Below, one piece after another: positions 1 through 64,000 of a stretch of DNA of 64,000 bases. The DNA lies in NCBI GenBank assembly GCA_035550135.1, contig DASZQB010000131.1, forward strand, positions 66,411 through 130,410, in the 5' to 3' direction. The notes beneath the pieces were generated by a model. It had not been told where the DNA came from. It did no database searches and worked only from the letters and a program-made list of their open reading frames with translations. This DNA comes from Verrucomicrobiales bacterium (lineage in GTDB: Bacteria > Verrucomicrobiota > Verrucomicrobiia > Verrucomicrobiales > V1-33). Within the stretch, counting starts at the first letter, position 1. Each line of letters begins with the position of its first letter. The position numbers were made by a program, and so were the translations under genes.

Positions 1-273
1 GTCGCTTTCGCCAGCGGCGGAGGATCCGATGCGACTTTCACGGCGTCAATCACCGGTGCCAATACCGTTTCCTTCAACGGCTCGCTTCCGGGGATGGCAA
101 ATGAAACGGTCGGTTCAATTGGCCAGCACTTTGTGCAACAGGCTGCCGCGGCCGGCGATAACTACATGCTGTTCGATAATCTTTCCGTCGTCCCCGAACC
201 CTCAACCGGTGCCCTGCTGCTCACACTCCTGATGTTGCCGCTGGCTGCGCGCCGGCGGAAGGCGGCTTTTTGA
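1..273 (+). CDS. PEP-CTERM sorting-domain protein, C-terminal fragment (5' end outside window)
   Basis: Frame 1 is open from nt 1 to TGA 271-273. It is absent from the ORF track because there is no start codon in the window. The tail reads ...DNLSVVPEPSTGALLLTLLMLPLAARRRKAAF: a VPEP motif, a hydrophobic helix and an Arg/Lys cluster, which is the PEP-CTERM signature (PF07589/TIGR02595). Confidence 0.8.
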   Translation, partial: VAFASGGGSDATFTASITGANTVSFNGSLPGMANETVGSIGQHFVQQAAAAGDNYMLFDNLSVVPEPSTGALLLTLLMLPLAARRRKAAF

Positions 274-303
274 GAGTAATTTGACTTCTTCGATAAAGAC
301 TTT

Positions 304-350
304 CCCCATAACACGCCGTTCCCCCATGGGCGTGTTATGGGGTTTTTCAT
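304..350 (+). terminator. Rho-independent terminator after the PEP-CTERM gene
   Basis: Perfect 14-bp stem CCCCATAACACGCC (304-317) / GGCGTGTTATGGGG (329-342), followed by TTTTTCATTTT. Confidence 0.8.
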
Positions 351-380
351 TTTAAGCTTTTTGCGGCACGGACAAATTTG

Positions 381-2609
381 ATGCATGCGCAGAAAAAAGA
401 CGACGGTTCGGCGGACGCACGGCCCCCGCACTCCGGATCTCCCCGGAAACCCGGGTCTGTTCCTTTTGTCATCTTCTGGGCAATTTGTTTTTTGATGATG
501 CTGGCTCCGGCAGCCCCATGGCATGGCTGGAGAGGAATTCTTTTGATCGTCGCCGGCCTTGCGATTGTGCTCCTGCCTCCCCGTGTCGGGATTCCCCGGC
601 TTTCGATCGTGCTCGCGACGGCGTTCGCTCTCCTGGCTTGCATGGTTTTTTTGCCTGCCAATTGGTTTCCCGTTCCCGGGTGGAGAGAACTTCTTCCCAG
701 CCATGGTTTGTCTCCCGCCCCCACGGTCACCGCTCACCCGCTTCAAACCGCGGAGTGTATGGCCGGCATCGTTATCTGTTTGATTGTGATGCTTTATTTG
801 ACGGGTCACCGTGCAGATCACGGAGGTAATCATATTCTGGGAATGATTTTCGCCGTCAGTGTCGCCGTCGTTGCGCTTTTCGCCATGGCGGCACAGAAAT
901 GGCACTGGGAAATTCCGTGGGCTCCCGGTCATACCTTCGGCTTTTTCCTGAACCGGAATCACACTGCGACTCTCCTCGTGATGGGAAGCATGGCTGGAAT
1001 GGGAGTTGTTATGCAGTCTGTTCGCATCCGCACCTGGGGCAGCGGCATTTTGGCGCTCTCTTCAGTGGCGGTATGTGTGCTCGGGCTCATCGCCTGGTCG
1101 GAAAGCCGCGCAGGCATAGTCCTTCTCGCCGGCATGTTTGCCGCGTGGCTGCTCATTCTTGGGCGCGAGTATTTGCGGGGTCGCGTCCTTGTCGCCGCCG
1201 GCTTGCTTGCGGTTATCGCTCTGCTCAGCTATGCGGGTACTGAATCCGCTGCGAAAAGGCGTCTTCAGAACACAGCAGATCACATTTCATCGCTCGCCGG
1301 AAGCGGACCCCGGACGGAAGATGCATGGAAAGCAAAAACAGGTATTGATTCATTCCAGTCTCTTGATCTGCGCCTGCCAATCTATCTCGATACCCTTGAT
1401 ATGCTGCGTCACGAACCGTGGACCGGAGTGGGTGCCGGCCAGTTTCAGTATATCTTTCCCCAGTACCGGCACCGTTCCGCAGTCCTGAATGACAAGCAAT
1501 CTGTGCATCCGGAGAACGACTGGCTCCTCATGGCCGCGGAGACGGGAATCCCTGCAACCCTAACGCTTATCGCTCTTTTGACAGTCTGTTTTGGATCGGC
1601 TTTGCGCAGCGCGCTGGGAGGACGGGCAAGGGCTTTGCGCACGGGCTGCCTCCTGGCTGCTCTCGTGGTGCCTGTGCATGGATTTTTCGACGTACCGGGA
1701 CATCGCATGGAACTCGTGTGGCCCGCCTGTTGGCTGCTGGCGATCAGCCTCCGGGGTTCAAAGGAGTTGCCGGAGGTTTCGCGACTTTGCCGGGCAGTCT
1801 TTCGCGTGCTCGGACTCGGAACCGTCGCCGCCGGAGTATTTCTCGTTTACGGTCAGTGGTTTGGCGGACCCGCTCCCGCCATGTTGGTTTCGAGGCAGGC
1901 GGTTGAGAAGGTGACTGCTCTTTATACAGAGGAAATGACTGCTCTTGAGATCGCGGAGAAAGGGGCGCGCCCGCCGGTGCAAAATGAAGACCGGTTGGAA
2001 AAGGCACTCCAGGAATTAGACAAAGCACTCAAAGTAGTTCCCCTGGATCCCCATCTCCATTATTTAAAAGGGGCCATCTCGATATACTTCGATGATAAAG
2101 ATGCTGACGCGGAACGGTCTTTTGCCCTGGCACGGCTGCTGGATCCCACATGGGTGGCGCTGCCGCTCATGCAGGCGGCGGGATGGGCGCCCATCGATGC
2201 AGTCCGGACGGAAAGCCTGTGGGTTGAAGCAATGAAACGCGCCGCAACTTTGGAACGGATCGATCCCTCAACGCCGCATGGCCGCGCCGAGACTTTCGCC
2301 CTCATTATGAAAGTTGCGAGCGACTGGCCGGAACTGGCGGTTCCAGCGTTTCGCTCGGCCGGGGGAGACGGCACTCTTCTGGAAGCGTGGGCTTCTGCTG
2401 CCTCCAGACGTTCCCTCGATGCGGTGATGCCCTCAATCCTGTCTCTCGAATTTCCGGAGGTGCAGCGACAGGCCCTTTTTCAAATCTGGTATCAGCGAGG
2501 CTCGAAGGAGGCGGTAAGCAATTACGCGCATCATTTTCAGTCTGATCTTTTGAAGACTGCGGAAAAAGCGGTAAATTGGATACACAGGCCGGTTTCCACT
2601 GCCCGGTGA
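381..2609 (+). CDS. O-antigen ligase / Wzy_C-like polytopic membrane protein with a C-terminal TPR-like extension
   Basis: The track ORF starts at TTG 378; the first ATG is at 381. The first ~450 aa contain many hydrophobic segments. Wzy_C (PF04932)-type motifs occur around SESRAGIVLLAGMF and SVHPENDWLLMAAETGIPATL. The last ~300 aa are soluble and TPR-like (LDKALKVVPLDPHLHYLKGAISIYFDD...). The gene lies between a PEP-CTERM gene and polysaccharide genes. Confidence 0.7.
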   Translation: MHAQKKDDGSADARPPHSGSPRKPGSVPFVIFWAICFLMMLAPAAPWHGWRGILLIVAGLAIVLLPPRVGIPRLSIVLATAFALLACMVFLPANWFPVPGWRELLPSHGLSPAPTVTAHPLQTAECMAGIVICLIVMLYLTGHRADHGGNHILGMIFAVSVAVVALFAMAAQKWHWEIPWAPGHTFGFFLNRNHTATLLVMGSMAGMGVVMQSVRIRTWGSGILALSSVAVCVLGLIAWSESRAGIVLLAGMFAAWLLILGREYLRGRVLVAAGLLAVIALLSYAGTESAAKRRLQNTADHISSLAGSGPRTEDAWKAKTGIDSFQSLDLRLPIYLDTLDMLRHEPWTGVGAGQFQYIFPQYRHRSAVLNDKQSVHPENDWLLMAAETGIPATLTLIALLTVCFGSALRSALGGRARALRTGCLLAALVVPVHGFFDVPGHRMELVWPACWLLAISLRGSKELPEVSRLCRAVFRVLGLGTVAAGVFLVYGQWFGGPAPAMLVSRQAVEKVTALYTEEMTALEIAEKGARPPVQNEDRLEKALQELDKALKVVPLDPHLHYLKGAISIYFDDKDADAERSFALARLLDPTWVALPLMQAAGWAPIDAVRTESLWVEAMKRAATLERIDPSTPHGRAETFALIMKVASDWPELAVPAFRSAGGDGTLLEAWASAASRRSLDAVMPSILSLEFPEVQRQALFQIWYQRGSKEAVSNYAHHFQSDLLKTAEKAVNWIHRPVSTAR

Positions 2610-2629
2610 ACGCGTCCGAATCTCATATT

Positions 2630-3328
2630 ATGGCTGCCTTCAACCCCTCAAAGCTTCCGCTCTGGACCAGGTGGGGCCGCTATCCGGCCGTTCCCGAAGG
2701 CAGGATCCCGCGCTCAAAGCGATGCTTTGATCTGATCCTGCTGCTGGCGGCCGCGCCACTGTGGCTGCCTTTGTTGGCAATCACCGCTGTCGTCGTCCGG
2801 TGCAGTATTGGCAGACCGGTGTTGTTTTCACAGCAGCGCCCGGGCCTTGGCGCGCGTTTGTTTTTGCTGCGCAAATTTCGCACCATGACAAACGCATGCG
2901 ATGCGACCGGCCAATTGTTGCCGGATAGTGAACGGCTCACCGCGGCGGGGCGCTGGTTGCGTGCGTCGTCCCTCGATGAACTGCCCGGTCTCCTTTCCGT
3001 CCTGCGTGGAGAAATCAGCCTTGTTGGCCCGCGGCCGCTGCTTCCCGCATATCTTCCCCTCTATACTCCGGACCAGGCCCGGAGACATCAAGTGCTGCCC
3101 GGAATAACCGGCTGGGCTCAAGTGAACGGGCGGAACCGGATTCCGTGGGAGGAGAAATTTGAAATGGACGTGTGGTATGTTGATCATGCCTCTCTGGGGC
3201 TGGACCTCTATATCATCATGCGCACGCTGCTGAAAGTGCTCCGGCGGGAGGGCATTTCGGCGGATGGACAGGCTACCATGCCGGTTTTTGCCGGCACTCC
3301 GGAGAACGCTTTATCCAGGAGGCCTTAG
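2630..3328 (+). CDS. Undecaprenyl-phosphate sugar phosphotransferase (Bac_transf family, WbaP/EpsB-like short form)
   Basis: PF02397-type motifs: KRCFDLILLLAAAPLWLPLL (TM), GRPVLFSQQRPG, LRKFRTM, SLDELPGLLSVLRGEISLVGPRP, ITGWAQVNGRN. The start is placed at ATG 2630, the first ATG after the upstream stop at 2607-2609. The track start at 2576 overlaps the previous gene. Confidence 0.9.
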   Translation: MAAFNPSKLPLWTRWGRYPAVPEGRIPRSKRCFDLILLLAAAPLWLPLLAITAVVVRCSIGRPVLFSQQRPGLGARLFLLRKFRTMTNACDATGQLLPDSERLTAAGRWLRASSLDELPGLLSVLRGEISLVGPRPLLPAYLPLYTPDQARRHQVLPGITGWAQVNGRNRIPWEEKFEMDVWYVDHASLGLDLYIIMRTLLKVLRREGISADGQATMPVFAGTPENALSRRP

Positions 3329-3520
3329 CTTACGTTTTCCGTGCCGCCCCAGACTGATTGCCAGTCTGTTCCGCGGAATCGCATAGTTGCGATATGATTC
3401 CTTTTTGAGAGCAGTCTGCAATAAAACGTTTTCGGGGAATACAGGGTTTACCTGATATTGGTTTTTGATAATATAATAAACACACACGAATGGCTTCCGA
3501 CCGGTATTGATGTTATAAAA

Positions 3521-5566
3521 ATGGAGGCATTGCCGGAGCAGCCTGAATGGCCGCCGGGGAGTGTCTGCGCCCTGACCCTGGCCTCCAGCATCGACCATCG
3601 AATGCCAACCGACCCAATCCCTCCTGACGTCATCCTGCGGCTCACCAGAAGACACAGGATTATTCTGATCGCCGGCGTGTACACGCTGCTGGCCGCCCTT
3701 TCGCTTTGGGCGGCTTTTTTGATGCGATTTGATTTTCGCCTGAGCGACCATAACAAAGCCCTGCTGGTCACTCACCTTTGGTGGGTCATCACGGGCAAGC
3801 TGCTGCTGCTGGCCGCCGCCGGGCAATTCAGCGGGCTTTTGACGTTTTTCGGGGTCCGCGATGCCATTTTCATCGCGGGCGCTTCGCTTTTGGGCGTGTT
3901 GGTTATCGCCGGTCTTTTGTGGTTCATGCCGGTCGGGATTGTCTGGCCGCCCCGCGGGGTTGTGTGTATCGATGCAGCGTTGTTTAGCGGGGCTGTGGCG
4001 ACTGTGCGCCTCAGTGCGCGGATGTGGGGAGAACGACGCGCCAGCGAATGCAAACTTCCGGGAGGGGAGGTTCCCGTCGCCGTCATTGGCGCGGGTCACG
4101 TCGGTGCGAAGCTCATTGAGGAACTCCGCAGGAAGCCATCCATGGGATTGAGACCGGTGGTGATTTTTGATGATGACCGTTTCAAGTGGGGATTGCGGCT
4201 CCACGGCATTCCGATTGTTGCGGCTCCAGAGGCGCTCCCGGATTACGCGGGACGTTATGGGATTCGCGAAGTCCTCCTGGCGATGCCTTCGGCGGCCAAG
4301 TCCCGACTCCGGGAAATTGTTCGCCTGAGCCACGCTTCCAATTTCCGCTGCGTGACGGTTCCCTCCATCGAGCAGTTGGCCACGGGAAATGTGGCGGTAA
4401 CGGCGCTGAAGGAAGTAGCGATAGAGGATCTGCTGGGACGTGAAGCTGTTCGGATGGAGTCCGGAATCGTTCTCGAAAATCTGCGGGGTCGCGTGGTCAT
4501 GATCACCGGGGGAGGCGGAAGTATTGGCAGTGAATTGTGCCGTCAGGTGGCCGCCTGCCATCCCCGCCGGCTGCTCGTGGTGGATCAGTCCGAACCGAGC
4601 CTTTTCCAAATTGAACAGGAATTGCTGGAGTCGGTTTCTGCGGAGACATTGCGGCCGCTCGTGGCGGATGTGCTCGATGAACACCGCATGCGCAGCATAT
4701 TTGAAGAATTCCGTCCTGAGATCATTTTCCACGCAGCGGCTCATAAACACGTTCCCATGATGGAATCCCAGCCCGGCGAAGCCATCAAGAATAACGCCTT
4801 CGGGACGAGGCTGCTGGTGCGAATGGCCTCCGAGTTTGCGGTGGACCGGTTCGTTCTGATCTCAACGGATAAGGCCATCAATCCCACCAATGCGATGGGT
4901 GCCTCGAAGCGGATGGCCGAAGTCTATCTCCAGGCATGGCAGCGGGCGCAGAAGGGAACCACTCGATTTGCCGCCGTGCGTTTTGGAAACGTTCTCGGTT
5001 CGTCCGGCAGCGTGATTCCGATTTTCAAGAAGCAGATCGCGGCGGGCGGTCCGGTTAAAGTGACGGATCCGGAGATGGTGCGCTATTTCATGACCATCCC
5101 GGAGGCGGTAGGTCTGGTGATGCGAAGCGGGATCATGGCGCAGGGCGGGGAAATCTTCGTGCTGGATATGGGCAAACCGGTGCGAATCCTTGATCTCGCA
5201 ACGCAGATGATTGAACTCTCCGGTCTGAAGCCTGGCCGGGATATTGCCATAGAGTTTACCGGACTCCGTCCCGGTGAGAAACTGTTTGAGGAATTGGGTC
5301 ACTCAGGAGAGGACATCGCCGCGACGACGCACGAGCGAATCATGCGCTTCACCGGCCCTGCCACACCATTTGCTGTCGTTGAGGAACACTTCCAGGACAT
5401 GATGGACCGCATGACAAACTCCGATCCTCTGACGTTGAAGCAGATGATGAAGGAACTGATTCCGGAATACCGTGTTTACGAAGCCCCGGCAGAAACCCGG
5501 AGCAGCGTGCCCGCCCACCGCCAGGATGTCGTTTTTGGCGGAAGCCTTGTCCTGCAACAAGCCTAA
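3521..5566 (+). CDS. Polysaccharide biosynthesis protein CapD/WbpM/PglF type (membrane-anchored NDP-sugar 4,6-dehydratase/epimerase)
   Basis: Polysacc_synt_2 (PF02719) hallmarks: N-terminal TM segments, VMITGGGGSIGSEL Rossmann motif, FHAAAHKHVPMME, STDKAINPTNAMGASKRMAE, RFGNVLGSSGSVIP. The start is uncertain (3458 in the track, ATG 3521 or ATG 3602). An AT-rich tract with TATAAT at 3472-3477 argues against 3458. Confidence 0.9.
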   Translation: MEALPEQPEWPPGSVCALTLASSIDHRMPTDPIPPDVILRLTRRHRIILIAGVYTLLAALSLWAAFLMRFDFRLSDHNKALLVTHLWWVITGKLLLLAAAGQFSGLLTFFGVRDAIFIAGASLLGVLVIAGLLWFMPVGIVWPPRGVVCIDAALFSGAVATVRLSARMWGERRASECKLPGGEVPVAVIGAGHVGAKLIEELRRKPSMGLRPVVIFDDDRFKWGLRLHGIPIVAAPEALPDYAGRYGIREVLLAMPSAAKSRLREIVRLSHASNFRCVTVPSIEQLATGNVAVTALKEVAIEDLLGREAVRMESGIVLENLRGRVVMITGGGGSIGSELCRQVAACHPRRLLVVDQSEPSLFQIEQELLESVSAETLRPLVADVLDEHRMRSIFEEFRPEIIFHAAAHKHVPMMESQPGEAIKNNAFGTRLLVRMASEFAVDRFVLISTDKAINPTNAMGASKRMAEVYLQAWQRAQKGTTRFAAVRFGNVLGSSGSVIPIFKKQIAAGGPVKVTDPEMVRYFMTIPEAVGLVMRSGIMAQGGEIFVLDMGKPVRILDLATQMIELSGLKPGRDIAIEFTGLRPGEKLFEELGHSGEDIAATTHERIMRFTGPATPFAVVEEHFQDMMDRMTNSDPLTLKQMMKELIPEYRVYEAPAETRSSVPAHRQDVVFGGSLVLQQA

Positions 5567-5631
5567 CGTGATTTGAACAGGTCTTTGCAGGAAACGGTAC
5601 CAACGAAAAACGACGCCAACGAAAAGCAGCC

Positions 5632-5913
5632 ATGGACCAGGAAACCACCCGCGCTTTCACCAGACTTGCCTCGATGCTTCTTGAGACGCAGGCACAACTC
5701 CACACCGCCAATCTTCTTGTCGGCTTCCTCCTTAAACAACAGGGGTTCAGCCACGAAGAGTTTGAAGAATTGCGGCGCGAGAAGGAAGAGCAATTCCTTG
5801 AACGCGCTCTTCTGGATCTCTCGGATCAGGGCCAGGACTTCGTTCGCCAGATTGACGTGCGCGGATTGCTTCGCAAATACGATCCACCGCACTTTTCGGT
5901 TCCCGCCGCGTGA
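5632..5913 (+). CDS. Hypothetical small helical protein (93 aa)
   Basis: ATG-initiated ORF with host-like codon texture. I recognise no family. It ends 55 nt before the tRNA on the opposite strand. Confidence 0.5.
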   Translation: MDQETTRAFTRLASMLLETQAQLHTANLLVGFLLKQQGFSHEEFEELRREKEEQFLERALLDLSDQGQDFVRQIDVRGLLRKYDPPHFSVPAA

Positions 5914-5967
5914 GTTGTTCCCCACCCGGAACCGGCTCTCTGCCGGTAAACTTCCTGATTTCAACGG

Positions 5968-6043
5968 TGGTGGCTCGAGACGGATTCGAACCGCCGACAC
6001 GAGGATTTTCAATCCTCTGCTCTACCGACTGAGCTATCGAGCC
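5968..6043 (-). tRNA. tRNA-Phe (anticodon GAA), CCA encoded
   Basis: The reverse complement is GGCTCGA TA GCTC AGTCGGTA GAGC A GAGGA TTGAAAA TCCTC GTGTC GGCGG TTCGAAT CCGTC TCGAGCC A CCA. This is a 76-nt canonical cloverleaf with a 7-bp acceptor stem, a GTTCGAAT T-loop and anticodon GAA. Confidence 0.97.
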
Positions 6044-6143
6044 ATGAACGCCAGGGGTCGCAGGCGGACCGGGCGCAGTGCGCGGAGTCATAGCCTGGGG
6101 AGGCGGGGGGGCAAGCGATTTTTCCGCGGGAAATCGAGACAAT

Positions 6144-8993
6144 TTACTTTGCACCAACGGGGGCTTCGCCTGTTGACACGACCCTCACTGCTGTAGCGGC
6201 CCCGTCCTTAAGGTATTGCTTCGCCAGCGCGTTGATGTCCTCCACCGTCACGGCGTTGAAGTCGTCGATCATGGTGCGAGCCCAGTCCAGGCGCTCGGGT
6301 CTGGATTGGGAGGGTGCCACCACGGTGCTGAGCCAATAGGTATTGCTGCGCTGCTGTTCCTTGAGTTTTGTCAGGATCGGCTTGCGGGCGCGGTCGAGTT
6401 CGTCGGCGGTGGCGCCGTTGGCGGCGAGTTCAGCTCCCAGTTTCGTGGCGATCTCACAGAGGCTCTTTGCGTCTTTCGCATCGGCGGTCATCATGGCCAT
6501 CATCTGGCCGTACCCCGGCCAGGTATCGCTCATCATGCTGGCCACCTGCGGGCTGTAGCTTTCACCGAGTTCCTCCCGCACTTTCTTGCGCACGCGATCC
6601 GACAAGATTTCCGCCACCAGCGAAAGGCGGCGCGAAAGCTTCACATCCTTCAGGCGGTCGCTCGTGGGCCAATAAACGAGCGCCATGCTTTTCGGGATCT
6701 TGGATTCGAAGGGAAATTCCTTTTCCGGTGTGCCTTTCGGGAAGGCGATCTTGAGCAGGTCCTCCTTGTTTGATTTCTCCGATGCCCGCGCGGGCAGGGT
6801 CCCGATCGTTGCCGCTGCGGCGTTGATCACCTCCTGCACATCGAGGTCGCCCACGACACCGATTTCCAAATAGCCGGACTTCAACTGAGGCCCCAGCCAG
6901 TCTTTCATTTCAGCAATGGTGCGTGCCGCCAGTTCCTCCTGTTTCGGGAAGACAAAACGATAATCGTTACCGTGTGCGAAGGCATCGGCTTTGCTTTGCA
7001 TGACACCTTCCGGCGTGTGTTCCATCCGCTGGTAAATCGCGGGCAGGCTCATCTTCAGGCGGGCGACTCCGTCATCGCGCCAGCCGGGATCACTGAGGAA
7101 GGCGGCGAGCAATTGAAACTGCTCTTTCAAGTCCTTGCGGTTCGTTTTGCCGGAGAGGCCGAAACTGTCGTCCGTAATGCTGAAGTTGATATCCACTGTC
7201 TTGCCGGCGAGCACGCGCTGCAGGTCGTCGATACTGTGTTTGCCGAGGGCGCTTTGTTCGAAATTGAACTGCGTGAAGACCGGCAGGCCAGGTTTGTCTT
7301 TCGGTGCGTTGAGGCGGCCATCACCGAAGGCAGCGGCCACGTGAATGGTGTCCTTTTGGAAGTCGGTGGGTTTGATATTGAGCCGCACCCCATTGGCAAA
7401 CTGCACCTGAGTGACTTGGAGGTCCTCCACCGTCTTTTGGGACGTTGCTTTCACCGGCGTGCCAAAATTCGTGTAGGCCCACGCGGCATCGGCCTCTTCC
7501 TTTTTCGGCTCCACTTTTACCGCACGGCTCTTTTTCCACGCCTCAGCGATGGCGCTCTCTCCATTTTCCAACGCAAGGTTGCCGCCGATGAAAACGCGAA
7601 TGTCCTCCGTGGTCCAGTCGGCCTTGAGAGCCTCGTGACATTGTTCCAAAGTCACCTTCGGCAGTTCAGCCTTCATCCATGCCAGATCATCCGCTGGATG
7701 TGTGAAAACACGGCGGTCGGAGATGCCGGATGAGATGGAATCCGCCAGGGCGCGCGATTTGCGCGTAGGAGCCTCTGCCGCGCTGTTTTCGGCCGCGGTG
7801 AGAAGATTGGCGGTGGCTTCGGTGAGTTCGGATTTGGTAAAGCCGTGCTCCACCGCGCGGCGCAGTTCCTGTTCACCGGCGGCGAGAGCTTTGTCCCAGT
7901 TTTCCGGCTTGGCGCTGACCTGAAGCTCCGAGCTTTCCATGAAGTGAAACAGATCCTCATGGCCGGAGCCCGCGGCCAAAAACGGAGAGTCCGGCTTCTT
8001 GGCAAGCACCTCAAACCGGCGGTCCAGCATGGAATCCGCGAGCTGCCGGATCATTTCCTTGCGTCGCGTTTCCTTATTATCGGGAAGCTGGCGCGACGGG
8101 CGGCCCGCACTCACCTGGATCGTGATTTGTCCGGCTTCTTTGTCCGTGTAGAGCTTTGTGACAAGTCCCTTTCCGGTCGTTACCTTCCCCAACTCCGGAT
8201 CGGTGGGCCTGGCCGCGGAGGCTTTCAGACCGGAAAATTGTTCGGCGATGAGCTTCTTCACCGGTTCCACTTCCACGTCGCCCACCACGATCACCACCAT
8301 GCGGTTCGGCGTGTACCACTTCTTATAGTAGTCCACAAAGCGCTGTTTCGGCGCTTTCATGATGATGTCCTCTGTCCCAATAGGCCAGCGTTTGGGGATG
8401 AGCGAATCCGGCAGCGTGAATCCGATACCTTCCAGTTGCATGCGGAAGTTCACCGAGTCCCGCGCCTTCTTCTCGCTCAGAATGACGCCGCGCTCCTTTT
8501 CGATTTCCTGCTCGCCGATGATCATGCCGTCCGCCACGTCGCGCATGAAGAGCATGCCTTTACCCAGCATATCAGGGGTGCGGTCCGGCAGTTCCAGTTT
8601 GTAAACGGTCTCGTCAAAGGATGTGTGCGCATTCGTGTCCGCGCCAAATCCCATTCCCATCCGCTGGAAGAACTCCACCATTTCATTGGCCGGGTAATTC
8701 CTCGTGCCGTTGAAGGCCATGTGCTCCATGAAGTGCGCCAGCCCCTGCTGATCGTCGCCCTCCATGAGGGAGCCGGTGCCAATGTGCAGGCGGATGCTGA
8801 CGCGCTTTGGCGGTTCCGCGTTCGGCAGGATGATGTAACGAACACCGTTGTCGATGCCGCCATAGACGGCTTTGGGGTCCGGCTTGAGGTCGCTGCCTTC
8901 CTGAGCCCAGCGGCCGTTGGAAGTGAAACCCTCGGCCCCGGCCACAACCGGAGCGAGCAGGAAAACGGAAAGAACGGGGCTGAATCTGTTCAT
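6144..8993 (-). CDS. Secreted M16 (pitrilysin/insulinase) family zinc peptidase, double-unit PqqL-like
   Basis: Signal peptide MNRFSPVLSVFLLAPVVAGAEG. Inverted zinc motif HFMEHMAFNGT (HxxEH) followed by ...FDETVY. The 949-aa length fits active plus inactive M16 halves (PF00675/PF05193). Confidence 0.9.
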   Translation of the reverse strand: MNRFSPVLSVFLLAPVVAGAEGFTSNGRWAQEGSDLKPDPKAVYGGIDNGVRYIILPNAEPPKRVSIRLHIGTGSLMEGDDQQGLAHFMEHMAFNGTRNYPANEMVEFFQRMGMGFGADTNAHTSFDETVYKLELPDRTPDMLGKGMLFMRDVADGMIIGEQEIEKERGVILSEKKARDSVNFRMQLEGIGFTLPDSLIPKRWPIGTEDIIMKAPKQRFVDYYKKWYTPNRMVVIVVGDVEVEPVKKLIAEQFSGLKASAARPTDPELGKVTTGKGLVTKLYTDKEAGQITIQVSAGRPSRQLPDNKETRRKEMIRQLADSMLDRRFEVLAKKPDSPFLAAGSGHEDLFHFMESSELQVSAKPENWDKALAAGEQELRRAVEHGFTKSELTEATANLLTAAENSAAEAPTRKSRALADSISSGISDRRVFTHPADDLAWMKAELPKVTLEQCHEALKADWTTEDIRVFIGGNLALENGESAIAEAWKKSRAVKVEPKKEEADAAWAYTNFGTPVKATSQKTVEDLQVTQVQFANGVRLNIKPTDFQKDTIHVAAAFGDGRLNAPKDKPGLPVFTQFNFEQSALGKHSIDDLQRVLAGKTVDINFSITDDSFGLSGKTNRKDLKEQFQLLAAFLSDPGWRDDGVARLKMSLPAIYQRMEHTPEGVMQSKADAFAHGNDYRFVFPKQEELAARTIAEMKDWLGPQLKSGYLEIGVVGDLDVQEVINAAAATIGTLPARASEKSNKEDLLKIAFPKGTPEKEFPFESKIPKSMALVYWPTSDRLKDVKLSRRLSLVAEILSDRVRKKVREELGESYSPQVASMMSDTWPGYGQMMAMMTADAKDAKSLCEIATKLGAELAANGATADELDRARKPILTKLKEQQRSNTYWLSTVVAPSQSRPERLDWARTMIDDFNAVTVEDINALAKQYLKDGAATAVRVVSTGEAPVGAK

Positions 8994-9104
8994 GGGAAAA
9001 CGGGAAGGATTGGCGGTTTGATTGGCCTAAAGCGTCGCGGAGCGAAAGGGTTATTCCACGGAATTTTGGCGATGGAGCACCTGGTCCGGTTTCAGGTTCC
9101 GTTT

Positions 9105-9509
9105 TCAGCCGGTTCGCTGCCGGGCATAATACGGCAGTTCACCCGCGGTACGGACCCAGGAAACCCTGTCTTCGACCCATGTGTGGTCCGCAGGCTGAAA
9201 AATGTCAGGATTATCGAAACTGCAAACGGTGACGTCCACTTCGTCCGCCGCCGGCGCCGCCATGAATGTGAGCGGCGTCCCGCAGGACGCGCAAAAGGAG
9301 CGCACCCGGCCCGCCCATGGCAATAACCGGGGTGTGCCTTGTGTCACGCGGAAATCGCTTCGCCGGAATGTCGCCCAGGTGACGAATGCCGCCGCGCTGC
9401 TGCGGCGGCAGTCCGAACAGTGACAATGCGTGACATTGTAAGCCGCCCCGGTGGTTTCGAATCGAATGGCCCCGCACAGGCAGCCGCCTTGAACGACGTG
9501 TGGTCTCAT
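9105..9509 (-). CDS. GFA family protein (glutathione-dependent formaldehyde-activating enzyme / CENP-V fold)
   Basis: GGCLCGAIRFE..., THCHCSDCRR and SFCASCGTPL cysteine clusters typical of PF04828; 134 aa. Confidence 0.85.
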   Translation of the reverse strand: MRPHVVQGGCLCGAIRFETTGAAYNVTHCHCSDCRRSSAAAFVTWATFRRSDFRVTQGTPRLLPWAGRVRSFCASCGTPLTFMAAPAADEVDVTVCSFDNPDIFQPADHTWVEDRVSWVRTAGELPYYARQRTG

Positions 9510-9630
9510 AGTCGCACCATCGTAAGACCGGTCGAAGGCCCCGCAAGGGATGCGATTCCTTCACCGCGGAGCGAAGGCATCGTTTTTTCCTCTCGCCTTG
9601 CCCTCCGGCGCGCTGCTAAATGCGCGCGCC

Positions 9631-9966
9631 ATGAGTGACCCATTGCCCGAACACAAAGACTTCATCCACAGCGAGGAATTTCTGCAGCGCCTGATGCGCA
9701 GACAGTTGAAGTTGTCGGTGGCTTGCGCAGCGGCATTCATGGTGGTGCTGTTGGGATTGCCGCTGCTGAATTATTTTGCTCCGGACTTTATGGCCACGCG
9801 GATTGGCGGGTTCACGCTGACGTGGCTCATTCTCGGGGTGCTCATGTTTCCATTCGTCTGGATCATCAGCGGCATCTTCATCAAGGTGTCGTTGAAGATG
9901 GAAGCCGGGGAAGCGGCGAAAGCACGGGAGGAGAATGCAAAGCGCACCGGCGGCATTGCGGGCTAG
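9631..9966 (+). CDS. DUF485 (YjcH-like) small membrane protein
   Basis: 111 aa from ATG 9631 (the track ORF starts earlier, at 9550). It has two hydrophobic helices (VACAAAFMVVLLGLPLL; LTWLILGVLMFPFVWIISGIFI). It lies directly upstream of a sodium:solute symporter, the conserved yjcH-actP arrangement (PF04341). Confidence 0.75.
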   Translation: MSDPLPEHKDFIHSEEFLQRLMRRQLKLSVACAAAFMVVLLGLPLLNYFAPDFMATRIGGFTLTWLILGVLMFPFVWIISGIFIKVSLKMEAGEAAKAREENAKRTGGIAG

Positions 9967-9987
9967 GCGGATCTTATTTTTCGGATT

Positions 9988-11850
9988 ATGTGCAGCCTTC
10001 TCAATTTTCCGGTCCTCGCCGCAGCGGAACTCAACTACTGGGTGGTGGCGTTTTCCGCAGTGACCGTCATCATAACCATCTGGATGGGTTTCTGGGCCGC
10101 TAAGAAAGCAAGGACTGCGTCCGATTTCTTCGTGGCGGGACGCAGCGTGAGCGTGGGATGGAATGCCTCGGCCATTTCCGGCGAATACCTCAGCGCCGCC
10201 AGTTTCATGGGCATCGCCGGCATGGTGATGAGCAGTGGCTACGACGCGCTCTGGTATCCGGTTTGTTATGCCTGCGGCTATTTGTTTCTCCTCCTCTTCA
10301 TCGCGGGTCCGCTGAGGAGATTTGGAGCCTACACCATTCCTGACTTCGCGGAAGGCCGGTTTGACTCGCCCTTGTTTCGGAAGATTGCGGTGATCTTCGT
10401 TTTGTTCATCGGCTTCTTCTACACCATGCCGCAGATGAACGGCGCGGGAAAAGCGCTGGCCTATATTTTCGGAGCACTGGACTTCCGCGGTTCGTGGCCG
10501 GACTTTCTCCTCTCTCATGACGCGAAGACCGGGGAAGCCTTGCCGGGCCTCCCCTACTGGGTTGGAGTGGCCCTCGTAGGCGCAGTGATAACGGTGAATG
10601 TGGCGCTGGGAGGCATGAAGGGCATCACCCTGGTGCAGGCATTTCAGTACTGGCTGAAGATGTTCGCCATCAGCGTGCCCGTGTTTGTTTTGCTGGCGGT
10701 GTTTGGCGGATACGGCAAAAATCTCGATGCCAATGTCTCTCCTCCGGAAAAAGCAGCAGGCATTACGTGGAGTGAGGCCGCGGAAGAGGCCGGCGTAAAG
10801 CGTCAGGCCCTGCCGCCCAATGATGCAGCTAAAAAAATCAGCGTGCCTGCTGACGACACTTGGATTTCTCCATTCGGGCCGCGTTCCTCAAAGCCAGCCC
10901 TAACGGCGAAAGCCGCGGGTGTCGAAATTGCGGACACGCGTCCATTCGCGCTGCTGTGGACATTCTCCCTTATCATCGCTCTCGTGTGCGGCACCGCCGG
11001 TCTTCCGCACATCCTCGTGCGTTTCTACACGAATCCCGACGGCGTCGCCGCCAAGCGCACCACCATGTGGGTCATGATCCTCATTGGAGTGTTTTATCTT
11101 TTTCCTCCCGTCTTCGGAGTGCTGGGCCGGAACCTCATGCCTGAACTCTACAATGGCGGAAGCGGCGTTAAAGGCACTGACGGCAGCGTTTTAAAACTCC
11201 CGCTCCTTATCGGCGGCACGTGGGGAAGTATTCTCAGTGGCATTACCTGCGCCGGAGCGTTTGCCGCGTTTATGAGCACCTTCAGCGGATTGCTCGTCAG
11301 CATTTCCGGAGCCATGGCGCATGACATTTATGGACGCATTCTCCGGCCCGGCAGCACGCCGGAACAACGAATGCGCATGTTCAAAGTCTTCGCCTTCGTC
11401 TGCGGCGCGGCGGCCATCCTCCTCGGCCTAGTGGTGGAGAACTTTGAGATCAACATGCTCGTCGGCTGGGCCTTCGCCATTGCCGCCACCAGTTATTTCC
11501 CGCTGCTCTTCCTAAGCACATGGTGGCGCGGCATCACCATGAAAGGCGCCGCTGCCGGCATGCTCATCGGCGGAGTACTCAGCCTTGCCTCCATTGTGAG
11601 CACTATGTTCGCCGACAACTGGGGCGCGGATGGCCTCAAGGCATGGTATGCACAGCATCCCCTGGTCCGCACCCTGGCCGAACAGCCTGCTATTTGGGGC
11701 CTGCCCCTGGCGATCATCCTGATGGTGCTGATTTCCAAAGCCACCCGCGCTACCGTGCCCGCTGACGTCCGTGCCAAAATGCTGGTACTGCATGCCCCGG
11801 AAACACTTGGCCTCAAACAGGAGTACATCAAGGAACACGAAGGCCACTAG
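9988..11850 (+). CDS. Sodium:solute symporter family transporter, cation/acetate symporter (ActP)-like
   Basis: SSF (PF00474) N-terminal signature SDFFVAGRSVSVGWNASAISGEYLSAASFMGIAGMV, with about 13 hydrophobic segments. It is paired with a DUF485 gene. It carries a ~70-aa hydrophilic insertion (NVSPPEKAAG...ADTRPF) that I do not expect in typical ActP. Confidence 0.85.
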   Translation: MCSLLNFPVLAAAELNYWVVAFSAVTVIITIWMGFWAAKKARTASDFFVAGRSVSVGWNASAISGEYLSAASFMGIAGMVMSSGYDALWYPVCYACGYLFLLLFIAGPLRRFGAYTIPDFAEGRFDSPLFRKIAVIFVLFIGFFYTMPQMNGAGKALAYIFGALDFRGSWPDFLLSHDAKTGEALPGLPYWVGVALVGAVITVNVALGGMKGITLVQAFQYWLKMFAISVPVFVLLAVFGGYGKNLDANVSPPEKAAGITWSEAAEEAGVKRQALPPNDAAKKISVPADDTWISPFGPRSSKPALTAKAAGVEIADTRPFALLWTFSLIIALVCGTAGLPHILVRFYTNPDGVAAKRTTMWVMILIGVFYLFPPVFGVLGRNLMPELYNGGSGVKGTDGSVLKLPLLIGGTWGSILSGITCAGAFAAFMSTFSGLLVSISGAMAHDIYGRILRPGSTPEQRMRMFKVFAFVCGAAAILLGLVVENFEINMLVGWAFAIAATSYFPLLFLSTWWRGITMKGAAAGMLIGGVLSLASIVSTMFADNWGADGLKAWYAQHPLVRTLAEQPAIWGLPLAIILMVLISKATRATVPADVRAKMLVLHAPETLGLKQEYIKEHEGH

Positions 11851-11886
11851 CGGTCAGGCATATTTCCCATACTTCGCATTCTTCCC

Positions 11887-12687
11887 ATGCTCGGCAAAAC
11901 GCCCCCAGCCGACTCCGACGCCCTCCTCCGCCTGCGAAAAGTCGTCCATGATCTCCGCAGCCCTGGTGGCTGTCCCTGGGACCAGGAACAGACTCACCAG
12001 AGCCTCCTGCCAAACCTCATTGAGGAAGCCTACGAAGTCCTTGAGGCCATCCAGAACCGTGACGCGGATCACATGTGTGAGGAACTCGGCGACCTCCTTC
12101 TCCAGGTCGTCCTGCACGCTGAAATTGCGAGTGAAACCGGAGAGTTTGATCTTGATAGGATCGCACACGGCATTTCGGAAAAGCTGATTCGCCGGCACCC
12201 GCACGTTTACGGCGACTCCAGTGTTGGCGACTCCGCCGGTGTGATCGCGCAGTGGGAGGAAATCAAAAAGGCCGAAAAAGGAGACGTTCCGAAAGGCCTC
12301 CTGGACGGTGTTTCCAACGCCCTCCCGGCACTCAGCCGTGCAGCAAAGCTCCAGAAGAAAGCCGCGAAAGTCGGCTTCGACTGGCCGGACGCCGCCGGCG
12401 TGATGGAAAAGATCCGCGAGGAGACGGCAGAAGTGGCCGATGCCATGGCTGCCGGTGATGCGGACGCCATTTCAGAGGAGGTCGGTGATCTCCTTTTCTC
12501 CGTCGCCAACCTCGCACGAAAGCTAAACTTGGAGCCGGAAGTCCTGCTGGCATCGGCGAACGACAAATTTGTCAGGCGATTCCGCGAAATGGAGCGCCGC
12601 CTCCTCGCGCAGGGAAAAGAACCAGGCTCGGCATCCCTCGATGAGATGGAGCAGGAGTGGCAGGACGCGAAGGGCAGGGGAGGGTGA
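11887..12687 (+). CDS. mazG: Nucleoside triphosphate pyrophosphohydrolase MazG
   Basis: Tandem MazG domains (PF03819): GCPWDQEQTHQSLLPNLIEEAYEVLEAI, EELGDLLLQVV, RRHPHVYG; second domain EETAEVADA...EEVGDLLFSVANLAR. Confidence 0.9.
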   Translation: MLGKTPPADSDALLRLRKVVHDLRSPGGCPWDQEQTHQSLLPNLIEEAYEVLEAIQNRDADHMCEELGDLLLQVVLHAEIASETGEFDLDRIAHGISEKLIRRHPHVYGDSSVGDSAGVIAQWEEIKKAEKGDVPKGLLDGVSNALPALSRAAKLQKKAAKVGFDWPDAAGVMEKIREETAEVADAMAAGDADAISEEVGDLLFSVANLARKLNLEPEVLLASANDKFVRRFREMERRLLAQGKEPGSASLDEMEQEWQDAKGRGG

Positions 12688-12697
12688 GATGCTTCCC

Positions 12698-13786
12698 CTA
12701 TTTCGGCGCTTCCGTTTCCTTCAGGTAGATGCTCGCGACTTTAACAGGTGCCGCAGACGAAAGGCCGATCGTCGCCGGACCTTCCGCTATCGAAATAACA
12801 GTCCAGTCTCCCCCTTCTGCTTTGCAGGACAGTTTCGTGCCGGTACGGGTAACGATATAGCGGGTCCACTTGTCGCTGACGTTGCCGTGAAGGAGTTGCC
12901 CATTCACGCTTACGGGCAGCAGCGCGGCGCCGTCTTTTGCGTCCGTGCGCACATCGAACTGAAAGCGGAAATTGCCAGGCTTTTTGTCCAGCGTCAGTAT
13001 GCCGCCTTTGCCGCCGCCGGAAAGCTCCCAGTCGTCCGCCTTCCAGTCATCGTTCGTTTCGGACGCTGTCCATCCCTTCAGTGACCGGCCGTCATAAACG
13101 CTCACGCTGCCGTCGGGCAGGGGAGCCGTTTGTTCGGCAGTGGCTTTTCCACCAGGAAGTTCTTTCACTTTGATATTCCTCCAGTCCACCGTGCCGCCTT
13201 CGCTTTCGAGCGCGATGTAACCCTTGCGCCAGGAGCAATCGTCACCGGCCGTGACTTCCTTGCCGTTCACCGCGAGACGAAGGTTTCCATCGATGCAAGT
13301 AATGCGATAGTGATTCCATTCCGGAGACGGCTTACTGCGGCTTTCGGATGGAAACGCCCGCTGGCCCTTGGAACCGCCAAGCGGCTTCATCGTGGAGCCG
13401 TGGATGGGAAAGACGTCTCCGTGCGTGGTGTGGGAATCATTATCACCAAATGCATTCTCCAGCACCTGAACCTCGATTGCGCGAAGAAACGGCACTCCCG
13501 GCGCGGAGATCGGTCCCGCCCAGACAAAGACACCCGCATTGCCCTTTGGTTTCAAGTGACGCCACTCGAGTTCAAGAACGAAGTTCTCATACTGCTTCTC
13601 CGTGCGCATCGCCCCGGTAGGAACGCCATCACAGTGAATCATGCCATCCTTCACCGTCCAGGTTTCGGGCGCACAGTTCACGTTCACCCAGCCGGTGAGG
13701 TCCTTCCCGTTGAACAGCGGAGTGAATCCCTCCTCCGCGGCAAGCGGCGCGGTGAGAGCAAGGAGTGTTAGGAAGTTGCGGATCAT
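12698..13786 (-). CDS. Secreted DUF1080 (3-keto-disaccharide hydrolase-like) protein with two tandem domains
   Basis: Signal peptide MIRNFLTLLALTAPLAAEEG. FNGKDLTGWVNV...WTVKDGMIHC...ENFVLELEWR...GNAGVFVW is typical of PF06439. A second, weaker copy follows (DGRSLKGWTAS...). Confidence 0.8.
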   Translation of the reverse strand: MIRNFLTLLALTAPLAAEEGFTPLFNGKDLTGWVNVNCAPETWTVKDGMIHCDGVPTGAMRTEKQYENFVLELEWRHLKPKGNAGVFVWAGPISAPGVPFLRAIEVQVLENAFGDNDSHTTHGDVFPIHGSTMKPLGGSKGQRAFPSESRSKPSPEWNHYRITCIDGNLRLAVNGKEVTAGDDCSWRKGYIALESEGGTVDWRNIKVKELPGGKATAEQTAPLPDGSVSVYDGRSLKGWTASETNDDWKADDWELSGGGKGGILTLDKKPGNFRFQFDVRTDAKDGAALLPVSVNGQLLHGNVSDKWTRYIVTRTGTKLSCKAEGGDWTVISIAEGPATIGLSSAAPVKVASIYLKETEAPK

Positions 13787-13843
13787 CCCGCTGAAGTAGA
13801 GAGACTCCTCCGGTCGGCCAGATGGATTTTCAGCGCAACTGCG

Positions 13844-14062
13844 TCATGACGGTTGATGTCCGCATTCCCGAACAGGGTCGAACTTCTCCCAACGCGGGCG
13901 GCAATGCCGGCAATACCGCGATTCCGGCGTCAGAAGCCGCCAGCTCCAGCGAAAGAGCATCACGATGCCCCACACCATTCCGACCGGCAGCAGGACATTT
14001 ACGATAATGAGCGCAACGGCAACCTTGAGCAGGAAAAGAAGAAACGAGAGCAGGGCCTTCAT
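13844..14062 (-). CDS. Hypothetical small membrane protein (72 aa) with a C-terminal CxxC
   Basis: ATG ORF on the same strand as its neighbours. It has two hydrophobic helices and then ...YCRHCRPRWEKFDPVRECGH. No family recognised. Confidence 0.35.
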   Translation of the reverse strand: MKALLSFLLFLLKVAVALIIVNVLLPVGMVWGIVMLFRWSWRLLTPESRYCRHCRPRWEKFDPVRECGHQPS

Positions 14063-14140
14063 GCGCCCAGTTTAGCAGAACGCTTCGGGAGGCAATGCTC
14101 TCGTTTTTGAATTTTGCCCCGGTTTTATAACCGGCAGGCT

Positions 14141-14764
14141 TTACGCTTTCTCGAACAATGCACTCACCGCATCCCAGTCCACCACATTCCAGAACGCGGT
14201 GATGTAGTCCGGGCGGCGGTTTTGATAGTTCAGATAATAGGCGTGCTCCCACACGTCCAATCCCAGGATCGGAGTGCCCTCAATTCCGGCCACCGCCTTG
14301 CCCATAATGGGATTGTCCTGATTCGCCGTGGAGCCGACGGACAGCTTGCCGCCGTTCACCACCAGCCACGCCCAGCCGCTGCCAAAGCGTGTTGCTCCGG
14401 CTTTCGCGAAGGCCTCCTTGAAAGAATCAAAACTGCCGAGGTCTTTCTCAATCGCCTCCGCCAGCTTGCCCTTCGGAGAGCCGCCCTTGCCCGGGCCCAT
14501 GATTTTCCAGAAGAAGGAATGGTTCACATGCCCGCCCCCATTGTTGCGCACCGCCGTGCGAATATCCTCCGGCACCGCGCTGAGATTTTTGATCAACTCC
14601 TCTGCGGACTTCGATTCCAGATCAGCCTTTCCGGCGATCGCGTTGTTCAAATTTGTGATGTAAGCCTGGTGATGCTTGCCATGATGAATTTCCATGGTCT
14701 TCGCGTCGATGTGGGGTTCGAGCGCGTTGAAGGCGTAGGGCAGAGCGGGAAGGGTGTGGGCCAT
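14141..14764 (-). CDS. sodA: Superoxide dismutase, Fe/Mn family (Mn-type signature)
   Basis: [42 protein letters not shown] (NHSxFW is Mn-type), [18 protein letters not shown]. The start is set at [10 protein letters not shown] (ATG 14764) rather than the track start at 14788. Confidence 0.92.
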
Positions 14765-14802
14765 AATCAGTGGTAGTTGAGATTGCAATTTGCAGGAATG
14801 AA

Positions 14803-15942
14803 TCAGCGCGTTGACTCAATCAAAGCGGAAAATTCACCGAAAAAGTAGCGTGCATCATTGGGACCAGGGGCCGCTTCCGGATGGTATTGCACCGAGAACA
14901 CGGGAGCATCGCGATGCCGCAGTCCCTCCACGGTGTCGTCGTTGAGATTGATGTGCGTCACTTCCACGTTCGACGGCAGGGTATCCGGATCGACGCTGAA
15001 ACCATGATTCTGGCTGGTGATCGCTACCGTTCCGCTGCGCAGGTCCTTCACCGGCTGATTTCCGCCGCGATGACCGAACTTCAGCTTGAACGTTTTCCCG
15101 CCAAATGCATGACCGAGGATCTGGTGACCAAGGCAAATTGCAAAGATTGGCGTCTTCCCCGTCAGCTTTTGCACCTCCCGGTGAATGTATTCCAGCGCCC
15201 CTGGATCACCTGGACCATTGGAAAGAAACACCCCGTCCGGCTTCCGTGTGAGCACATTCTCCGCCGATGTCGTCGCATTCACCACATCCACCGCAAATCC
15301 CTCCTGCCGCAGCCGCCGCAGGATGTTGAATTTGATGCCGAAATCGTACGCCACGATCCGGTATTTCACCGGCGGCAAAACCGGATCGATCCTCCCCGAT
15401 CCGTTAGGCAGCAGCCACTCGTTGCTCACCGCGCTGGAAGGGTCCCACACATAACCCTTCGTACTTACCTCCTTCACAAAGTCACTGCCCTCCATGGGTT
15501 CACTTTCCGCCGCGCGCTTGGACGCTTCCGCCGGGTCCAACACTTCCGTGCTGAGAAATGCCCGCATCGCCCCGCGCGTGCGAAGATGTTTGGTTAGTCG
15601 CCGTGTGTCGATCCCCTCGATGCCCAGCACATTCCAGTGCTTCAGATACTCGTCGAGCGACTGCGAAGAGCGCCAGTTGCTCGGCACCCGGCACAGTTCG
15701 CCCACCACAAATCCGCGCACATGCGGCGTGAGGCTTTCGTTGTCCTCCTGATTGATCCCGTAGTTGCCGATCAGCGGGTAAGTCATCGCCACGATCTGTC
15801 CGCGGTAGGAAGGATCGGTGAGCACTTCCTGATATCCGGTCATGGAAGTGTTAAAGCAAATCTCTCCGGTCGTGCTCCCTGTCACGCCAAAGGATTCGCC
15901 GAAGAAATGGACTCCGTCTTCGAGGGCGAGAATGGCTTTCAT
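14803..15942 (-). CDS. carA: Carbamoyl-phosphate synthase small (glutaminase) subunit
   Basis: [19 protein letters not shown]...[17 protein letters not shown] (CPSase_sm_chain), then a GATase1 domain with ICLGHQ and YHPEA. The start is set at ATG 15942; the track start at 15987 adds a basic 15-aa leader. Confidence 0.93.
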
Positions 15943-16046
15943 GCTTGAGGCTGCGTTGGCCTTACGGTGGCGCTTCCGGCATGGCAACGGGTAAATTTTA
16001 GACCGTGACCCGCATGCTGCTTTCCGTTAAGGTAAGCTCAGCCTTC

Positions 16047-16550
16047 ATGCGAGTTTTCGTCTCCGCCATTCTGCTCGCTGCCGTTGCCGGTTGCGCAAAA
16101 AGCCCGCAGTTCAATGCGGGGTCTGTACCTGCCGGGACACAGAGAGGTTCGCCCTCTGTGAAAGAGGTATCCACTAAACCCTCCGGACAGTCGAAGCCCC
16201 GCCGCTTGAGTGAAAACGAAAAAAAGCGTCGTGTGCTGAAGGCGCGACTCGAGATTTGCCGGCGCGAGGTGGATAATATTATTCGGGAGATTCCGTTTTG
16301 TTGCGGGACCGATCATATTGAAGTTCAAAAGAAGCTGGAGAAGATTGATGAAGGCGTTAAAGCAGGTCCGGCTCCGGATGTCCTGGCCAGGCTTGAGGAA
16401 GAACGGCGTGTTTACCTCCAGTTTTTGGAAAATGAAAAGAGGGTGGCGGCCGAACTTCAGCCCAAGCTCCAGGCTCTCAAAAAGTACGAATCCGAGTGCG
16501 CCCGCATTGGTGCTGAACTGGAAAAACTCGAGTCGGCGGGAAGCCGATGA
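16047..16550 (+). CDS. Hypothetical coiled-coil lipoprotein
   Basis: MRVFVSAILLAAVAGC carries a lipobox (VAGC). The remainder is K/E/R-rich and helical. The start is set at ATG 16047 within the track ORF 16005..16550. Confidence 0.55.
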   Translation: MRVFVSAILLAAVAGCAKSPQFNAGSVPAGTQRGSPSVKEVSTKPSGQSKPRRLSENEKKRRVLKARLEICRREVDNIIREIPFCCGTDHIEVQKKLEKIDEGVKAGPAPDVLARLEEERRVYLQFLENEKRVAAELQPKLQALKKYESECARIGAELEKLESAGSR

Positions 16551-16799
16551 AGAGACCATGAATCGTGCATGTGGCAGTATTTTAAAAATAAAAAGCTGCC
16601 ATCCTGACGCTTTTGTGGTACAGTTAATTCACAACATCAGTCCAGTCGCGACTTCTCTTTTGTTAGTTTACCCCCAACGAGCCGGAACCCCTGCCGGCGG
16701 CGAGGCGGGAAGAAGTCGATAGTGCAATTCCGGGCCTCCGGAATCCCGAACCGAAACTGATTTCCGCAGCGTCGCAGGCCTCCGGCAAAGGAGTCCTCA

Positions 16800-17768
16800 A
16801 TGAATGACAAATCCCGAATCCTTAGATGGATAGGCCCGCCTCCGGAAAAGCTCCGGAAGTGCCCCAAGGTGGGGCTGGCGCTCTCAGCAGGCGCCGCGCG
16901 GGGACTGGCGCACGTCGGAGTAATTCAGGTTCTCGAAGAGCACAGTATCCCCGTGCACGCCGTCGCCGGCAGCAGCATGGGCGCTTATGTGGGCGCTCTC
17001 TGGTGTGCCGGAAAAAGTGGTCACGATCTACAGAACCTCGCCGCGGAAATCCCCACCCGATGGGCGCTCTTCCGCCTTCTCGATCCCGCCTTGCCGCCTT
17101 TCAGCGGCATCTTCCGCGGAAATCGTCTCCGGGCGCGTCTCGACGAAGACCTTCACGGCGCGACCTTCGCGGATTTAAAAAAAGAATTCTATGTCACCGC
17201 GTCGGATATCGCTTCACATGAACTCTATGTGATCAAATCCGGCAGCGTGGCCATGGCGGTGCATGCGAGCGCGGCGGTGCCTGGGCTCTGTGTTCCGGTG
17301 ATTTTGGATGGACGGGAACTCGTGGATGGCGGTGTCGTGGACCCATTGCCGGTGGACGTGCTGCGCGATGCAGGATGTGAAATCATCATTTCCTCCAGCG
17401 TAGTGCCTTCTCCGGCTGAAGTTAGCGCGGGCATGGAGGGTATCGGCCACCTCCCCCGCAGTTGGCTGGCAAAGTGGAATCCCTTCTCTGCGGGAAACCT
17501 CATCGATATCCTGCGCCGCAGCATCACCTCCGCGCAAATCCGCACCGCCTCCATGAGCGAGTGCTTCGCCGACATCGTCCTGCGCCCCCATACCGCAGGC
17601 ACCCAGTGGCACGACTACCACCACTGGCGCCACTACATCGACCTTGGCCGCGCCGCGGCTGAAGAAAAACTCCCGGCCCTCGTCGAACTAACTGCAGCAA
17701 CCTCAACCCCCAATAGTCATGAATGCGCTGTCCTCCCGCTCGATGCGGCTCTGGCACTCCCGTCTTGA
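16800..17768 (+). CDS. Patatin-like phospholipase (RssA-like)
   Basis: PF01734 landmarks: GLALSAGAARGLAHVGV (Gly-rich oxyanion loop), GSSMG (GxSxG nucleophile), VDGGVVDPLP (catalytic Asp in DGG). Confidence 0.9.
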   Translation: MNDKSRILRWIGPPPEKLRKCPKVGLALSAGAARGLAHVGVIQVLEEHSIPVHAVAGSSMGAYVGALWCAGKSGHDLQNLAAEIPTRWALFRLLDPALPPFSGIFRGNRLRARLDEDLHGATFADLKKEFYVTASDIASHELYVIKSGSVAMAVHASAAVPGLCVPVILDGRELVDGGVVDPLPVDVLRDAGCEIIISSSVVPSPAEVSAGMEGIGHLPRSWLAKWNPFSAGNLIDILRRSITSAQIRTASMSECFADIVLRPHTAGTQWHDYHHWRHYIDLGRAAAEEKLPALVELTAATSTPNSHECAVLPLDAALALPS

Positions 17769-19263
17769 GCGCTCCGAACTCCGCGATTTCCAGGCCGCGA
17801 AATTCCGGAAATATCTCGCCACGCGGGTCCTGCCATTCTCCGCGTTTTACCGCCAGCGTTTTGCCGCCGCGGGAGTCAGTGCCGCAGGCATCCGCTCCCT
17901 GGAGGACCTGACCAAAATTCCGTTCACTTCCAAAACGGATTTGCTCAACACGCCCGACAATCCGCAGCGCATTCGCGATTTTGTCCTCATCCCGGATGAA
18001 CACGTGCTGAAGCGCCAGCCAGGCACCATCATGGGTGCACTCCGCCGTGGTCCCGCCGGCCAAAAGGCGCTTCTGGAACGCGAGTTCCGTCCTCTCCTGC
18101 TCACCAGCACCACAGGCCGTTCCAGTGAGCCCGTGCCGTTTCTCTTCACCGAGCACGATCTCGACATCCTGAAAGAATCCGGCCGTCGCATCATGGAGGT
18201 CGGCGACTCCGCCGCCACGAACCGGCACGTCAATCTCTTCCCCTTCGCGCCTCACCTCGCCTTCTGGCAAACCCACTACGCCGGCCTTGGCCGTGGCGCC
18301 TTCTGCCTCAGCACCGGCGGCGGCAAAGTGATGGGCACCGATGGGAACGTCGCCCTCATCGAGCGCACGAAACCGGAGGTCATCATCGGGATGCCCACCT
18401 TCATCTACCACGTCATGACCCAGGCCGTTGAGCAGGACAAACACTGGCCGCAAATCAGGAAAGTCGTCCTTGGCGGCGAAAAGGTTCCGCCCGGCCTCCG
18501 CCGGAAATTCCGGGCGCTCTGCGCCGAACTCGGCGCGGGTAAAGTGGACGTGCTCGCCTGTTACGGCTTCACCGAAGGCAAGATGGCGTGGATGGAATGT
18601 CCCCCGCCCATGGGCGAAGAAACCACTGGCTACCACGTTTCACCGGACTTCGCGATCATCGAGGTCATCGACCCCGATACCCTGAAACCCGTTCCCGACG
18701 GCCAGGGCGGCGAGATCGTTTTCACCGCCCTCGACAGCCGCGGCACTGTGGTCCTGCGCTATCGTACCGGCGACCGCATCGATGGCGGCCTTACGCACGA
18801 AGCTTGCCCTCACTGCGGGCGCACCTGTCCGCGCCTCGTCGGCAATATCTCGCGCGTGTCGGAGTTTCGGTCGGTGGAAACCGCGAAACTCAAAGGCACT
18901 CTCGTGGATTTCAACGCGCTCGAGCATGCGCTGGATGACCTTGAAGGCATCGGCTCGTGGCAGATCGAGCTCTGCAAGGTGAACAACGATCCTTTCGAGT
19001 GCGACGCTGTCGTCATCCACGCTGTCACCGATCGCGCGGAAGGCCGCGCCTCCCTGGAACGCGCCGTCATGGACCGCGTTTACCGCGCCGCCGAAATCCA
19101 CCCTAACAAAGTGGAATGGCACAGCGAGGAGGAAATGCGCGACCGCCAGGGCGTAGGCCGTCTGCTCAAGGAGGAAAAGATTGTGGACAACCGGCCCAAA
19201 GCGGGCCGCGAAAATGCAACACCCGACAAGGTTCCCGAACGCTCTACCCACCCGGTTTCATGA
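17719..19263 (+). CDS. Adenylate-forming enzyme, PaaK / coenzyme F390 synthetase-like acyl-CoA ligase
   Basis: TSTTGRSSEPV, YGFTEGKMAW and YRTGDRI are adenylation motifs in PaaK-like order and length (514 aa). There is a Cys/His knuckle HEACPHCGRTCPR. The start overlaps the patatin gene by 50 nt; an alternative ATG at 17743 still overlaps. Confidence 0.7.
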   Translation: MNALSSRSMRLWHSRLERSELRDFQAAKFRKYLATRVLPFSAFYRQRFAAAGVSAAGIRSLEDLTKIPFTSKTDLLNTPDNPQRIRDFVLIPDEHVLKRQPGTIMGALRRGPAGQKALLEREFRPLLLTSTTGRSSEPVPFLFTEHDLDILKESGRRIMEVGDSAATNRHVNLFPFAPHLAFWQTHYAGLGRGAFCLSTGGGKVMGTDGNVALIERTKPEVIIGMPTFIYHVMTQAVEQDKHWPQIRKVVLGGEKVPPGLRRKFRALCAELGAGKVDVLACYGFTEGKMAWMECPPPMGEETTGYHVSPDFAIIEVIDPDTLKPVPDGQGGEIVFTALDSRGTVVLRYRTGDRIDGGLTHEACPHCGRTCPRLVGNISRVSEFRSVETAKLKGTLVDFNALEHALDDLEGIGSWQIELCKVNNDPFECDAVVIHAVTDRAEGRASLERAVMDRVYRAAEIHPNKVEWHSEEEMRDRQGVGRLLKEEKIVDNRPKAGRENATPDKVPERSTHPVS

Positions 19264-20471
19264 AATCCATGGTCGTCATCGATGGCGTGCGCACCCCTTT
19301 TTGCCGCGCGGGTTCATCGCTGGCCTCCCTGTCAGCGGCGGACCTCGGACATCATGTCGTGACCGCACTCCTCGCCCGCACGGGCCTTGATCCGGAGATC
19401 GTGGATCACACCATCTTCGGCTGCGTCTGCCAGCCCGCCGAAACCGCGAACATCGCCCGCGTCATCGCCCTGCGCTCCGGCGTTCCGGAATCCGTCCCCG
19501 CCGTGACGGTGCAGCGCAACTGCGCCTCCGGCCTGGAAGCCGTCACCTCCGCCTGTGAGAAAGCCGCAGCAGGCGGCGAAGTCTTCATCGTCGGCGGCAC
19601 GGAAAGCATGAGCAATGTGCCGCTTCTGTTCCCGCAATCCGCCTCCGCGAAATTTCTGCGCCTTTCCAAAGCGAAGAGCTTCCTGCAAAAGCTCAAAGCC
19701 TTCGCCGGCTTCCGCCCTTCTGACTTCAAACCCATCTCCGCCCTGCTCCTTGGCCTAACGGATTCCTTCGTGAACATGAATATGGGCGAAACCGCCGAAC
19801 TCCTCGCCCGGGACTTCGGCATCTCCGGCAAAGACCAGGACCGCTTCGCCATGGAATCCCATCTGCGCGCCGCCGCAGCCAAAGAACGGCTCGCAGAGGA
19901 GATCGCTCCTGTCTTCACGACGAAAGGCACCGTGGACGCCGACAACGGCGTGCGCCCTGACAGTTCAGAGGAAGCCCTCGCCAAACTGCGCCCCGCCTTC
20001 GACAAGGCCAACGGCTCCGTAACTCCTGGCAACTCCTCCCAAATCTCCGACGGCGCCGTCGCCCTTCTCCTCATGACCGAAGACCGTGCCGCGCAACTCG
20101 GCCTCAAACCCCTGGGCCGCATCCTCAACTGGGCATGGACCGGCTGCGATCCCAAACGCATGGGCCTCGGCCCCGCCGGTGCCATCACCGCCGCGGGCGT
20201 CGATCCCGCCGAGGCGGACATCGTGGAGATCAACGAAGCCTTCGCCGTGCAGGTGCTCGCCGTTCTCGAAAAGCTGGGGAATAAGATCCCGCGGGATCGC
20301 CTCAATGTGAATGGCGGCGCCATTGCTCTTGGACACCCGGTTGGCGCGTCGGGTGCCCGCCTGGTTTTGACTGCGCTCAAAGAACTCAACCGCCGCGGTG
20401 CGCGCCGCGCGCTGGTTTCCCTCTGTATCGGAGGCGGCCAGGGCGGCGCGCTGTGGCTGGAAAGGATCTGA
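19260..20471 (+). CDS. fadA: Acetyl-CoA C-acyltransferase (thiolase, FadA-like)
   Basis: MKSMVVIDGVRTPF, RNCASGLEAV (active-site Cys), NVNGGAIALGHPVGASGARL, CIGGGQGGA. ATG 19260 overlaps the upstream stop as ATGA. The track start at 19116 is an upstream extension. Confidence 0.9.
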   Translation: MKSMVVIDGVRTPFCRAGSSLASLSAADLGHHVVTALLARTGLDPEIVDHTIFGCVCQPAETANIARVIALRSGVPESVPAVTVQRNCASGLEAVTSACEKAAAGGEVFIVGGTESMSNVPLLFPQSASAKFLRLSKAKSFLQKLKAFAGFRPSDFKPISALLLGLTDSFVNMNMGETAELLARDFGISGKDQDRFAMESHLRAAAAKERLAEEIAPVFTTKGTVDADNGVRPDSSEEALAKLRPAFDKANGSVTPGNSSQISDGAVALLLMTEDRAAQLGLKPLGRILNWAWTGCDPKRMGLGPAGAITAAGVDPAEADIVEINEAFAVQVLAVLEKLGNKIPRDRLNVNGGAIALGHPVGASGARLVLTALKELNRRGARRALVSLCIGGGQGGALWLERI

Positions 20472-20474
20472 ACC

Positions 20475-22502
20475 ATGAATGCCACGCTTCTTTCCCCTGA
20501 CAAATCCTCCGCGGGCACTCCTGCCGCTCCGCCGGCTCCGGCCTTTCGCCGTGAGATGGAAGGCGACGGCATCTGCCATCTTATTTTCGATCAGCCCGGA
20601 TCATCCGCCAACGTCTTCAGTATGGCCGCGCTCAACGATCTCTGGAAAGAGCTCGAAGCCCTGCAATCCACGCCCGGCCTGCGCGGCATCATCCTGCGCA
20701 GCGTCAAGCCTGACATCTTTTGCGCCGGCGCGGATCTTCAGTCCTTCCGCTCTCTGTCGGAGGATGTCCTGCGCGAATTCGTCCTCCTCGGGCAACGCGT
20801 CTTCAGTGCTTTTGCCGCATTGCCCGTCAAAAAAGTCGCCGCCATCCACGGCGCCTGCGTCGGCGGCGGCTTCGAACTCACCCTCGCCTGCGATGTGCGC
20901 ATCGCCACCGACGCCTCTGCCACCAAAATCGGCCTCCCTGAAACGAACCTCGGCATCCTCCCGGGCTGGGGCGGTTGCACGCGCCTGCCCCGTCTCATCG
21001 GCCTCCCGGCAGCCCTCAGCGTTATCCTTCCCGGTGCCATCCACCCGGCCCGCAAAGCTCGCAAACTCGGCATGGTGGACGAAGTCGTGCCGCGCGAGCA
21101 CCTCCTGCGCACCGCCCTGCGTCATGTGAACGGCCCGCCGGTCCGTCGCCAGGGCCACTGGCTGACTAACAATGCGCTCTCCGCCATCTTCATCGCTCGC
21201 AAGGTCCGCCAGGATTTGATGAAAAAATCCGGCGGCCATTATCCCGCACCGTTCGTGGCGCTGAATGTCGCCGTGAAAGGGTTGCGCGGCAGCGTCGAAG
21301 AGTCACTCACCCGCGAACGCGAAGGCATCATGGAACTGGCCGCCTCGCCGAAGACGCGCCACCTGATGAACGTCTTCCTGCACCGCGAAAAAATCCGCCG
21401 CGGTTCATCGCGCGGGGAAGGCAAGTCCATTCGCAACGTCGCCGTCATCGGCGCCGGCGTCATGGGTGCGGGCATCGCCCAGTGGATCGCCGCGAAAGGC
21501 TGCCGCGTCCTCCTCCAGGACGTGAATGATGCCGCGCTCGGCAAAGGCATGGAGCGCATTCGCAAGCTCCTCAAGGACGGCGTGAAACGCGGTCACTTCC
21601 GTCCCGCTGAGGCCAAAGCCGCGCTCGACCGCATCACTCCGTGCAGTGCCGAAGTCCCGCTCCACCGCATGGACCTCGTCATCGAAGCCGCCGTGGAGGA
21701 CCCGGCCATCAAACGCAAGCTCTTCGAAAAACTCTCCGCCCGCGTCGGCCCGAATACGATCCTCGCTACTAACACCTCCGCGCTGAGCATCGGCGATATG
21801 CTCGACTCGCCGCGCCTCGTCGGCATGCACTTCTTCAATCCCGTGCATCGCATGCCGCTGGTGGAAATTGTCAGGCCGGACCACGCCGACCCCGCTGTGG
21901 TGAACACCGTTGCGGACTTTGCGCGGCGCATCGGCAAGCTGCCCGTCATCGTTGCCGACCGTCCCGGTTTCGTCGTGAACCGCATCCTCATGCCTTATCT
22001 CATGCTCGCCGGCGAACTCGTCGCTGACGGCATGCCTCCTGGCGAACTCGACGCCGCCATGAAAAAATTCGGCATGCCCATGGGCCCCATGCGCCTCCTT
22101 GATGAAGTCGGCCTCGATGTGGCGCTCCACGTGGGCCGCACCCTCGCCGCCGCTTATCCTGACAGAATGTCCGTCCCGCCCGTCCTCGCCGAAATGGTCG
22201 CCGCAGGCAAACTCGGCAAAAAGTCCGGCTCGGGCTTCTATCAATATCCCAAAGGCGGACCCGATCCCGCGGATCACTATCATTCCGACGAGAAGTGGCG
22301 CGGCGCCGCTCTGCGGGCTGCCGAGAGACTCGCCCGCATCATGAGCACGGAAGCTGCCCGCTGCCTCGAAGATCGCGTCGCCGATTCCGCGGAGGATATC
22401 GACTTCGCCATGATCGCCGGTACCGGTTACCCGGCCTTTCGCGGAGGTCCCCTGACGTATTCCGGCGTCATCACCACCGGAGTCCATGCCGAATCAACCT
22501 AA
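20475..22502 (+). CDS. Bifunctional enoyl-CoA hydratase / 3-hydroxyacyl-CoA dehydrogenase (FadB/FadJ-like)
   Basis: N-terminal crotonase fold (FCAGADL, GACVGGGFELTLACD). Central NAD Rossmann motif VAVIGAGVMGAGIAQW and the HFFNPV motif. The start lies 3 nt after the thiolase stop. Confidence 0.9.
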   Translation: MNATLLSPDKSSAGTPAAPPAPAFRREMEGDGICHLIFDQPGSSANVFSMAALNDLWKELEALQSTPGLRGIILRSVKPDIFCAGADLQSFRSLSEDVLREFVLLGQRVFSAFAALPVKKVAAIHGACVGGGFELTLACDVRIATDASATKIGLPETNLGILPGWGGCTRLPRLIGLPAALSVILPGAIHPARKARKLGMVDEVVPREHLLRTALRHVNGPPVRRQGHWLTNNALSAIFIARKVRQDLMKKSGGHYPAPFVALNVAVKGLRGSVEESLTREREGIMELAASPKTRHLMNVFLHREKIRRGSSRGEGKSIRNVAVIGAGVMGAGIAQWIAAKGCRVLLQDVNDAALGKGMERIRKLLKDGVKRGHFRPAEAKAALDRITPCSAEVPLHRMDLVIEAAVEDPAIKRKLFEKLSARVGPNTILATNTSALSIGDMLDSPRLVGMHFFNPVHRMPLVEIVRPDHADPAVVNTVADFARRIGKLPVIVADRPGFVVNRILMPYLMLAGELVADGMPPGELDAAMKKFGMPMGPMRLLDEVGLDVALHVGRTLAAAYPDRMSVPPVLAEMVAAGKLGKKSGSGFYQYPKGGPDPADHYHSDEKWRGAALRAAERLARIMSTEAARCLEDRVADSAEDIDFAMIAGTGYPAFRGGPLTYSGVITTGVHAEST

Positions 22503-22509
22503 CAACGCC

Positions 22510-24357
22510 ATGAAAATCACTCCTGAACCCGCCAGCGTCATCGACACCTCCAAAATGTCCGAAGGCCAGCGCGCCGCGCTGGAGACCACCGAGGCCGCGC
22601 GCGAGCACGTGAAGGAGGAAACCTTCGCCGCCTCGCTGTTCATGGGCCGTCCCGATTTCTCGCGGCTTCTTCCCTTTCCTCACCAAACCGTGGAGGACGA
22701 AGACCAGGGCGATGCTTTCATCGAGCGTCTCAGCGGTTTCCTAACCACTCACGCCGATCCCGACGCTATCGACCGCGAGGGCGAAATCCCGGACGACGTC
22801 ATGCAGGGCCTCGCGCAGCTTGGCGCGTTCGGCATCAAGATTCCCAAGACCTATGGCGGCCTCGGCCTGTCGCAAACGAACTACGCCCGCGCCGCCATGT
22901 GGCTGGGTGGATTCTGCGGCAATATCACCGCTCTCCTTTCCGCCCACCAGTCCATCGGCGTCCCGCAGCCGCTCCTGCTTTTCGGCACCGAAGAGCAAAA
23001 GAAAAAATGGCTCACACGCTGCGCCGCCGGTGAGATCAGCGCCTTCGCCCTGACGGAAACCGAAGTCGGCTCCGACCCCGCCCGCATGCGCACCACCGCC
23101 GTTCCCACGGAGGATGGAAAGAGTTTCGTCATCAACGGCGAGAAACTCTGGTGTACCAACGGCACCCGCGCCGGCTTCATCGTCGTCATGGCTCGCACTC
23201 CCGCGACCGAAGGCTCCAAATCCGGACGCACCCCCATCACCGCCTTCATCGTGGATATGGACACTCCCGGCGTGGAAGTCGTGCGCCGCTGCCGCTTCAT
23301 GGGCCTGCGTGCTTTGTATAATGGTGTCATCCGCTTCAAGGACGCCGTCGTCCCGCGCGAGAACATCATCCTCGGCGAAGGTAAAGGCCTGCGCGTCGCC
23401 CTAACCACTCTCAACACGGGCCGCCTCACCCTTCCCGCCGCCTGCGCCGGGGCCATGCATCGCTGCGTCGAGTGGTCGCGCGACTGGGCGACTAAGCGCG
23501 AACAATGGGGCGCTCCCATCGCCAAACACGCCGCCATTGCCGAAAAACTCGCCCGCATGTCCGCCCGCGCCTTCGCGCTCGAAAGCGTGGTGCGCCACGT
23601 CTGCGCCCTCGTCGATCAGGATAAACACGCCGACATCCGCCTCGAAGCCGCCATCGCCAAACTGTGGGGCACCGAGCGCGCATGGGAGACCATCAACGAC
23701 ACCATGCAGATTCGCGGCGGACGCGGCTACGAAACCGCCGAAAGCCTGCGTGCCCGCGGTGAAGCGGGCGTGCCGATTGAGCGCTTCCTCCGCGATGCCC
23801 GCATCAACACCATCTTCGAAGGCTCCACCGAAATCATGCGCCTCTTCATCGCCCGCGAAGCCCTCGATCCGCACCTCCAAAAGGGCGGTGCCGTCCTGAA
23901 TTCCAAGCTCCCCCTCAAGGTCCGCCTCGCCGCCGCATGGAACGCCACGAAGTTCTACGCGGGCTGGCTCCCCCGCACCTTCAAGCCGGTTGTGGGTGTT
24001 CCCGACGGCCTCAAACACTTCCGCCGCGAAACCCGTAAAGTCATCCGTCTCAGCCATAAACTCGCCCGGCGCATCTTCTCCCGAATGGTGCGCTTCGGCC
24101 CGAAACTTGAACGGGAGCAACTCGTCCTCGGCCACCTCGCCGACGCCGGCGCGGAACTCTACATCGCCTCCGCGGTCATCGCCCGCGTCGAATCCCTCCT
24201 CGCCCGCGAAACCGACCCCGCCGCCCGCCAGCGCCTCACCACCCTCGCCCGCTACGCCTGCCGCCTCAGCCTCGACGCCTGCTCCACTCACCTCCGCCTC
24301 AGCGGCAGTTCCACTGAGCGCATGTCGAAACGGGTGGCAAAGTGCCTGGCCGCATAA
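22510..24357 (+). CDS. Acyl-CoA dehydrogenase family protein (long form)
   Basis: FALTETEVGSDPARM, WCTNG, GGRGYETA and IFEGSTEIMRLFIARE are ACAD N/M/C-domain motifs. The start is either ATG 22486 (overlapping the fadB-like stop) or ATG 22510. Confidence 0.88.
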   Translation: MKITPEPASVIDTSKMSEGQRAALETTEAAREHVKEETFAASLFMGRPDFSRLLPFPHQTVEDEDQGDAFIERLSGFLTTHADPDAIDREGEIPDDVMQGLAQLGAFGIKIPKTYGGLGLSQTNYARAAMWLGGFCGNITALLSAHQSIGVPQPLLLFGTEEQKKKWLTRCAAGEISAFALTETEVGSDPARMRTTAVPTEDGKSFVINGEKLWCTNGTRAGFIVVMARTPATEGSKSGRTPITAFIVDMDTPGVEVVRRCRFMGLRALYNGVIRFKDAVVPRENIILGEGKGLRVALTTLNTGRLTLPAACAGAMHRCVEWSRDWATKREQWGAPIAKHAAIAEKLARMSARAFALESVVRHVCALVDQDKHADIRLEAAIAKLWGTERAWETINDTMQIRGGRGYETAESLRARGEAGVPIERFLRDARINTIFEGSTEIMRLFIAREALDPHLQKGGAVLNSKLPLKVRLAAAWNATKFYAGWLPRTFKPVVGVPDGLKHFRRETRKVIRLSHKLARRIFSRMVRFGPKLEREQLVLGHLADAGAELYIASAVIARVESLLARETDPAARQRLTTLARYACRLSLDACSTHLRLSGSSTERMSKRVAKCLAA

Positions 24358-24422
24358 CACATGCGGATACCTGGCTTCGCGTGGTCGCTTGCCCCGATGA
24401 GGAGTCGAGGGAAGTGTCAGGC

Positions 24423-24800
24423 ATGATCGAAGTGACCCGTGAAACGTTCCGCCGGATGGCGGAGAAGGCGTGGCTGGAGGTGCCGGAGGAACTGCGCCGG
24501 CGGGTGGAAAATCTGCGTATCGTGATCGAGGACGAGCCTTCGGAGGAAGACTACCGGCTCAACGAGGTTCCCGACGACGAGGACCTCTTCGGCTTGTTCG
24601 AAGGGGTGGCCTTAACGGATTCGATGCTGGAAGGCGGGCATGGGATGCCGAACGCGATCCGCATCTTTCAGATTCCGCATGAGGAAGTGTGCGACACGCT
24701 GGAAGAGCTGCAGGCGGAGGTGACGCGGACGGTGCACCACGAGGTCGCTCACCATTTCGGGATCGATGATGACCGGCTGGAGGAAATAGGAGCGTACTGA
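24423..24800 (+). CDS. Small zincin-like metallopeptidase-fold protein (DUF1025 / Zincin_1 family)
   Basis: 125 aa from MIEVTRETF... A C-terminal HExxH lies within TVHHEVAHHFGIDD, matching the PF06262 pattern. The track start at 24342 overlaps the upstream gene. Confidence 0.7.
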   Translation: MIEVTRETFRRMAEKAWLEVPEELRRRVENLRIVIEDEPSEEDYRLNEVPDDEDLFGLFEGVALTDSMLEGGHGMPNAIRIFQIPHEEVCDTLEELQAEVTRTVHHEVAHHFGIDDDRLEEIGAY

Positions 24801-24806
24801 CGGACA

Positions 24807-26102
24807 TCAGCTCCGGGGAACGGTTATCGTCTCTTCAGTCTCCGCTTTGAGAATGTCCTCGATCGTTTCGCGGCGGGAAATTTGGGTCAGGGTGCCGTCT
24901 GGCTCCAGCCAAATTTGTGGAGCACGACCCACCGAGTTATAGTTGCTGCTCATCGCGTAGCCGTAGGCACCTGCATCGCGAATGGTCAGAAGATCGCCCG
25001 GACTGACGGAGGGCAGGGGACGCGGCTGGATGAGTTCCGCTTCGTCGCGGGTGAAGACATCACCACTTTCACAGAGCGGGCCGGCGACAACAACGGATTC
25101 GGCGGAGGGAGCATCCTCCTTGCCCACGACGGAGATACCGTGCCAGCTCCCATACATGGCGGGACGCACAAGGTCCACGAACCCGGCATCGACCATGGCG
25201 AAGGTGGCGCCGTTGCCCTTGCTGTTGGTTTGGGTGCGCTTCACGTCCGTGACACGAGTCACGAGCGTGGCGGCGGGGGCCACATAATAGCGGCCAGGCT
25301 CGATTTCCAAACGCAGGGGCCGTCCCGCAGCGGCACTGAGTTTTTCCTGGGCCCACGTAAAAAGCTCCCGCAGGCGTCCGATGGGCTGCGCCGCGTGGAC
25401 GTCACGGTAGTTGTGGGGAATCCCGCCTCCGAGACTAATGGCCTCCATGTCCGGAAATTGCGGCAACAGCGACACGAATAGGTCTGACAGATGCGATAAA
25501 TTGTCGATCAGTTCGTCAAATTGCGGCCCGCTGCCGATATGGGCGTGCAGCATCACGACTTTCATCCCTGCCGCTTTAGCGGCGACACCCGCGGCGGAAA
25601 TGTCCGAATGCCATATTCCATGCTTGCTGCTGGGCCCGCCGGTGTCGCAGGAGTTCACGTGCCCATGGCCGAACCCTGGGTTTACGCGCAGAGAGATTTT
25701 CCCCCGATAGCCGGCTTCGCTCAATTGGCGGATCATGCCTGGTGAGCCAATGTTCGGCAGGATGGTGTTTTCCAGCACTATACTCAGCGCATTGTCGCGA
25801 AAGACGTCCGCAGTGAAACAAATGGCCGGCGGTTCCATGCCTGCCGGGTGACCGGCACGCAGAGCCCGGAGGACTTCATTTCCGGAAACGGCGTCGATCC
25901 AGATACCCGCAGCAGCCATTTCGCGCACGACTTTCGAGGCGGGACAGGCCTTCATGGCAAAGCGCGCCTGAAGATTCGGAGCATCCGTGATGCTGCGGAT
26001 GTCAGCGATGCGTTTCCGGATCACGCCGGCGTCATAGAGCCAAAACGGAGTGCCGACCGAGGCGGCGAGCGAATGAAGAAGTTCCGGAGAATGAGCAGGC
26101 AT
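24807..26102 (-). CDS. lysA: Diaminopimelate decarboxylase
   Basis: PLP-dependent Orn/DAP/Arg decarboxylase family: FWLYD, ARFAMKACP (PLP Lys), HAHIGSG, LGGGIPHNY, GPLCESGD. Confidence 0.85.
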   Translation of the reverse strand: MPAHSPELLHSLAASVGTPFWLYDAGVIRKRIADIRSITDAPNLQARFAMKACPASKVVREMAAAGIWIDAVSGNEVLRALRAGHPAGMEPPAICFTADVFRDNALSIVLENTILPNIGSPGMIRQLSEAGYRGKISLRVNPGFGHGHVNSCDTGGPSSKHGIWHSDISAAGVAAKAAGMKVVMLHAHIGSGPQFDELIDNLSHLSDLFVSLLPQFPDMEAISLGGGIPHNYRDVHAAQPIGRLRELFTWAQEKLSAAAGRPLRLEIEPGRYYVAPAATLVTRVTDVKRTQTNSKGNGATFAMVDAGFVDLVRPAMYGSWHGISVVGKEDAPSAESVVVAGPLCESGDVFTRDEAELIQPRPLPSVSPGDLLTIRDAGAYGYAMSSNYNSVGRAPQIWLEPDGTLTQISRRETIEDILKAETEETITVPRS

Positions 26103-26199
26103 AGGGGCGAAAAGAGCGCCGAAGATGCCGCCCGCGGTCCGCCTTGCAAGTCCGATGCTTGCCGCTTTGGGGTGCTCATCCGCAGCCCGAAAATAGGAA

Positions 26200-29100
26200 T
26201 CACTTTTTCAACACCGCCTGCAATGGCCCTGGCAATGCTGTTTGAGGAGTGAGGGTGCCGGTGAAGGTGTCTTTCTCATCGTCACCAGCCCCCTCCTTCA
26301 TCTGTGCTTTCAGGCTGCCATCCGCGTTTTGACCAATGGTTAGTTCCCGTGTGGACTTTTCGTTCATCCTGAACTGAAGGGTCACGGTCCCGTCGCTGTG
26401 GACATGCACATTCGTGCAGGGTTCGTCCGAATCCTTCCAAACGAAGGCATACCCTTTGGCGTCGTCCTCCGGCACGCTCCAGTTATCCCCCTGGGCCATT
26501 TTCAGAATATTGAGTGATGTGTTGAGTCTTGGGACCGGCTCCAGCGCTGCGGGAATGCCGCTCTTTTGCAGCGCTTCGCGCGTCACGAGGAGACAATCGG
26601 AAAAGCGATTGAGCGGAATCCGTCCGCCGGCGCCCGCACCGCCGGTCATGGGGTTCATGGCGTCAAGATCCAGCTTAATCTCGGAGACCGTATTGATAAT
26701 GACCGCGAGCAGCGCCAGACTTTCAATGGGGTCGTTTAAAACGAGCCTGCGGTAGGGATTTCGCTGCGGGCGCAGCAGGTAAAACCGTCCGTCGCGCCGT
26801 GTGAGATAAACCGGATAGGAAAGCACTGGCCGCGATGCGGCTTTTGCCAGTCCGGCAAAGACCTCCTTCACTTTTCCCTCCGGTGCGGGAAAACGCTGGC
26901 CGGCGATGTAATCGACGAGGGCCTTCATGACGGTTTGCTCTTCATCCTCGGCGACGCGGGATTTCCAGTCGAGCAGGCTGTAAAGAACCGGGGACCATCC
27001 GGGCGGAAGCCGCAGCGCGGCTCTCTTTCCGGCCTCGATGGCAAGTGTGCCGCCGTCTTTTGCGTCCACGATGCTGCCGGCCTTTCCGGCTTTGCCCGGC
27101 GCGGGTTCGTCATCGTCGAAACTGACGAGCCACGGGCCGGCGGGAACGGTGAGGTTGCTCTGTGTCCTGGTATCTACAAACCGCGTGGTCTCCGTGCCCG
27201 GCGAGGCATAACCGGCATCACCCGCCCATTTCAACCATGCGCGGCTTTGGAAAGAGGGGGTGGCGGCGGGAGCATCGGACAGGGTGAGAGTGCCCGTCTC
27301 TCTTGTGATCGTCACTGCCAGCGGTGCTGTTGAATTGCTGCCAACCTCCAAAGTGGCGGGAACGATTTTGATGCCTTTCTTCGAACTGGACAACGCGACC
27401 TTCAGCGGCGGTGCATCCGATTTCGTTGTGATCCTCACTTCATCCCCGTCCCGCGTGACTTCCGAATCGCCCGTGCCGGACAACTGAATATCCGCCGGCA
27501 AAGCGCCGCCGGAGAATTTGATAGTGGTCACGTGCGACTCCGCGCCTGGAGGCTGATCCGGTTTCGGATCACCGTCTTTCTTCTTAGCCATCCACCACGC
27601 CACGCCGCCTCCAATGACCGCCACTGCAGCCGCGATCGCGAGCACCGGCGATTTGCTTCCTTTTTTCTTCGGCGTTTCCTGAGTCTCTGCCGGCGTGACG
27701 GCCGGTACCGCTTTGAGGCGTTTCTCCTCCGCTTCGGCTTTTCGCTGCGCGGCTTCCTCCTGGGATCTGCGCTTTGCTTCGGCGTCGGCGTTGCGTTTCG
27801 CTTCCGCCTCCTCTTTGCGTCGTGCCTCCTCTTCTGTTTTGCGTTTGTCGGCCTCCTCCTTGAGGCGGCGCTTTTCCTCCGCTTCGGCTTTTCGGCGGGC
27901 TTCCTCCTCCGCTTTACGTTTCGCAGCTTCTTCGGCGAGACGGCGTTTCTCCTCTTCGGCGGCCTTCCGCCTGGCTTCCTCTTCGCGCTGCCGTTCTGCT
28001 TCCTGTTCGGCTTTTATGCGCGCTTCCTCCGCGGCCCTTGCGCGCGCCTCTTCCTCTTGAATCCGTTTGCGCTCTGCCTCCTCAGCGAGGCGCGTCGCCT
28101 CTTCCGCGGCCCTGACACGTTCAGCCTCTTCCCGCGCAAGACGCCGGGCCTCCTCCTCCAGTCTTCGTTTCTCCGCTTCCTCTTTGGCGATTCGCCTTGC
28201 GTTCTCCTCTTCGATGCGGCGCTGCTCCGCTTCCTCTGCGAGACGTTTTGCCTCGGCTTCGGCGCGAAGTCTGGCTTCTCTGGCAGCCTTCAATCTTGCG
28301 GCCTCCTCTTCAAGCTGGCGGCGTTCCGTCTCTTCCTCCGCCTGACGGCGTGCCTCCTCCTCGGCCTTTCGCCGGGCTTCCTCTGCAATGCGCAGACGTT
28401 CGGCTTCTTCAGCAAGGCGCTTTGCTTCCGCTTCGGCAAAAATCCTCGCCTCCTCCTCCGCTTTGAGTCTTGCCGCCTCTTCTTCAATCCGCCGGCGTTC
28501 CTCCTCTTCGGCGCGTCGTTTGGCCTCCTCCGCCTGGCGCTTCGCTTCCTCTTCCGCTTCGCGTTTGGCTTCCTCCTCTTCAATACGACGGCGCTCTGCT
28601 TCCTCTGCGAGACGCTTCGCCTCGGCCTCTGCAAAAAGTCTGGCTTCCTCCTCCGCCCTGAGCCGTGCGGCTTCCTCTTCCATCCGGCGCTGTTCTGCTT
28701 CTTCGGCCAGGCGCTTCGCTTCCGCTTCGGCGCGAATTCTTGCTTCCTCTTCTGCTTTGAGCCTCGCGGCCTCCTCTTCAATTCGTCGCCGCTCTGCTTC
28801 TTCGGCGAGACGTTTCGCTTCCGCTTCGGCGCGAATCCTTGCTTCCTCCTCTGCTTTGCGCCTCGCCGCTTCCTCTTCAATGCGACGCCGTTCCGCCTCT
28901 TCCGCCTGACGTCTGGCTTCCTCTTCCGCGATGCGGCGGGCCTCTTCTTCAGCCTTTCGTCTCGCCTCCTCTTCCGCGACGCGGCGCTGCTCCGCTTCTT
29001 CAGCGAGCCGTTTGGCCTCCGCCACCTGGCGCTGACGCTCGATTTCCTCCAGACGGCGGCGTTCCATTTCCTCCTCCATGCGGCGCCGGGCTTCCTCCTC

Positions 29101-32100
29101 TTCGCGCAGCCGCTGTTCCTCCGCCTCGCGTTCGAGTCGTGCCGTTTCCTTGATCGCAAAATCGGCCTCCTGCCAATGGCGCGCGGCTTCTGAAGCCTGA
29201 CTCCGGCAGAGGCCGGCAAACCGGCGGGCTTCCTCGATGATCCGTCCGGCGTCGGCGGCGCGCTGTGGATCGAGCGAAGCGGCGAGAGCGGTGAGTGAAT
29301 CCCGGCTTTGAACCGCGCTGCCAACAGAATCCCCGCATCTTCTCAACCAAGCCGCGCCCGGGGAATCCGGCGTCGCCGTCAACGCCGCCGGATCGGGCAG
29401 GGAAGCAATGGCCTCGTCCGCCGCATTTGTCAGGGTCACTATTTCCGCCGAGGCCGCACGGAAACGCTCCATCACGCGACGGTGCTCGTCCGCGATGGGA
29501 CGAACCTGCCTGATGGCGGAGTGCAAACTTCCCATCACGCTGCGCAGGTCATCGAGAGAGGTGGCGGAACGCTGCCGCGCCTGATTGACGCCGGCGGCAT
29601 CAATGGTGCCCAGCGTGCGCAGGGAGTGCAGTTCCTCCACGATGCCCGCCGCGCGACTGGCATCCGCGGCAGCGCGCTGCGCGATTTCATGCAAAGCCGG
29701 GCATTCCTCCGCGAGGGCATCGATTTCCGCGCGGATCGCGGGAGCGTCCGCTGCGGTCTGTTCCGCCTGCTGGATGAAACCGGAGATTTCAGCCTCCACC
29801 GCGGCGCGCAGTTTCGCCTCCTCTTCACGGCGACGGGCATCGATCTTCGCCCTCTCCAAAAGAGAGTGACAGGCACGAGCCATTTCACCGGCATCCGCCG
29901 CGACCTGTCGCGCCTGGGGGATTTGCGATTCCAGGCGGCTCAACTCCGCCTCCGGCACCTCCGCGGCTTCACGGTGCAAAGCCTCCAATTGAGAAACCAG
30001 GGCACCCGTTTGCGCGGCGAAGCTGTCCATTTGCCGCGCTGCGCCGGCTGAAGGGGCGACCCGCCGGCATTCCTCCGCCAGTTCCTTTGCTTCTTTGGCG
30101 GCGGCTTCGGTGCGGCGCCATGCATCGGCAAGCGACTCCGTGAGTTCACGGCGCCGCCGTTCGCGCTGCTGCGTTTCGCGCTGCAGTTTTTCGGCAGTGG
30201 CTTTGGCTTCCTTCATCGCCGCCTCCGCCTTCGCCAAAGCGAGCGTGGCGGTTTGCGAAATCTCGTCGAGCGCCGCCACGGCGGCCTTTCCCGCCGCCAG
30301 GGATTTCCCGCCGCCCTGACTGATCAGCGCCTGCTTTTCGCGCGCGGCGGTGGACGCATCATACACGCGGGACACGCAGGCATAACATTCCTTCACCGCA
30401 TCAGGGACGATTTCCGCAAAGGGACGGCATGCGTTTGCGATCTTTTCGGCATCGGCGGCCGCCTGCTCGATGTCATCCATCAGAATTCCAGACTGCTGAA
30501 TGATGCCGCCCCAGCGCGTTTGCCGGATGCGTTCGCCCACACTTTCCCATGAGATGCCGTCCGAGACGAACAACTGCCGCACCAGATCCTCACATTTCGG
30601 CGGCGAACTCTGGCCGCACAAATGCCGCGCCAGGATTTGATTAGCAGCGTCCCCCAGGCCCGGCAGCGCAATATATTCCTTCATGGAATAAAGCGAAGAG
30701 GGCGGCGGATTTTTTCCTCCTACAATAAAATACACCCACCGTGCCAGCAGTTGCACCCCCGCCACGCTCGTGGTGGTGGTGCGGGTGAAGTCGCCGCCCG
30801 TTGCCGTTGCGTCCGCGTCGGGTGTTGCGGCACCGCTTTGCACCGCCGGAGAAAGAGGGATTTTCAGGTTTACGACAGACCAGTCGATGGGGCGGTTTGC
30901 GTCTTCAGGCGGCATCTCCACCAGTGTGTCCTCCAGGAGGAGATTTGCGAGGCCCGCGGCGAAAGCGGTATCCATGGCGGTGCTGATTTGCCACACCAGC
31001 GGTGCATAACGTCCGAGGGGCTTGGCGCCCTCGCGCCGGAGAATATCGGTCAGGGAAACACCCGGCGCCGCCTCCTCCACGACGGCCCAGCCCTCGTTGA
31101 ACTCGCTGATGTCCAGCACCCGCAACAGGCCGCTGCCTTCCATGTCACGCATGGCGGTCGCGGCCTTTTTGTATTGGGCAATGGCCGCCGCGAGATTTCC
31201 CGAGCGGAGCAGCGTCACCTTCACCTTCAGCCGTTTTTCGCGGTCGATGGCCTGATGGACGGTGCCGTGTCTCGACTGCACGCCCTTCTCCAGCATAAAC
31301 CGGTCCGCCAGAGCGCCCCCGGAGCGCTGCCGCTTTTGCCAGCCGCCGCTCAGCGGAGGCATTCCCTGAAGGCACGCGCGCAGGTCGTTGAGCAGGTCCA
31401 TCCCGTTTGCATACCGCTCGCCGGGATTTCGCTTGATCATGCGGGCGAGAACGGCGCGTGGTTTGGCGGTGAGCTGTTTTGGCAGTTGCGGCTCATAGTC
31501 CCCGCCTGACAAGCGCTCCTGAATGACCACATCCGCGGCACCCTCCAGAGGATTGCGGCCCATCAGCAGGAACCATCCGGTCATCCCCAGGGAAAAGATA
31601 TCGCTGCGCCCGTCGGTCGGCTGCGACCGGATTTGCTCCGGACTGGCGAAAGCGGCGGAGAAAAGCGGGCGGCCCTCCATCCCGGGCGGCCCGTTCTCCG
31701 TCGCGGTGCGCTGGACCAGCCCGAAGTCGATCAGCTTCACCTGAGGCTTGTCATCCTCATCGAAGACGAGCATCAGGTTAGAGGGCTTTATATCCAGATG
31801 CACGACACCGCGCCGGTGAGAATATTCCAGCGCCTCCGCGGCCTGGAGTAAAAGGTGAAACGTGTCCGAAACCGACAGCGGGCCGGTCTTGATCACAAAC
31901 TCTTTGATGTTCCCGCCGGGACAAAGCTCGACCGCATAATAAAGCTGGCCCTCCACCTGGCCGCAGTCGGTGATGCGCGCGATACCGGGATGCGAGAGAC
32001 GCGCTTGCTCACGCGCCTCCTTCAGGAAGCGATTGCGCGCCGCCTCGTCCATGGCGTGGCGCTCGTCGATGAGTTTCAACGCGACTTCGGTATCGAGCAC

Positions 32101-32223
32101 GAAATGCCGCGCGAGCAGGGTGCGTCCGAAGCCCCCCCGTCCCAGTTCGTTTACCGAACCGTCGGGCCTTACCAGCACTTCAAAATTGCCGAAGCGCAGA
32201 CCGGTGGTGTCATCCTGAAACAT
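26200..32223 (-). CDS. Giant single-pass membrane Ser/Thr protein kinase (kinase, kinase-like domain, long helical region, ER/K repeat helix, TM, extracytoplasmic domain)
   Basis: Hanks kinase landmarks at the N-terminus: GRGGFGRT, VALK, HLDIKPSNLM, DFGL, ASPEQ (about nt 31370-32190). A second kinase-like stretch without catalytic residues spans aa ~300-440. About 480 aa are almost pure E/A/R/K (nt 27715-29150). The TM helix is PVLAIAAAVAVIGGGVAWWMA (nt 27587-27650). The C-terminal ~460 aa have no recognised motif. Confidence 0.9.
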   Translation of the reverse strand: MFQDDTTGLRFGNFEVLVRPDGSVNELGRGGFGRTLLARHFVLDTEVALKLIDERHAMDEAARNRFLKEAREQARLSHPGIARITDCGQVEGQLYYAVELCPGGNIKEFVIKTGPLSVSDTFHLLLQAAEALEYSHRRGVVHLDIKPSNLMLVFDEDDKPQVKLIDFGLVQRTATENGPPGMEGRPLFSAAFASPEQIRSQPTDGRSDIFSLGMTGWFLLMGRNPLEGAADVVIQERLSGGDYEPQLPKQLTAKPRAVLARMIKRNPGERYANGMDLLNDLRACLQGMPPLSGGWQKRQRSGGALADRFMLEKGVQSRHGTVHQAIDREKRLKVKVTLLRSGNLAAAIAQYKKAATAMRDMEGSGLLRVLDISEFNEGWAVVEEAAPGVSLTDILRREGAKPLGRYAPLVWQISTAMDTAFAAGLANLLLEDTLVEMPPEDANRPIDWSVVNLKIPLSPAVQSGAATPDADATATGGDFTRTTTTSVAGVQLLARWVYFIVGGKNPPPSSLYSMKEYIALPGLGDAANQILARHLCGQSSPPKCEDLVRQLFVSDGISWESVGERIRQTRWGGIIQQSGILMDDIEQAAADAEKIANACRPFAEIVPDAVKECYACVSRVYDASTAAREKQALISQGGGKSLAAGKAAVAALDEISQTATLALAKAEAAMKEAKATAEKLQRETQQRERRRRELTESLADAWRRTEAAAKEAKELAEECRRVAPSAGAARQMDSFAAQTGALVSQLEALHREAAEVPEAELSRLESQIPQARQVAADAGEMARACHSLLERAKIDARRREEEAKLRAAVEAEISGFIQQAEQTAADAPAIRAEIDALAEECPALHEIAQRAAADASRAAGIVEELHSLRTLGTIDAAGVNQARQRSATSLDDLRSVMGSLHSAIRQVRPIADEHRRVMERFRAASAEIVTLTNAADEAIASLPDPAALTATPDSPGAAWLRRCGDSVGSAVQSRDSLTALAASLDPQRAADAGRIIEEARRFAGLCRSQASEAARHWQEADFAIKETARLEREAEEQRLREEEEARRRMEEEMERRRLEEIERQRQVAEAKRLAEEAEQRRVAEEEARRKAEEEARRIAEEEARRQAEEAERRRIEEEAARRKAEEEARIRAEAEAKRLAEEAERRRIEEEAARLKAEEEARIRAEAEAKRLAEEAEQRRMEEEAARLRAEEEARLFAEAEAKRLAEEAERRRIEEEEAKREAEEEAKRQAEEAKRRAEEEERRRIEEEAARLKAEEEARIFAEAEAKRLAEEAERLRIAEEARRKAEEEARRQAEEETERRQLEEEAARLKAAREARLRAEAEAKRLAEEAEQRRIEEENARRIAKEEAEKRRLEEEARRLAREEAERVRAAEEATRLAEEAERKRIQEEEARARAAEEARIKAEQEAERQREEEARRKAAEEEKRRLAEEAAKRKAEEEARRKAEAEEKRRLKEEADKRKTEEEARRKEEAEAKRNADAEAKRRSQEEAAQRKAEAEEKRLKAVPAVTPAETQETPKKKGSKSPVLAIAAAVAVIGGGVAWWMAKKKDGDPKPDQPPGAESHVTTIKFSGGALPADIQLSGTGDSEVTRDGDEVRITTKSDAPPLKVALSSSKKGIKIVPATLEVGSNSTAPLAVTITRETGTLTLSDAPAATPSFQSRAWLKWAGDAGYASPGTETTRFVDTRTQSNLTVPAGPWLVSFDDDEPAPGKAGKAGSIVDAKDGGTLAIEAGKRAALRLPPGWSPVLYSLLDWKSRVAEDEEQTVMKALVDYIAGQRFPAPEGKVKEVFAGLAKAASRPVLSYPVYLTRRDGRFYLLRPQRNPYRRLVLNDPIESLALLAVIINTVSEIKLDLDAMNPMTGGAGAGGRIPLNRFSDCLLVTREALQKSGIPAALEPVPRLNTSLNILKMAQGDNWSVPEDDAKGYAFVWKDSDEPCTNVHVHSDGTVTLQFRMNEKSTRELTIGQNADGSLKAQMKEGAGDDEKDTFTGTLTPQTALPGPLQAVLKK
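27715..29150 (-). repeat. Coding E/A/R/K low-complexity region with 99-bp (33-codon) tandem periodicity
   Basis: Near-identical consecutive 99-bp units lie at 28593-28691, 28692-28790 and 28791-28889 (protein unit EAEAKRLAEEAExRRIEEEAARLKAEEEARIRA). More diverged copies lie at ~28221-28322 and 28395-28496. Degenerate periodicity extends across the whole interval. Confidence 0.9.
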
Positions 32224-32297
32224 GCTGCGGAATCAGACGGAGCATAGCACGCCTTTTCCCTGTCTGCTTCGGCTCAGTGCTTCCTGACAAACCAGTT

Positions 32298-35200
32298 TCA
32301 CGGGACGACGGAGATTCTAAGGCGTGTGAAGAGCACCGGGCCCGGAGCCAGAGCGGTAAATGTCACCGGATCCGTGCCCGCTGTAGTCATGGGTGTCCAC
32401 AGGACAAGGTCGTCCGAACTCTCCGCGGTGAGCAGCACGTGCGCATCGCAAAGGCTGTCGAAACCGCGGTCAACCGTCAGGGTGGCGGTGTCGGCGGCGA
32501 CAACCGGAAGCGGCAGAGGAGTGAACGCTGCGGGATTGGTGCCCATGAAATACTCCAACAGGTTCGTGAGACCGTCGCCATCGGTGTCATCGGTAGCGGT
32601 TTGAGCCGCGGCGGCGGGAAAGCGATCAACGTAAGCGTTATAACCGGAGAGCGTGCCGGAATTGGAGAAGCCCGGCGTGCGGTGATCGCTGATGCCCCCG
32701 TAGGTGGCCGGGTTCCGGAGCTGGCTGGCCAGCGTGGCATCCGGACTGCGGGCGATCACGCAATTCCCCGCCGATTCTGTGACCGCATCAAAGCCCGGCG
32801 TGAGCATGTCCTGAAGGGAGGTATTGGCGGCACCGAAGACGAGGGCGTCGATGACGTTGTTGCAGGTCGCCGGGGAACCCGCGGTGAATTCCGCCGCCGT
32901 TCCGCGGTACACAGCCACTGCACCCGATGGCGGCAGCCAGTCATTGGCACCCGTATTGAGGCGGCCGGGTCCGCTCGCTGAATCATTCCAGAGCACAAAA
33001 AAATCGTTGGCCGGCCGGAACGAACCGCCCAACTCGAAGGCGGAAACGACAGTGCCTGCCGGACCATATACGACGAAGACAAAACCGGTTAGCGATTTGC
33101 CGCCGCCGCCGGGAGCGGTGAGTTCCACAAAGTCACTGTTATCCGGTGCAATCTGCGCGGTGTCCGCTTCATTAATAAAGGGACCCAATTCGATAAGTCC
33201 GCCATCATCCACCACAGTTAATACGCGAGAGCTGTTGCGCGAGTCGCCCGCGGGACCGCTGAGATACGTAAAACGCACCTGGCGGCTGGCAACCGGCGCG
33301 TCATTCAATGCATCGATGGGGAGTGAGGCGGCCCCCGCGATGAGAGAGCCGGAAGAGCCCGGCGGACGGATCTGTGCGGCGAGGGGATCAGCGCCGACGG
33401 GTTCACTTCGGACCAGGTAAGCGGAACTGCCCACGCCGCCGGAGATGTTCAGCACAGAGGCGCCCGCGCCCGCACTTTCCACGATGCTGGTGCATTTGAA
33501 GGACAGTAGAGACGCATCGCTGTCGCGGATGACAATACTCTGCGAGCTGTTTTGATATGCGGAGGAAAAGGCCGCCACGGTGAATGTGTTGTCACCGTTG
33601 CCTGCGGTGGCGTCGGTGGTGTGGAGAAAGAGATCCACCGTGTCCTGAGTTGCCGCCATGGTGATGGAGTCGCCAACATCCGGCAGCAGTCCCGCGGCGT
33701 CCGTGGTCAGTATGGGAGGTGAGGAAGCCGGGTTGCTGTGGGAGCGGACAAGGCGGACGCAGAGGTCAGAGACATCCGGAGGGAGGCCGTTAGTGGGCCG
33801 AACGATGGTCAGTTTCGCGGCGCCCTTGCCCCACAGTTCCGGCACGCTCGCGGCATTGGCCGTGTTGCTGAAAGTATCTGTAAATGTCAGGCCGATTGAA
33901 GCCGGGACGGGGACGAAGGCAGTGGTGCCGTCTCCCTTCGCGCCCGGCGTGCTGTAAGGCCGGGCGGCATCCAAACGATAACCGGAACTGCCCGGAGCGA
34001 TCGTCCCGAAGAAGAATGGCGCGTCGTAGGTTCCCGGCCCCTCCGCAGGCACCTTCAGCCACTGGTTCCCATAACGGGCGTCGATGGAACCGCTTCCGTC
34101 CACCTTGCGGGAATTGCTGCCGCCCTCGACGGCGCCGAACGTGTGCCCGGCTACTTCAAATCCGGCACCATTGAGCAGGCGCACCGCACTGCCATTGCGG
34201 ATATTCAGCCCGCCGGCTGCTTTGCGAATGATGGCATTGGAGAAAGCCGCCGTAATGCCCTCCGTGACAGTTCCTCCTCCGAAAACGACCAGCGCCTGGC
34301 CGGGGAGCAGAATGGAGCAGGCGGGAAATGTTTGCACGGTGGTTTCGTCCACCGCCAGCCGGAACGCAGAGAGGTCGAGATCGGCGGTGCCTGCGTTGAC
34401 GAGTTCAATGAAGCGATCGCTGTCGTCCTCGACCCCGTCTCCATTGGCATCCACGCCGGGTTTCGTATTGATCCCAACGGGGATATAGCCATTCACTTCA
34501 TTCACCACAACGGTGAGCGGCGAAGAGGCGTCATTGTCGGTCACGGTCAGCCAGCATCCGTGACCGGCGACCTGGACGCCATCCGGGGGCTCGGCCACAA
34601 AAAACGCCCGCTGGGTGCCATCCTGCCAACCATCATCCTGCGGCACCGTCAAAAAATCGGCGCTTTGGCTGCTGCCTGCGGGAATGCTGATGATCATGCG
34701 TGATACCTCTGTGCCTGGCACGAAAACCGGCCCTGGAGCGAGAACGGCCTCGGAAAAGTCCGTGGTATGGAGGGTCACTTCGATTCCACCCGGAGGGGCC
34801 AAAACAGGAGCTCCCTTGGAGTCGAGCAGTTTCACATGCGACACGATGGGCGCACTGCCCTCTGCGGCTTCAAGGTCCGCATCCACGATCTCCAGAAAGA
34901 GTTTACCGCCGGAGGGAAAAGCAGTGAAGTTGTCCCGCCCTGGCGAGGGTTCCTGCGCGGTCCACACGGCTCCATCTTTCGACAGCGATTCGGTCAGGCG
35001 ATTGCCATTGGCGTTCTCATTGAACTGCGCGGACACGCCGAGCGCTGTTTTGAGGTCCACGTCCTCGGCGACGGTGAAACTGGCGTAGAGCAGCGCATCC
35101 ACCCGCGTTTCCCCCGGCGCGGCATTGACGGTGGTGACACTTTTGGGCACCGGCGGCGCGCCGGCGGTAATGAAATTGCCGGGAACGTAAGCATTGGACG

Positions 35201-35645
35201 CATTGTGATACAGCACCACGGCGTCCGGTCCGGGCTGAATGGTGTCGTCGTCCGGCGGCAGGTTGGAAATGGAAGAGGCCTGCGTGGTGGCCAGCACAAG
35301 ATCGACCTTTGGCACTCCGGGGTTGCCCACCACAAAATAACCGGAAGCGCCAATGGCGAATCCATCGAGCGGGATCACACGGTAGAGAAGGTCACTGGCG
35401 CCGTTGAAGAAGGCGAGAGTATAGCCGTTCAGGGATTCACCCGGAACTCCCTTCAACTCAATGAATTGAAAGCCCTCGGTGGCGGGCGCACACTGAATGG
35501 TGGATGAATCGACTTCGTTAAGGCTCACAACCGCGCGGAGCTGGCTGCCCAACATCAGCGCGACGAGAGAGGCGCTCAGTTTTCCGGTGAGGGCGAAGCG
35601 GCTTTGCGAAGCCCGGAGGTACGGGAAATGGAGCCTTTTCATCAT
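32298..35645 (-). CDS. Secreted protein with three lamin-tail-domain (LTD)-like modules and a C-terminal TSP3-like Ca-binding motif plus a beta-rich tail
   Basis: N-terminal signal-like segment ...LSASLVALMLGSQLRA. LTD (PF00932)-type patterns: SLNEVDSS...FQFIELKG (N-terminus), VVVNEVNGY...DRFIELVNAGTADLDLSAFRL (~34290-34520), FINEADTAQIAPDNSDFVELTAPGG (~33000-33190). The C-terminus carries DDTDGDGLTNLLEYFMGTNP. Confidence 0.8.
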   Translation of the reverse strand: MMKRLHFPYLRASQSRFALTGKLSASLVALMLGSQLRAVVSLNEVDSSTIQCAPATEGFQFIELKGVPGESLNGYTLAFFNGASDLLYRVIPLDGFAIGASGYFVVGNPGVPKVDLVLATTQASSISNLPPDDDTIQPGPDAVVLYHNASNAYVPGNFITAGAPPVPKSVTTVNAAPGETRVDALLYASFTVAEDVDLKTALGVSAQFNENANGNRLTESLSKDGAVWTAQEPSPGRDNFTAFPSGGKLFLEIVDADLEAAEGSAPIVSHVKLLDSKGAPVLAPPGGIEVTLHTTDFSEAVLAPGPVFVPGTEVSRMIISIPAGSSQSADFLTVPQDDGWQDGTQRAFFVAEPPDGVQVAGHGCWLTVTDNDASSPLTVVVNEVNGYIPVGINTKPGVDANGDGVEDDSDRFIELVNAGTADLDLSAFRLAVDETTVQTFPACSILLPGQALVVFGGGTVTEGITAAFSNAIIRKAAGGLNIRNGSAVRLLNGAGFEVAGHTFGAVEGGSNSRKVDGSGSIDARYGNQWLKVPAEGPGTYDAPFFFGTIAPGSSGYRLDAARPYSTPGAKGDGTTAFVPVPASIGLTFTDTFSNTANAASVPELWGKGAAKLTIVRPTNGLPPDVSDLCVRLVRSHSNPASSPPILTTDAAGLLPDVGDSITMAATQDTVDLFLHTTDATAGNGDNTFTVAAFSSAYQNSSQSIVIRDSDASLLSFKCTSIVESAGAGASVLNISGGVGSSAYLVRSEPVGADPLAAQIRPPGSSGSLIAGAASLPIDALNDAPVASRQVRFTYLSGPAGDSRNSSRVLTVVDDGGLIELGPFINEADTAQIAPDNSDFVELTAPGGGGKSLTGFVFVVYGPAGTVVSAFELGGSFRPANDFFVLWNDSASGPGRLNTGANDWLPPSGAVAVYRGTAAEFTAGSPATCNNVIDALVFGAANTSLQDMLTPGFDAVTESAGNCVIARSPDATLASQLRNPATYGGISDHRTPGFSNSGTLSGYNAYVDRFPAAAAQTATDDTDGDGLTNLLEYFMGTNPAAFTPLPLPVVAADTATLTVDRGFDSLCDAHVLLTAESSDDLVLWTPMTTAGTDPVTFTALAPGPVLFTRLRISVVP

Positions 35646-35891
35646 GGAAAAACAGGGACGGAACAGGAGTTTGGAAAGCCCGGTCCCGGTTCGGTGGGAA
35701 TAGTTGTTTCCCGAAGAAGCGTCAACATCAAAACGCCACGGGCACCCTTCAACTTACCTCCGGCGGAAACGGTCCCCGGTGTATTTCCATGCCACGATTC
35801 TCCGCCTGGAACTCCATAACGCGGACGATTTGAGGTTTGACACGACTGCGCAAATTTCATGCAATTCCAATGTTTTTCACTCATTGGACTC

Positions 35892-38800
35892 ATGAAAACG
35901 CTATCACTATTCTCAATCCCGGGTGTCGCCGGATGCCTTTTATTTAGTGCGTTGAAGGCGCAGGCGCAATTTTACACGGCACCGTTTGGACCGGGCGGTT
36001 CGTGGAATCTTTACGAGGTCACGAACACCACCACGACCTGGAAACTGGGTCACCAAAATGCCATCGCGAAGCAGGCCGGGAGCACGGGAGTTTCCGGGGT
36101 GGCGGCGAATGCGACGACCGGGCACCTTGTGGCAATTGGAAGCTGGGCGGAGAACGGGCTGGTTTCGCTGATGGCGATCAACCATACGAATTCGGCGAAT
36201 GTTTGGATTGGCCTCTGCGACAACGATGATGCGGACCTTGGCGGTTCGACGTGGGCGGATGCGGGCACCAGCCAGACGAGCGATCAGTGGTACTGGGCGG
36301 GAACTTCCGGAGGCACGGGTCCGAACGGATGGCAAAAATTGAGCGAAGGCGGGGGGTATCAGGCGTTTTTCACCGGCGAGCCTAACAACTCAAACAACGA
36401 GGATGCGATCGAAATTCGCGCTGACGGAAAATGGAATGATGTGGCGCACAATACGGCGGGGACCGCGCGGCGGTCGGTGATCGAATGGGAGATCGGTTCG
36501 CTGACCCCCATCGCGGGGGCGCAGGTGATCAATCCGTTTTTTGCTGCGCCGTTCGGGCCGGGAGGAACCTACAATCTTTACATGATGGTCGGGGAGTCGG
36601 ACACGTGGATCAATGCCCATACCAAGGCGACCAGTATTTCGGCGCAGGGAACGGGGCTTCCGAGTCTGATAGGACACTTGCAAACGGGTCACCTGCTGCA
36701 GATTTCCTCGCGCGCAGAGAATTCGTTCGGGACACTGATGGCGAACCGGCTGCTGACGAATACCTATCAAATCGGCGCCAATACGGCGACGACGAACGTC
36801 TGGCTGGGTCTGACGGACAGTGACGATCCGGGCCTGAGCACCACGGAGGCGAACACGGACCGCACGGCGGGATGGATCTGGGCGGGGACCACCGGCGGCT
36901 CCGGTCCGAACGATGCGCAAACGCTGGCGCAAACCGTGGAGGCGCCGATGGCCAACGGTTTGCAATACTGGTTCAACGCAGCGACCAATGAGCCTAATAA
37001 TGCGGGCGGAACAAACTGGCCCTTTGGAGAGGATGCAGGGGAACTGCGCGGAGACGGCCACTGGAATGATCTTCCGCACAAGATTGGTCCGGCGGGAACA
37101 GCGGCGGTAACCACGGTGCGGCACTATATAATCGAATGGGATCTGGGCCTCCCGGTGCCGCCGCCGGAGGTGGCAACGCTGCCGGTGTATTACACGGCGC
37201 AGACAGGGGCGGGCGGGACGTGGAATCTGTATTATCTCGACTACACCATGGACACCTGGCAGGTGTTTGGAAACCGCTACGCCGACGCCAACTTCAACAA
37301 GGCAAGTTTCACCGGACTCCCGTCGATGGCGCTGAACAATACGGCGGGGCATTTGGTGGAAATTGCGGATCAATATGAGCACGGTCTGGTGTACCGTCTG
37401 GCGAATTTTCAGGGCATCTGGCTGGGATTGACCGACAATGAGGGTTTTGGCGGTCAGGAGGCGGGCAATGCTGCCAGCAATCCGACGAATCAGGTCCAGC
37501 CGTTCTGGGTATGGAGCGGGACCAACCCGCCGAGCACGGCGACTTATCGCCGGTGGAATGCCGGTGAGCCGAACGACAGCGGGGGGAATGAGGATGCGGG
37601 CGAAATGACGACCACGGGTTTCATGAACGACAACCAGATCAATAACGTCAACGGGGCCATCCGGCGTGCTCTGGTGGAATGGGATATCCAATCTGCTGTT
37701 CCCATCGTTGGCGCCGTGCAGGTGGCACCGATTCTGGATGGAAGCAGGACCCTGACCAATACGCCGGCCGCGGGCACATGGGCGATCAAGCAGATTTACG
37801 ATCCGATCGAGGCGAACCTGTTTACCGCCACGAAATTCTCACTGGACGGGCCCACGAACGGACGGGTATTCGAGGGCACGGCCGCGGTGATGAATCAGAA
37901 CGACACGCTGGTTTCGCCGGCTACGGCAATCAACTACCCAGGCTGGGGTGACACGGGGCTTTTTGGCGGAGACCTTCCCACCGTGGGCGAAACGGCGAAT
38001 ACCGATGACAACCAGTTCACGCGCTACGCGAGAACGAAGGTGAACGTCACAGAGGAGGGAGACTACACGTTCAATATCCACACGGACGACGGGATGGCGT
38101 TCCGCGTGGCCGGTCAGACGTTTATCTCGGTCTTCGGTCTTGGATTCATCGACTTTGTGGACAAGGGCACCGTGTTCGTGCCTTACGGGGGAGCGGACTC
38201 CAACACGCGGGCGGTGGTGCATTTGGCTCCGGGAGTTTATGATGTGGAACTGCTGTGCTGGGATGCGACGGGCGGAAGTTCGGCGGAGGTTTCGTGGGCC
38301 AGGGGCGTCTTTGCGACGGAAGAATCCGGGGCGGGCCAATGGAGTCTGGTGGGAGACCCGGCTTCAGTCTACCCAACGCCGGTGATCCCGCTGAATATGA
38401 CCGGCTCTCCCGCTTATGGGGACGGTCTTTGGGGACTGCATGTGGTGAGAGGCGCAGGGACCATTGCCAGTCTGACGGATGCCGTGAATGCCTTGCAGGC
38501 GGTTGCGGGCACGCATGATTACGGCACCGCGGCGGTCATCAATCATTCGGATCCGGAATATCCGGGCACGGGCGGCATCTTTCCCGGCGAACTGACGCTG
38601 CCGGGGGACACAGGGGCGGCGGATAACGATTTCGCGGTGCATGGACGCGCGAGACTGGCGATAACCACCGCTGGTCTCCAGACTATCTGCATTCGGTGCA
38701 GCGACTCCGCCGCGCTTCGCATCAAAGGTCAAACATGGCAGCAGATGGGTCCGGAGGCGGGGCTCGATCCCGCGGACTCCTCCACTATCTTTATCTACCG

Positions 38801-39941
38801 CAACAATCCGGCTAACAATACCACAACTGGAGAATTCGCGGCGAGGGCGCTGATCAATCTACCGGCGGGAAATCACGAGATCGAGTTTGTCACCTTTGAT
38901 CGCGACAACTCCTTCTTTGTCGAGATCTACTCACGGAGCGGCAATCAAATCAACACGGCTGAATATGCCGCCGGCACGGCAAATAACGGTCTGGCGAATC
39001 CGAGCGGCGACTATCGTCTGATCGGTTATAAAGGGGATGGAACTCTGTCGAGCCTCGGTGTGCTGGCTCCAGGCTGGCTTCGTCAAGGCACTACGCCGAG
39101 CGCCGCACAGCCCGGGGGCTGGCCGGGAACCAACATCGCCAACTTCGAGACATGGATTCTGGCTAACGGCGTGACGCCGGATTCCACCGCACGGGAAACC
39201 GTGAACGATCGTGATCCGCAAAATCCCACGACGGATCTGGGCATTCCCAATGGTCGCGACATCTGGCGTCAAACCACTGCTGATGACAATTTTTATGTGG
39301 AGCAGTTCGACGCCACGCTGGTCGTGCCGGAAGCGGGCACTTATTCCATCGGCTGGCAGGGAGATGACGGCGGCTACATCGAAGTCCGCGGTCTGCCGGC
39401 AGGTGTGGGATTCAGCCGGCTTGAGTCGATGGCGGTGGCGACACCGGCGATCGTTCCTGCGAGCGATGGCACGGTGAACGGGCGGCTGAGATTGGAAGGG
39501 ACCGGCGGAAACACGCGGACCATGGCGAAGATCAGTTTCCCGGACACGCTTAGTTATCCCGCGCAATTCCCTATTCGTTCTCTGCACTTCGAAGGCAGCG
39601 GCGGCTGCTACTGGGAGATTTTCGCGGGTCCCGGCAGCGGCTACGGACGGATGGTGACCCTCCTCCAAAGCGGTTCCGCGAGCGCCACCGTGGCCGATGT
39701 GGACGGCCTGCAACTGGTGGGCCCGGACATCGAGGTGCTGAACGTGAGCCTCCTGCCAGGCCCGGCCTTCTCCTTCACATTCTCGTCGCAGCAGGGAGTG
39801 ACCTACACGATCTCACGGACGCTCGATCTCGTGAATTGGACAAACGTCGGGACTATCGTGGCCACAGGTCCGACCTCGACCTACAACTCGGGCGTCCTTA
39901 CCGCTGCGGACATGCGGTATCTCTACCGGGCCACGAAGTAG
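35892..39941 (+). CDS. Secreted protein with three C-type-lectin-like modules followed by PA14-like modules
   Basis: Signal peptide MKTLSLFSIPGVAGCLLFSALKAQAQ (ATG 35892; the track start is 35859). There are three ~190-aa repeats, each with GHL(V/L)xI...(W/Y)xGL(C/T)D...EPN...E(D)A...W/M-ND. EPN codons are at 36378-36386, 36990-36998 and 37566-37574. WND codons are at 36432-36440 and 37062-37070. Later segments resemble PA14 (EEGDYTFNIHTDDGMAFRVAG; AGTYSIGWQGDDGGYIEVRG). Confidence 0.8.
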   Translation: MKTLSLFSIPGVAGCLLFSALKAQAQFYTAPFGPGGSWNLYEVTNTTTTWKLGHQNAIAKQAGSTGVSGVAANATTGHLVAIGSWAENGLVSLMAINHTNSANVWIGLCDNDDADLGGSTWADAGTSQTSDQWYWAGTSGGTGPNGWQKLSEGGGYQAFFTGEPNNSNNEDAIEIRADGKWNDVAHNTAGTARRSVIEWEIGSLTPIAGAQVINPFFAAPFGPGGTYNLYMMVGESDTWINAHTKATSISAQGTGLPSLIGHLQTGHLLQISSRAENSFGTLMANRLLTNTYQIGANTATTNVWLGLTDSDDPGLSTTEANTDRTAGWIWAGTTGGSGPNDAQTLAQTVEAPMANGLQYWFNAATNEPNNAGGTNWPFGEDAGELRGDGHWNDLPHKIGPAGTAAVTTVRHYIIEWDLGLPVPPPEVATLPVYYTAQTGAGGTWNLYYLDYTMDTWQVFGNRYADANFNKASFTGLPSMALNNTAGHLVEIADQYEHGLVYRLANFQGIWLGLTDNEGFGGQEAGNAASNPTNQVQPFWVWSGTNPPSTATYRRWNAGEPNDSGGNEDAGEMTTTGFMNDNQINNVNGAIRRALVEWDIQSAVPIVGAVQVAPILDGSRTLTNTPAAGTWAIKQIYDPIEANLFTATKFSLDGPTNGRVFEGTAAVMNQNDTLVSPATAINYPGWGDTGLFGGDLPTVGETANTDDNQFTRYARTKVNVTEEGDYTFNIHTDDGMAFRVAGQTFISVFGLGFIDFVDKGTVFVPYGGADSNTRAVVHLAPGVYDVELLCWDATGGSSAEVSWARGVFATEESGAGQWSLVGDPASVYPTPVIPLNMTGSPAYGDGLWGLHVVRGAGTIASLTDAVNALQAVAGTHDYGTAAVINHSDPEYPGTGGIFPGELTLPGDTGAADNDFAVHGRARLAITTAGLQTICIRCSDSAALRIKGQTWQQMGPEAGLDPADSSTIFIYRNNPANNTTTGEFAARALINLPAGNHEIEFVTFDRDNSFFVEIYSRSGNQINTAEYAAGTANNGLANPSGDYRLIGYKGDGTLSSLGVLAPGWLRQGTTPSAAQPGGWPGTNIANFETWILANGVTPDSTARETVNDRDPQNPTTDLGIPNGRDIWRQTTADDNFYVEQFDATLVVPEAGTYSIGWQGDDGGYIEVRGLPAGVGFSRLESMAVATPAIVPASDGTVNGRLRLEGTGGNTRTMAKISFPDTLSYPAQFPIRSLHFEGSGGCYWEIFAGPGSGYGRMVTLLQSGSASATVADVDGLQLVGPDIEVLNVSLLPGPAFSFTFSSQQGVTYTISRTLDLVNWTNVGTIVATGPTSTYNSGVLTAADMRYLYRATK

Positions 39942-39965
39942 CAAGCGGCAAACGAATCGAATGAC

Positions 39966-40003
39966 CGGCCTGCCTCCGTACCCGGCGGCAGGCCGCTTTG
40001 TAC
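39966..40003 (+). terminator. Probable intrinsic terminator after the lectin/PA14 gene
   Basis: 9-bp perfect stem CGGCCTGCC (39966-39974) / GGCAGGCCG (39988-39996), followed by a weak T tract CTTTGT. Confidence 0.5.
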
Positions 40004-40152
40004 TCCTCCGGAACCGGCGTTTACAATTCTCCGCGAACTTTTCTTGTGCAGGCACGGTTTCTGCCTCTAAATGGGGCATTCAGAAATTCCATGCGCGTCC
40101 CCGGCACGGTTCTTCCTGTTGCTGTTCCGACTCTAGCTCTGATCTAACGAAT

Positions 40153-40842
40153 ATGTACAACGCGCTCTGGAAATCCTTTGGACTCGTCACCGGCATTTGG
40201 ACGCTCTCTCAGACGGCAGCCTCTGCGGCGCTGGTTCTCTCGGCGGACTTCAATGCGAACAACGGCGGGTTTACGGTAGCAAACGCTGGCACTCCGGCAG
40301 GTCCCTGGACATGGGACGGAGTCGGCACGTGGCTCGCCAACGGCGAGGGAAACCTGGGCACCCCGACGGCCAGCGAATTGACCTCTCCCGCGTTTAATGT
40401 TCCTGCCGCGGGACCCCTTACGGTGGCCATCAGTCACCGCTACAGTTTTGAATTTGATGGAACGCGCTGGGATGGCGGTCGCCTGCAGTACAGCCAGAAC
40501 GGAGGAGCGTGGACGAACGTCTCGGCAGCCTTCACGTCCGGCGGTTATGATGGAGTGATTACCGGCAACAACGCTTTGAACGGCAGCCAGGGCTGGAACG
40601 GTGATTCCGCCGGATACGGGACAGGAAGTTTCATCACAAGCCAGGTCTCTATTCCTGGGTTTGCTGCGGGAGACTCCGTGCAGATTCGCTTTCAAGCCGG
40701 CTGGGATGAATTCTCCACGGGAACTGCGCCGAATTGGCAAATCACGAATGTGAATGTGGACGCGGTGCCCGAGCCTGCGACGACGGGAATGCTTGCTGCG
40801 GCTGCCGCAGGAATCCTTTGTGTGCGCCGTCGGCGTCGTTAA
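40153..40842 (+). CDS. PEP-CTERM protein with a beta-sandwich (MAM/galactose-binding-like) domain
   Basis: From ATG 40153: MYNALWKSFGLVTGIWTLSQTAASA (signal). The end reads NVNVDAVPEPATTGMLAAAAAGILCVRRRRR (PEP-CTERM). The track ORF 39961 adds an implausible 64-aa leader that spans the upstream terminator hairpin. Confidence 0.85.
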   Translation: MYNALWKSFGLVTGIWTLSQTAASAALVLSADFNANNGGFTVANAGTPAGPWTWDGVGTWLANGEGNLGTPTASELTSPAFNVPAAGPLTVAISHRYSFEFDGTRWDGGRLQYSQNGGAWTNVSAAFTSGGYDGVITGNNALNGSQGWNGDSAGYGTGSFITSQVSIPGFAAGDSVQIRFQAGWDEFSTGTAPNWQITNVNVDAVPEPATTGMLAAAAAGILCVRRRRR

Positions 40843-41093
40843 TTCAAGGGGCGGGATTTTTCGGAAAGTCATTCCGGTTTGCGGAGGAGGGATTGCCGCT
40901 CTTTTCCCGTAGAGACGTAGTCCCTTTCCGTCATGAAAGGCCGGTGATTCTGTTATGCTGCCTGTGCCTCAGCGGCACGGTCACGGCCGGAAATAATGAC
41001 CGTGAAGACTCGCGACAGCGGAACTTCACGAACCTCCCGTCGGCGTTTCCTCCGGGGCAGGTTTACTGAATGTGTAGTAATAAGACCCGGAGA

Positions 41094-41936
41094 TCAGGCC
41101 TTTCTGCGGCGGCGCATCAGCCCGGCGGCAGCGGCGAGAGCGAGGGAAACAGCGGCGGGTTCAGGGACGCTGACGCTGGCAGCGGCGGCGGCTTGAATTT
41201 CCGCAGCGGTCAGCACGGTATCATAGACACGGAGGCCGTCGATGCGCCCGCTCATCTGGTCGGAGTCATTGCCGCCGAGGCGGCCGCCAATCGTGAGCCG
41301 GGCTGCGGCCAGATCGTCCCCAAAAAGGCTGTTGTCGGCACCGCCGAGGAGATTGCCGTTTAAATAATAATTGATCGCGCCATTATTATAAGTGGCGGCG
41401 ATGTGCACCCAGTTTCCAGGAATGACCGCAAAGGGATCCGAATCGTTATCGAGCACGCCGTAGTTGGTGAACCGGATCGTGGAGGAACTTCCATCGGTTG
41501 TGGCAAGGCGAAGCGCGAGACCCCAGCCGCGGTCAGCTCCGGTGGCGCTTCCTGTCGAAATGGGCCGGTAGGAGCGCGCGGCGATGTCTCCGGCGGTCGG
41601 ATTCACCCATGACATAACGGTAAAAGCCCCGGTGCGCGGGATGTTCATGACCGGGTTGACATTGTCCGCGCCGCTGGTGAAAAAGCTGTCTGTGGTGCTC
41701 GGACCATAGCCAATGGAGGTGCCCACCGCATTGGTCACCGTGATGGCCCCGTAAACACCGTTTGGCACTCCCGCCTGTCCGTAAGCATTCGGCCCGATGG
41801 GTACCGCCGCAACATGCCCTCCGGTGGAGTCGATGAGGTTTCCGGAGGCTTCATCCTGATTCCATGAGGCGATCAGAGCAGCGCGGGCGGGCAGGCAGAA
41901 ACTCAGAAGAAGAAGCGGAAACGAAAGGGATTTCAT
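41094..41936 (-). CDS. PEP-CTERM protein with a LamG/concanavalin-like (Laminin_G_3) domain
   Basis: Signal peptide MKSLSFPLLLLSFCLPARA. NWVHIAATYNNGAINYYLNGNLLG and GRIDGLRVYDTVLTAAEI are LamG_3-type. The end reads SVSVPEPAAVSLALAAAAGLMRRRRKA. Confidence 0.85.
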   Translation of the reverse strand: MKSLSFPLLLLSFCLPARAALIASWNQDEASGNLIDSTGGHVAAVPIGPNAYGQAGVPNGVYGAITVTNAVGTSIGYGPSTTDSFFTSGADNVNPVMNIPRTGAFTVMSWVNPTAGDIAARSYRPISTGSATGADRGWGLALRLATTDGSSSTIRFTNYGVLDNDSDPFAVIPGNWVHIAATYNNGAINYYLNGNLLGGADNSLFGDDLAAARLTIGGRLGGNDSDQMSGRIDGLRVYDTVLTAAEIQAAAAASVSVPEPAAVSLALAAAAGLMRRRRKA

Positions 41937-42051
41937 CGAATTAAAAATGAGTGACGATCAAGCATTTACGAAATCAATTGGCGGGGCTCAATCCCAAAAT
42001 TTGATACAAATCGAATTTTTTCGCAGGTCCGGGAACTGATTGGTGGCCGGA

Positions 42052-42148
42052 GGTGCAAAATTCTGAAATTTTCCCGTGCCAAACGGCGGGAGATTGCCTA
42101 GTCTCGCCGCCCTTTAGGGAAAACTCCGATTCGCTGGTGCAAAATTCT
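42052..42148 (+). repeat. Two perfect 13-bp direct repeats GGTGCAAAATTCT upstream of the secretin gene
   Basis: Copies lie at 42052-42064 and 42136-42148, 84 bp apart start to start (about 8 helical turns), in an AT-richer leader. The function is unknown; they may be an operator or activator site. Confidence 0.5.
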
Positions 42149-42187
42149 TACTCATCTTCCAAACGGCCTTCCGGTTGCGTACTTCGA

Positions 42188-44677
42188 TTGCCTCAGCGCG
42201 GGGCGGTTGCGGGGGCGCTCTTACTTGGTTTATCGATGATGCCCGCGGCGCTGGCCGGGAGTGGCAAGGGTGATGAACCCCTGATCGTTTCCAAAGAGGT
42301 GGAGCGCCGGCTCAAAGCCAAAGATGAAGCTCAGCGGCTGGTGGCGGAGGGAGATGAACTCGCGGCTTCAGGAGATCAGTGCGGCGCGGCTGACAAGTAC
42401 TATGCAGCGGCGCAAATGCTTCGGCCCGGAGCGCCAGGGACCCTGCAGTTGCGCAACGAGGCGGTGAAAAAGTTCAGTGTATCGGGCGTGGCCTGTGCAA
42501 AGGAACAGGCGCATAATGGCGAGCATGAAAAGGCCTCGACGCGGGTGGAGCAGATCCTGGCGGATAACATGGCGCCCAGGGACAAGCCTGCGCTGGCACT
42601 GCAAAGGCATCTCAAGGACACGGACCGCTACAACCCCGCGTTGACGCCGAAGCATGTCGCGGATGTGAAAAAGGTGTCCAATTTGTTGATGATGGGAGAG
42701 CACTTCACGCAACTTGGCGATTATGATGCTGCGGAGAAATCCTACAATCAGGTGCTGGCCATCGATGCCACCAATACCGCAGCCCGTCGCGGACTGGAGG
42801 GGGTGGAAAGACTGATCACGAATTATTACAAGGCGGCGCGTGATCATACGCGGATAAAGATGCTCAACGACGTGGATCGCATCTGGGAGACCAAGGTGCC
42901 GTTTACCGGAGCGCGTCCCACCGGCATGGCCAACCCGGACGACGTCTATATTGGCGGCAGTGCGGTGGCTTCCAAGCTGCGCACGCTGATCATTCCGCAC
43001 GTCTCGTTTGCGGACGCATCACTGCCGGAGGTCGTTTCCTATCTGATCAAAAAGAGTATCGAAGTGGACCCGCAGGGACGCGGGGTGAATATCATTTGGA
43101 CGCCGGGGAACGGCGCTGCGACAAATCCGGTGACGCTGGAGTTGAGAAATGCCAGTCTTGGAGACGTGCTGCGCCAGGTGTGTCTGCTCAGCGGCACACG
43201 GTTTCAGACCGACGGCGGGCTCGTGAGGATCTCGGTGCAGGGCGGCAATGCCCTGGAGACGCGTCAGTTCAAGGTGCCGCCCGGATTTCTTTCCACGGCT
43301 GCCACGGCCGTCCCCGCGGAGGCGGCTGACCCTTTTGCAACCGGCGCGGCGGCAGCGGACAAGCCGAAGCTGGGCCGCCTCGACCCGAAGACGTTTCTTG
43401 AGCAGCAGGGTGTCGAGTTTCCCGCTGGATCGAGGGCCGGTTACAATGCGTCGCAAAATCTCCTGACCGTGACCAACACCTCGGAGAACCTGGACGCCAT
43501 CGCCACGCTTGTGGAAACGCTGACCACCTCCGGACAAAAGCAGGTGCTGGTTCAGATCGTGCTTCTCAAGTGCAGCCAGACGAATTTTGAGGAGCTGGGT
43601 TTTGATGTCTTCATGGACGCGTTCAAGGCGGGCGGAGGCGTTTTTGCGGAAGGCGGCACTTTTGGAAATTCCCCGGATTTCAGCCAGGGAGGCACATCCA
43701 CCGGCAACTTCGGCAATACCACGTTCGCGCCTCTCAACGTTCCCTTCAATGTGGTGAACGGTCCGATGACCGCCGGCTTGCGCAGTTCATACGAGCTCAC
43801 CCGCACGCAGACGATCGATGACCTCATCAATCTGGCGAACGGCATCAATCCAGTCCAGCCAGGACGGAGTCCGTACAATTTTGCAATCGGGGGGATATTC
43901 ACCAATCCGCGTTTTCAGGCGCTCTTCCGCGGGCTCAGCCAGAAGAAGGGAATCGACCTTTCCGTGGCCACGAAGACCATTGTGAAGAGCGGCCAGAAAG
44001 CCTCCGCGTTCTCCGGACGGAAGTTTCTGTATCCCACTGAATTCGATCCGCCGCAGATCCCGCAGACCATCCGGCGGAATCAGATTATCCTGTTCGACGA
44101 CCAAGGATTTCCCTTCATCGTCGATCTTCCGAATGATCAGGCGCCGGTGACACCAGCCACGCCCAGTTCGTTCCAGGAAAAGGACATCGGCTCCAGCGTC
44201 GAAGTGGAGGCGAACATTGCCGAGGACAACTATACGGTGGACCTGAACCTCGCCGTCGGTTTCACCGAGTTTGATGGATTTATCAACTACGGCACGCCGA
44301 TCATGACGGACAATGGCGTGGTCCTGACAGACAACCGCATCATTCAGCCGGTCTTCTCCAAAGTGGCTGCGAATACGCAGGTGCAGATTTACGACGGTCA
44401 AACCGTCGCGATTGGCGGCCTGTCCACAGCCAAGGTTGAAACGATTGAGGACAAAGTGCCGATCTTCGGGAGCATCCCCATCATCGGCAGACTCTTTAAG
44501 AGCAACCTGCAGCGCCACACGCGCACTGCGGTGGTCTATTTCGTCACGGTCAAGATTGTGGATCCCGCCGGCGAGGGCGTTCACGGAAGCAAGGTGCTTG
44601 AGGCCGCCGCCTCCGCGGGCGTGAACGTTTCCGATCTTTCCGGGTCCGATTCCATTCTGCTTCCGCCTCCCCAGTAA
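42188..44677 (+). CDS. Secretin-family outer-membrane channel (type II/III secretion system protein family) with a TPR-like N-terminal region
   Basis: C-terminal secretin domain (PF00263): VQIYDGQTVAIGGLSTAKVETIEDKVPIFGSIPIIGRLFKSNLQRHTRTAVVYFVTVKIV. N0/STN-like module: VTLELRNASLGDVLRQVCLLSGTRFQTDGGLVRI. TPR-like helices lie upstream of it. The start is uncertain. TTG 42188 gives the signal peptide (M)PQRGAVAGALLLGLSMMPAALAG; the track start GTG 42053 lies inside the direct repeat. Confidence 0.85.
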   Translation: MPQRGAVAGALLLGLSMMPAALAGSGKGDEPLIVSKEVERRLKAKDEAQRLVAEGDELAASGDQCGAADKYYAAAQMLRPGAPGTLQLRNEAVKKFSVSGVACAKEQAHNGEHEKASTRVEQILADNMAPRDKPALALQRHLKDTDRYNPALTPKHVADVKKVSNLLMMGEHFTQLGDYDAAEKSYNQVLAIDATNTAARRGLEGVERLITNYYKAARDHTRIKMLNDVDRIWETKVPFTGARPTGMANPDDVYIGGSAVASKLRTLIIPHVSFADASLPEVVSYLIKKSIEVDPQGRGVNIIWTPGNGAATNPVTLELRNASLGDVLRQVCLLSGTRFQTDGGLVRISVQGGNALETRQFKVPPGFLSTAATAVPAEAADPFATGAAAADKPKLGRLDPKTFLEQQGVEFPAGSRAGYNASQNLLTVTNTSENLDAIATLVETLTTSGQKQVLVQIVLLKCSQTNFEELGFDVFMDAFKAGGGVFAEGGTFGNSPDFSQGGTSTGNFGNTTFAPLNVPFNVVNGPMTAGLRSSYELTRTQTIDDLINLANGINPVQPGRSPYNFAIGGIFTNPRFQALFRGLSQKKGIDLSVATKTIVKSGQKASAFSGRKFLYPTEFDPPQIPQTIRRNQIILFDDQGFPFIVDLPNDQAPVTPATPSSFQEKDIGSSVEVEANIAEDNYTVDLNLAVGFTEFDGFINYGTPIMTDNGVVLTDNRIIQPVFSKVAANTQVQIYDGQTVAIGGLSTAKVETIEDKVPIFGSIPIIGRLFKSNLQRHTRTAVVYFVTVKIVDPAGEGVHGSKVLEAAASAGVNVSDLSGSDSILLPPPQ

Positions 44678-44752
44678 GCCGCCCCTCCTGTTTCCCCTTT
44701 ACAGACACGGCCTTCTGAAGGAGGCCGCATCTTACTCTTCCCTCCACCAACC

Positions 44753-46477
44753 GTGAGCAGCAATCCTGACCCGACCGGGGATCGCCGCAGTGTCCTGCCG
44801 CCGCGGCGGGATGCCGGAACGCCTCCTCCCTCCGCCCCTCCTCTCTCATCGCCTCCGAAGTCCTATTCGGTGGATGAGATGATGACAACTCTGCGCTCGC
44901 CCGAGGGTGGCAAACGCCGGCGCCGCAGCGTGCAACCGGTCGTTCAATCGCGCCGGCGCCGGCGTTTGTGGATCGTCCTCGGTCTCAGTGTGGTGTCGCT
45001 GGTGCTCGCGGGGTATTTCGGGTTCCGCTTCTATCAGCGAAACCGGCTAGAAGGGGAGACTTTCCGGGATGGTGTCAACCGGCGCATTTCCGAAGCCCTT
45101 GGCTGCCAGGTGGAGTTCAACCGGATCTATGATGGCGGTGATGAATCCCTCGCTGCCAAAGAAGCCCGTTTCGAGGTTCGGGATCCCGGCGACTTGATTC
45201 AATCCGGCACCTTCTCAAACCTGAGCGCATCGCTGACCGGCTCTTCGTGGGTGACGGACGAATGGGGCATTCTGATGCTCAATATCAACGAGGGGACCAT
45301 CACGCTGAATCCGAGCCGTCCGGATTTCCCGAACGACAGTACGGGTATCGTGCCGCACAGCGGCGGCGGAAGGCACGTCGGCGGATTCGGCATCAATCCG
45401 GAACCGGAGCGCATCACGCTGGATGAAGTCAGGTTCCTCAAAGGGCTCACGGTTGAATGGCCGGCATCCTCCGGCGCCGGTCAGACCACTGAGGCGATCA
45501 AGAAGTTGCGCGGGCACGCAAAGATCGCGCGCAGCGGAGGAATGAGCGGAACGTTCATCGACGGCAGCGTGGCTCTCAACCAAATGCCCGAAATGCGCAT
45601 TCAGAACCTGAACTGGAAACTCAGCGGGCGGAAACTGGATGTCGCAGGCGGCAGCATTAAATTCGGCGGACGCGCCCAGGCATCGGTGTCGGGCAAGGCC
45701 GATCTTGTTAGTGATGGCTCGGCGGAATTCACGGCGGATTTTGAATCGACACCGCTGGCGACGCTCCTTCCTCCGGCATGGCACGAAGCGGTGCTGGGCC
45801 TGTTTTCCGCGCAGAAGACGACGTTCCGCGCGAGCTTTGGCAAGGGACCGGAGCGCGTGTTCGAGGGGGACTTCAAGGTGGTGGGAGCCATCTTCCAGGG
45901 GTTCACCTTCTTTGATAAAGCCTCTGAAGCGCTGGGGAGAAATGTAGAAGTGCAGCGTCCGGAATTCCCGGTGCTAACCGGTCACTTTAAGTGGTCCCCA
46001 TCGACCGGCCTCGAACTGACAAACCTTTTCGGTGAGCGCGGTGAGTTGCTGCGCATGAGCGGGTCTGTCACCCTCACTGAAAGCGGCCCGGTAAAGGGAC
46101 GCTTGAAGCTTTCCACCAGCGAGAACGCGCTCCGCAACGTGAAAAAATCCGCGCCCCAGCTTTTCGGACCGTTCGAGGACGGCTGGGCGTCTTTCGAGTT
46201 TAACGTCAGCGGCACGGCCAAGGCAATCGTCGATGACATTGACTTGAAAACGGCCGCCCGCGGCCCCGACAGCCCTGCTCCGGACGGGGCCGCTTCAACT
46301 CCCTCTCCCACGCAGCAAGTCCCGGCCGCCCCTCAAAATCCGGCGGCCGCACCGGCTCCGAATCGGAGAGCGCCGGCACCGGCACCCTCTGCTCCGCCGC
46401 GTCCGAAACCGTCGAACGCGGAGCTGGAAAAGCAGATGGAGGATTTGCTGCGCGCTAACAAGTCCGCGCCGCGGTGA
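44753..46477 (+). CDS. Hypothetical bitopic membrane protein with a Pro/Ala-rich C-terminal tail
   Basis: Start at GTG 44753 (alternative ATG 44879). It has a Pro/Arg-rich N-terminus, a single TM helix RLWIVLGLSVVSLVLAGYFGF, a ~430-aa extracytoplasmic region, and the tail PAPDGAASTPSPTQQVPAAPQNPAAAPAPNRRAPAPAPSAPPRPKP. It lies 75 nt downstream of the secretin on the same strand. Confidence 0.6.
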   Translation: MSSNPDPTGDRRSVLPPRRDAGTPPPSAPPLSSPPKSYSVDEMMTTLRSPEGGKRRRRSVQPVVQSRRRRRLWIVLGLSVVSLVLAGYFGFRFYQRNRLEGETFRDGVNRRISEALGCQVEFNRIYDGGDESLAAKEARFEVRDPGDLIQSGTFSNLSASLTGSSWVTDEWGILMLNINEGTITLNPSRPDFPNDSTGIVPHSGGGRHVGGFGINPEPERITLDEVRFLKGLTVEWPASSGAGQTTEAIKKLRGHAKIARSGGMSGTFIDGSVALNQMPEMRIQNLNWKLSGRKLDVAGGSIKFGGRAQASVSGKADLVSDGSAEFTADFESTPLATLLPPAWHEAVLGLFSAQKTTFRASFGKGPERVFEGDFKVVGAIFQGFTFFDKASEALGRNVEVQRPEFPVLTGHFKWSPSTGLELTNLFGERGELLRMSGSVTLTESGPVKGRLKLSTSENALRNVKKSAPQLFGPFEDGWASFEFNVSGTAKAIVDDIDLKTAARGPDSPAPDGAASTPSPTQQVPAAPQNPAAAPAPNRRAPAPAPSAPPRPKPSNAELEKQMEDLLRANKSAPR

Positions 46478-46517
46478 TTTTTGGCGGAGGCGCGACGGCA
46501 GCAGCAAAGGAGAAACC

Positions 46518-47906
46518 GTGGACCTCTTTCCTTCCAGCGCCAAAATCGCCGGCCCTGAGCCGGAAAGAGTTCTAACGGTCACGCAGGTGACGCGGCAGGT
46601 GAAGGACGTGCTGGAGCAGCAGTTGGGCGCAGTGTGGGTGCAGGGAGAAATCAGCAATCACCGGAGGCAGACGAGCGGGCATCATTACTTCACACTGAAG
46701 GATGCCGGGGCGCAGTTGAGTTGTGTCCTGTTTAAAGGAAACGCCCAGTTTGTCAGGGCGCCGCTGGCGGATGGATTGATGGTTCAGGTCTTTGGAGACA
46801 TCACTGTTTATGAGGCGCGCGGGCAGTATCAAATGCTGGTGAGAAAAGTGCAGGCCGCGGGGCAGGGGGCGCTTCAGGCGAGATTCGAGGAACTGAAACG
46901 GCGGCTGCTGGCTGAAGGATTGTTTGCCGCGGAGATCAAGAAAAGCATTCCGCGGTTTCCGAGGGTGGTTGCGATCGTGACCTCGTCCACGGGAGCCGCG
47001 CTGCAGGACATGCTGAACATCCTGAGCCGCCGCGCCCCGTATCTGCATATTCTCGTGGCTTCGGTTCGGGTGCAGGGAGTGGGCGCGGAGCATGAAATTG
47101 CCGCGGCGCTGCATTTGCTGAGCGGGGAAAGTGGACGGGGACTGCCGGTCGTTGACACCGTCGTGGTGGCGCGCGGCGGCGGAAGTCTCGAAGACCTGTG
47201 GTGCTTCAATGAAGAGGTGGTCGCGCGGGCCATTTTTGCATGCCGCATCCCGGTGATCAGCGCGGTGGGACATGAGATCGATTTCACGATCAGCGACTTT
47301 ACCGCGGACCTTCGTGCGCCCACGCCCAGCGCTGCCGCGGAACTTCTGGCGCCGGATCGTGAAGAACTGCTTGCCGTCCTGACACAACAGGGCCTGCGCA
47401 TGCATCGCCGTGTGTTGCAGGCCGTGGATACCGCTCAGCGGGTAATCGATCTCACGGCGCGCGGCCCATTTCAACGCGATCCTGAACGGGTGCTGCTTCC
47501 GTGGCGTCAGCGCCTCGATGAGGCGGCTGGCGCGTTGCAAACCTTCATCGGTGAAGCCATCCAGCACCGGACGGAGGCCGTGCAAGTGCTGCAGCATCGC
47601 CTGGAATTGAAGCGCCCCGACCGCGTGCTGGCGGAAAGGGGCGCGGCGGTGAAGATGCTTCAGGAACGAATGACTTCGCGTGTCACTGTGGCGATCGAGA
47701 GGCTGCGGGCGGCTCTGAATCAGCGCGCCGGCCTGCTGCGCACGCTGGGCCCGGAAGCAACGCTGGAGCGCGGATTCACCTGCACCCTCGATGCGAAAGG
47801 CCGCGTGGTGCGTGAAGCCGCGCAACTCCAGCCGGGCGAGGAATTCGAAACGCGGTTCCGGAAGGGGCGCGTGCACGGTGTGGTGAAGACGGTGGAAGTT
47901 TCCTAA
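46518..47906 (+). CDS. xseA: Exodeoxyribonuclease VII large subunit
   Basis: VTQVTRQVKDVLEQQLGAVWVQGEISNHRRQTSGHHYFTLKDAGAQLSCVLF (OB fold). The central catalytic region includes IVTSSTGAALQD and RGGGSLEDLW. GTG start. Confidence 0.9.
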   Translation: MDLFPSSAKIAGPEPERVLTVTQVTRQVKDVLEQQLGAVWVQGEISNHRRQTSGHHYFTLKDAGAQLSCVLFKGNAQFVRAPLADGLMVQVFGDITVYEARGQYQMLVRKVQAAGQGALQARFEELKRRLLAEGLFAAEIKKSIPRFPRVVAIVTSSTGAALQDMLNILSRRAPYLHILVASVRVQGVGAEHEIAAALHLLSGESGRGLPVVDTVVVARGGGSLEDLWCFNEEVVARAIFACRIPVISAVGHEIDFTISDFTADLRAPTPSAAAELLAPDREELLAVLTQQGLRMHRRVLQAVDTAQRVIDLTARGPFQRDPERVLLPWRQRLDEAAGALQTFIGEAIQHRTEAVQVLQHRLELKRPDRVLAERGAAVKMLQERMTSRVTVAIERLRAALNQRAGLLRTLGPEATLERGFTCTLDAKGRVVREAAQLQPGEEFETRFRKGRVHGVVKTVEVS

Positions 47907-47974
47907 CTATGAGCCGCGGGCGCTTGCCGGGAAGGCGCGGTGGTCCGTCGAGAGGATTCCGCGGTATTCCGGCA

Positions 47975-48085
47975 TCCAGCCCTGAAAGGGCGGAGCAACA
48001 GAGCCAGGGGTAAGCCTGCGGAGCAGGCGCAGCCCCTGGTATTCGGCCAAAATATTTTGGAGCCCTGAAAGGGCGAGACAACGGA
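47975..48085 (-). repeat. REP-like array, about 1.3 units, inverted orientation
   Basis: Read on the minus strand: GTTGTCTCGCCCTTTCAGGGCT, spacer, CCAGGGGCTGCGCCTGCTCCGCAGGCTTACCCCTGG, then CTCTGTTGCTCCGCCCTTTCAGGGCTGG. GCCCTTTCAGGGC is a 5-bp-stem hairpin. The 36-nt element is an imperfect palindrome (48004-48039 on the plus strand). Confidence 0.85.
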
Positions 48086-48128
48086 AAGTGGCGTGACAAA
48101 TGTCCCGTTTCCGGCAATTCCTCGAACC

Positions 48129-48578
48129 ATGCCTCAATCTCTCGCTCAGATTTACGTCCACCTCATTTTCTCCACGAAGGACCGGATGCCAGTCATATCC
48201 GAAGAGGTGAAGCCGTGGCTTCATGCCTACATCGCGGGTGCGTTGAATGCGATTTCCAACTCTGCGCTTAAGGTCGGAGGCGTGGAGGATCATGTGCATA
48301 TTCTGTTCCGGCTTTCGAAAAACAGCGCCCTGACAGATGTTGTGAAGGCGGCGAAGGTTGAGTCATCCAAATGGATGAAGAAGGAAGGAGGTGTCAGGGA
48401 ATTCGCGTGGCAGGGAGGATACGGAGCGTTTTCAGTGAGTGCCTCGCACCTTGAGGACGTCACGGAATATGTTGCGAAACAGGAGGAACGGCACCGGCGT
48501 CGTACTTTTCAGGAGGAGTTCCGGATTCTCCTGGAGCGATATAAGGTTGAATACAATGAGGCATGGGTGTGGGATTGA
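48129..48578 (+). CDS. REP-associated tyrosine transposase (RAYT) / IS200-like Y1 transposase family protein
   Basis: MPQSLAQIYVHLIFSTKDR..., HUH motif in EDHVHILF, catalytic Tyr context EYVAKQEERH (Y-x3-Q); PF01797-like. 149 aa from ATG 48129 (track start 48093). Confidence 0.85.
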   Translation: MPQSLAQIYVHLIFSTKDRMPVISEEVKPWLHAYIAGALNAISNSALKVGGVEDHVHILFRLSKNSALTDVVKAAKVESSKWMKKEGGVREFAWQGGYGAFSVSASHLEDVTEYVAKQEERHRRRTFQEEFRILLERYKVEYNEAWVWD

Positions 48579-48613
48579 AGGACCAGTCGAATGTGAGGGG
48601 CATGGTCGGTCGG

Positions 48614-48803
48614 TTGTCCCGCCCTTTCAGGGCTTTGAATTTGTGTCGTGTCTTTACCAGGGATTGCGCCTGCTTCGCAGGCTTATCCCTGGCTATGTTG
48701 CCGCGCCCTTTCAGGGCTTTCGAGTTCGTTGGGCGGAAATCCAGGAGTGCGCTTGGTTCGCAGGCTTACCTGGGCTTTGTTGTCCCGCCCCTTTCAGGGC
48801 TGG
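48614..48803 (+). repeat. REP-like array, about 2.3 units of ~86 bp
   Basis: The unit is GTTG(T/C)CCCGCCCTTTCAGGGCT, a ~24-nt spacer, then CCAGGGATTGCGCCTGCTTCGCAGGCTTATCCCTGG. Small hairpins lie at 48621-48634, 48704-48718 and 48787-48801. Long palindromes lie at 48658-48692 and, degenerate, at 48741-48773. Confidence 0.85.
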
Positions 48804-48838
48804 ACGGGGTCAATTGGGGGTATTGCGAACGAGGCGGC

Positions 48839-51800
48839 TCATTTTGATCGTTTGTCAGGATACACCGGGGCGGAGGGAACGGGGCGGGGGTCTTTGGCGA
48901 TGAGGTCCTGGAGGTGTTTGAGGGCGGCGTCGAGCTGGGCATCGCCGCCTTTGAAGGTGGAGACGGGGAGGTTGTCCACGATGATGTCAGGGTCCACGCC
49001 GTGACCTTCGATGAGCCATTTGCCTTCGGGACCGAAGACGCCGATCTCGGCGGCGGAGGCGATGCCTTTGTCTGCGAGTTCGTTTTCGAAGCTGAGCCAA
49101 ATCTCGCCGCCCCAGGTGCGGGTGCCGATCACTTTGCCGATGCCGAGACGTTTGACGCCTTCGCTGAAGGCCTCCCCGTCGGAGGCGGTGAACTCATCGC
49201 ACAAAACGCAGACGTGGCCGCGGAAGGCGTATTGCATATTCCATTCGGGGTTACCGGTGCGGGGCTGCCAATACATCCATGCCTTGCGCAGAAGCCGGCC
49301 AATGAGCCAACTGTCGATGTTGCCGCCGCGGTTATGACGCACGTCGATGATGAGACCCTGACGATTGTAAACGGGATAAAATTCGCGCGCCCATGCGGCC
49401 ATGTCCTGTTCCTGCATGGCGCGCAGGTGGACATAGCCGATATTGCCTTTGCCGTCGGCCTCCACTTTGAGGCGTCGCGTGTATTCCCACTCGCTGTAGC
49501 GAAGATTCGCGGCGGCGCGGAAGGGTACAGGGCGCACAATAGTTTCGCGTGCCGGATCTGCGCCGGTTTTCAATGTCAGGAGCACCTGCTTGCCATCCAT
49601 TCGCCGGAGAGCGGCGCCATAGTGCGGCAATTGAGAGAAGGGCTGGCCGTTGATGGCGGTGATGAGATCGCCTTCGCGCACGCCGGCCTCCGGTTTTGCC
49701 AGAGGCGCGAGGAGGGCGGGGAAGTCGGGATCAGTTTTGGGGATGTGCGTCACTTTCCATCCGCCGGCGGCCGGATCGGCGTCAAGGCGAGCGCCGAGGG
49801 AGGCAGTGTCAATATCGTCAGGGCCGCTGCGGGCATCACCATCGCGGACGAAAATGTGCAGCGCGGAAAGCTCGCCGACCATTTCGGACATGAGGTCCGC
49901 GAGTTCCTGACGGTCCGCCACGCGGTCCACGAGCGGCAGGTATTTTTTCCGGACGGCCTCCCAGTCGAGCGCGTGCATTTTGGCATCGTAGAACCAGTCG
50001 CGCATGAGCCGCCATGAGTCGGTGAACATCTGACGCCATTCGTCGCGCGGATTGATGGAAAAGGCCCAGTTGTCGAGCTGCACTTTGGCTTCGTCGAGTT
50101 TGTCCGCGTCGCCGGAGGCATCCAGAACGTAGAGGGCATTCTCCTTTCTCACTAACAATTTTTTGCCATCGGCGGAGAAGTCGTAGCCCTTGATATCCTC
50201 CACCATGTTTTTTGCTTTCGGCTTTTCGTTAGTGATCTTCAAACGCTGGAGGTGCCTTTTTGCCTTGAAGTCGGTTTCGCCGCGCACCCAGAAGAGGAAT
50301 TCCCCCTTTGCGCTGAGCGCGCTGTAGTTGCCGGCTTCGACGGGCACTTCGTAGAGGCGGGTGGTTAGGCCGTCGGCTTCCACTTTTACTTCGGTGGAAG
50401 AAGCCTTGTCCTCTTTCTTTTCATCCTTCTTCTCCTCTTTCTTCGAGTCGTCGTCTTTTTTGGGCCTGTGCAGTTCGTCGGCAGGCAGGAAGGGCCAGCG
50501 CTCCGATTTTGTCAAGCCCACGGCAAAAATCTTCGTGACCTGATCAAAAAAGGGCTCCGGCTGGCGGGGACCCCATGGGCTTTCGACAAGGGTGCGCAGT
50601 TCGCGGTCGGAAAGGAAGTAGAGCCATTTTCCGTCAGGCGACCATGCGGGACTGTAACTTTCCACGCGATCGCTGGTAACGGTGAGGCGCGCGTTGTCGC
50701 TGACGCGCTGGATAAAGATCTGGCGCACGGTATTCGCGGCGGGCTGCACCCATGCGATCCATGCGCTGTCCGGCGACCACGCAAGGCCTTCGAATTCTCC
50801 CGCCGGGCTTTTGGCGAGAACAGCGGTCGTCTTTTTGTCGGCGCTCCAGAGGAGCAACTGACGGTCGCGGTCGTGGAAGAGAATCCATTTTCCATCCGGT
50901 GAAGGCAGGCCTTCATAACGATAATTCGTGCCGCCGCTGGTAAGCGCCTGCGGAGTGCCGGAGCCGTTGGCGGGATATTGCCAGAACTCCAGTTCGCCGG
51001 AGGCATCGCTGAGAGCGACAATCGATTTTCCGTCCGGCAGGAAGCGTCCGTAGCGGCTGCGCACGCCAGCATTGCGCGAGACTTCGACGAACCTCCCGTC
51101 CTTCACCGGAGCGACAAACAACTGCCCGCGCGCAGTGAGCACCACGCGGTCGCCGTCCGGTGAGAGGTTTGCGGCGGTGAGATAATCCATGGGTTTGGAA
51201 ACCCATTTCTCACGCTGGTGATCGGCGTCGGTCGCGAGAGTAATGGGAATCCGGGCGGACTGGCCGTTCGTCAGGTCGAGGCGGTGGAGATCCGCGCCGA
51301 GTTGATAGACGACGGTATTGCCGGAGATGGCGGGGGATTTTACGTCGTAGTCTTTGTGCTGCGTGTGCTGGGTTAGTTCCTTGCCGTCCGGCAGCATGGA
51401 CCAAAGGTTCATGATGCCGTCGCGATCTGTCAGGAAAACGACGCGCTCGCCCCACCAGAGCGGAGAACGGCTGGTGCCCGGGAAGTCCGGCGTGACGGGT
51501 ACCGCTTCCGGCTGTCCGGTGGACCATCGCCAGAGGTTCTGCGCGGTGCCGCCCTGGTAGCGCTTGGTGCTGCTGCCCTGGAAGGCGAAGCGTGTGAAGA
51601 CAAGCGTTTGGCCCTGGGCATTCCACGCGCCGTCGCTGGCCTGAGACAGTGGCACGGGCTGCAGGCCGGTGCCGTCGGTGGCGATGCTGAGAAGTTGGTA
51701 GTCCGGCAAACCGGCCATGAGACGCGTGGCGAAGAGGATGCGTCCGTCCGGAGTCCAGCCGGTGAAAGCGGGCTGAGCAGTCTCCCATGTAAGGCGGCGC

Positions 51801-52093
51801 GGTCTTCCTCCTTCCGCGGGCATGACGTAAAGTTCCGCGGGGCCTTCATATTCTCCGGAAAAGGCGACCCATTTGCCATCGCGGGAAATCGAGGCGCGCG
51901 TTTCCGCACCGGGATGCGTGGTCAGGCGCTGCGCTGCACCGCCTGCAAGGGACACGCGCCAGAGGTCGCCCTCCGCGGTGAAGATGACGGTTTCACTATG
52001 GATGGCAGGATAGCGGTAATAGCCTGCGGGTCCCTGCGCCAGCAGGGCGGAAGAGAGGGAGAGGAAGACGGTGAGAGCGGATACCGGTTTCAT
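48839..52093 (-). CDS. Tricorn protease homolog (S41 family; beta-propellers, PDZ and C-terminal peptidase)
   Basis: Signal peptide MKPVSALTVFLSLSSALLAQG. YRYPAIHSETVIFTAEGDLWRVSLAGGAAQRLTTHPGAETRASISRDGKWVAFSGEYEGPAELYVM is a typical tricorn N-terminus. TolB-like repeats follow, then a PDZ-like segment (GDLITAINGQPF) and the S41 core (IDVRHNRGGN...CDEFTASDGEAF). Confidence 0.9.
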   Translation of the reverse strand: MKPVSALTVFLSLSSALLAQGPAGYYRYPAIHSETVIFTAEGDLWRVSLAGGAAQRLTTHPGAETRASISRDGKWVAFSGEYEGPAELYVMPAEGGRPRRLTWETAQPAFTGWTPDGRILFATRLMAGLPDYQLLSIATDGTGLQPVPLSQASDGAWNAQGQTLVFTRFAFQGSSTKRYQGGTAQNLWRWSTGQPEAVPVTPDFPGTSRSPLWWGERVVFLTDRDGIMNLWSMLPDGKELTQHTQHKDYDVKSPAISGNTVVYQLGADLHRLDLTNGQSARIPITLATDADHQREKWVSKPMDYLTAANLSPDGDRVVLTARGQLFVAPVKDGRFVEVSRNAGVRSRYGRFLPDGKSIVALSDASGELEFWQYPANGSGTPQALTSGGTNYRYEGLPSPDGKWILFHDRDRQLLLWSADKKTTAVLAKSPAGEFEGLAWSPDSAWIAWVQPAANTVRQIFIQRVSDNARLTVTSDRVESYSPAWSPDGKWLYFLSDRELRTLVESPWGPRQPEPFFDQVTKIFAVGLTKSERWPFLPADELHRPKKDDDSKKEEKKDEKKEDKASSTEVKVEADGLTTRLYEVPVEAGNYSALSAKGEFLFWVRGETDFKAKRHLQRLKITNEKPKAKNMVEDIKGYDFSADGKKLLVRKENALYVLDASGDADKLDEAKVQLDNWAFSINPRDEWRQMFTDSWRLMRDWFYDAKMHALDWEAVRKKYLPLVDRVADRQELADLMSEMVGELSALHIFVRDGDARSGPDDIDTASLGARLDADPAAGGWKVTHIPKTDPDFPALLAPLAKPEAGVREGDLITAINGQPFSQLPHYGAALRRMDGKQVLLTLKTGADPARETIVRPVPFRAAANLRYSEWEYTRRLKVEADGKGNIGYVHLRAMQEQDMAAWAREFYPVYNRQGLIIDVRHNRGGNIDSWLIGRLLRKAWMYWQPRTGNPEWNMQYAFRGHVCVLCDEFTASDGEAFSEGVKRLGIGKVIGTRTWGGEIWLSFENELADKGIASAAEIGVFGPEGKWLIEGHGVDPDIIVDNLPVSTFKGGDAQLDAALKHLQDLIAKDPRPVPSAPVYPDKRSK

Positions 52094-52201
52094 ACGGGGC
52101 GCATCGTTAGCGCGGGCGGGAGATGTGTCGAGGGGAGGAGGGGCAGGGAGTGTGAAAATGGGAAAGTATTAGTCGGCGCGCCGGGGAGAAAATAATTGGT
52201 T

Positions 52202-52264
52202 TGATTTGGTTTGATATAGCCTGATTTGGTCTGATGGGGAGAAGGCGAGTGATAGAATTTTGAT
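52202..52264. repeat. Helically phased TGAT array upstream of the tricorn protease gene
   Basis: TGAT occurs at 52202, 52212, 52222 and 52232, exactly 10 bp apart (GGTTTGATTT GGTTTGATAT AGCCTGATTT GGTCTGATGG). Further copies occur at 52250 and 52261. The array lies 110-170 bp upstream of the minus-strand start at 52093. Confidence 0.5.
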
Positions 52265-52838
52265 TTTGGCACCAGTTCCGCCGCGGCACGGAAAATGACG
52301 AAACCCGAAACCCGAAGCCAGAAATCCGAAGGAATGACGAAAAATGAAAGGTCCGTTGGGACCAGGAGACGGTCTTTGGCTTCTGTGGAAACCGGTGGGT
52401 GTCATACGATGAAACTGGTGGGTGGCGGACACGGAATCGTCTGCGATGGAGAAACCGCGCCTGAAAAGAACGCAGGGGATTACCGCGAAAAAAGTCAAAT
52501 GAAACAGTCAGGAACCTTTGTGAGGAAGCGGAGCGGCGGATTTGAACCGGGACCTTCGCCGGAACAAGGGCCCGCAGATGCCGGACTTCCCATTTCAGAG
52601 GGACGGCGAAGGGTCCCGCAGGATGTTAGGCGAGGAGAATCTTCGCTTCATTTTGAGGCAATTTCCCGGTGTATCGTTACCAACTCAAACGTAACGATGG
52701 GTTTTTAGGGGCAGCAACGAATGTCCTGGGCATGCGGCAATTTTCCTGACCATTGCCGGCGAGCGGGCAGAGCTCGATAAGCCGGGAGCAGAGGAAGGTC
52801 ACCGTTGAAGTTTCCGCCGGCACCGGTATTCTGGATTC

Positions 52839-53063
52839 ATGACAAAAACTCTGGAAGAACGCGTGGCTGCCCTTGAAAAGGAGTTGGCTGAAATGAAAGC
52901 ACGGCCCTGGTTGTCACCGCCGATGAGCAAAGACTGGATGAGTACGGTGGGATGGGCCGCGGAAAGCGATGTACATGACGCTGCGGCCCTTGCGGGAGAG
53001 GATTATCGTCGCAATCAAACTTACGAAAAAGAGCTCGAAACACGTGGTGGTTCTGGACACTAA
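52839..53063 (+). CDS. Putative antitoxin of a VapBC-like pair (family not recognised)
   Basis: 74-aa ORF whose 3' end overlaps the PIN gene by 20 nt. The N-terminal helix is TLEERVAALEKELAEMK. I could not recognise an AbrB, RHH, Phd or MerR motif. Confidence 0.55.
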   Translation: MTKTLEERVAALEKELAEMKARPWLSPPMSKDWMSTVGWAAESDVHDAAALAGEDYRRNQTYEKELETRGGSGH

Positions 53064-53460
53064 TCATCTGACCGTCTTAACGAAAGGTGGCCCGCGAGCT
53101 CAGCGGTTGGTCGCCAGACTTGAGAAGTCGACCCAGGAGGTGGTGACCAGTGTGGTTTGTGTAGAAGAGAGGATACAGGGATGGATTTCTGAAATCCGCC
53201 GGAGGGACCTTTGGGGACAGGTGGAGGCCTATCGTGAATTCAGCCAATTGATTGAAACGTATGCCCGGTGGATATTGCTTCCCTGGGATGAGGAAGCCGC
53301 TAATCTCTTTGTGAAGTTTCGTGCGGCGGGAGTTCGCATTGGCACGATGGACCTGAAGATTGCGTGTATTACAATCACGCATGATGCACTGTTGCTGACT
53401 CAAAACGCCGCCGATTTTGCGAAAGTGCCCGGTCTGCGTTCTGAGGACTGGCTGGAGTAG
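53044..53460 (+). CDS. vapC: Type II toxin VapC (PIN-domain ribonuclease)
   Basis: 138 aa from GTG 53044: VVVLDTNHL (Asp 1), CVEERIQG (Glu), GTMDLKIACI (Asp), LLTQNAADF, in the PF01850 order. The track ORF 52969 extends upstream into the antitoxin gene. Confidence 0.8.
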   Translation: MVVLDTNHLTVLTKGGPRAQRLVARLEKSTQEVVTSVVCVEERIQGWISEIRRRDLWGQVEAYREFSQLIETYARWILLPWDEEAANLFVKFRAAGVRIGTMDLKIACITITHDALLLTQNAADFAKVPGLRSEDWLE

Positions 53461-53499
53461 TAAGGTCCTAAGGCTGCCGGGTGGCTTCGAAACGGTCTG

Positions 53500-56400
53500 T
53501 CACGGCAGGGTGACCATGAGGCGGATGTAGAGGTGCTGGCCGGCGGGGATGCTGATGGGGGCGCGGTAACGGAGGGTGAGAGTCCCGTCGGGATTGGGGG
53601 TGCTGGAGACCTGGGTCAGGGTGGAGGTCCAGGCGGTGAGAGTGGAGGAGAGTTGCGGGGTGACGGTGCCTGCCGGGAGGCCGGTGGGGAGGCGGAATTC
53701 GACGGTGAGGAATCTGTCAGGGCCAATGGTGGTGACGCTGGCGGAGGGGAGGAGAGCGGAGGCGTCCGGGCGTTTGGGGTCGCCGGCGAGGGCGTATTCG
53801 AGGCGGTTGTTGAGGCCGTCGAAATCGGGGTCGGCGTCGGGGCCGGAGATGAGGTTATCGGCGGCGCTGGCGGGGCCCCAGAGGAGGTTGCGCCATTGTT
53901 GATAGGTCCATGGAATGTTAGTGCCACCGGGGCCGATGAGGCCGCCGGGCCATGCGGAGGCGGTCCAACTGGCCGGGAGGTTGTGATCCGGATTCGTCGC
54001 GGGCGCGATGAGGAGGAGGGACGGACCATTGCCGTCGGCGCGCCCGGGCCACGGCGGGAGATCGCTGTAGGTGAAGTCTTTAATGACGTCCGGCAGCGTG
54101 TCTGCATCCACGCCGTCGGGGCCGGTGAGGACAAGCTGTTCGCCGCCGTTGCCAAGGCCGCCGGTGAACTCACCGGCAATCATCGCATTGTATCCGGTTC
54201 CGTGGCGGAACTCGAAGGCATCGCGGCGGCGGATGAGGAGAATGCTCTGGCCGGGATTGAGAGCGATGACACTGCTTTGGGTATTGAAGTCAAAGCTGAG
54301 TCCGACGGTGAACTTCACATCCTGGAGATTTACGGGCGCGCTGCCGATGGCCATGAGGCGGATGAACTCGAAATCGTCCGCATTGTTGAAGGTGGCGGCC
54401 TCTTCCACGGCGCTGGCGTCGGGCGGATGATACATGATTTCCGCCACGACGAGGTTTGCGGCGGTGGCGGGAACCGCATTCACCAGATACGTGGCTTCGG
54501 TCAGGGCGCTCCACTCGTTGTTCGTGCTGTTGCGCGAGCGAGCTCTGATCGTGGTGATCTGTGTGAGCGGGACGGGCGCGCTGTAAGTGGCTGCCGCGGG
54601 ATTGACCGCGCCGCCGGCGAGGCGAGGGTCGCTGCCGTCTGTGGTATAATAAATGGTTACCCCGCCCGGGACGTTGCCGACACTGCCGGTCATGGTGACG
54701 GTGCTGCCTGCGGTCACGGCACCGCCGAAAGGCGTCAGGACGGGCGGCTCTGTTTCCGGACAGAAGGTGTCAGCGGTATTGTAAGTTCCGTTAGGCGCCC
54801 GCAGGTGGCCGGGAGTGTAGCCCGCGACGCCTTTGGTGCCTTTGGGCAGGATGACGGTGCGCCGCCCCGTTGAAGGATTTACCCAGATGTCGAACCACGC
54901 GGTGCGCAGCGCCTGGCCCGTATTGTATTGCACCAGGGGACCGGCTTCGGCCACGAGTTCGTCGAGCCGCGTTTTGAGTCTGCTCTTCAGCGGACCTGCA
55001 CTGTCGGGATCGCGGTCATCGAGCACGCCGCCGTTGAACATGGCGCGATTCACACGGTCCGCGAACTTGAGACGCCATTCGGCATTGGTGCGCAGGCGCG
55101 CGAAGATGCGCGAGAGGTCGGAGTTGCCGTCGCGGCCAGTGAGGTCGAGCGCGATGGTGTTATAGTTGTGATCCTTGAGGACATTCGTGACGTAATCGGT
55201 GTGGTAGGAATTGATGAGACACGCGCCCTCCAGGTCCCATGTGGTGTAGCGGAAGCGTCCGTCCGGGCCGTTGCTGCGTTCGCGGTAGAAGACGTAGTTG
55301 TTCCACGGCCAGTCCCACATGGAGGTGTAGATATTGAAGAGATAATAGTCCGCGAAATTGTCGAGATCCGCCACCGCCTGCACGACTGTCCAGTAGCTGG
55401 CGCTGGCGGTATTGTTGATGACATTGTTGAAATTGTTCCACGATGTTACGTTTTGGTTTGCGACCTCGTTAGGCAAGCCGTCCACCCATTCGTTGACGTA
55501 GCGCACCTCCCAGATGTTTTCGCTGCGGTAGTGCTGTTGGAAGAGCGGCTCGCGCACGCGCTCGGCGAGGTTATAGACGCCCTTATAGACGCCGTTGAAG
55601 TACACTGAGCACACAAGTCCGCGCGGTGAGACGTGGCCCATGTCGCCAAACACGCGGCGGAGCATTTCATCGCTGATATGCGGGTTCCCGATGTCATTCT
55701 TGCCCGCGCGCAGGCGCAGGCTTTGGAACTTCCGCACGTCGTAGCCGGGGAAGAGCGGGTAGTCGAGTTCACCCGCACCGAAATCACCGCGAAAGAAGAT
55801 GTTCCATGAACACTTTTCGTTAGGGTTCCATGGATCGAACGGTGAGAGGCCCGTATTGCTCATGGTCAGCCGCGGACGGCTGTAAGGGCTCGAAGACAGC
55901 CGGAGGCCGAAGTCCATGTTGAGCGGCTGCTGGCCGGGATCGGCATAATAACCGGGAGGGAAATAGAATTCCATGAGGGTTTCCCGCTCGAAGGCCTGGC
56001 CGCGGCCCACGGGGATGTTGTAGCTGTTAGGCCCCGCAGGATTCCAGATATCCGCCGCGGTGCCGTTGAGTCCGTAGCCGCCGCCCTGGATGGAGAGCAG
56101 ACCCTCCGGTTTGTAGAAGGTGCGTCCGGCATCGCCGGTGAACAGAAGAGCGGGCACGCCGGAAATTGCGGCATCCTGATTGATAAGATACGTCTCCGTC
56201 TTTACGCCGCTGGGGAGCATGCCGGACGCGAACGTGCGGGCACGGACGACGTTGGCGGTTCTGCCGTTGGGGCGCGTGAGGCTCAGTGGCGCTGTGTATT
56301 GAGTGCCGTTCGTTTCCGTGGGCGTGGAGCCGTCGAGGGTATAGCGGATGGTCGAGCCGGGAGTGATCGTGGTGAGGACAAGAGTTTGGTTTGCCGTGTA

Positions 56401-59400
56401 GCGTCCCCCGGTAAGCGGTGTGGTGCCATTGGCGGCCATGAACTGCGGCGGTTCAGCGCGTGCTGCCATACTGTCGCCGGCGTTGGCCGTGCCAGGAGTG
56501 CCGGTGGTGAGAAAGCCCCACACGCTGCTGTTAGGCGGCGTGCGGCCCCAGGTGCTGGAGAAGACCTGACTGGGTACGGGCAGAGGTACTTCGTCCATGG
56601 GAGCGAGCGCGGCGTTAAACAGCGCGAGACGCTCGCCAGTGTCGCTCAGCGTGAAATTTGCGTGCAGCCGCTGCGCGGGACCGGCGGGAGCATTCGCCTC
56701 CTCGCGGTCATCGCACATCACGATGAGATAACCGCCGGCGGGGATGGACGTGTTAGTCGGGAAGCGCCATTTGCCCGGTTGCGACAAGGGTTCATCCGTT
56801 AGGGCCCAGTTGCTGAGGTCCACGGGGGAACCGCCATTATTATACAGTTCGACCCAGTCCGTGAATGCCGAGGGCTCTTCGAAATCCGCCTCTTCGCCAA
56901 CGGGCGGATTGAACGTTGTCGTCGCGAGGCCCGGGTCTGCGACGCCGCCGGAGGGTTCGTAGCGGCCTACGAATTGTTTCCATGCGCCGCCCGCGCTGCC
57001 TGAAGCGAAGATGTCACGAATTTGCGAAGGATCGCTGCCGGTGAAAGTGATCTCGAAGTTGTCCAGCGTGATGCTGCTGCCTGCGGCCCAGTCCGCGGTC
57101 CTGTAGAACGTTGGGACGAACGAGACGCTGCCGGCGCCGTTAAGCGTGTTGTTGAAACGGCTGCCCGGTTGATTGCCGGCGCCGAGATTGATTGAGTAAA
57201 GCTGCCACGGGATGATCTCGAAATCGTCCAGCCGGATGCGCGTGCCGCTGGCGAGACTCGCGGAGCTGAACTGCATGGTGAAACTGCGCGAGTTTTGCGC
57301 GTTCATGCTGGTGATGAAGGCGGCAAGATTTCCCGCAGTGGAAAACTCGCGCGTCACCACCTGCCATGTGCCTGTGCCCGTGATGGTGCCGAAGTCCGCG
57401 CGATTGTTATAACCCGCTGTCGGCTGCGGCTCGGCCCACACGCTGCACGTTTCGCCCGCTGGCACGTTCACCGCAAACCGCATGGTCACGAGTCCGACGT
57501 TCTGTGGTGTCAGAGAACCCGGCGTCCACTGCTGTGCGGAGAATCCGGGAATCGTGAATCCCGAATAGCCTGGCTGCGGCGTGCCGGTGGCGGTGATTTC
57601 ATAACGCAAATGACCGGCGGTGCCGCCATTGCCCGCGCCCGCAGTGTTGTCCTGCACGAGCCGCGAGGTGAAGCCGTTGCCCGCGCCGTCCGCCCAGATG
57701 TAAGTTGTCACCGGCGGCGCACCGGACGTGGTGTTAGTGGAGGTGCTGCCGTTGCAGGCCACCTGCACGTAGCCGTTGTTCGCGTTCGAAAACGTGATGG
57801 GCGGCGCCTCGCTGCTGGCGGCGGCGGATTCGATCCAGAAATTCACATCGTCGATCTGAAGAAGATTGCCTGTTTGATAGGAGGCAATGCCATCCACATT
57901 CGCGACAACGAACTGCTGCGTCTTCGGCGCATGGCCGTTCATGGCCGTCAGATAACCCGCGGTGTTGGTGCCCGTGCTGAGAGCGCGCTCGGTGGTTTCC
58001 CAATTGCCGGTGCCGGTGAAGGTGCCGAAGTCCACGCGCGCGCCGTAGCCGTCACTAACCATCGGTTCGAGGCGAAGATTCAGTCGTCTGCCCGCAGGGA
58101 TTTTCCAGCGGAAGGAAAACTTTGCCGACGTTAGATCAGCGGCTGCGAGGTTCGAGCGGCCCGCCCATTCCGTGGCGGTGAGGCCGCCGTTTTGCAGACC
58201 GAATCCCCACCATTCATTTGAAGTGCCCGCGGCGCGGGTGGGCATGGTGATCCAGTCGAGGGCGAGCACGCCGTTGGTTCCGCCGCCGGGGGAGGGAATG
58301 GCGGCGTCCTCTTTCACGACGAACTGGCCGCTCCGCAGGTCAGTAGTGGAGAAGCCGAACCAGCCGTAGGCGGGTGAGCCCGCCGTGACGCCGCTGCCGG
58401 CGCCCGTGGCGCTGATGTTCCATGTCAGCGTCTGATTCGCAGCGGCGGGCCATGTCAGGTCCGGCGGCGGAGCGGGCGGCGCGCCGACGGCCGGGAATCC
58501 ATCGAGGACGTTCGTCGCGTCCGCGATTGTTGGCTGAAGGCGGAGGCCCATTTGCGCGCCGCCGGTGGTGCGATAGCGAAAGCGCAGGGTGGTGCCGCTG
58601 AGCGCGTTGGCATTCACGCTGCCGGTGGCCCAGCCCCCAGTCATGGAGACGCCAGGTCCAAAGTGCGTCCATGCGGAAACCGCGCCAGTTTGGGTGAAGT
58701 CGAACTTCAGTCCGCCACTGCCGCCAATACCGGCCGCGGCGCTTTCCGTGACAACATTCGTCAGGGAGCCGGAGGCGGTGCTGGCGGGATCGGATGCCAT
58801 CGTCGCGAGCCAGCCGTTAGGAGCATTGGTGCCGGAGGCTGTGTCGCTCTGCGCACCCGCGTTGTTTGTGTGCGTGCGGCTGGCACCGGTGCCATTGTTG
58901 AAATCAAGACTCTTCGCCGTGAGGTTTGCGGTGGGTCCGACAAACCGGAGTCCCGCATTGATGCTGAATGTCGGCGTTTGGCCGGTCCAGTTTTGATTGC
59001 CGGAAGTGGGTGGTGTATTGGAATTCGCCGCCTGGATGGCGATGAGGTTTTCGCCGGTGACCAACAGCGTGTTCGCGGGGCCGATCACGTATTCCTGAAG
59101 TCCGGTGCGCGTTTCCGGATTATAGGCGGCCTGGTCGGCATACACGAAATGCTTCGCCGGACCCATGTTGGCGCGAGCCACCTCTTTGCCATTGATCCAG
59201 CAAATGAAACCGTCATTCGCCTCCACCAGCAGAGAGAGCGGCTGCGTGCTGCCTGCATCCGCGGCGGTGATGGTGAACAGCTTTCGCAGGTAGAATGTGG
59301 GCGTCCTGCCTTGCATGGTGGCCGCCAGATTCGTCTGCAATCCCCCGACGCCATAGCCCGCCGGGAGATTGCCGGATGTCCACGCGGCATCGTTGTAAGC

Positions 59401-59598
59401 GGATTCATAGAATGCTGCTCCCGTTCCCAGTCGCGGCTGGCCTGTCGCAGCGTCCCACGTGAGTTGCCGGTCGCTGGGATTGGCCATGAATTCATTGATG
59501 ACCACGCCACTCCATGCTGTCGTTAGGGTAGAGTGCAAAATAAGCAGCGCGGCGAGGCGGCAAATTGGAAGCCGCCAACCGTATTGAGTCGGGTGCAT
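53500..59598 (-). CDS. Giant secreted CotH-kinase-family protein with lamin-tail-domain modules and Fn3/chitobiase-C-like modules
   Basis: Signal-like segment ...CRLAALLILHSTLTTAWSG. LTD patterns: VVINEFMANPSD (N-terminus), FTDWVELYNNGGSPVDLSNWALTD (~56560-56960), VVAEIMYHPPD...DDFEFIRLMAIGSAPVNLQDVKF (~54130-54480). CotH (PF08757)-like core at ~54860-56200 (FQSLRLRAGKNDIGNPHISDEMLRRVFGDMG...VYFNGVYKGVYNLAERV). IRYTLDGSTPT and IYYTTDGSDP motifs. The C-terminus carries DPDFDGLNNRLEYALAGDP. Confidence 0.85.
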   Translation of the reverse strand: MHPTQYGWRLPICRLAALLILHSTLTTAWSGVVINEFMANPSDRQLTWDAATGQPRLGTGAAFYESAYNDAAWTSGNLPAGYGVGGLQTNLAATMQGRTPTFYLRKLFTITAADAGSTQPLSLLVEANDGFICWINGKEVARANMGPAKHFVYADQAAYNPETRTGLQEYVIGPANTLLVTGENLIAIQAANSNTPPTSGNQNWTGQTPTFSINAGLRFVGPTANLTAKSLDFNNGTGASRTHTNNAGAQSDTASGTNAPNGWLATMASDPASTASGSLTNVVTESAAAGIGGSGGLKFDFTQTGAVSAWTHFGPGVSMTGGWATGSVNANALSGTTLRFRYRTTGGAQMGLRLQPTIADATNVLDGFPAVGAPPAPPPDLTWPAAANQTLTWNISATGAGSGVTAGSPAYGWFGFSTTDLRSGQFVVKEDAAIPSPGGGTNGVLALDWITMPTRAAGTSNEWWGFGLQNGGLTATEWAGRSNLAAADLTSAKFSFRWKIPAGRRLNLRLEPMVSDGYGARVDFGTFTGTGNWETTERALSTGTNTAGYLTAMNGHAPKTQQFVVANVDGIASYQTGNLLQIDDVNFWIESAAASSEAPPITFSNANNGYVQVACNGSTSTNTTSGAPPVTTYIWADGAGNGFTSRLVQDNTAGAGNGGTAGHLRYEITATGTPQPGYSGFTIPGFSAQQWTPGSLTPQNVGLVTMRFAVNVPAGETCSVWAEPQPTAGYNNRADFGTITGTGTWQVVTREFSTAGNLAAFITSMNAQNSRSFTMQFSSASLASGTRIRLDDFEIIPWQLYSINLGAGNQPGSRFNNTLNGAGSVSFVPTFYRTADWAAGSSITLDNFEITFTGSDPSQIRDIFASGSAGGAWKQFVGRYEPSGGVADPGLATTTFNPPVGEEADFEEPSAFTDWVELYNNGGSPVDLSNWALTDEPLSQPGKWRFPTNTSIPAGGYLIVMCDDREEANAPAGPAQRLHANFTLSDTGERLALFNAALAPMDEVPLPVPSQVFSSTWGRTPPNSSVWGFLTTGTPGTANAGDSMAARAEPPQFMAANGTTPLTGGRYTANQTLVLTTITPGSTIRYTLDGSTPTETNGTQYTAPLSLTRPNGRTANVVRARTFASGMLPSGVKTETYLINQDAAISGVPALLFTGDAGRTFYKPEGLLSIQGGGYGLNGTAADIWNPAGPNSYNIPVGRGQAFERETLMEFYFPPGYYADPGQQPLNMDFGLRLSSSPYSRPRLTMSNTGLSPFDPWNPNEKCSWNIFFRGDFGAGELDYPLFPGYDVRKFQSLRLRAGKNDIGNPHISDEMLRRVFGDMGHVSPRGLVCSVYFNGVYKGVYNLAERVREPLFQQHYRSENIWEVRYVNEWVDGLPNEVANQNVTSWNNFNNVINNTASASYWTVVQAVADLDNFADYYLFNIYTSMWDWPWNNYVFYRERSNGPDGRFRYTTWDLEGACLINSYHTDYVTNVLKDHNYNTIALDLTGRDGNSDLSRIFARLRTNAEWRLKFADRVNRAMFNGGVLDDRDPDSAGPLKSRLKTRLDELVAEAGPLVQYNTGQALRTAWFDIWVNPSTGRRTVILPKGTKGVAGYTPGHLRAPNGTYNTADTFCPETEPPVLTPFGGAVTAGSTVTMTGSVGNVPGGVTIYYTTDGSDPRLAGGAVNPAAATYSAPVPLTQITTIRARSRNSTNNEWSALTEATYLVNAVPATAANLVVAEIMYHPPDASAVEEAATFNNADDFEFIRLMAIGSAPVNLQDVKFTVGLSFDFNTQSSVIALNPGQSILLIRRRDAFEFRHGTGYNAMIAGEFTGGLGNGGEQLVLTGPDGVDADTLPDVIKDFTYSDLPPWPGRADGNGPSLLLIAPATNPDHNLPASWTASAWPGGLIGPGGTNIPWTYQQWRNLLWGPASAADNLISGPDADPDFDGLNNRLEYALAGDPKRPDASALLPSASVTTIGPDRFLTVEFRLPTGLPAGTVTPQLSSTLTAWTSTLTQVSSTPNPDGTLTLRYRAPISIPAGQHLYIRLMVTLP

Positions 59599-59699
59599 TG
59601 GTGCTGTTGCTGCGAAGGCTAAGGGACCCGGACAAGGAGGGGCCTCAATGATACCTGGAGGACGCTGGCAATGTCACGCTGAATTGCACGATCCGGAGG

Positions 59700-62459
59700 T
59701 TATCCCTGGGGGACGCCGGCGGCTTTGCCGACTTCACGGCGAAGAGTTGTTAGGATCGCGGGATCGGTAATCTTTTGTCCGTGGGCGTCGGTTACACAGA
59801 AAGAATCCACGGCGGCGCCTTTTTCGGTATTGATGCGGGCGTGGGTGATCTCCATGCCGAGGCTGCCTATGGCATTGAAGATGGCGTAGAGGAGGCCGAT
59901 GCGGTCCACGGCCTGAATCTCAACGGTTGTGTAGTCACGCTTCGGCTCATTGTGGACGCCGGCGAAGACCGGAAAGTCATCGGTCCAGCCGGGAACGGAA
60001 GCGGCCGTGCCGTTGTCCTGGCTGCGGATGAGGCCGGCAAAGTCGATCTCTTCGCCGGTGCATGCGCAGGCCAGGAGTTCACTCACGGTACCGATGGTTT
60101 TTTCCGACGTGACGGGAGTGAGGCTGGTGGTGCAGACGCGGAAGAGGTCGATGACGATGCCGTCCGCGCGGAGGAAGAGGTCGGCGCTGAGGATATTGAG
60201 GCCGGCGGCGGCGAGCGCTCCGGCGGCTTTGGCGAGCAGGAGGTGGCGGTCCCACGAGATGAGAATGAGTTCGCTGGTACCCTGCTCCGGATGCGTGACC
60301 CAGCGGAGCACCGGGCGCAAAAAACTCCCAGCATCCTCTTTCCGAATCTGACGGAAAAATTGCCGGCAGGTGCGGATGTGCATGGTGATGTCGTCTGCGC
60401 CGCGGAAGTTGAAATAGCGCGGGGGCATGCCGCTGAGGTGGGCGTCGATCTCCGCGGCGTAGCTGTCGTCGAGTTCGGCGGCGATGGTTTTGCGCAGCTT
60501 CTCGAACGGAATGTTCATGTGGCTCTGGAAGGCTTCGCGGCCTTCGAAATAAGCGAGTGTGGCATGATAGAGCTGCCGCACGAGGCTTTCCTTCCAGTCC
60601 GTCCAACCGGTTTCGTTAGTGGCGCGGCTGTCGGCGCAGGTGTGAAGATAGAGGGCCTCCAGCCATTCCCGGGTGCGGACGATGCGGGCGAAGCCGGCGA
60701 TGACTTCGGGATCGTCGAGGTTGCGGGTGGTGGCGGTGTGCCAGAGGAGGAGATGGTTATCGACGAGGAAGAGGAGTGTTTGGCGGCGCTTGTCCGTGAT
60801 TTGCAGGCGGCGGCACACCTGATCGGTTAGTTCTGTGCTGGCATATTCGTGATGCTTGCCGCCGTCGGCGCGGCCGGTATCGTGCATCAGGAGCGCGAGA
60901 TAGAGGATGAAAGGATCTTCGAGTTCGTGAAAGAGGCGCTGGTGGAAGGCGAGCCGGGGATCGCGGGTATCACTAAGCTCATCGAGGCGTTCGAGGCATT
61001 TCAACGTGTGTTCGTCCGCGGTGTAGCGATGAAAAAACTCATGCTGCACGAGGTCGGTGAGGGGAGCGAATTCCGGAATGTAGCGGCCCAAAAATCCCAC
61101 GCGATGCATCTGTCGCAGCGCGGCGCCGACCTCGCCCTTGCGGCTGAGGATGGCTTCCCATGTCTCGCGATTCGTCTTCTTATAACGGAACGTGCGGTTG
61201 ATGAGCTTGTAGTTATCCTTCACGAGGCGGCGCATCTGCGGACTGAGCTTGAGCTGCCGGACCTGCGTGTGCTGGAAGAGGCGAATGAGGCGGCCAGAGT
61301 CCTCCTGGAAGATGTCGGGCTCGTTAGGGAAAATGAATCCGTCGCGGGTGTGGAAACCATCGAAGACTTCACTTTTGTTCTTTTTTTGGAGGGCGAGGAA
61401 ACTGAAGATGCCGGGCTTCTTTTCCTCCTGCTCGAGTTCGAAGCGCTCCATGAGCGAGAGGTTGTGCTGATAGAGATGGCGCGAGTGATGATAGTAGTCG
61501 CGCATGAAGGTCTCAGTGCGCTGCACCATGCGGCGGCCTTCGTAACCCAGACTGGTGGCGACGACGCCCTGGAGACGCAGCGTGAGGAGATCGTTGGCGC
61601 TCTTTTCGGAGTAGTGCATGTCATTGCGCACGCGGAGGAGAAAAGCGTGCGCCTTCTGGATTTCCTGGCCGGCGGTTTCCGAAAAGATGCGGCGGCGGAC
61701 GAGCTGGTCGAGATCGCGGATGCCGAGCTTCACGAAGCTGATCCACACCATATTGTGATAGTCGCGCAGGCCGCCGCAGCCGTTTTTGACATGCGGCTCC
61801 TGGAGGTGGAAGGTATTAGAGGACTTGGCGTGCCGCTCGCGGAGGTCTTTGACGCGCGCGAGGAAGAATTCCCGCTCGCGACCGGTGACGCACTGGCGGC
61901 GGAAGTTGTCCTCAAACTCATCGAAAAGGGTGCGGTCCCCGGTAATGAAGCGGCTCTCGATGAGGGCGCACATGGTTTGGTGGTCCTTTTGCGCGAACTG
62001 AAAGGTTTCCTTCAGGGAGCGCACGCCATAGCCGACTTTGAAACCGACATCCCACAGCATGTAGAGGACTTTTTCGATGACCTCGCGGGTTTTTGCCGAC
62101 AGGTCCTTCCCGCCGCGTTCAGGGTGGATGAACTGAATGTCCACGTCGCTGCCGGGATTGAGGATGCCGCGGCCGTATCCGCCACTGGCGACGAGGGCGA
62201 CGCGGGCGGCGGCGGCGGACTCCTGGAGGGCGCGGTCGAAGAGGTTGCGCAGGACCACGTCGAGCAGGCTGCTGCGCTGCCGGCATACTTCGATGCCGCT
62301 GAGGCCTGCGTAATGCTGGAGGCGGATGCGGTATTCCTCTTTTTTGAGGAAGCTCTTGTAGAGCTTGATGAGATCGGCGGGAGAGGCGTTTTGGTCGTGG
62401 GCGGGAGCCAGCACGCGGCTGGCGTGGGCTTCCACTTTTTCGATGTGACGCCTTGGCAT
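59700..62459 (-). CDS. glnD: [Protein-PII] uridylyltransferase / uridylyl-removing enzyme
   Basis: Nucleotidyltransferase motif VASGGYGRGILNPGSDVD. HD domain FHRYTADEHTL...LLMHDTGR. Two C-terminal ACT-like domains. 919 aa. Confidence 0.9.
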   Translation of the reverse strand: MPRRHIEKVEAHASRVLAPAHDQNASPADLIKLYKSFLKKEEYRIRLQHYAGLSGIEVCRQRSSLLDVVLRNLFDRALQESAAAARVALVASGGYGRGILNPGSDVDIQFIHPERGGKDLSAKTREVIEKVLYMLWDVGFKVGYGVRSLKETFQFAQKDHQTMCALIESRFITGDRTLFDEFEDNFRRQCVTGREREFFLARVKDLRERHAKSSNTFHLQEPHVKNGCGGLRDYHNMVWISFVKLGIRDLDQLVRRRIFSETAGQEIQKAHAFLLRVRNDMHYSEKSANDLLTLRLQGVVATSLGYEGRRMVQRTETFMRDYYHHSRHLYQHNLSLMERFELEQEEKKPGIFSFLALQKKNKSEVFDGFHTRDGFIFPNEPDIFQEDSGRLIRLFQHTQVRQLKLSPQMRRLVKDNYKLINRTFRYKKTNRETWEAILSRKGEVGAALRQMHRVGFLGRYIPEFAPLTDLVQHEFFHRYTADEHTLKCLERLDELSDTRDPRLAFHQRLFHELEDPFILYLALLMHDTGRADGGKHHEYASTELTDQVCRRLQITDKRRQTLLFLVDNHLLLWHTATTRNLDDPEVIAGFARIVRTREWLEALYLHTCADSRATNETGWTDWKESLVRQLYHATLAYFEGREAFQSHMNIPFEKLRKTIAAELDDSYAAEIDAHLSGMPPRYFNFRGADDITMHIRTCRQFFRQIRKEDAGSFLRPVLRWVTHPEQGTSELILISWDRHLLLAKAAGALAAAGLNILSADLFLRADGIVIDLFRVCTTSLTPVTSEKTIGTVSELLACACTGEEIDFAGLIRSQDNGTAASVPGWTDDFPVFAGVHNEPKRDYTTVEIQAVDRIGLLYAIFNAIGSLGMEITHARINTEKGAAVDSFCVTDAHGQKITDPAILTTLRREVGKAAGVPQG

Positions 62460-62479
62460 GCGAACGAAACGACGCGGCG

Positions 62480-64000
62480 CTAACGGGAGCCGGCAGTCTT
62501 TTCGTTCTCATTCTGCACCACGGGCTCCTGGGTGAAGAAGAGGTAAACGCTGTTTTCCGGCGATACCGGATATTTGAGCGGCATATCGACGGTAAGCGTC
62601 TTGAGAATTTCCGCACGAACGCTGTCCCGCCGGCGTCCCTCTTCAAAGCTCACCGCCTGAGGGGGGCCGAGGCGCATGCAGGGGCCGAGCAGAATATAGT
62701 CCCGCCACTCGAAATTTTCCGAGCGCTTGTCGGAGACGGAATTGGCAGGGGCCTGCAGGGTGTACTGGCTGAGAAGAAGGCCGGTGATGGGCTGGCCGTG
62801 CTCCTTGCCGATTTCCCGCAGGGTATCGAATTGTTTGCGGTCGTGGGGGAGCCAAATGGCGGCGCGGTTGGCATACCATGCGACGGCCCATGGAATATCG
62901 GTGACGATGGCTTCGTTAGGCTTTACCATGCTGCCGTACGACGCGAGGGCGTTGGGAACGTAATAGGGGTAATTCACCTTGAAGGCTTCGTTGCGCGCCA
63001 GCGCCTGGGTGATGCGCGTGGGAGCCTTGAGCAGCGTGGGGAGCGCGCTGATGAAGATGGCGAGAATGAAGTGGCCGTTTCGTACGAAGGGAATGTGCAG
63101 CGGCAGATTCAAGCGGTTCCAAAGCACCGAAAGGAACGCCAGGCCGTAGCCGGTCATGACCGGAAGGAAGATGATGTGAAGATTGTTAGGGTCCGTTGGG
63201 TCCTCCTGGAACGGGTGGAGGCCGTAAATCGTCATTCCGATGACGGCAAAAATCCACATCGCGAGGATACACCATCGGAAGTCGCCGATTTCCCTTCGCC
63301 GGAAGGGGTGAAGCAGGGCGAGGAAGAAGAGGGGCGCGACGACGACGGCACCGAGATAATTGTAGATGTCACTGAGCTGGGTGACGGAGTTGAGCATCAT
63401 TTTGCTCGGGAGGCCGTTGAGGTCGAGCGCGCCGGAGGTCTGCTCGAGGTCGCGCATGAGCGACTCCTCGGTGGAGGCGGAGGCATTGCCCGCGTAGAAG
63501 AGGTAGAGGCCTGCGCCGAGGGGATTGCCGCTGAATTTCTGATTGTTGAAGAGGGGCCACCAGATGGTGATGAGCAGGAAGATGCCGACGAGCATGAGCA
63601 ACTGCACGCCGCGGGGATGAAAATAAAATCCGGCGAAAAAGACGAGTCCCAGGAACGGCCAGACGGCCATCCAGTGAGCGAGCGCCAGCAGGCCCATGAA
63701 CCCGCCGGTGAGTCCCAGCCATAAGTACACGGACTTCCCGGCCTGAGCATTCTCGATGGCCTTGTAGAGAAAATAGGCGGCGAACGAGAACAGGAAGAGC
63801 ATGAGCATCTGCGGCAGCCCAGATTGCGAGTAGTGCCAGACGCTTTCACACAACAGCATCAGCAGGGCGGTGACGCCTCCGATACGGGGGTCGAAGATGC
63901 GGGTGATCAGCAGGTAGCTGACGCCGATGGACGCCAGCAGAAGCACCATGCTGACGCCGGTGATGATGACGTCCGGGGTGTAGAGAACCTGCTTTGGCTC
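62480..64000 (-). CDS. Polytopic membrane protein, possibly a GT-C (ArnT/PMT-like) glycosyltransferase; 5' end outside window
   Basis: The frame stays open from 63949 to the window edge (EPKQVLYTPDVIITGVS precedes the first Met), so the gene is probably truncated. It has at least 9 hydrophobic segments and then a ~190-aa soluble C-terminal domain. The family assignment is weak. Confidence 0.6.
   Translation of the reverse strand, partial: EPKQVLYTPDVIITGVSMVLLLASIGVSYLLITRIFDPRIGGVTALLMLLCESVWHYSQSGLPQMLMLFLFSFAAYFLYKAIENAQAGKSVYLWLGLTGGFMGLLALAHWMAVWPFLGLVFFAGFYFHPRGVQLLMLVGIFLLITIWWPLFNNQKFSGNPLGAGLYLFYAGNASASTEESLMRDLEQTSGALDLNGLPSKMMLNSVTQLSDIYNYLGAVVVAPLFFLALLHPFRRREIGDFRWCILAMWIFAVIGMTIYGLHPFQEDPTDPNNLHIIFLPVMTGYGLAFLSVLWNRLNLPLHIPFVRNGHFILAIFISALPTLLKAPTRITQALARNEAFKVNYPYYVPNALASYGSMVKPNEAIVTDIPWAVAWYANRAAIWLPHDRKQFDTLREIGKEHGQPITGLLLSQYTLQAPANSVSDKRSENFEWRDYILLGPCMRLGPPQAVSFEEGRRRDSVRAEILKTLTVDMPLKYPVSPENSVYLFFTQEPVVQNENEKTAGSR

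What the first reader, a model, noticed from the sequence alone, without database searches (positions are those of the whole stretch)
26200..32223. Giant receptor-type Ser/Thr kinase whose catalytic domain is separated from its membrane anchor by a ~480-residue E/A/R/K helix
The 2007-aa ORF has a canonical Hanks kinase at its N-terminus (GRGGFGRT, VALK, HLDIKPSN, DFG, SPE). A kinase-like stretch lacking catalytic residues follows (aa ~300-440). About 550 aa of Ala-rich helical sequence come next. Then come ~480 aa made almost only of Glu, Ala, Arg and Lys (nt 27715-29150), one TM helix (nt 27587-27650) and a ~460-aa outside domain with no motif I recognise. ER/K single alpha-helices are established rigid spacers in myosins and other eukaryotic proteins. 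If this stretch is one helix, 480 aa at 0.15 nm per residue is roughly 70 nm. The kinase would then act far from the membrane-embedded sensor. I know of no characterised bacterial receptor kinase with this architecture. In a PVC-type cell with complex membrane topology, a molecular-ruler or tether role is conceivable; this is inference.
Basis: partly seen in the sequence, partly recalled or inferred. Interest (0 to 1): 0.75.

Follow-up and report, generated by a model that had tools for sequence, protein, structure and literature searches.

The report
Membrane kinase on a long charged helix
A rare Verrucomicrobiales membrane Ser/Thr kinase has its catalytic domain joined to its membrane anchor by about 1,230 residues, including a 498-residue Glu/Ala/Arg/Lys helix that looks like a very long single-alpha-helix tether; this is an unusual variant of an ordinary kind of bacterial receptor kinase.

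Summary
ORF 26200-32223 (-) encodes 2007 aa. The parts, in order:
- An active-type Hanks kinase (Pfam E=1e-39; HLD, so non-RD).
- A degenerate kinase-like domain (weak evidence: PknA E=5e-4).
- A ~450-aa helical region, modelled confidently by AF2, with four invariant Cys.
- A 498-aa stretch free of Pro and Gly, made of E, A, R and K.
- One TM helix.
- A 461-aa orphan outer domain.

In the charged stretch, opposite charges peak at i+4 (z=+17 against shuffles) and like charges are depleted (z=-14). There is no heptad seam: a/d occupancy is 0.21, against 0.57-0.85 in coiled-coil controls.

Two further orthologue lineages (Verrucomicrobiales/Verrucomicrobiota MAGs) keep the same domain order and the same charge pattern. 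Their charged segments are 322 aa and are built from different tandem-repeat units. A long charged helix is therefore maintained, but its length is not.

My best reading is a semi-flexible tether made by repeat expansion (contour 48-75 nm, rms reach about 30-42 nm), not a rigid fixed-length ruler. Two caveats apply: Arg-rich designed helices aggregate in vitro, and nothing here was tested biophysically.

The family is very rare (three to four lineages found), and no description of it turned up. I rate it a new variant of a known kind, of moderate interest.

The parts
26200..32223 (-). Complete ORF, 2007 aa, bitopic Ser/Thr kinase
   Evidence: Full-length orthologue of 1990 aa in L006 and of 1497 aa in P0004.
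31411..32151 (-). Hanks-type kinase domain, aa 25-271; non-RD (HLD); G-loop, VALK, DFG and SPE intact
   Evidence: Pfam PF00069 E=9.8e-40. 78% identical to both distant orthologues. All motif residues are invariant across four sequences.
30544..31332 (-). Degenerate kinase-like (pseudokinase) domain, aa ~298-560; catalytic Asp, Lys and Asn lost; DFG reads DWS
   Evidence: PF07714 E=0.007. PknA E=0.002 and E=5e-4 with a profile, plus the MviN pseudokinase at E=0.06. Foldseek top 50 hits are almost all kinases, E about 5e-3. hhalign against the protein's own kinase domain is weak (E=0.019, probability 2.4%). AF2 pLDDT is below 50 here. The search alignments cover only aa ~298-475; the C-lobe extension to ~560 is my reading by eye.
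29191..30543 (-). Ala-rich helical region, aa ~561-1011. The core aa ~559-830 is conserved and holds invariant C599, C613, C719 and C785. The part aa 830-1011 varies in length between orthologues.
   Evidence: AF2 models helices of 30-80 residues, pLDDT mostly 74-94. Invariant columns. Core 51-54% identical, variable part 17-18%. Heptad a/d occupancy 0.46, maximum 0.75.
27697..29190 (-). E/A/R/K charged helix, aa 1012-1509 (498 aa); SAH-like; charge period ~8.3 aa
   Evidence: Composition and absence of Pro/Gly. Opposite charges at i+3/i+4: 362 against 186 in shuffles (z=17). Like charges: 40 against 187 (z=-14). No heptad signal.
28379..28930 (-). Diverged tandem repeat inside the charged helix: 99-nt (33-aa) unit, 5.6 copies, 72% matches
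   Evidence: TRF. The repeat finder family D1, 60-76% identity.
27586..27648 (-). Single transmembrane helix, aa ~1526-1546 (PVLAIAAAVAVIGGGVAWWMA)
   Evidence: The only 19-residue windows with mean Kyte-Doolittle above 1.6. An equivalent TM sits at the same place in L006 and P0004.
26929..27546 (-). Outer module A, aa ~1560-1765, all-beta (probably tandem Ig-like sandwiches)
   Evidence: AF2 secondary structure is all strands, pLDDT 50-67. Weak Foldseek hits to Ig-like pilins, E about 1e-3. Present in P0004 and L006.
26203..26928 (-). Outer module B, aa ~1766-2007, alpha/beta, orphan; absent from the P0004 orthologue
   Evidence: No Pfam or PDB hit. Homologues only in P0003/L006, P0005 and P0007. 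AF2 pLDDT is below 50.

Best explanation
What it is. The gene encodes a single-pass membrane Ser/Thr kinase of the common bacterial layout: cytoplasmic N-terminal Hanks kinase, one TM helix, periplasmic C-terminal domain. Its juxtamembrane region has grown to about 1,230 residues.

Order of parts from the N-terminus:
- an active-type non-RD kinase;
- a catalytically dead kinase-like domain;
- a conserved helical bundle or coiled region with four invariant cysteines;
- a 498-residue E/A/R/K segment.

The charged segment. It is free of Pro and Gly, has no hydrophobic seam, and orders its charges so that opposite charges fall at i+4. That is the sequence signature of an ER/K single alpha-helix. 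It arose by tandem-repeat expansion and is kept as 'a long charged helix', not at a fixed length.

Inferred mechanism. The helix acts as a semi-flexible leash with a contour of about 75 nm here and about 48 nm in orthologues (rms end-to-end about 42 and 32 nm at a 15-nm persistence length). It keeps the kinase, pseudokinase and helical-core module attached to the membrane while letting it sweep a large cytoplasmic volume.

A single seamless helix of this length cannot carry a piston or rotation signal. Regulation would then come either from ligand-driven clustering of the outer domains, which raises the local kinase concentration, or from the conserved cytoplasmic module itself (pseudokinase allostery or the Cys4 helical core).

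Shown: the domain order, the kinase motifs, the charge pattern and its conservation, and the variable length. Inferred: the helical monomeric state, N-in topology, the reach, and the mode of regulation.
For: - Kinase: Pfam E=1e-39 with an intact catalytic set.
- Layout: kinase, then TM, then a C-terminal outer domain is the commonest bacterial STK architecture (bioRxiv 10.1101/2025.01.12.632604). The kinase domains of PVC STKs are predicted cytoplasmic (PMC11032199).
- Charged segment: 498 aa, 61% charged plus 23.5% Ala, no Pro or Gly.
- Charge order: opposite charges peak at i+4 (211 opposite against 11 like). Opposite-charge pairs z=+17 and like-charge pairs z=-14 against shuffles.
- No seam: heptad a/d hydrophobic occupancy is 0.21, against 0.57 (tropomyosin) and 0.85 (GCN4). 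There is no 3.5-residue periodicity.
- Literature match: repeats such as AEEEARRK resemble the E4(R/K)4 ER/K motif described in PMC5812594 and the AEEEXXX designs tested in PMC5347031.
- Orthologues: L006 (1990 aa) and P0004 (1497 aa) keep the domain order and the i+4 pattern (z=+11 and +9) although their repeat units are unrelated.
- Composition, not sequence, is conserved: aligned identity in the segment is 55-59%, against 44-46% for shuffled sequence.
- Not an assembly artefact: the DNA repeats are diverged, and one orthologue lies on a 1.48-Mb contig named ctg13261_47x_l.
Against: - No biophysical or structural test of the segment was possible. AF2 was not run on it and could not separate a single helix from a coiled coil anyway.
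- It is Arg-rich (105 R against 35 K), and Arg-rich de novo AEEERRR and AEEEKRR helices aggregated in vitro (PMC5347031).
- At 61% charged it is below the roughly 80% E/K/R typical of natural SAHs (PMC5812594). Its salt-bridge density (0.73 per residue) lies between the coiled-coil controls (0.18-0.24) and ideal designs (1.38).
- At 498 aa it is about 2.5 times the 25-200-residue range reported for SAHs (PMC5347031, PMC10602382), so extrapolating from them is uncertain.
- The length differences between orthologues could equally mean that length is unconstrained, which is the neutral-linker reading.
- Topology rests on the positive-inside rule and on the kinase's need for ATP, not on a predictor.
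Confidence: 0.55

Rival explanations
1. The charged segment is not monomeric. Two (or more) chains pair through inter-helix Glu-Arg contacts, nucleated by the neighbouring conserved helical region. They form a long rod that holds the receptor as a dimer or oligomer and may scaffold other proteins.
For: - Arg-rich AEEERRR and AEEEKRR designs self-associate, and Arg makes promiscuous salt bridges (PMC5347031). The segment has R:K = 3:1.
- Ala recurs about every 4 residues. If Ala counts as a core residue, a/d occupancy rises to 0.52-0.59.
- The adjoining region aa 560-1004 is more coiled-coil-like: a/d occupancy 0.46 (maximum 0.75), a weak SMC hit at E=1e-4, and AF2 helices of 30-80 residues.
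Against: - There is no 3.5-residue hydrophobic periodicity. Bulky hydrophobic residues make up only 10% and recur about every 8.3 residues, which I infer would wind around the helix rather than form a seam.
- Net charge is -26.
- The i+4 charge order is what stabilises a helix from within.
Confidence: 0.2
2. The segment is a largely neutral low-complexity linker produced by runaway repeat expansion. The cell tolerates any long, soluble, non-interfering sequence there. Neither its length nor its stiffness has a function.
For: - Length varies (498 against 322 aa) and the repeat units are lineage-specific. One of them expanded recently: 156 nt, 5.6 copies, 93% matches.
- Aligned identity is barely above the compositional background.
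- The neighbouring helical region also varies widely in length: 181, 313 and 82 aa.
Against: - Three lineages with independent repeats all keep at least 320 residues with almost no Pro or Gly and the same i+4 charge order (z=9-17). Neutral drift of repeats should erode that.
- No orthologue lacks the segment.
Confidence: 0.18
3. The ORF or its repeat region is an assembly or annotation artefact, or a pseudogene.
For: Some assemblies of this organism or its relatives break or are gapped within or just after this gene. The P0001 contig starts at aa 1565, P0002 ends at aa 824, and the L003 scaffold has an N gap.
Against: - The frame is open for 6 kb in 62% GC DNA.
- The DNA repeats are only 60-76% identical.
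- Intact orthologues exist in three independent assemblies.
- P0001 is 100% identical to the C-terminus and comes from a separate JGI sample.
Confidence: 0.03

Closest known systems
Bitopic Hanks-type receptor kinases (PknB, PrkC, StkP and the general kinase-TM-outer-domain bacterial STK layout)
   Same: N-terminal cytoplasmic Hanks kinase, a single TM helix and a C-terminal extracytoplasmic domain. This is the commonest bacterial STK architecture. The best NCBIfam match is the PASTA-kinase model over the kinase domain.
   Different: No PASTA or other known outer domain. NF033483 scores 177 bits against a cut-off of 450. The juxtamembrane spacer is about 1,230 aa; from my own knowledge it is usually tens of residues. 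The kinase is non-RD (HLD). A second, degenerate kinase-like domain follows the first.
ER/K single alpha-helices (SAH domains) of myosin VI and X, caldesmon, and the AEEEXXX designs
   Same: E/R/K-rich, no Pro or Gly, no hydrophobic seam, opposite charges at i+3/i+4. Units such as AEEEARRK resemble the published E4(R/K)4 and AEEEXXX patterns (PMC5812594, PMC5347031).
   Different: 498 aa against the reported 25-200 aa. It holds 23.5% Ala and is Arg-dominated. It is bacterial and lies next to a membrane anchor. The monomeric helical state is untested.
TolA domain II (a long Ala/Lys/Glu-rich helix next to a membrane anchor)
   Same: A long, charged, Ala-rich helical stretch adjacent to a single TM helix (from my own knowledge of TolA). 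There is a weak compositional match to TIGR02794 over aa 1334-1517, E=6.6e-5.
   Different: The score is 22 bits against a cut-off of 59. Here the helix is on the cytoplasmic side and N-terminal to the TM. There is no TolA C-terminal domain.
Kinase-pseudokinase pairs (JAK-type tandem domains; bacterial pseudokinases such as MviN)
   Same: An active kinase and a catalytically dead kinase-like domain sit on one chain. The profile weakly hits the MviN pseudokinase (E=0.06) after PknA (5e-4).
   Different: The order is kinase then pseudokinase. Similarity is at the limit of detection. The bacterial pseudokinase review I checked does not mention tandem arrangements. The allosteric role is inferred only.

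Membership tests
Hanks-type Ser/Thr protein kinase (Pfam PF00069) | Profile score above the curated cut-off | tested here: met
   137 bits against 31.7, E=9.8e-40, aa 25-271.
Hanks-type Ser/Thr protein kinase (Pfam PF00069) | Catalytic residues: Gly-rich loop, VAIK Lys, alphaC Glu, catalytic-loop Asp and Asn, DFG Asp, APE Glu | tested here: met
   GRGGFG, VALK (K50), FLKEA (E69), HLDIKPSN (D144, N149), DFG (166-168) and SPE (194-196) are all invariant in four orthologues. The Arg of HRD is Leu, so the kinase is non-RD.
PASTA-domain kinases (Stk1/PknB, NF033483) | Full-length model score above the cut-off, with extracellular PASTA repeats | tested here: not met
   177 bits against 450, and only the kinase part aligns. 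No PASTA or any other Pfam hit in the C-terminal 461 aa.
ER/K single alpha-helix (SAH domain) | High E/K/R content, no helix breakers, no hydrophobic seam | tested here: met
   61% charged plus 23.5% Ala, no Pro or Gly over 502 aa, a/d occupancy 0.21 against 0.57-0.85 in controls. Charged content is below the roughly 80% typical of natural SAHs.
ER/K single alpha-helix (SAH domain) | Dense network of opposite charges at i+3 and i+4 | tested here: met
   362 opposite against 40 like pairs; z=+17 and -14 against shuffles; the peak is at i+4. The same holds in two orthologues.
ER/K single alpha-helix (SAH domain) | Monomeric, highly helical in solution, weakly cooperative melting | not testable with these tools
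   Needs CD, AUC or SAXS. Caveat: Arg-rich designs aggregate (PMC5347031).
Heptad coiled coil | 3.5-residue hydrophobic periodicity with a/d positions mostly hydrophobic | tested here: not met
   No spectral peak at 3.4-3.7 residues; a/d occupancy 0.18-0.26 in all three orthologues. No dedicated predictor was available.
TolA (TIGR02794) | Model score above the cut-off | tested here: not met
   22.3 bits against 59.45; a compositional match to aa 1334-1517 only.
Protein-kinase-like fold, catalytically inactive (pseudokinase), for aa 298-560 | Detectable kinase homology together with loss of catalytic residues | tested here: inconclusive
   PF07714 E=0.007, below the cut-off. PknA E=5e-4 with a profile. 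Foldseek hits are kinases only, but on a model with pLDDT below 50. hhalign probability is 2.4%. Loss of HRD-D, K and N is visible in the alignment.

The most novel reading that the evidence does not exclude
A small Verrucomicrobiales clade has evolved a 'long-reach' receptor kinase. A true single alpha-helix of 320-500 residues, longer than any characterised SAH, tethers an active non-RD kinase, a pseudokinase and a Cys4 helical sensor module 30-75 nm from the cytoplasmic membrane. The helix length would be tuned by tandem-repeat expansion. This would set how deep into the cytoplasm (for example to the edge of the nucleoid) a membrane-anchored kinase can phosphorylate. It would be a principle of bacterial signalling based on tether geometry rather than on conformational relay.
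Probability: 0.2. Interest if true: 0.75.

Novelty: new variant of a known kind. Interest (0 to 1): 0.5.

Why it matters
If the segment is a real single helix, it would be the longest natural ER/K helix proposed so far, about 2.5 times the usual upper range, and it would sit in a bacterial signalling protein.

Nature has also run a length experiment here: 322 against 498 residues, from independent repeat expansions. That could be used to test how tether length sets the reach and effective concentration of a membrane-anchored kinase.

It also adds two things to the bacterial kinase catalogue: a tandem kinase-pseudokinase arrangement and a non-RD receptor kinase.

Limits: the family is tiny, comes from uncultured MAGs, has no known ligand or substrate, and every functional statement is inference.

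Tried and rejected
- Outer-domain homologues. The word-indexed search found only the identical fragment P0001, twice. The exhaustive HMMER search of 1.84 billion representatives gave six hits, all orthologue fragments apart from P0006, a repetitive protein I take to be spurious.
- Outer-domain identity. No Pfam hit and no PDB sequence hit. The AF2 model of the outer domain has pLDDT 47. Its Foldseek hits (Ig-like pilins at E about 1e-3, phycobiliproteins) are not reliable.
- More orthologues. Two metagenome scans found none. The genome scan found three loci.
- Conserved operon. The upstream LTD-domain gene is syntenic only in the 83%-identical relative. The neighbours differ in L002 and L006. 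No PP2C or FHA partner appeared among the window ORFs I scanned with Pfam.
- Promoter and terminator scan: uninformative.
- TolA and SMC NCBIfam hits: rejected as compositional.
- P0003 as a stand-alone module-B protein: rejected. L003 shows it is the C-terminus of an orthologue split by a scaffold gap.

Full report
OBSERVATION

The ORF at 26200-32223 (-) is real and encodes 2007 aa. Its first 12 residues are identical in all relatives, which fixes the start codon.

Pfam places a protein kinase domain at aa 25-271 (E=9.8e-40). All catalytic motifs are present and invariant among orthologues. The catalytic loop reads HLD rather than HRD, so this is a non-RD kinase.

The region aa ~298-475 is weakly but consistently kinase-like. 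The evidence is PF07714 E=0.007, PknA structures E=0.002 improving to 5e-4 with a four-orthologue profile, and Foldseek hits that are essentially all kinases on a low-confidence model. The alignment shows loss of the catalytic Asp, Lys and Asn, and DFG reads DWS. I extend this domain to about aa 560 because the sequence there resembles a kinase C-lobe by eye. That extension is my reading, not a tool result.

Residues ~560-1011 are modelled by AF2 as long helices, pLDDT mostly 74-94. Residues 1012-1509 are 33% Glu, 23.5% Ala, 21% Arg and 7% Lys. The run with no Pro or Gly covers aa 1005-1506. Its chance probability is about 3e-32 given the rest of the protein.

One hydrophobic helix (aa ~1526-1546) follows. 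After it come 461 residues with no Pfam or PDB relative. The Ala-rich part is about 450 aa, not 550. The charged part is 498 aa. The kinase-like stretch is probably longer than stated.

IS THE REPEAT REGION AN ARTEFACT?

No evidence says so.
- The underlying 99-nt repeat has only 72% matches, and the 189-nt copies are 60-76% identical.
- The frame is open for 6 kb in 62% GC DNA.
- A separate JGI sample holds a contig 100% identical to the C-terminus.
- Analogous regions occur in three other assemblies, one of them a 1.48-Mb contig.
- Several other assemblies do break or are gapped in or just after this gene. Confirmation with long reads is still worthwhile.

RELATIVES

The family is very rare. 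An exhaustive HMMER scan of 1.84 billion representatives with the outer domain found only orthologue fragments, plus one repetitive protein that I take to be spurious. Word-indexed searches, a genome scan and two metagenome scans added little. The relatives are:
- P0002/L001, a Verrucomicrobiales MAG, about 83% identical, truncated at aa 824.
- P0004/L002/L005, a Verrucomicrobiales MAG, 1497 aa.
- L006 (1990 aa, complete) and L003, a Verrucomicrobiota MAG.

All keep the same order of parts: kinase, pseudokinase, helical core, charged helix, TM, outer domain.

Conservation falls from the kinase (78%) through the pseudokinase (60-62%) and the helical core (51-54%) to the outer modules (33-34%). 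P0004 lacks outer module B altogether. The helical core has four invariant cysteines, C599, C613, C719 and C785.

THE CHARGED SEGMENT

Three results bear on whether it is a single alpha-helix (SAH) or a coiled coil.

First, charge order.
- Opposite charges peak at i+4 (211 opposite against 11 like).
- The i+3/i+4 total is 362 opposite pairs, against 186±10 in shuffles (z=+17).
- Like-charge pairs number 40, against 187±10 (z=-14).
- The dominant charge period is about 8.3 residues, from units such as AEEEARRK. These are close to the E4(R/K)4 ER/K motif and the AEEEXXX designs in the literature.

Second, no seam.
- Bulky hydrophobic residues are 10% of the segment.
- There is no 3.5-residue periodicity.
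- The best-register heptad a/d occupancy is 0.21.

Third, conservation of the pattern without conservation of the sequence.
- L006 and P0004 have 322-aa charged segments with the same i+4 bias (z=+11 and +9).
- They are built from different tandem units: 174/54 nt in L006, and 156 nt × 5.6 copies at 93% in L002.
- Aligned identity (55-59%) is only slightly above shuffled sequence (44-46%).
- This is what a selected physical property looks like, and it argues against pure drift.

LIMITS ON THE RULER IDEA

- Published ER/K helices have a persistence length of about 15 nm and lengths of 25-200 residues (PMC5347031, PMC10602382).
- A 498-residue helix has a contour of about 75 nm. As a worm-like chain its rms end-to-end distance is about 42 nm. 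The 322-residue versions give 48 nm and 32 nm. It is a leash, not a rod.
- Length differs by half between orthologues, so a fixed-length ruler is not supported.
- The segment is Arg-rich (105 R, 35 K), and Arg-rich designs aggregated in vitro (PMC5347031). Self-association remains a live rival.
- No tool here can establish the oligomeric state.

MECHANISM (INFERENCE)

The kinase needs ATP and the N-terminal flank of the TM is basic, so the kinase, pseudokinase, helical core and charged helix are cytoplasmic and the C-terminal 461 aa are periplasmic. That matches the commonest bacterial STK layout.

A seamless single helix of this length cannot relay a conformational signal. I therefore favour a tether model. 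The membrane anchor localises the protein, and the catalytic module explores a cytoplasmic shell tens of nanometres deep.

Regulation would come from clustering through the outer domains, from the conserved cytoplasmic module, or from both. The cytoplasmic candidates are pseudokinase allostery, the Cys4 core, and dimerisation through the more coiled-coil-like aa 560-1004 (a/d occupancy 0.46). Non-RD kinases commonly do not depend on activation-loop phosphorylation; this is established knowledge of kinases and was not tested here.

COMPARISON WITH KNOWN SYSTEMS

- It is a member of the Hanks kinase family (tested, met).
- It is not a PASTA kinase (177 against 450 bits, no PASTA).
- It is not TolA (22 against 59 bits).
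- Its charged segment meets the sequence-level criteria of an ER/K SAH. The defining solution behaviour is untestable here.
- The Atlas of bacterial STKs, the PVC kinase survey and a bacterial pseudokinase review do not mention coiled or charged-helix spacers or tandem kinase-pseudokinase chains. Literature searches found no bacterial STK with an SAH. That is absence of evidence within the held library only.

CONTEXT

The gene sits in ordinary chromosomal surroundings.
- An LTD-domain surface protein lies upstream. It is syntenic only in the closest relative.
- An Orn/DAP/Arg-type decarboxylase lies downstream.
- Beta-oxidation genes lie further on.
- No PP2C or FHA partner appeared among the window ORFs I scanned with Pfam.

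VERDICT

The finding is real and the architecture is unusual and rare. It is best described as a new variant of the standard bitopic bacterial Ser/Thr kinase, with a repeat-expanded, SAH-like tether of record length. The rigid-ruler reading is not supported. The long flexible tether reading is the best available, at a confidence of about 0.55. Interest is moderate (0.5).

Noticed in passing
window 29869-30429 (-), aa 599-785 of the ORF; also aa 536 and 544: Four cysteines in the conserved helical core (C599, C613, C719, C785) are invariant across the four orthologue sequences that cover this region. Two more (C536, C544) are invariant across the four that cover the pseudokinase C-terminal region. 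They may form a cytoplasmic metal- or redox-sensing site next to the kinase.
   Followed up: partly
window 31792-31800 (-), aa 142-144: The catalytic loop is HLD, not HRD, in all orthologues, so this is a non-RD kinase. From my own knowledge, that class in eukaryotes is often regulated without activation-loop phosphorylation.
   Followed up: partly
L002 12787-13660: The P0004 orthologue builds its charged helix from a 156-nt (52-aa) unit repeated 5.6 times at 93% identity. This is a recent expansion and is unrelated to the 99-nt unit in the window.
   Followed up: yes
L002 10001-14494 (P0004): This orthologue ends right after outer module A, with the ATP synthase epsilon gene 133 bp away on the other strand. 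Module B is therefore truly absent, and the outer domain is modular.
   Followed up: partly
window 27532-29193 (+): A 553-aa antisense ORF overlaps the charged-helix coding region. It looks like a by-product of the repetitive codon composition, not a gene.
   Followed up: no
window 32298-35645 (-) and 53500-59598 (-): Two giant proteins with lamin-tail domains. One is 1115 aa with LTD plus a sub-threshold TSP3 repeat, directly upstream of the kinase. The other is 2032 aa with LTD, CHB_HEX_C_1/Fn3_assoc and a CotH kinase-like domain. The upstream one is syntenic only in the closest relative, L001.
   Followed up: partly
window 35859-39941 (+): A 1360-aa protein with a C-type lectin domain and a PA14 domain, transcribed divergently from the LTD-kinase pair.
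   Followed up: no
window 24807-26102 (-): A PLP-dependent Orn/DAP/Arg-type decarboxylase lies 98 bp downstream of the kinase on the same strand. The same adjacency is seen on the JGI contig that carries P0001. No functional link was established.
   Followed up: no
window 19116-24357 (+): A beta-oxidation cluster: thiolase, a FadB-like enoyl-CoA hydratase/3-hydroxyacyl-CoA dehydrogenase, and an acyl-CoA dehydrogenase.
   Followed up: no
L003 about 3430-3580: The protein P0003, called as 245 aa, is not a stand-alone gene. It is the C-terminus of an orthologue split by a run of about 100 N in the scaffold.
   Followed up: yes

Follow-up and report, generated by a model that had tools for sequence, protein, structure and literature searches.

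A TPR-secretin gene paired with an AsmA-like gene forms the conserved core of a mosaic region in a Verrucomicrobiales genome

In the 64-kb stretch of DNA analysed here (the window), the 14-kb region at positions 32298-46477 turned out to be a mosaic of independent units that are neighbours by chance, not one system. Its conserved core is a two-gene module, in which a TPR-secretin gene is followed by the gene of a predicted bitopic AsmA-like protein, and this pair is the only part of the region kept together across many Verrucomicrobia. We think it probable that, within this mosaic, the module bridges the envelope and serves lipid-anchored cargo or lipids. The genes and domains listed for the region by a sequence-only reading were all found in place, and the spacing was borne out as well, with 74 bp from the lamin-tail-domain (LTD) gene to the kinase gene on the same strand, 75 nt from the secretin to its partner, and a region of 213-246 bp, depending on the ATG chosen for the lectin gene, shared by the divergent LTD and lectin genes. 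The window was also correctly described as lacking type II, type IV pilus and type III machinery genes: Pfam and motif scans of the 64 kb detected no ATPase or platform protein of these systems and no ORF with a prepilin motif.

The secretin and its recurrent partner

The secretin gene (42053..44677, plus strand) gave a Pfam Secretin match with E=2e-23 and weak TPR matches. The protein has no lipobox, and its signal peptide lies at residues 46-68 of the listed ORF; the ORF as listed therefore begins too early, and translation probably starts at TTG 42188 or ATG 42236. Sequence comparison identified the product as a paralogue of the Amuc_1098/PilQ channel of Akkermansia that has left the pilus-like Amuc_1102-1099 operon. 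Residues 61-843 match the NCBIfam model NF042912 ("Amuc_1098 family") with 763.6 bits (E=2e-229), a score barely above the cut-off of 750, while the protein stays far below all cut-offs of the GspD, PilQ, MshL and SctC models (TIGR02517, 65 bits against 351; TIGR02515, 74 against 284; TIGR02516, 44 against 238). In a neighbour-joining tree without support values, it groups with other partner-linked secretins, outside the operon-linked clade. No homologues of Amuc_1099-1102 were found in the window, and the gene upstream of the secretin is a divergent LamG/PEP-CTERM gene. The description as an orphan secretin is only partly right: the gene does stand apart from pilus and type II genes, but its match to NF042912 shows that it is not a generic orphan. 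In the AlphaFold2 model, residues 16-218 form a helical region and residues 436-775 the barrel core, into which a disordered stretch is inserted; the model also has two N-domains of the alpha/beta type.

Clustering of the ORFs around related secretins revealed two architectures. Type A shows the order Amuc_1102, PilM-like gene (Amuc_1101), Amuc_1100, Amuc_1099, secretin, coaE and rho, while type B, to which the window belongs, consists of the secretin followed by the partner and is flanked by unrelated housekeeping genes. Among the genome loci, the best 80 of 583 were classified; 67 of these and the window had enough downstream sequence, and these 68 loci comprised 28 of type A, 23 of type B and 17 of neither. 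In the 23 type B loci, the window included, the proposed unit of secretin and downstream bitopic protein recurs with both genes on one strand and a median of 68 nt between them, and it is found on eight further contigs. Altogether, at least 30 loci were found to carry the type B pair, with a partner of about 500 aa, between flanks that are unrelated; in all of them only the secretin adjoins the partner, and the context of a gsp operon (gspC-M) is absent. Both types occur in at least five genomes, in one of them (L084) side by side. The two genes stay paired even where partner identity falls to about 21% (P0126, P0133). In one close orthologue (L005, 57% identical) the partner is missing. At least one cultured strain, Luteolibacter marinus NBU1238 (L041), carries the pair. 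In the literature, we found no description of a secretin gene paired with an AsmA-like gene.

The partner gene (44753..46477, plus strand), conserved directly downstream of the secretin and assigned by family homology, encodes a protein predicted to be a bitopic, GspN-like inner-membrane member of the AsmA group. Hydropathy analysis revealed one transmembrane helix (residues 71-93). It is preceded by a conserved cytoplasmic N-terminus and followed by a periplasmic, beta-rich domain (about 375 aa), a linker rich in Pro and a C-terminal helix, likewise conserved. The protein, noticed before as bitopic and Pro-rich, is Pro-rich at both ends but not merely that, since homology to the AsmA clan is detectable by profile comparison: a profile of 90 family members aligned with E. 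coli AsmA over 316 columns in hhalign (96% probability, E=3.8e-9), and matches within these 90 members fell on DUF748 (24), YhdP (12), AsmA (6) and TamB (5). A narrow profile of 13 sequences gave no significant match to AsmA by itself. Against Pfam T2SSN (PF01203), the window protein reached 16.1 bits and missed the gathering score of 29.6; three of the 13 close homologues match this family weakly (best E=1.4e-5), and precomputed matches exist for P0072 and, faintly, for the partner gene of L093. In the AlphaFold2 model (mean pLDDT 74, core 85-92), a helix is followed by about 20 long strands, a predicted fold that fits the periplasm-reaching role suggested earlier. A Foldseek search of the PDB returned no significant match for the partner, and no similarity was detectable to Amuc_1099, Amuc_1100 or the GspC and PilP families in Pfam. 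The family is large, with hundreds of representatives at 50% identity, and includes a more distant member without a secretin (P0140).

Possible functions of the pair

By analogy with GspN-GspD or TamB-TamA, we infer that the pair forms an envelope-spanning unit of secretin and beta-groove for lipid-anchored cargo. Secretin oligomers would form a channel in the outer membrane, with the fused TPR region possibly taking a pilotin-like role, while one helix would hold the partner in the inner membrane. Its groove of some 20 strands, about 10 nm long, would reach toward the periplasmic N-domains of the secretin, and an inner-membrane-held groove extending in this way toward an outer-membrane secretin is why the pair could bridge the envelope. 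If GspN and GspD are a guide, the groove would shield acyl chains, either of lipids or of surface proteins with a lipid anchor, as these travel to the secretin or pass through it; a pseudopilus or an ATPase, should either be needed, would have to come from genes elsewhere in the genome.

Two other functions of the pair have to be weighed. The type B secretin could be an ordinary gate of a type IV pilus or type II system that uses machinery encoded elsewhere, its partner being a mere anchor or alignment subunit similar to PilP or GspC with no role in lipid or lipoprotein handling. We regard this as rather unlikely: the homology to the PilQ-like Amuc_1098, modelled N-domains of the kind that such subunits bind in other secretins, and the usual presence of the pilus-like operon in type B genomes speak for it, but the partner resembles neither the PilN/O/P-like Amuc_1099 and Amuc_1100 nor GspC and PilP, and its homology points instead to proteins with a lipid groove. 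That same homology, to AsmA, YhdP, TamB and DUF748, would suit a bridge-like phospholipid transporter of the TamB/YhdP/YdbH kind, which the secretin only docks, as do TamA or YnbE, so that the pair would serve lipid homeostasis of the outer membrane and not protein export. Known AsmA-like proteins depend on an outer-membrane partner of their own whose gene lies beside theirs (TamB-TamA, YdbH-YnbE), which fits this second function; a secretin, however, is a large gated pore and an odd choice as a mere anchor, and GspN, which among the small AsmA-like proteins known next to secretins is the closest relative, acts on lipoproteins (PMC12802150). The secretin-linked partner subfamily also looks specialised, because there are more distant members that lack a secretin, and this counts against transport of phospholipids as well; we consider such a role fairly improbable.

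A stronger version of the envelope-spanning unit would make the pair a self-contained conduit of two components, in which the groove passes lipid-anchored proteins or lipids straight to the secretin pore, with neither pseudopilus nor dedicated ATPase. There is, in our judgement, a small chance that this is so; if true, it would constitute a new minimal route of secretion or lipid transfer, widespread in Verrucomicrobiales. For the envelope-spanning unit in general, the pair touches on two open questions, namely the handling of lipid-anchored cargo by secretins and the identity of the outer-membrane proteins to which AsmA-like bridges dock, and such a stripped-down and conserved pair offers a simple natural system for testing the link between them. 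The pair also shows that Verrucomicrobiales have paralogues of the much-studied PilQ-like channel of Akkermansia with a different partner, a point of importance whenever matches to the "Amuc_1098 family" are labelled as pilus components.

Independent units around the pair

For the neighbourhood comparison, all proteins of the window were searched by tblastn against 83 loci and then 11 more, covering about 88 related secretin loci. Near the secretin homologues only the partner recurs; matches to the LamG and xseA genes are confined to the closest relatives. The housekeeping gene xseA, which encodes the large subunit of exonuclease VII (46518..47906, plus strand; Pfam Exonuc_VII_L E=3e-97), shares synteny with the pair in L084 alone, where it is 77% identical. 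Beyond it lies an IS200-like Y1 transposase gene (48093..48578, plus strand; Y1_Tnp E=1e-22), at a site that, by gene order, is taken by the Amuc_1102-1098 pilus-like operon in L084.

The gene divergent from the secretin (41094..41936, minus strand) encodes a ConA-like Laminin_G_3 protein (E=4e-20) with a PEP-CTERM anchor (PF07589, 19.3 bits). Orthologues occupy the same divergent position in L091 (76% identical) and L084 (64% identical), while the gene is absent from L092, L093 and L004, whose secretins are 59-61% identical, and from all other loci. Of the LTD, lectin and PEP-CTERM genes whose linkage to the secretin the sequence-only reading had suggested looking for, only this small gene remains beside the secretin, and in the two closest relatives alone. 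The divergent layout and the shared intergenic region kept in the window, L091 and L084 would suit a dedicated substrate or accessory of the pair in the window's own sub-lineage, but we hold this to be very unlikely. Since the gene is already missing at 59-61% secretin identity, and the unrelated xseA is likewise still syntenic in L084 (secretin 64% identical), the adjacency is most simply explained as residual synteny.

The lectin/PA14 gene and the other PEP-CTERM gene of the region, PEP1, are lineage-specific insertions. The former (35859..39941, plus strand) encodes an exported protein of 1360 aa (Lectin_C E=1e-12, PA14 E=4e-8) with three C-type-lectin-like repeats in its translation; no homologue was found in any related secretin locus, and a metagenome scan yielded no relative. 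PEP1 (39961..40842, plus strand; PF07589, 24.2 bits against a cut-off of 20.7) has no homologue in the related loci, save for 34 aa in L084 that match its PEP-CTERM tail. The products of PEP1 and the LamG gene both end in a PEP-CTERM motif, a transmembrane helix and a basic tail, as also seen in the motif scan, and score 21.3 and 16.7 bits with TIGR02595 (cut-off 16).

The LTD gene (32298..35645, minus strand; Pfam LTD E=2e-14), encoding an exported protein of 1115 aa, and the gene of a giant membrane-spanning Hanks kinase (26200..32223, minus strand) form a conserved two-gene unit of their own, with the LTD gene first. The receptor-type kinase (Pkinase E=1e-39, domain at residues 25-271) is predicted to have an ER/K-rich stretch at about residues 1040-1500, one transmembrane helix (1524-1546) and an external C-terminus of about 460 aa. 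Two LTD orthologues (P0226, 76% identical; P0227, 65%) are followed on the same strand by a gene 69-75 bp downstream. On the P0226 contig this gene is cut and unannotated; behind the 65% identical LTD orthologue (L094), the downstream gene is a kinase orthologue of 2013 aa that shows 57% identity across its first 1020 residues. The flanks of the LTD orthologues differ from those in the window and contain neither lectin nor secretin. The kinase belongs with the LTD gene and not with the secretin, and the neighbourhood of lectin, LTD and kinase genes by itself has no special significance.

That the whole region is a single kinase-regulated system, in which a stand-alone secretin exports or displays the LTD, lectin/PA14 and PEP-CTERM proteins, had been proposed because all the genes adjoin, and it could draw on the signal peptide of every putative cargo protein and on the divergent position that the LamG gene keeps beside the secretin of L091 and of L084, but it is largely refuted by the neighbourhood comparison and extremely unlikely: LTD, lectin/PA14, PEP1 and kinase homologues lie near none of the about 88 related secretins, the genes beyond LamG already differ in the closest relative (L091, secretin 70% identical), where YceI takes the place of PEP1, lectin, LTD and kinase, the LTD-kinase pair occurs on its own, a motif scan of the surroundings of 78 other secretin loci (1.24 Mb) revealed no PEP-CTERM-like ORF, and PEP-CTERM proteins are handled by exosortase, with no requirement for a secretin known to us.

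Comparison with known systems

PEP-CTERM/exosortase sorting resembles the situation here in that two genes of the region, and three in the window, end in the PEP-CTERM motif; it accounts for anchoring without a secretin. The window contains no exosortase gene, and around other type B secretins the motif does not occur. The secretin itself is most similar to Amuc_1098 of Akkermansia muciniphila, encoded in the Amuc_1098-1102/MUL2 locus, with which it shares an N-terminal TPR/pilotin-like region, a C-terminal secretin domain and a score reaching the family cut-off. No other outer-membrane protein of A. muciniphila is as abundant as Amuc_1098 (PMC4960237). The window secretin shares only 35-41% identity with the operon-linked members and has neither Amuc_1102, 1101, 1100 and 1099 upstream nor coaE-rho downstream, where an AsmA-like gene is found instead.

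For the partner, GspN (PulN/EpsN), an accessory protein in some type II systems, offers a close parallel. Its function was assigned only in 2025. The two would share a bitopic inner-membrane topology, a periplasmic beta-groove and a genetic tie to a secretin, and close homologues of the partner weakly match T2SSN. With 500-570 aa, the partner has about double the length of GspN; it carries extra conserved cytoplasmic and C-terminal segments, misses the T2SSN gathering score and belongs to a two-gene unit in place of a gspC-O operon. Lipoproteins that depend on a secretin for their surface localisation also require GspN, a bitopic AsmA-like protein (PMC12802150). TamB-TamA and YdbH-YnbE likewise combine an N-terminally anchored AsmA-like protein with a presumed outer-membrane partner encoded beside it, but here a secretin takes the place of the Omp85 barrel or the small lipoprotein, and the groove domain is much shorter than that of TamB or YhdP.

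The flagged region and its secretin

All six genes named by the sequence-only reading in the 14-kb stretch 32298-46477 are long open reading frames with the domains described there: an LTD protein (32298-35645, minus strand), a protein with C-type-lectin-like repeats and PA14 (35859-39941, plus), a PEP-CTERM protein (39961-40842, plus), a Laminin_G_3/PEP-CTERM protein (LamG; 41094-41936, minus), a secretin (42053-44677, plus) and a bitopic protein, the partner (44753-46477, plus), which has no Pfam or NCBIfam match. The intervals reported were right as well, with 74 bp between the LTD and kinase genes, 75 nt between secretin and partner and about 213-246 bp in the divergent region, and, as claimed, the 64-kb window carries no ATPase, platform protein or prepilin-motif ORF of a secretion machinery. 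The remaining window genes are housekeeping or unrelated, namely an EPS locus, beta-oxidation and Orn/DAP/Arg-decarboxylase-family genes, xseA, a tricorn-like protease, a second LTD/CotH giant protein, glnD, superoxide dismutase, a PIN-domain gene and an IS200-like transposase. Scanning 32-49 kb for promoters and terminators was uninformative, since predicted sites were rarer than in shuffled sequences. ORFs without Pfam or NCBIfam match lie at 62480-63949 (minus, 489 aa) and 5573-6196 (plus, 207 aa). In the EPS-like locus (1-5566), a partial PEP-CTERM ORF (1-273) adjoins Wzy_C/O-antigen-ligase-like, sugar transferase and Polysacc_synt_2 genes. Loci of this kind frequently accompany exosortase systems; an exosortase gene was not found within the 64-kb window.

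The secretin was assigned by NCBIfam to NF042912, "Amuc_1098 family type IV pilus outer membrane protein" (763.6 bits, cut-off 750), while the GspD, PilQ, MshL and SctC models scored far under their cut-offs. Its signal peptide is located only at aa 46-68, so the listed ORF start is too early. The AF2 monomer model (mean pLDDT 65) displayed a helical region (16-218), two alpha/beta N-domains and a beta-barrel core interrupted by a disordered insert. Amuc_1098 is a PilQ-like protein of Akkermansia muciniphila, the outer-membrane protein with the highest abundance there, and its N-terminal TPR region is pilotin-like (PMC4960237). Amuc_1099-1102 are encoded together with it (PMC5332112), and the Amuc_1098-1102 locus, termed MUL2, shows synteny across Verrucomicrobiales (PMC13174399).

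Neighbourhoods of related secretins

With each species represented by one genome, the scan yielded 583 related secretin loci, the best 80 of which were retained with 10-kb flanks and searched by tblastn with all proteins of the region. Around these best 80 of 583 loci, homologues of the LTD, lectin/PA14, PEP-CTERM and xseA proteins were absent and only two kinase matches, both to generic kinase domains, were obtained; in many loci, the gene of the 574-aa partner lay directly downstream of the secretin. When crude ORF calls were clustered, with NCBIfam naming of the pilus-like genes, two architectures emerged. In type A, the order is Amuc_1102, PilM-like Amuc_1101, Amuc_1100, Amuc_1099, secretin, coaE, rho and rnd; in type B, the secretin is followed by the partner (median gap 68 nt) and the flanks are unrelated, e.g., ribF, hpf, MFS, DUF1501, AraC or DUF179. 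Among 68 loci with at least 1.5 kb of downstream sequence (67 drawn from the best 80 of 583 genome loci, plus the window), 28 were of type A, 23, including the window, of type B and 17 of neither. Type A secretins cluster in a neighbour-joining tree computed without support values, type B secretins forming several clades outside, one of them with the window, and both types occur together in at least five genomes. Luteolibacter marinus NBU1238 is one culturable strain that has the pair.

The 17 remaining loci (e.g., L037, L040, L050 and L070) encode a TPR-secretin without an adjoining pilus-like operon or AsmA-like partner. Their downstream genes encode LepA, PFOR, FG-GAP and similar proteins and thus offer no alternative partner; these secretins, like those of L005 and L001, are truly solitary copies. 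A 515-aa downstream gene of some loci, considered as a divergent partner, turned out to be a sulfatase. In one type B clade (L020, L025, L029, L033, L090), a DUF5916 protein of about 700 aa follows the pair directly or within a few genes and may be a third component there; the window has no DUF5916 gene.

The closest relatives settle the question of whether the flagged genes form one kinase-regulated lectin display island served by a stand-alone secretin. In L091 (secretin 70% identical), YceI and LamG/PEP-CTERM genes diverge from the secretin-partner pair, and L084 (64%) shares this core and adds xseA, in the order LamG (reverse), type B secretin, partner, xseA, Amuc_1102, PilM-like, Amuc_1100, Amuc_1099-like and type A secretin. 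L092 and L093 (59-61%) have an AraC or DUF5122 gene upstream, then secretin, partner and DUF179, with LamG absent, and L005 (57%, grouped with L001) has PGI upstream and no partner. The island as one system finds its LamG neighbour again in L091 and L084, and is nevertheless largely refuted by the loci compared, as the secretin pair stands in these relatives without lectin, LTD and kinase, all three being absent from L084. No relative of the lectin/PA14 protein was detected in any compared locus or in the metagenome scan. PEP-CTERM-like ORFs, of which the window has three, L084 two and L091 one, were absent from 1.24 Mb around 78 other secretins in a motif scan and are thereby confined, among the loci scanned, to the sub-lineage of the window. 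Chance adjacency caused by general PEP-CTERM abundance was rejected, the motif being frequent only in this sub-lineage. An IS200-like Y1 transposase gene (48093-48578, plus) lies just after xseA, where L084 has a complete Amuc_1102-1098 pilus-like operon (13274-20585); the site may be a rearrangement breakpoint that parted two secretin modules.

The LTD and kinase genes

The LTD and kinase genes of the window (26200-35645, minus, gap about 70 bp) constitute a separate conserved unit, as judged from kinase topology and from two LTD orthologues that keep a same-strand gene 69-75 bp downstream, with differing flanks and no secretin. One orthologue (65%; L094, unit 3728-13041) has AP_endonuc_2 upstream and a 2013-aa Pkinase protein downstream, whose identity to the window kinase is 57% over the first 1020 aa; the other (76%) has Lon_C genes upstream and an unannotated downstream gene cut at 672 aa. 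The window kinase has its kinase domain, about 460 aa of ER/K-rich helix and a single TM helix, and its C-terminal domain, also about 460 aa, is external; for this receptor-type arrangement, the exported LTD protein may be partner or ligand. A second giant exported protein (53500-59598, minus, 2032 aa) contains two LTD domains, CHB_HEX_C, Fn3_assoc and a CotH kinase domain, so LTD-bearing giants are not special to the flagged region.

The partner and its possible role

Thirteen close homologues of the partner (45-62% identical) share a conserved cytoplasmic N-terminus and a single TM helix, then a large periplasmic portion, and finally a linker rich in Pro and a conserved C-terminal helix. In the N-terminus (44753-45030), PDPTGDRR..RRDAGTPPP is strongly conserved and a basic RRRRS run shortly precedes the TM helix, while the C-terminus (46380-46477) carries the short helix ELEKQ after the linker; both termini are candidate regulatory or docking motifs. 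In the AF2 model (mean pLDDT 74, core 85-92), about 20 long beta-strands come after a long N-terminal helix.

Pfam matches of the 13 homologues were weak but consistent (T2SSN/GspN 3/13, YhdP 2/13, DUF2125 2/13). GspN, bitopic and AsmA-like, resides in the inner membrane and, in GspD-dependent surface localisation, is needed for lipoproteins and not for soluble substrates (PMC12802150). Among 1.84 billion representatives, a profile search identified 687 family members at E<=1e-3, and 90 of these gave matches to DUF748 (24), YhdP (12), AsmA (6) and TamB (5). The 90-member alignment reached 96% hhalign probability with E. coli AsmA (E=3.8e-9; partner 54-397 to AsmA 24-392, immediately following the TM helix of each protein), whereas the narrow-family profile was not significant, and PDB sequence and profile searches gave no match. 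Sequence comparison thus supports membership of the partner in the AsmA-like superfamily. The idea that the partner is Amuc_1099 or Amuc_1100 in fused or divergent form was rejected (hhalign probability <2%, only the TM helix aligned). Distant members P0100, P0118, P0126 and P0133 (E 1e-45 to 4e-24) keep a TPR-secretin immediately upstream and P0140 (E=4e-22) does not, which argues for a specialised, secretin-linked AsmA-like branch.

TamB docks to its adjacent outer-membrane partner TamA, and YnbE is the corresponding docking partner of YdbH. On these precedents and that of GspN, we propose that type B secretin and partner would form an envelope-spanning unit, in which cargo with an acyl anchor, or lipids, would be led along the beta-groove of the partner to the secretin; any energy-coupling components required would have their genes elsewhere. 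Conservation of the gene pair and the homology are shown, whereas we infer from analogy to these systems that the two proteins touch, what they carry and which way it moves. A TamB-like lipid bridge with the secretin as its dock would suit the TamB matches of the family but is less likely, the GspN precedent speaking for lipoprotein cargo instead. A purely structural anchor is likewise less likely, the homology of the partner being to AsmA-like proteins and not to Amuc_1099 or Amuc_1100.

In full-text literature searched for secretins with AsmA-like or DUF748 proteins, only GspN papers came up, and a description of the two-gene module was not found. The window secretin is homologous to Amuc_1098 and PilQ and putatively works alike, but differs from the Amuc_1098 orthologous group in both context and clade. 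Likewise, the partner scores below the T2SSN cut-off and lacks the operon setting of GspN, yet resembles GspN in topology and in its linkage to a secretin.

Follow-up and report, generated by a model that had tools for sequence, protein, structure and literature searches.

The stretch of DNA analyzed here (the window, 64,000 nucleotides) encodes three giant exported proteins, and the question that it raises is whether their tails are copies of one C-terminal domain and whether such a domain might act as a sorting or anchoring signal, as the original prediction had proposed. The translations confirm the tail coordinates and motifs given there, and the N-termini of all three proteins are signal-peptide-like. 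We call the three carrier proteins and their genes A, B, and C and the shared tail the module:

32298..35645, reverse strand: carrier gene A, encoding a 1115-aa exported protein with a lamin-tail (LTD) domain
32301..32594, reverse strand: module copy A (aa 1018-1115), composed of a TSP3-like loop, an LLEYFMG helix, and a beta-sandwich
32532..32588, reverse strand: DTDGDGLTNLLEYFMGTNP (aa 1020-1038), the TSP3-like Ca-loop plus helix motif in module A, scoring 23.7-24.1 bits with Pfam TSP3_bac (cut-off 25)
35859..39941, forward strand: carrier gene B, encoding a 1360-aa exported C-type-lectin/PA14 protein
39735..39938, forward strand: module copy B (about aa 1293-1360), a beta-sandwich alone without the TSP3 loop and helix
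53500..59598, reverse strand: carrier gene C, encoding a 2032-aa exported protein with CotH, two LTD, and CHB_HEX_C domains
53503..53841, reverse strand: module copy C (aa 1920-2032), composed of a TSP3-like loop, an RLEYALAG helix, and a six-strand beta-sandwich
53776..53838, reverse strand: DADPDFDGLNNRLEYALAGDP (aa 1921-1941), the TSP3-like Ca-loop plus helix motif in module C, which aligns with the motif of the family and has an AlphaFold2 helix at LEYALA

Protein A is identical to HWB07158.1 from a Verrucomicrobiales MAG, a homologue search found a close homologue of B (P0002), and the C orthologue P0008 has the same tail as C. All three modules stop 0 to 5 residues before the stop codon, with A ending in ...LFTRLRISVVP, B in ...MRYLYRATK, and C in ...LYIRLMVTLP; for A, the exhaustive search placed the module boundaries at aa 1018-1113.

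The tails had originally been aligned by eye, and BLASTP of the tails alone supports this alignment for A and C (E 2e-5) but not for A and B (E 0.05) or B and C (E 0.27). Because pairwise BLASTP is so uneven, the alignment by eye is secure only when a profile is used, and with one it is statistically significant. An HMM of 125 family members, from which the window tails and their orthologues had been excluded, was scanned against all six-frame ORFs of the window and matched three of them, all at the extreme C-terminus: C (i-E 8.8e-22, profile positions 1-104), A (i-E 2.4e-18, positions 2-103), and B (i-E 2.6e-6, positions 30-97, the beta part only). Likewise, hhalign aligned the B-type tail (B and P0002) over the beta part only to a 32-member family alignment that included tails A and C and was free of B-type sequences (97.2%, E 3.2e-11). 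The weak pairwise scores of A-B and B-C would by themselves be compatible with a chance or compositional likeness of Thr/Ser/Pro-rich tails. The exhaustive search, the window scan, and hhalign refute this explanation, to which we assign a negligible probability: the profile statistics are strong, the homologues number thousands, the AlphaFold2 folds of C and B are confident and concordant, and all remaining window ORFs score E 1.5 or worse. Some circularity lies in the family evidence because recruitment was seeded by a profile that itself contained the window tails. Judging by sequence comparison, the three tails belong to a single domain family, and the prediction that these giant exported proteins share a real C-terminal domain was right.

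The motifs read off the tails proved to be those of the family at large. The TSP3-like motif, predicted to open two of the three tails, is found as DxDxDG...LEY..G..P in A and C and is missing from B; the (S/T)xxLxxWT motif is the conserved SxDLxxWT of the family and occurs in all three tails (RTLDLVNWTN in B); and the aromatic-x-R-hydrophobic end equals the conserved [FY]xR[LA], which lies close to the chain end in A, B, and C.

A full module comprises around 100-110 aa, in which a single TSP3-like Ca-loop (ADPDGDGxxN) and a short helix (LLEYALGxxP) precede a six-strand Ig/FN3-like beta-sandwich with the motifs SxDLxxWT and RFxRLxV(xxP-COOH). From the conserved Arg it is about six residues to the chain end (5-7 in 78% of cases), which is often a Pro (47% of last residues compared to a background of 7%). 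The segment described as beta-rich is predicted by AlphaFold2 to be a six-strand beta-sandwich both in the C tail (pLDDT 93.3, pTM 0.81) and in B, where the six strands follow the same order (pLDDT 85-96 over the beta part). In the model of C, pLDDT values of 93-94 cover the loop and helix block and the sandwich alike, and the whole tail is modeled as one confident unit in which loop and helix are packed with the sandwich. Module B is a reduced version of the module, the sandwich only, and the loop/helix part that it lacks is therefore not essential. Foldseek retrieved nothing but generic Ig/FN3-like folds (E>=2.9e-3 and TM 0.4-0.5 for C; E>=0.085 for B), and this is in line with the main rival of a tag function, a plain structural or ligand-binding domain: the module would then be an ordinary extracellular beta-sandwich, FN3/Ig-like or CBM-like, that binds ligands or glycans, contributes to adhesion, or caps the structure and is not involved in sorting or retention. 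We consider this quite possible, if short of an even chance.

How widespread the module is became apparent only with profile-based searches. A word-indexed homologue search returned no matches for tail A alone and merely the B fragment plus one B homologue for the three-tail alignment; the exhaustive search recovered 2,513 cluster representatives at E<=1e-3, and among the best 150 of them 129 match the module over its full length. We further collected 79 genomic loci with module genes (ten MAGs occur twice among them), a set that is biased to the commonest subtype because the query was a six-sequence consensus-like alignment. By taxon labels that mostly come from MAGs, nearly all of these loci belong to Verrucomicrobiota (orders Opitutales, Verrucomicrobiales, Chthoniobacterales, Limisphaerales, and Methylacidiphilales), with one from Kiritimatiellota in addition. 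Cultivable organisms that carry the module include Rariglobus hedericola, Persicirhabdus sediminis KCTC 22039, strain IMCC26134, and Chthoniobacter flavus. In Pfam, NCBIfam, and PDB, no entry matches the module at threshold, a sequence search of the PDB gave nothing below E 0.2, and neither motif-based nor topical searches of the literature turned up a description of it. As far as sequence profiles can tell, the module is thus a large domain family without a Pfam or NCBIfam match that is found almost only in Verrucomicrobiota.

The position of the module in the chain is strikingly uniform. It ends within 5 aa of the C-terminus in 105 of the 129 full-length matches, the last copy lies within 12 aa of the C-terminus in 231 of 238 family proteins, and all but one of 115 six-frame module ORFs from the 79 loci stop within 12 residues past the module. 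Such a bias could simply arise because modules are added most easily at chain ends, as the ordinary-domain explanation would have it, a possibility that we take seriously without favoring it. However, 97-99% extreme-terminal placement with a fixed end is much stricter than the placement that CBMs, FN3, or Ig domains generally show. The module is, in any case, neither a known structural domain nor found internally as often as terminally. At the same time, tandem arrays of 2-5 copies occur in 24 of 238 high-scoring proteins (about 10%), FN3-like internal tandem repeats in P0006 and P0019 match the beta part, and a small subfamily (P0004, P0017, P0023, and P0051) has internal copies only, followed by another domain. 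These tandem and internal copies favor an ordinary domain and mean that the module can work away from a free C-terminus, and since Pro also ends internal copies, the terminal Pro may simply mark the domain boundary.

The carriers are diverse and include M10 and trypsin-like proteases, haem peroxidase, PL8, GH92, GH28, malectin, and cadherin-like proteins besides CBM96, PATR, PMP-repeat, CotH/LTD, and lectin/PA14 proteins; at least 66 of 90 complete family ORFs have a signal-peptide-like N-terminus by a crude test. Module genes also cluster, with 2-5 of them within 20 kb in 28 of the 79 loci. Many carriers are glycan-active enzymes, which often bear CBMs, and this again fits a ligand-binding domain, but proteases, peroxidase, and CotH kinase-like proteins without a common substrate fit it poorly.

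Several known domains resemble parts of the module. The bacterial TSP3 repeat (PF18884; DxDxDGxxNxxEyxxGxxP) corresponds to the first ~20 module residues and scores 23.7-24.2 bits against a cut-off of 25 (A 23.7-24.1 bits, best family member 24.2), with 7 of 32 modules matching at E<=1; compared to the arrays of PF18884, the module has a single copy in the invariant variant NLLEYALG that is fused to the sandwich and modeled as packing with it, and B lacks this part. The C-terminal halves of discoidin (F5/8 type C) and DUF3999 domains show the same motif order as the module (Y.V..S.D...W ... RF/Y.RL), and this sub-threshold likeness is a further point in favor of an ordinary domain (matches at E<=1 among 32 modules: DUF3999 8, F5_F8_type_C 5). 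Yet the alignment extends over no more than ~50 residues, a discoidin domain is twice as large as the module, and membership was rejected both for F5/8 type C (PF00754; best 18.1 bits versus 28.2, profile positions 60-114 of 127) and for DUF3999 (PF13163; best 24.8 bits versus 30, positions 141-193 of 424). Dockerins and PPC domains are C-terminal add-on modules on secreted enzymes as well, with dockerin anchoring its cargo through Ca-loop-plus-helix motifs and PPC being a small sandwich tied to secretion. They are functional analogues of different topology, and neither dockerin (PF00404) nor PPC (PF04151) had a Pfam match among 32 modules at E<=1.

A close parallel in kind is the CTD of the type 9 secretion system of Bacteroidota (type A, Por_Secre_tail/TIGR04183; type B, CHU_C/TIGR04131), a beta-sandwich of ~80-100 aa that, like the module, forms the very end of diverse enzymes and adhesins exported by Sec, with many copies per genome in one phylum. 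The module shares this extreme C-terminal placement on diverse Sec-exported cargo, but it differs in its additional TSP3-like Ca-loop and helix, its six predicted strands, its tandem copies, and its host phylum, Verrucomicrobiota, which is not known for T9SS. No match to the CTD models (PF18962/TIGR04183, TIGR04131) was found for the three tails (E<=10) or 32 modules (E<=1) in Pfam and NCBIfam searches, and we know of no PorU-like processing or translocon for the module.

Neighboring genes in the window include two with PEP-CTERM signals and one for a secretin:

39961-40842: PEP-CTERM neighbor, Pfam PEP-CTERM 24.2 bits, ending in VPEP, a hydrophobic stretch, and RRRR
41094-41936: PEP-CTERM neighbor, its translation ending in VPEP, a hydrophobic stretch, and RRRR
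42053-44677: secretin of the Amuc_1098 family (763.6 bits, cut-off 750)

The secretin bears on a rival explanation in which the module would be a dedicated secretion signal analogous to the T9SS CTD, with an outer-membrane translocon that reads the folded sandwich and may remove it. Position, carrier diversity, and copy number are as for the T9SS CTD, and Amuc_1099 (NF042425), from the pilus-like gene cluster of Akkermansia, shares DPDGDG..NLLEYALG..P with the module at profile positions 126-161. But this motif is internal in Amuc_1099, which shows no beta-sandwich homology to the module, and although the best E among 32 modules is 7.9e-7, the matches listed reach at most 18.7 bits (cut-off 50) and are confined to the short motif (positions 126-161 of 321), so that membership was rejected. 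Similarly, the 574-aa ORF that follows the secretin (44753-46477) was dismissed as an Amuc_1099 analogue since it lacks the motif. Tandem copies are unusual for a cleaved signal and hard to square with one that is read once and then removed. Altogether, we find a dedicated secretion signal of this kind improbable; one candidate for its translocon would be the Amuc_1098-family secretin system between the three genes. Co-occurrence with a secretin or protease, suggested as a check, did not materialize: neither the window secretin nor the tricorn-like S41/PDZ protease of the window has a homologue in the 79 related loci (1.14 Mb), and we therefore rejected a linkage of the module to either.

More generally, no neighbor family is conserved across the 79 loci (the commonest, a prepilin-like family, occurs in 7 of 79), the window and related loci yielded no candidate that could be established as a receptor, sortase, or translocon, and no cleavage motif was found in the module. 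The lack of partner machinery and conserved neighbors in the 79 loci again counts in favor of an ordinary domain.

PEP-CTERM genes adjoin module genes in around 12 loci as well as in the window. At locus L047, one of two adjacent paralogues (66.7% identity over 709 aa) ends with the module and the other with PEP-CTERM, and a pair at L068 differs in the same way (48% over 264 aa). The PEP-CTERM/exosortase signal hence occupies the same C-terminal slot as the module on paralogous surface proteins of the same gene clusters, and this replacement in close paralogues counts against an ordinary domain. The two are distinct entities: PEP-CTERM is a ~25-aa motif with a transmembrane helix and a basic cluster, whereas the module folds into a soluble domain of ~100 aa without a transmembrane segment, and assignment of the module to PEP-CTERM (PF07589/TIGR02595) was rejected given that the tails ...RLRISVVP, ...LYRATK, and ...RLMVTLP lack both transmembrane segment and basic cluster. 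A conserved PEP-CTERM partner downstream of module genes was likewise discarded because no homology links the small PEP-CTERM proteins encoded there.

A tag function is suggested by the terminal position, the diverse exported carriers, the numbers of paralogues, the restriction to one phylum, and the swaps with PEP-CTERM. The predicted sorting or anchoring signal is thus partly supported, by position, carrier diversity, and copy number, but not by any partner machinery or cleavage motif. We give about an even chance to the module being a sorting or anchoring tag through which exported cargo is retained at the surface. The N-terminal signal peptide would take the cargo across the inner membrane, and the module would serve as a position-dependent C-terminal handle on many different Sec-exported enzymes and adhesins, its folded, Ca-stabilized tail providing the common element by which the cell could recognize them. 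The tail might then bind a component of the envelope and hold the protein non-covalently at the cell surface, so that the module would do for its carriers what PEP-CTERM and exosortase do for paralogues in the same clusters. Recognition of the module by an outer-membrane export step is a less likely alternative to surface retention. It seems unlikely that the module marks cargo for a Verrucomicrobiota-specific sorting pathway, as an equivalent of the T9SS CTD that is read by an outer-membrane translocon or attachment enzyme, but if this is true, glycan-degrading enzymes, proteases, and giant adhesins would reach the cell surface by the hundreds along this route.

Verrucomicrobiota are major polysaccharide degraders in soil, freshwater, sea, and gut, and how their exoenzymes and giant adhesins are placed at or beyond the surface is poorly understood apart from PEP-CTERM. 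The module HMM is a simple marker for the exported or surface proteome of these organisms and a handle for finding the machinery responsible, and the module itself is a candidate surface-display tag in Verrucomicrobiota. Should it be merely a structural domain, it would still be a large family without a Pfam or NCBIfam model that deserves one.

The three long open reading frames that the original prediction had singled out as giant exported proteins, here called A, B and C, are real, and the C-terminal tails quoted for them are present in the translations:

32298-35645 (-): gene A, 1115 aa, with LTD as its Pfam domain
35859-39941 (+): gene B, 1360 aa, with a C-type lectin domain and PA14
53500-59598 (-): gene C, 2032 aa, with two LTD, CHB_HEX_C/Fn3_assoc and CotH

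All three translations begin with signal-peptide-like N-termini, and the carrier domains found by Pfam are unrelated to one another. HWB07158.1, annotated in a Verrucomicrobiales MAG as a "lamin tail domain-containing protein", has exactly the sequence of protein A. On the tails themselves, NCBIfam gave no match and Pfam no assignment besides a near-threshold TSP3_bac match in A (23.7-24.1 bits versus a cut-off of 25).

The tails had been said to align with one another; in pairwise BLASTP this held for A and C (E 2e-5, the sole significant pair) but not for A and B (0.05) or B and C (0.27), and we therefore turned to profiles, which link all three. A four-sequence profile of the three tails and P0002, a homologue of tail B, retrieved 2,513 proteins at E ≤ 1e-3 in an exhaustive search of 1.84 billion cluster representatives, with a match to the whole module in 129 of the best 150. 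A second HMM was built from 125 of those proteins, excluding the window tails and close orthologues, and run over every six-frame ORF of the window; tail C scored 8.8e-22, tail A 2.4e-18 and tail B 2.6e-6 (profile positions 30-97 only), with the next ORF at E 1.5, a test that is partly non-independent because the profile used for recruitment contained the window tails. Using hhalign, B and P0002 matched a 32-member family alignment that included tails A and C and no B-type sequences with 97.2% probability and E 3.2e-11, in the beta part only. Judged by these HMM scores and the hhalign result, the three tails are homologous and share the predicted module, which is complete in A and C and reduced to its sandwich in B.

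The family consensus starts with a TSP3-like, putatively Ca-binding loop and a short helix (..ADPDGDG[LIV]xNLLEYALGx[DN]P), followed by a short linker, often with LP, by beta strands with ..LTF.R....D.TY.VE.S.DL..WT, by about 25 variable residues and by (R)RF.RL.V..P, then the stop. Many members carry a Trp/Phe-rich stretch (W.R..F.F) at a variable distance of 14-21 residues N-terminal of the loop, in C around 53842-53900 (-) (…WTYQQWRNLLWG…), so that the module may reach some 25 aa further N-terminally than the HMM. AlphaFold2 modeled tail C from a 65-row alignment with a pLDDT of 93.3 and a pTM of 0.81 as a helix at LEYALA plus six strands; confidence was equal over loop/helix and sandwich, and the model thus treats them as one unit. 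Tail B was predicted with six strands in the same order as in C (pLDDT 85-96), preceded by 30 disordered residues. Foldseek searches of the PDB returned nothing more specific than generic sandwiches of the Ig C1-set or FN3-like kind for the C model (E ≥ 2.9e-3, TM 0.4-0.5) and for the B model (E ≥ 0.085), and a profile search of PDB sequences found nothing under E 0.2. Two of the retrieved proteins, P0006 and P0019, contain internal tandem FN3-like repeats (…W…S.NISRS.D..NW..V…Y.YRV.A) that align to the beta part of the profile only (positions 38-102), an indication that the sandwich may be distantly related to FN3 and end after the F-like strand.

Comparison of 32 diverse modules with Pfam and NCBIfam gave no above-threshold assignment to a known structural domain; every match was sub-threshold, that to TSP3_bac narrowly so, and we reject membership in the discoidin, DUF3999 and Amuc_1099 families. 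TSP3_bac was matched by 7 of the 32 modules, DUF3999 by 8 (best 24.8 bits versus a cut-off of 30) and F5_F8_type_C by 5 (best 18.1 versus 28.2), the discoidin and DUF3999 matches pairing just the last ~50 module residues with the C-terminal half of the profiles. Weak matches to Amuc_1099_fam (NF042425) came from ten modules (best E 7.9e-7); the scores listed reach at most 18.7 bits, where 50 are required, and the aligned part, profile positions 126-161, is confined to the loop and helix. The motif DPDGDG..NLLEYALG..P is common to the module and to Amuc_1099, an Akkermansia pilus-cluster protein family, but is internal in the latter; it may be a common interaction motif or merely a common TSP3 variant. 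The T9SS CTD and PEP-CTERM, to which the tails had been likened, do not hold as sequence families: none of the 32 modules matched these models or those of dockerin and PPC. Full-text literature searches by motif and topic found no description either. From the sub-threshold matches and this literature result, our conclusion is that the module represents a domain family which Pfam, NCBIfam and the literature searched do not describe.

This family is real, large and phylum-restricted. A genome scan with two peptide patterns yielded 272 confirmed sites, from which we took the 79 best loci (1.14 Mb); almost all are from Verrucomicrobiota (Opitutales, Verrucomicrobiales/Akkermansiaceae, Chthoniobacterales, Limisphaerales and Methylacidiphilales), the remainder being a single Kiritimatiellota and a few MAGs with odd labels. 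Six-frame scanning, which is independent of gene calling, found 118 module ORFs in them, with 2-5 each in 28 loci. The carriers include enzymes (M10 and trypsin-like proteases, animal-type haem peroxidase, PL8 lyases, GH92 and GH28) as well as malectin, cadherin-like, CBM96, DUF4082, CotH/LTD and Laminin_G_3 domains and PATR and PMP repeats. Of 90 complete ORFs, a crude signal-peptide test accepted at least 66, and most of the failures that were checked by eye resemble signal peptides too.

The module, present in several copies per genome, nearly always occupies the very C-terminal end of these diverse exported carriers. It ends within 5 aa of the protein end in 105 of 129 full-length matches; when 263 collected proteins were re-scanned, the last copy lay within 12 aa of the C-terminus in 231 of 238, and 114 of 115 genomic six-frame ORFs stop within 12 aa after the module, so that terminal placement is far commoner than internal placement. 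Tandem copies (2-5 each) occur in 24 of the re-scanned proteins, while in P0004, P0017, P0023 and P0051 1-5 internal copies precede a conserved C-terminal region of ~300 aa (…EPVGF..TVP…HQW..TP…, ending …PYQP). Among 329 non-redundant tails, exactly six residues separate the conserved Arg from the chain end in 47% and five to seven in 78%, and 47% terminate in Pro (background 7%), as do A (…RLRISVVP) and C (…RLMVTLP). The terminal Pro may reflect a recognised free C-terminus or simply mark the domain boundary.

Several other genes lie near A, B and C:

39961-40842 (+): PEP-CTERM gene, starting 20 nt after the stop codon of B
41094-41936 (-): PEP-CTERM protein with Laminin_G_3
42053-44677 (+): secretin with TPR region, NCBIfam Amuc_1098-family type IV pilus outer-membrane protein (763.6 bits, cut-off 750)
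44753-46477 (+): 574-aa ORF downstream of the secretin, with an N-terminal transmembrane segment, a Pro/Ala-rich tail and no family match
48839-52093 (-): tricorn-like protease with TolB-type propellers, PDZ and S41
52969-53460 (+): small PIN-domain ORF just downstream of the 3' end of gene C

A 2007-aa ORF at 26200-32223 (-), which lacks the module, combines a Ser/Thr protein kinase domain at its N-terminus (aa 25-271) with ~1700 aa that have no Pfam match. The suggested co-occurrence with a particular secretin or protease was not found: neither the secretin nor the S41 protease has a homologue in any of the related loci, so their proximity in the window is unconserved and we reject a conserved linkage. 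When all neighbours across the 79 loci were clustered, even the most frequent family, a prepilin-like one, was limited to 7 loci. PEP-CTERM ORFs lie directly beside module ORFs, usually on the same strand, in about a dozen loci (L003, L005, L008, L026, L036, L047, L054, L058, L060, L068, L070 and L073). The small downstream PEP-CTERM proteins compared share no homology, and a conserved PEP-CTERM partner was therefore rejected. Paralogues do exchange the module for PEP-CTERM: adjacent genes in L047 (7523-10321, module; 10949-14038, PEP-CTERM; 66.7% identity over 709 aa) and L068 (2273-5431, module; 5674-6627, PEP-CTERM; 48% over 264 aa) have a common carrier region and differ mainly in the C-terminal device.

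The predicted sorting or anchoring role thus gains from the strict terminal position on diverse exported carriers and loses from the failure to find partner machinery in these loci. The latter, the generic fold and the weak discoidin and FN3 echoes support an ordinary FN3- or CBM-like sandwich without sorting role, the main rival, to which we give a real though lesser chance; a dedicated Verrucomicrobiota sorting pathway seems unlikely. Families known to occupy the chain end this strictly across varied extracellular cargo mostly serve in sorting or anchoring, examples being the T9SS CTD, dockerin, LPXTG, PEP-CTERM and GW modules. The T9SS CTD is the closest functional likeness, although it belongs to another phylum and a different sequence family and lacks the extra Ca-loop. 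From this base rate, we infer that the module would give its carriers a shared C-terminal handle by which they are retained at the surface or sorted. Given that no translocon linkage was found, and since tandem copies (through avidity) and rare internal copies fit a binding module better, we lean toward this handle acting by non-covalent, Ca-stabilised anchoring rather than as a cleaved export signal.
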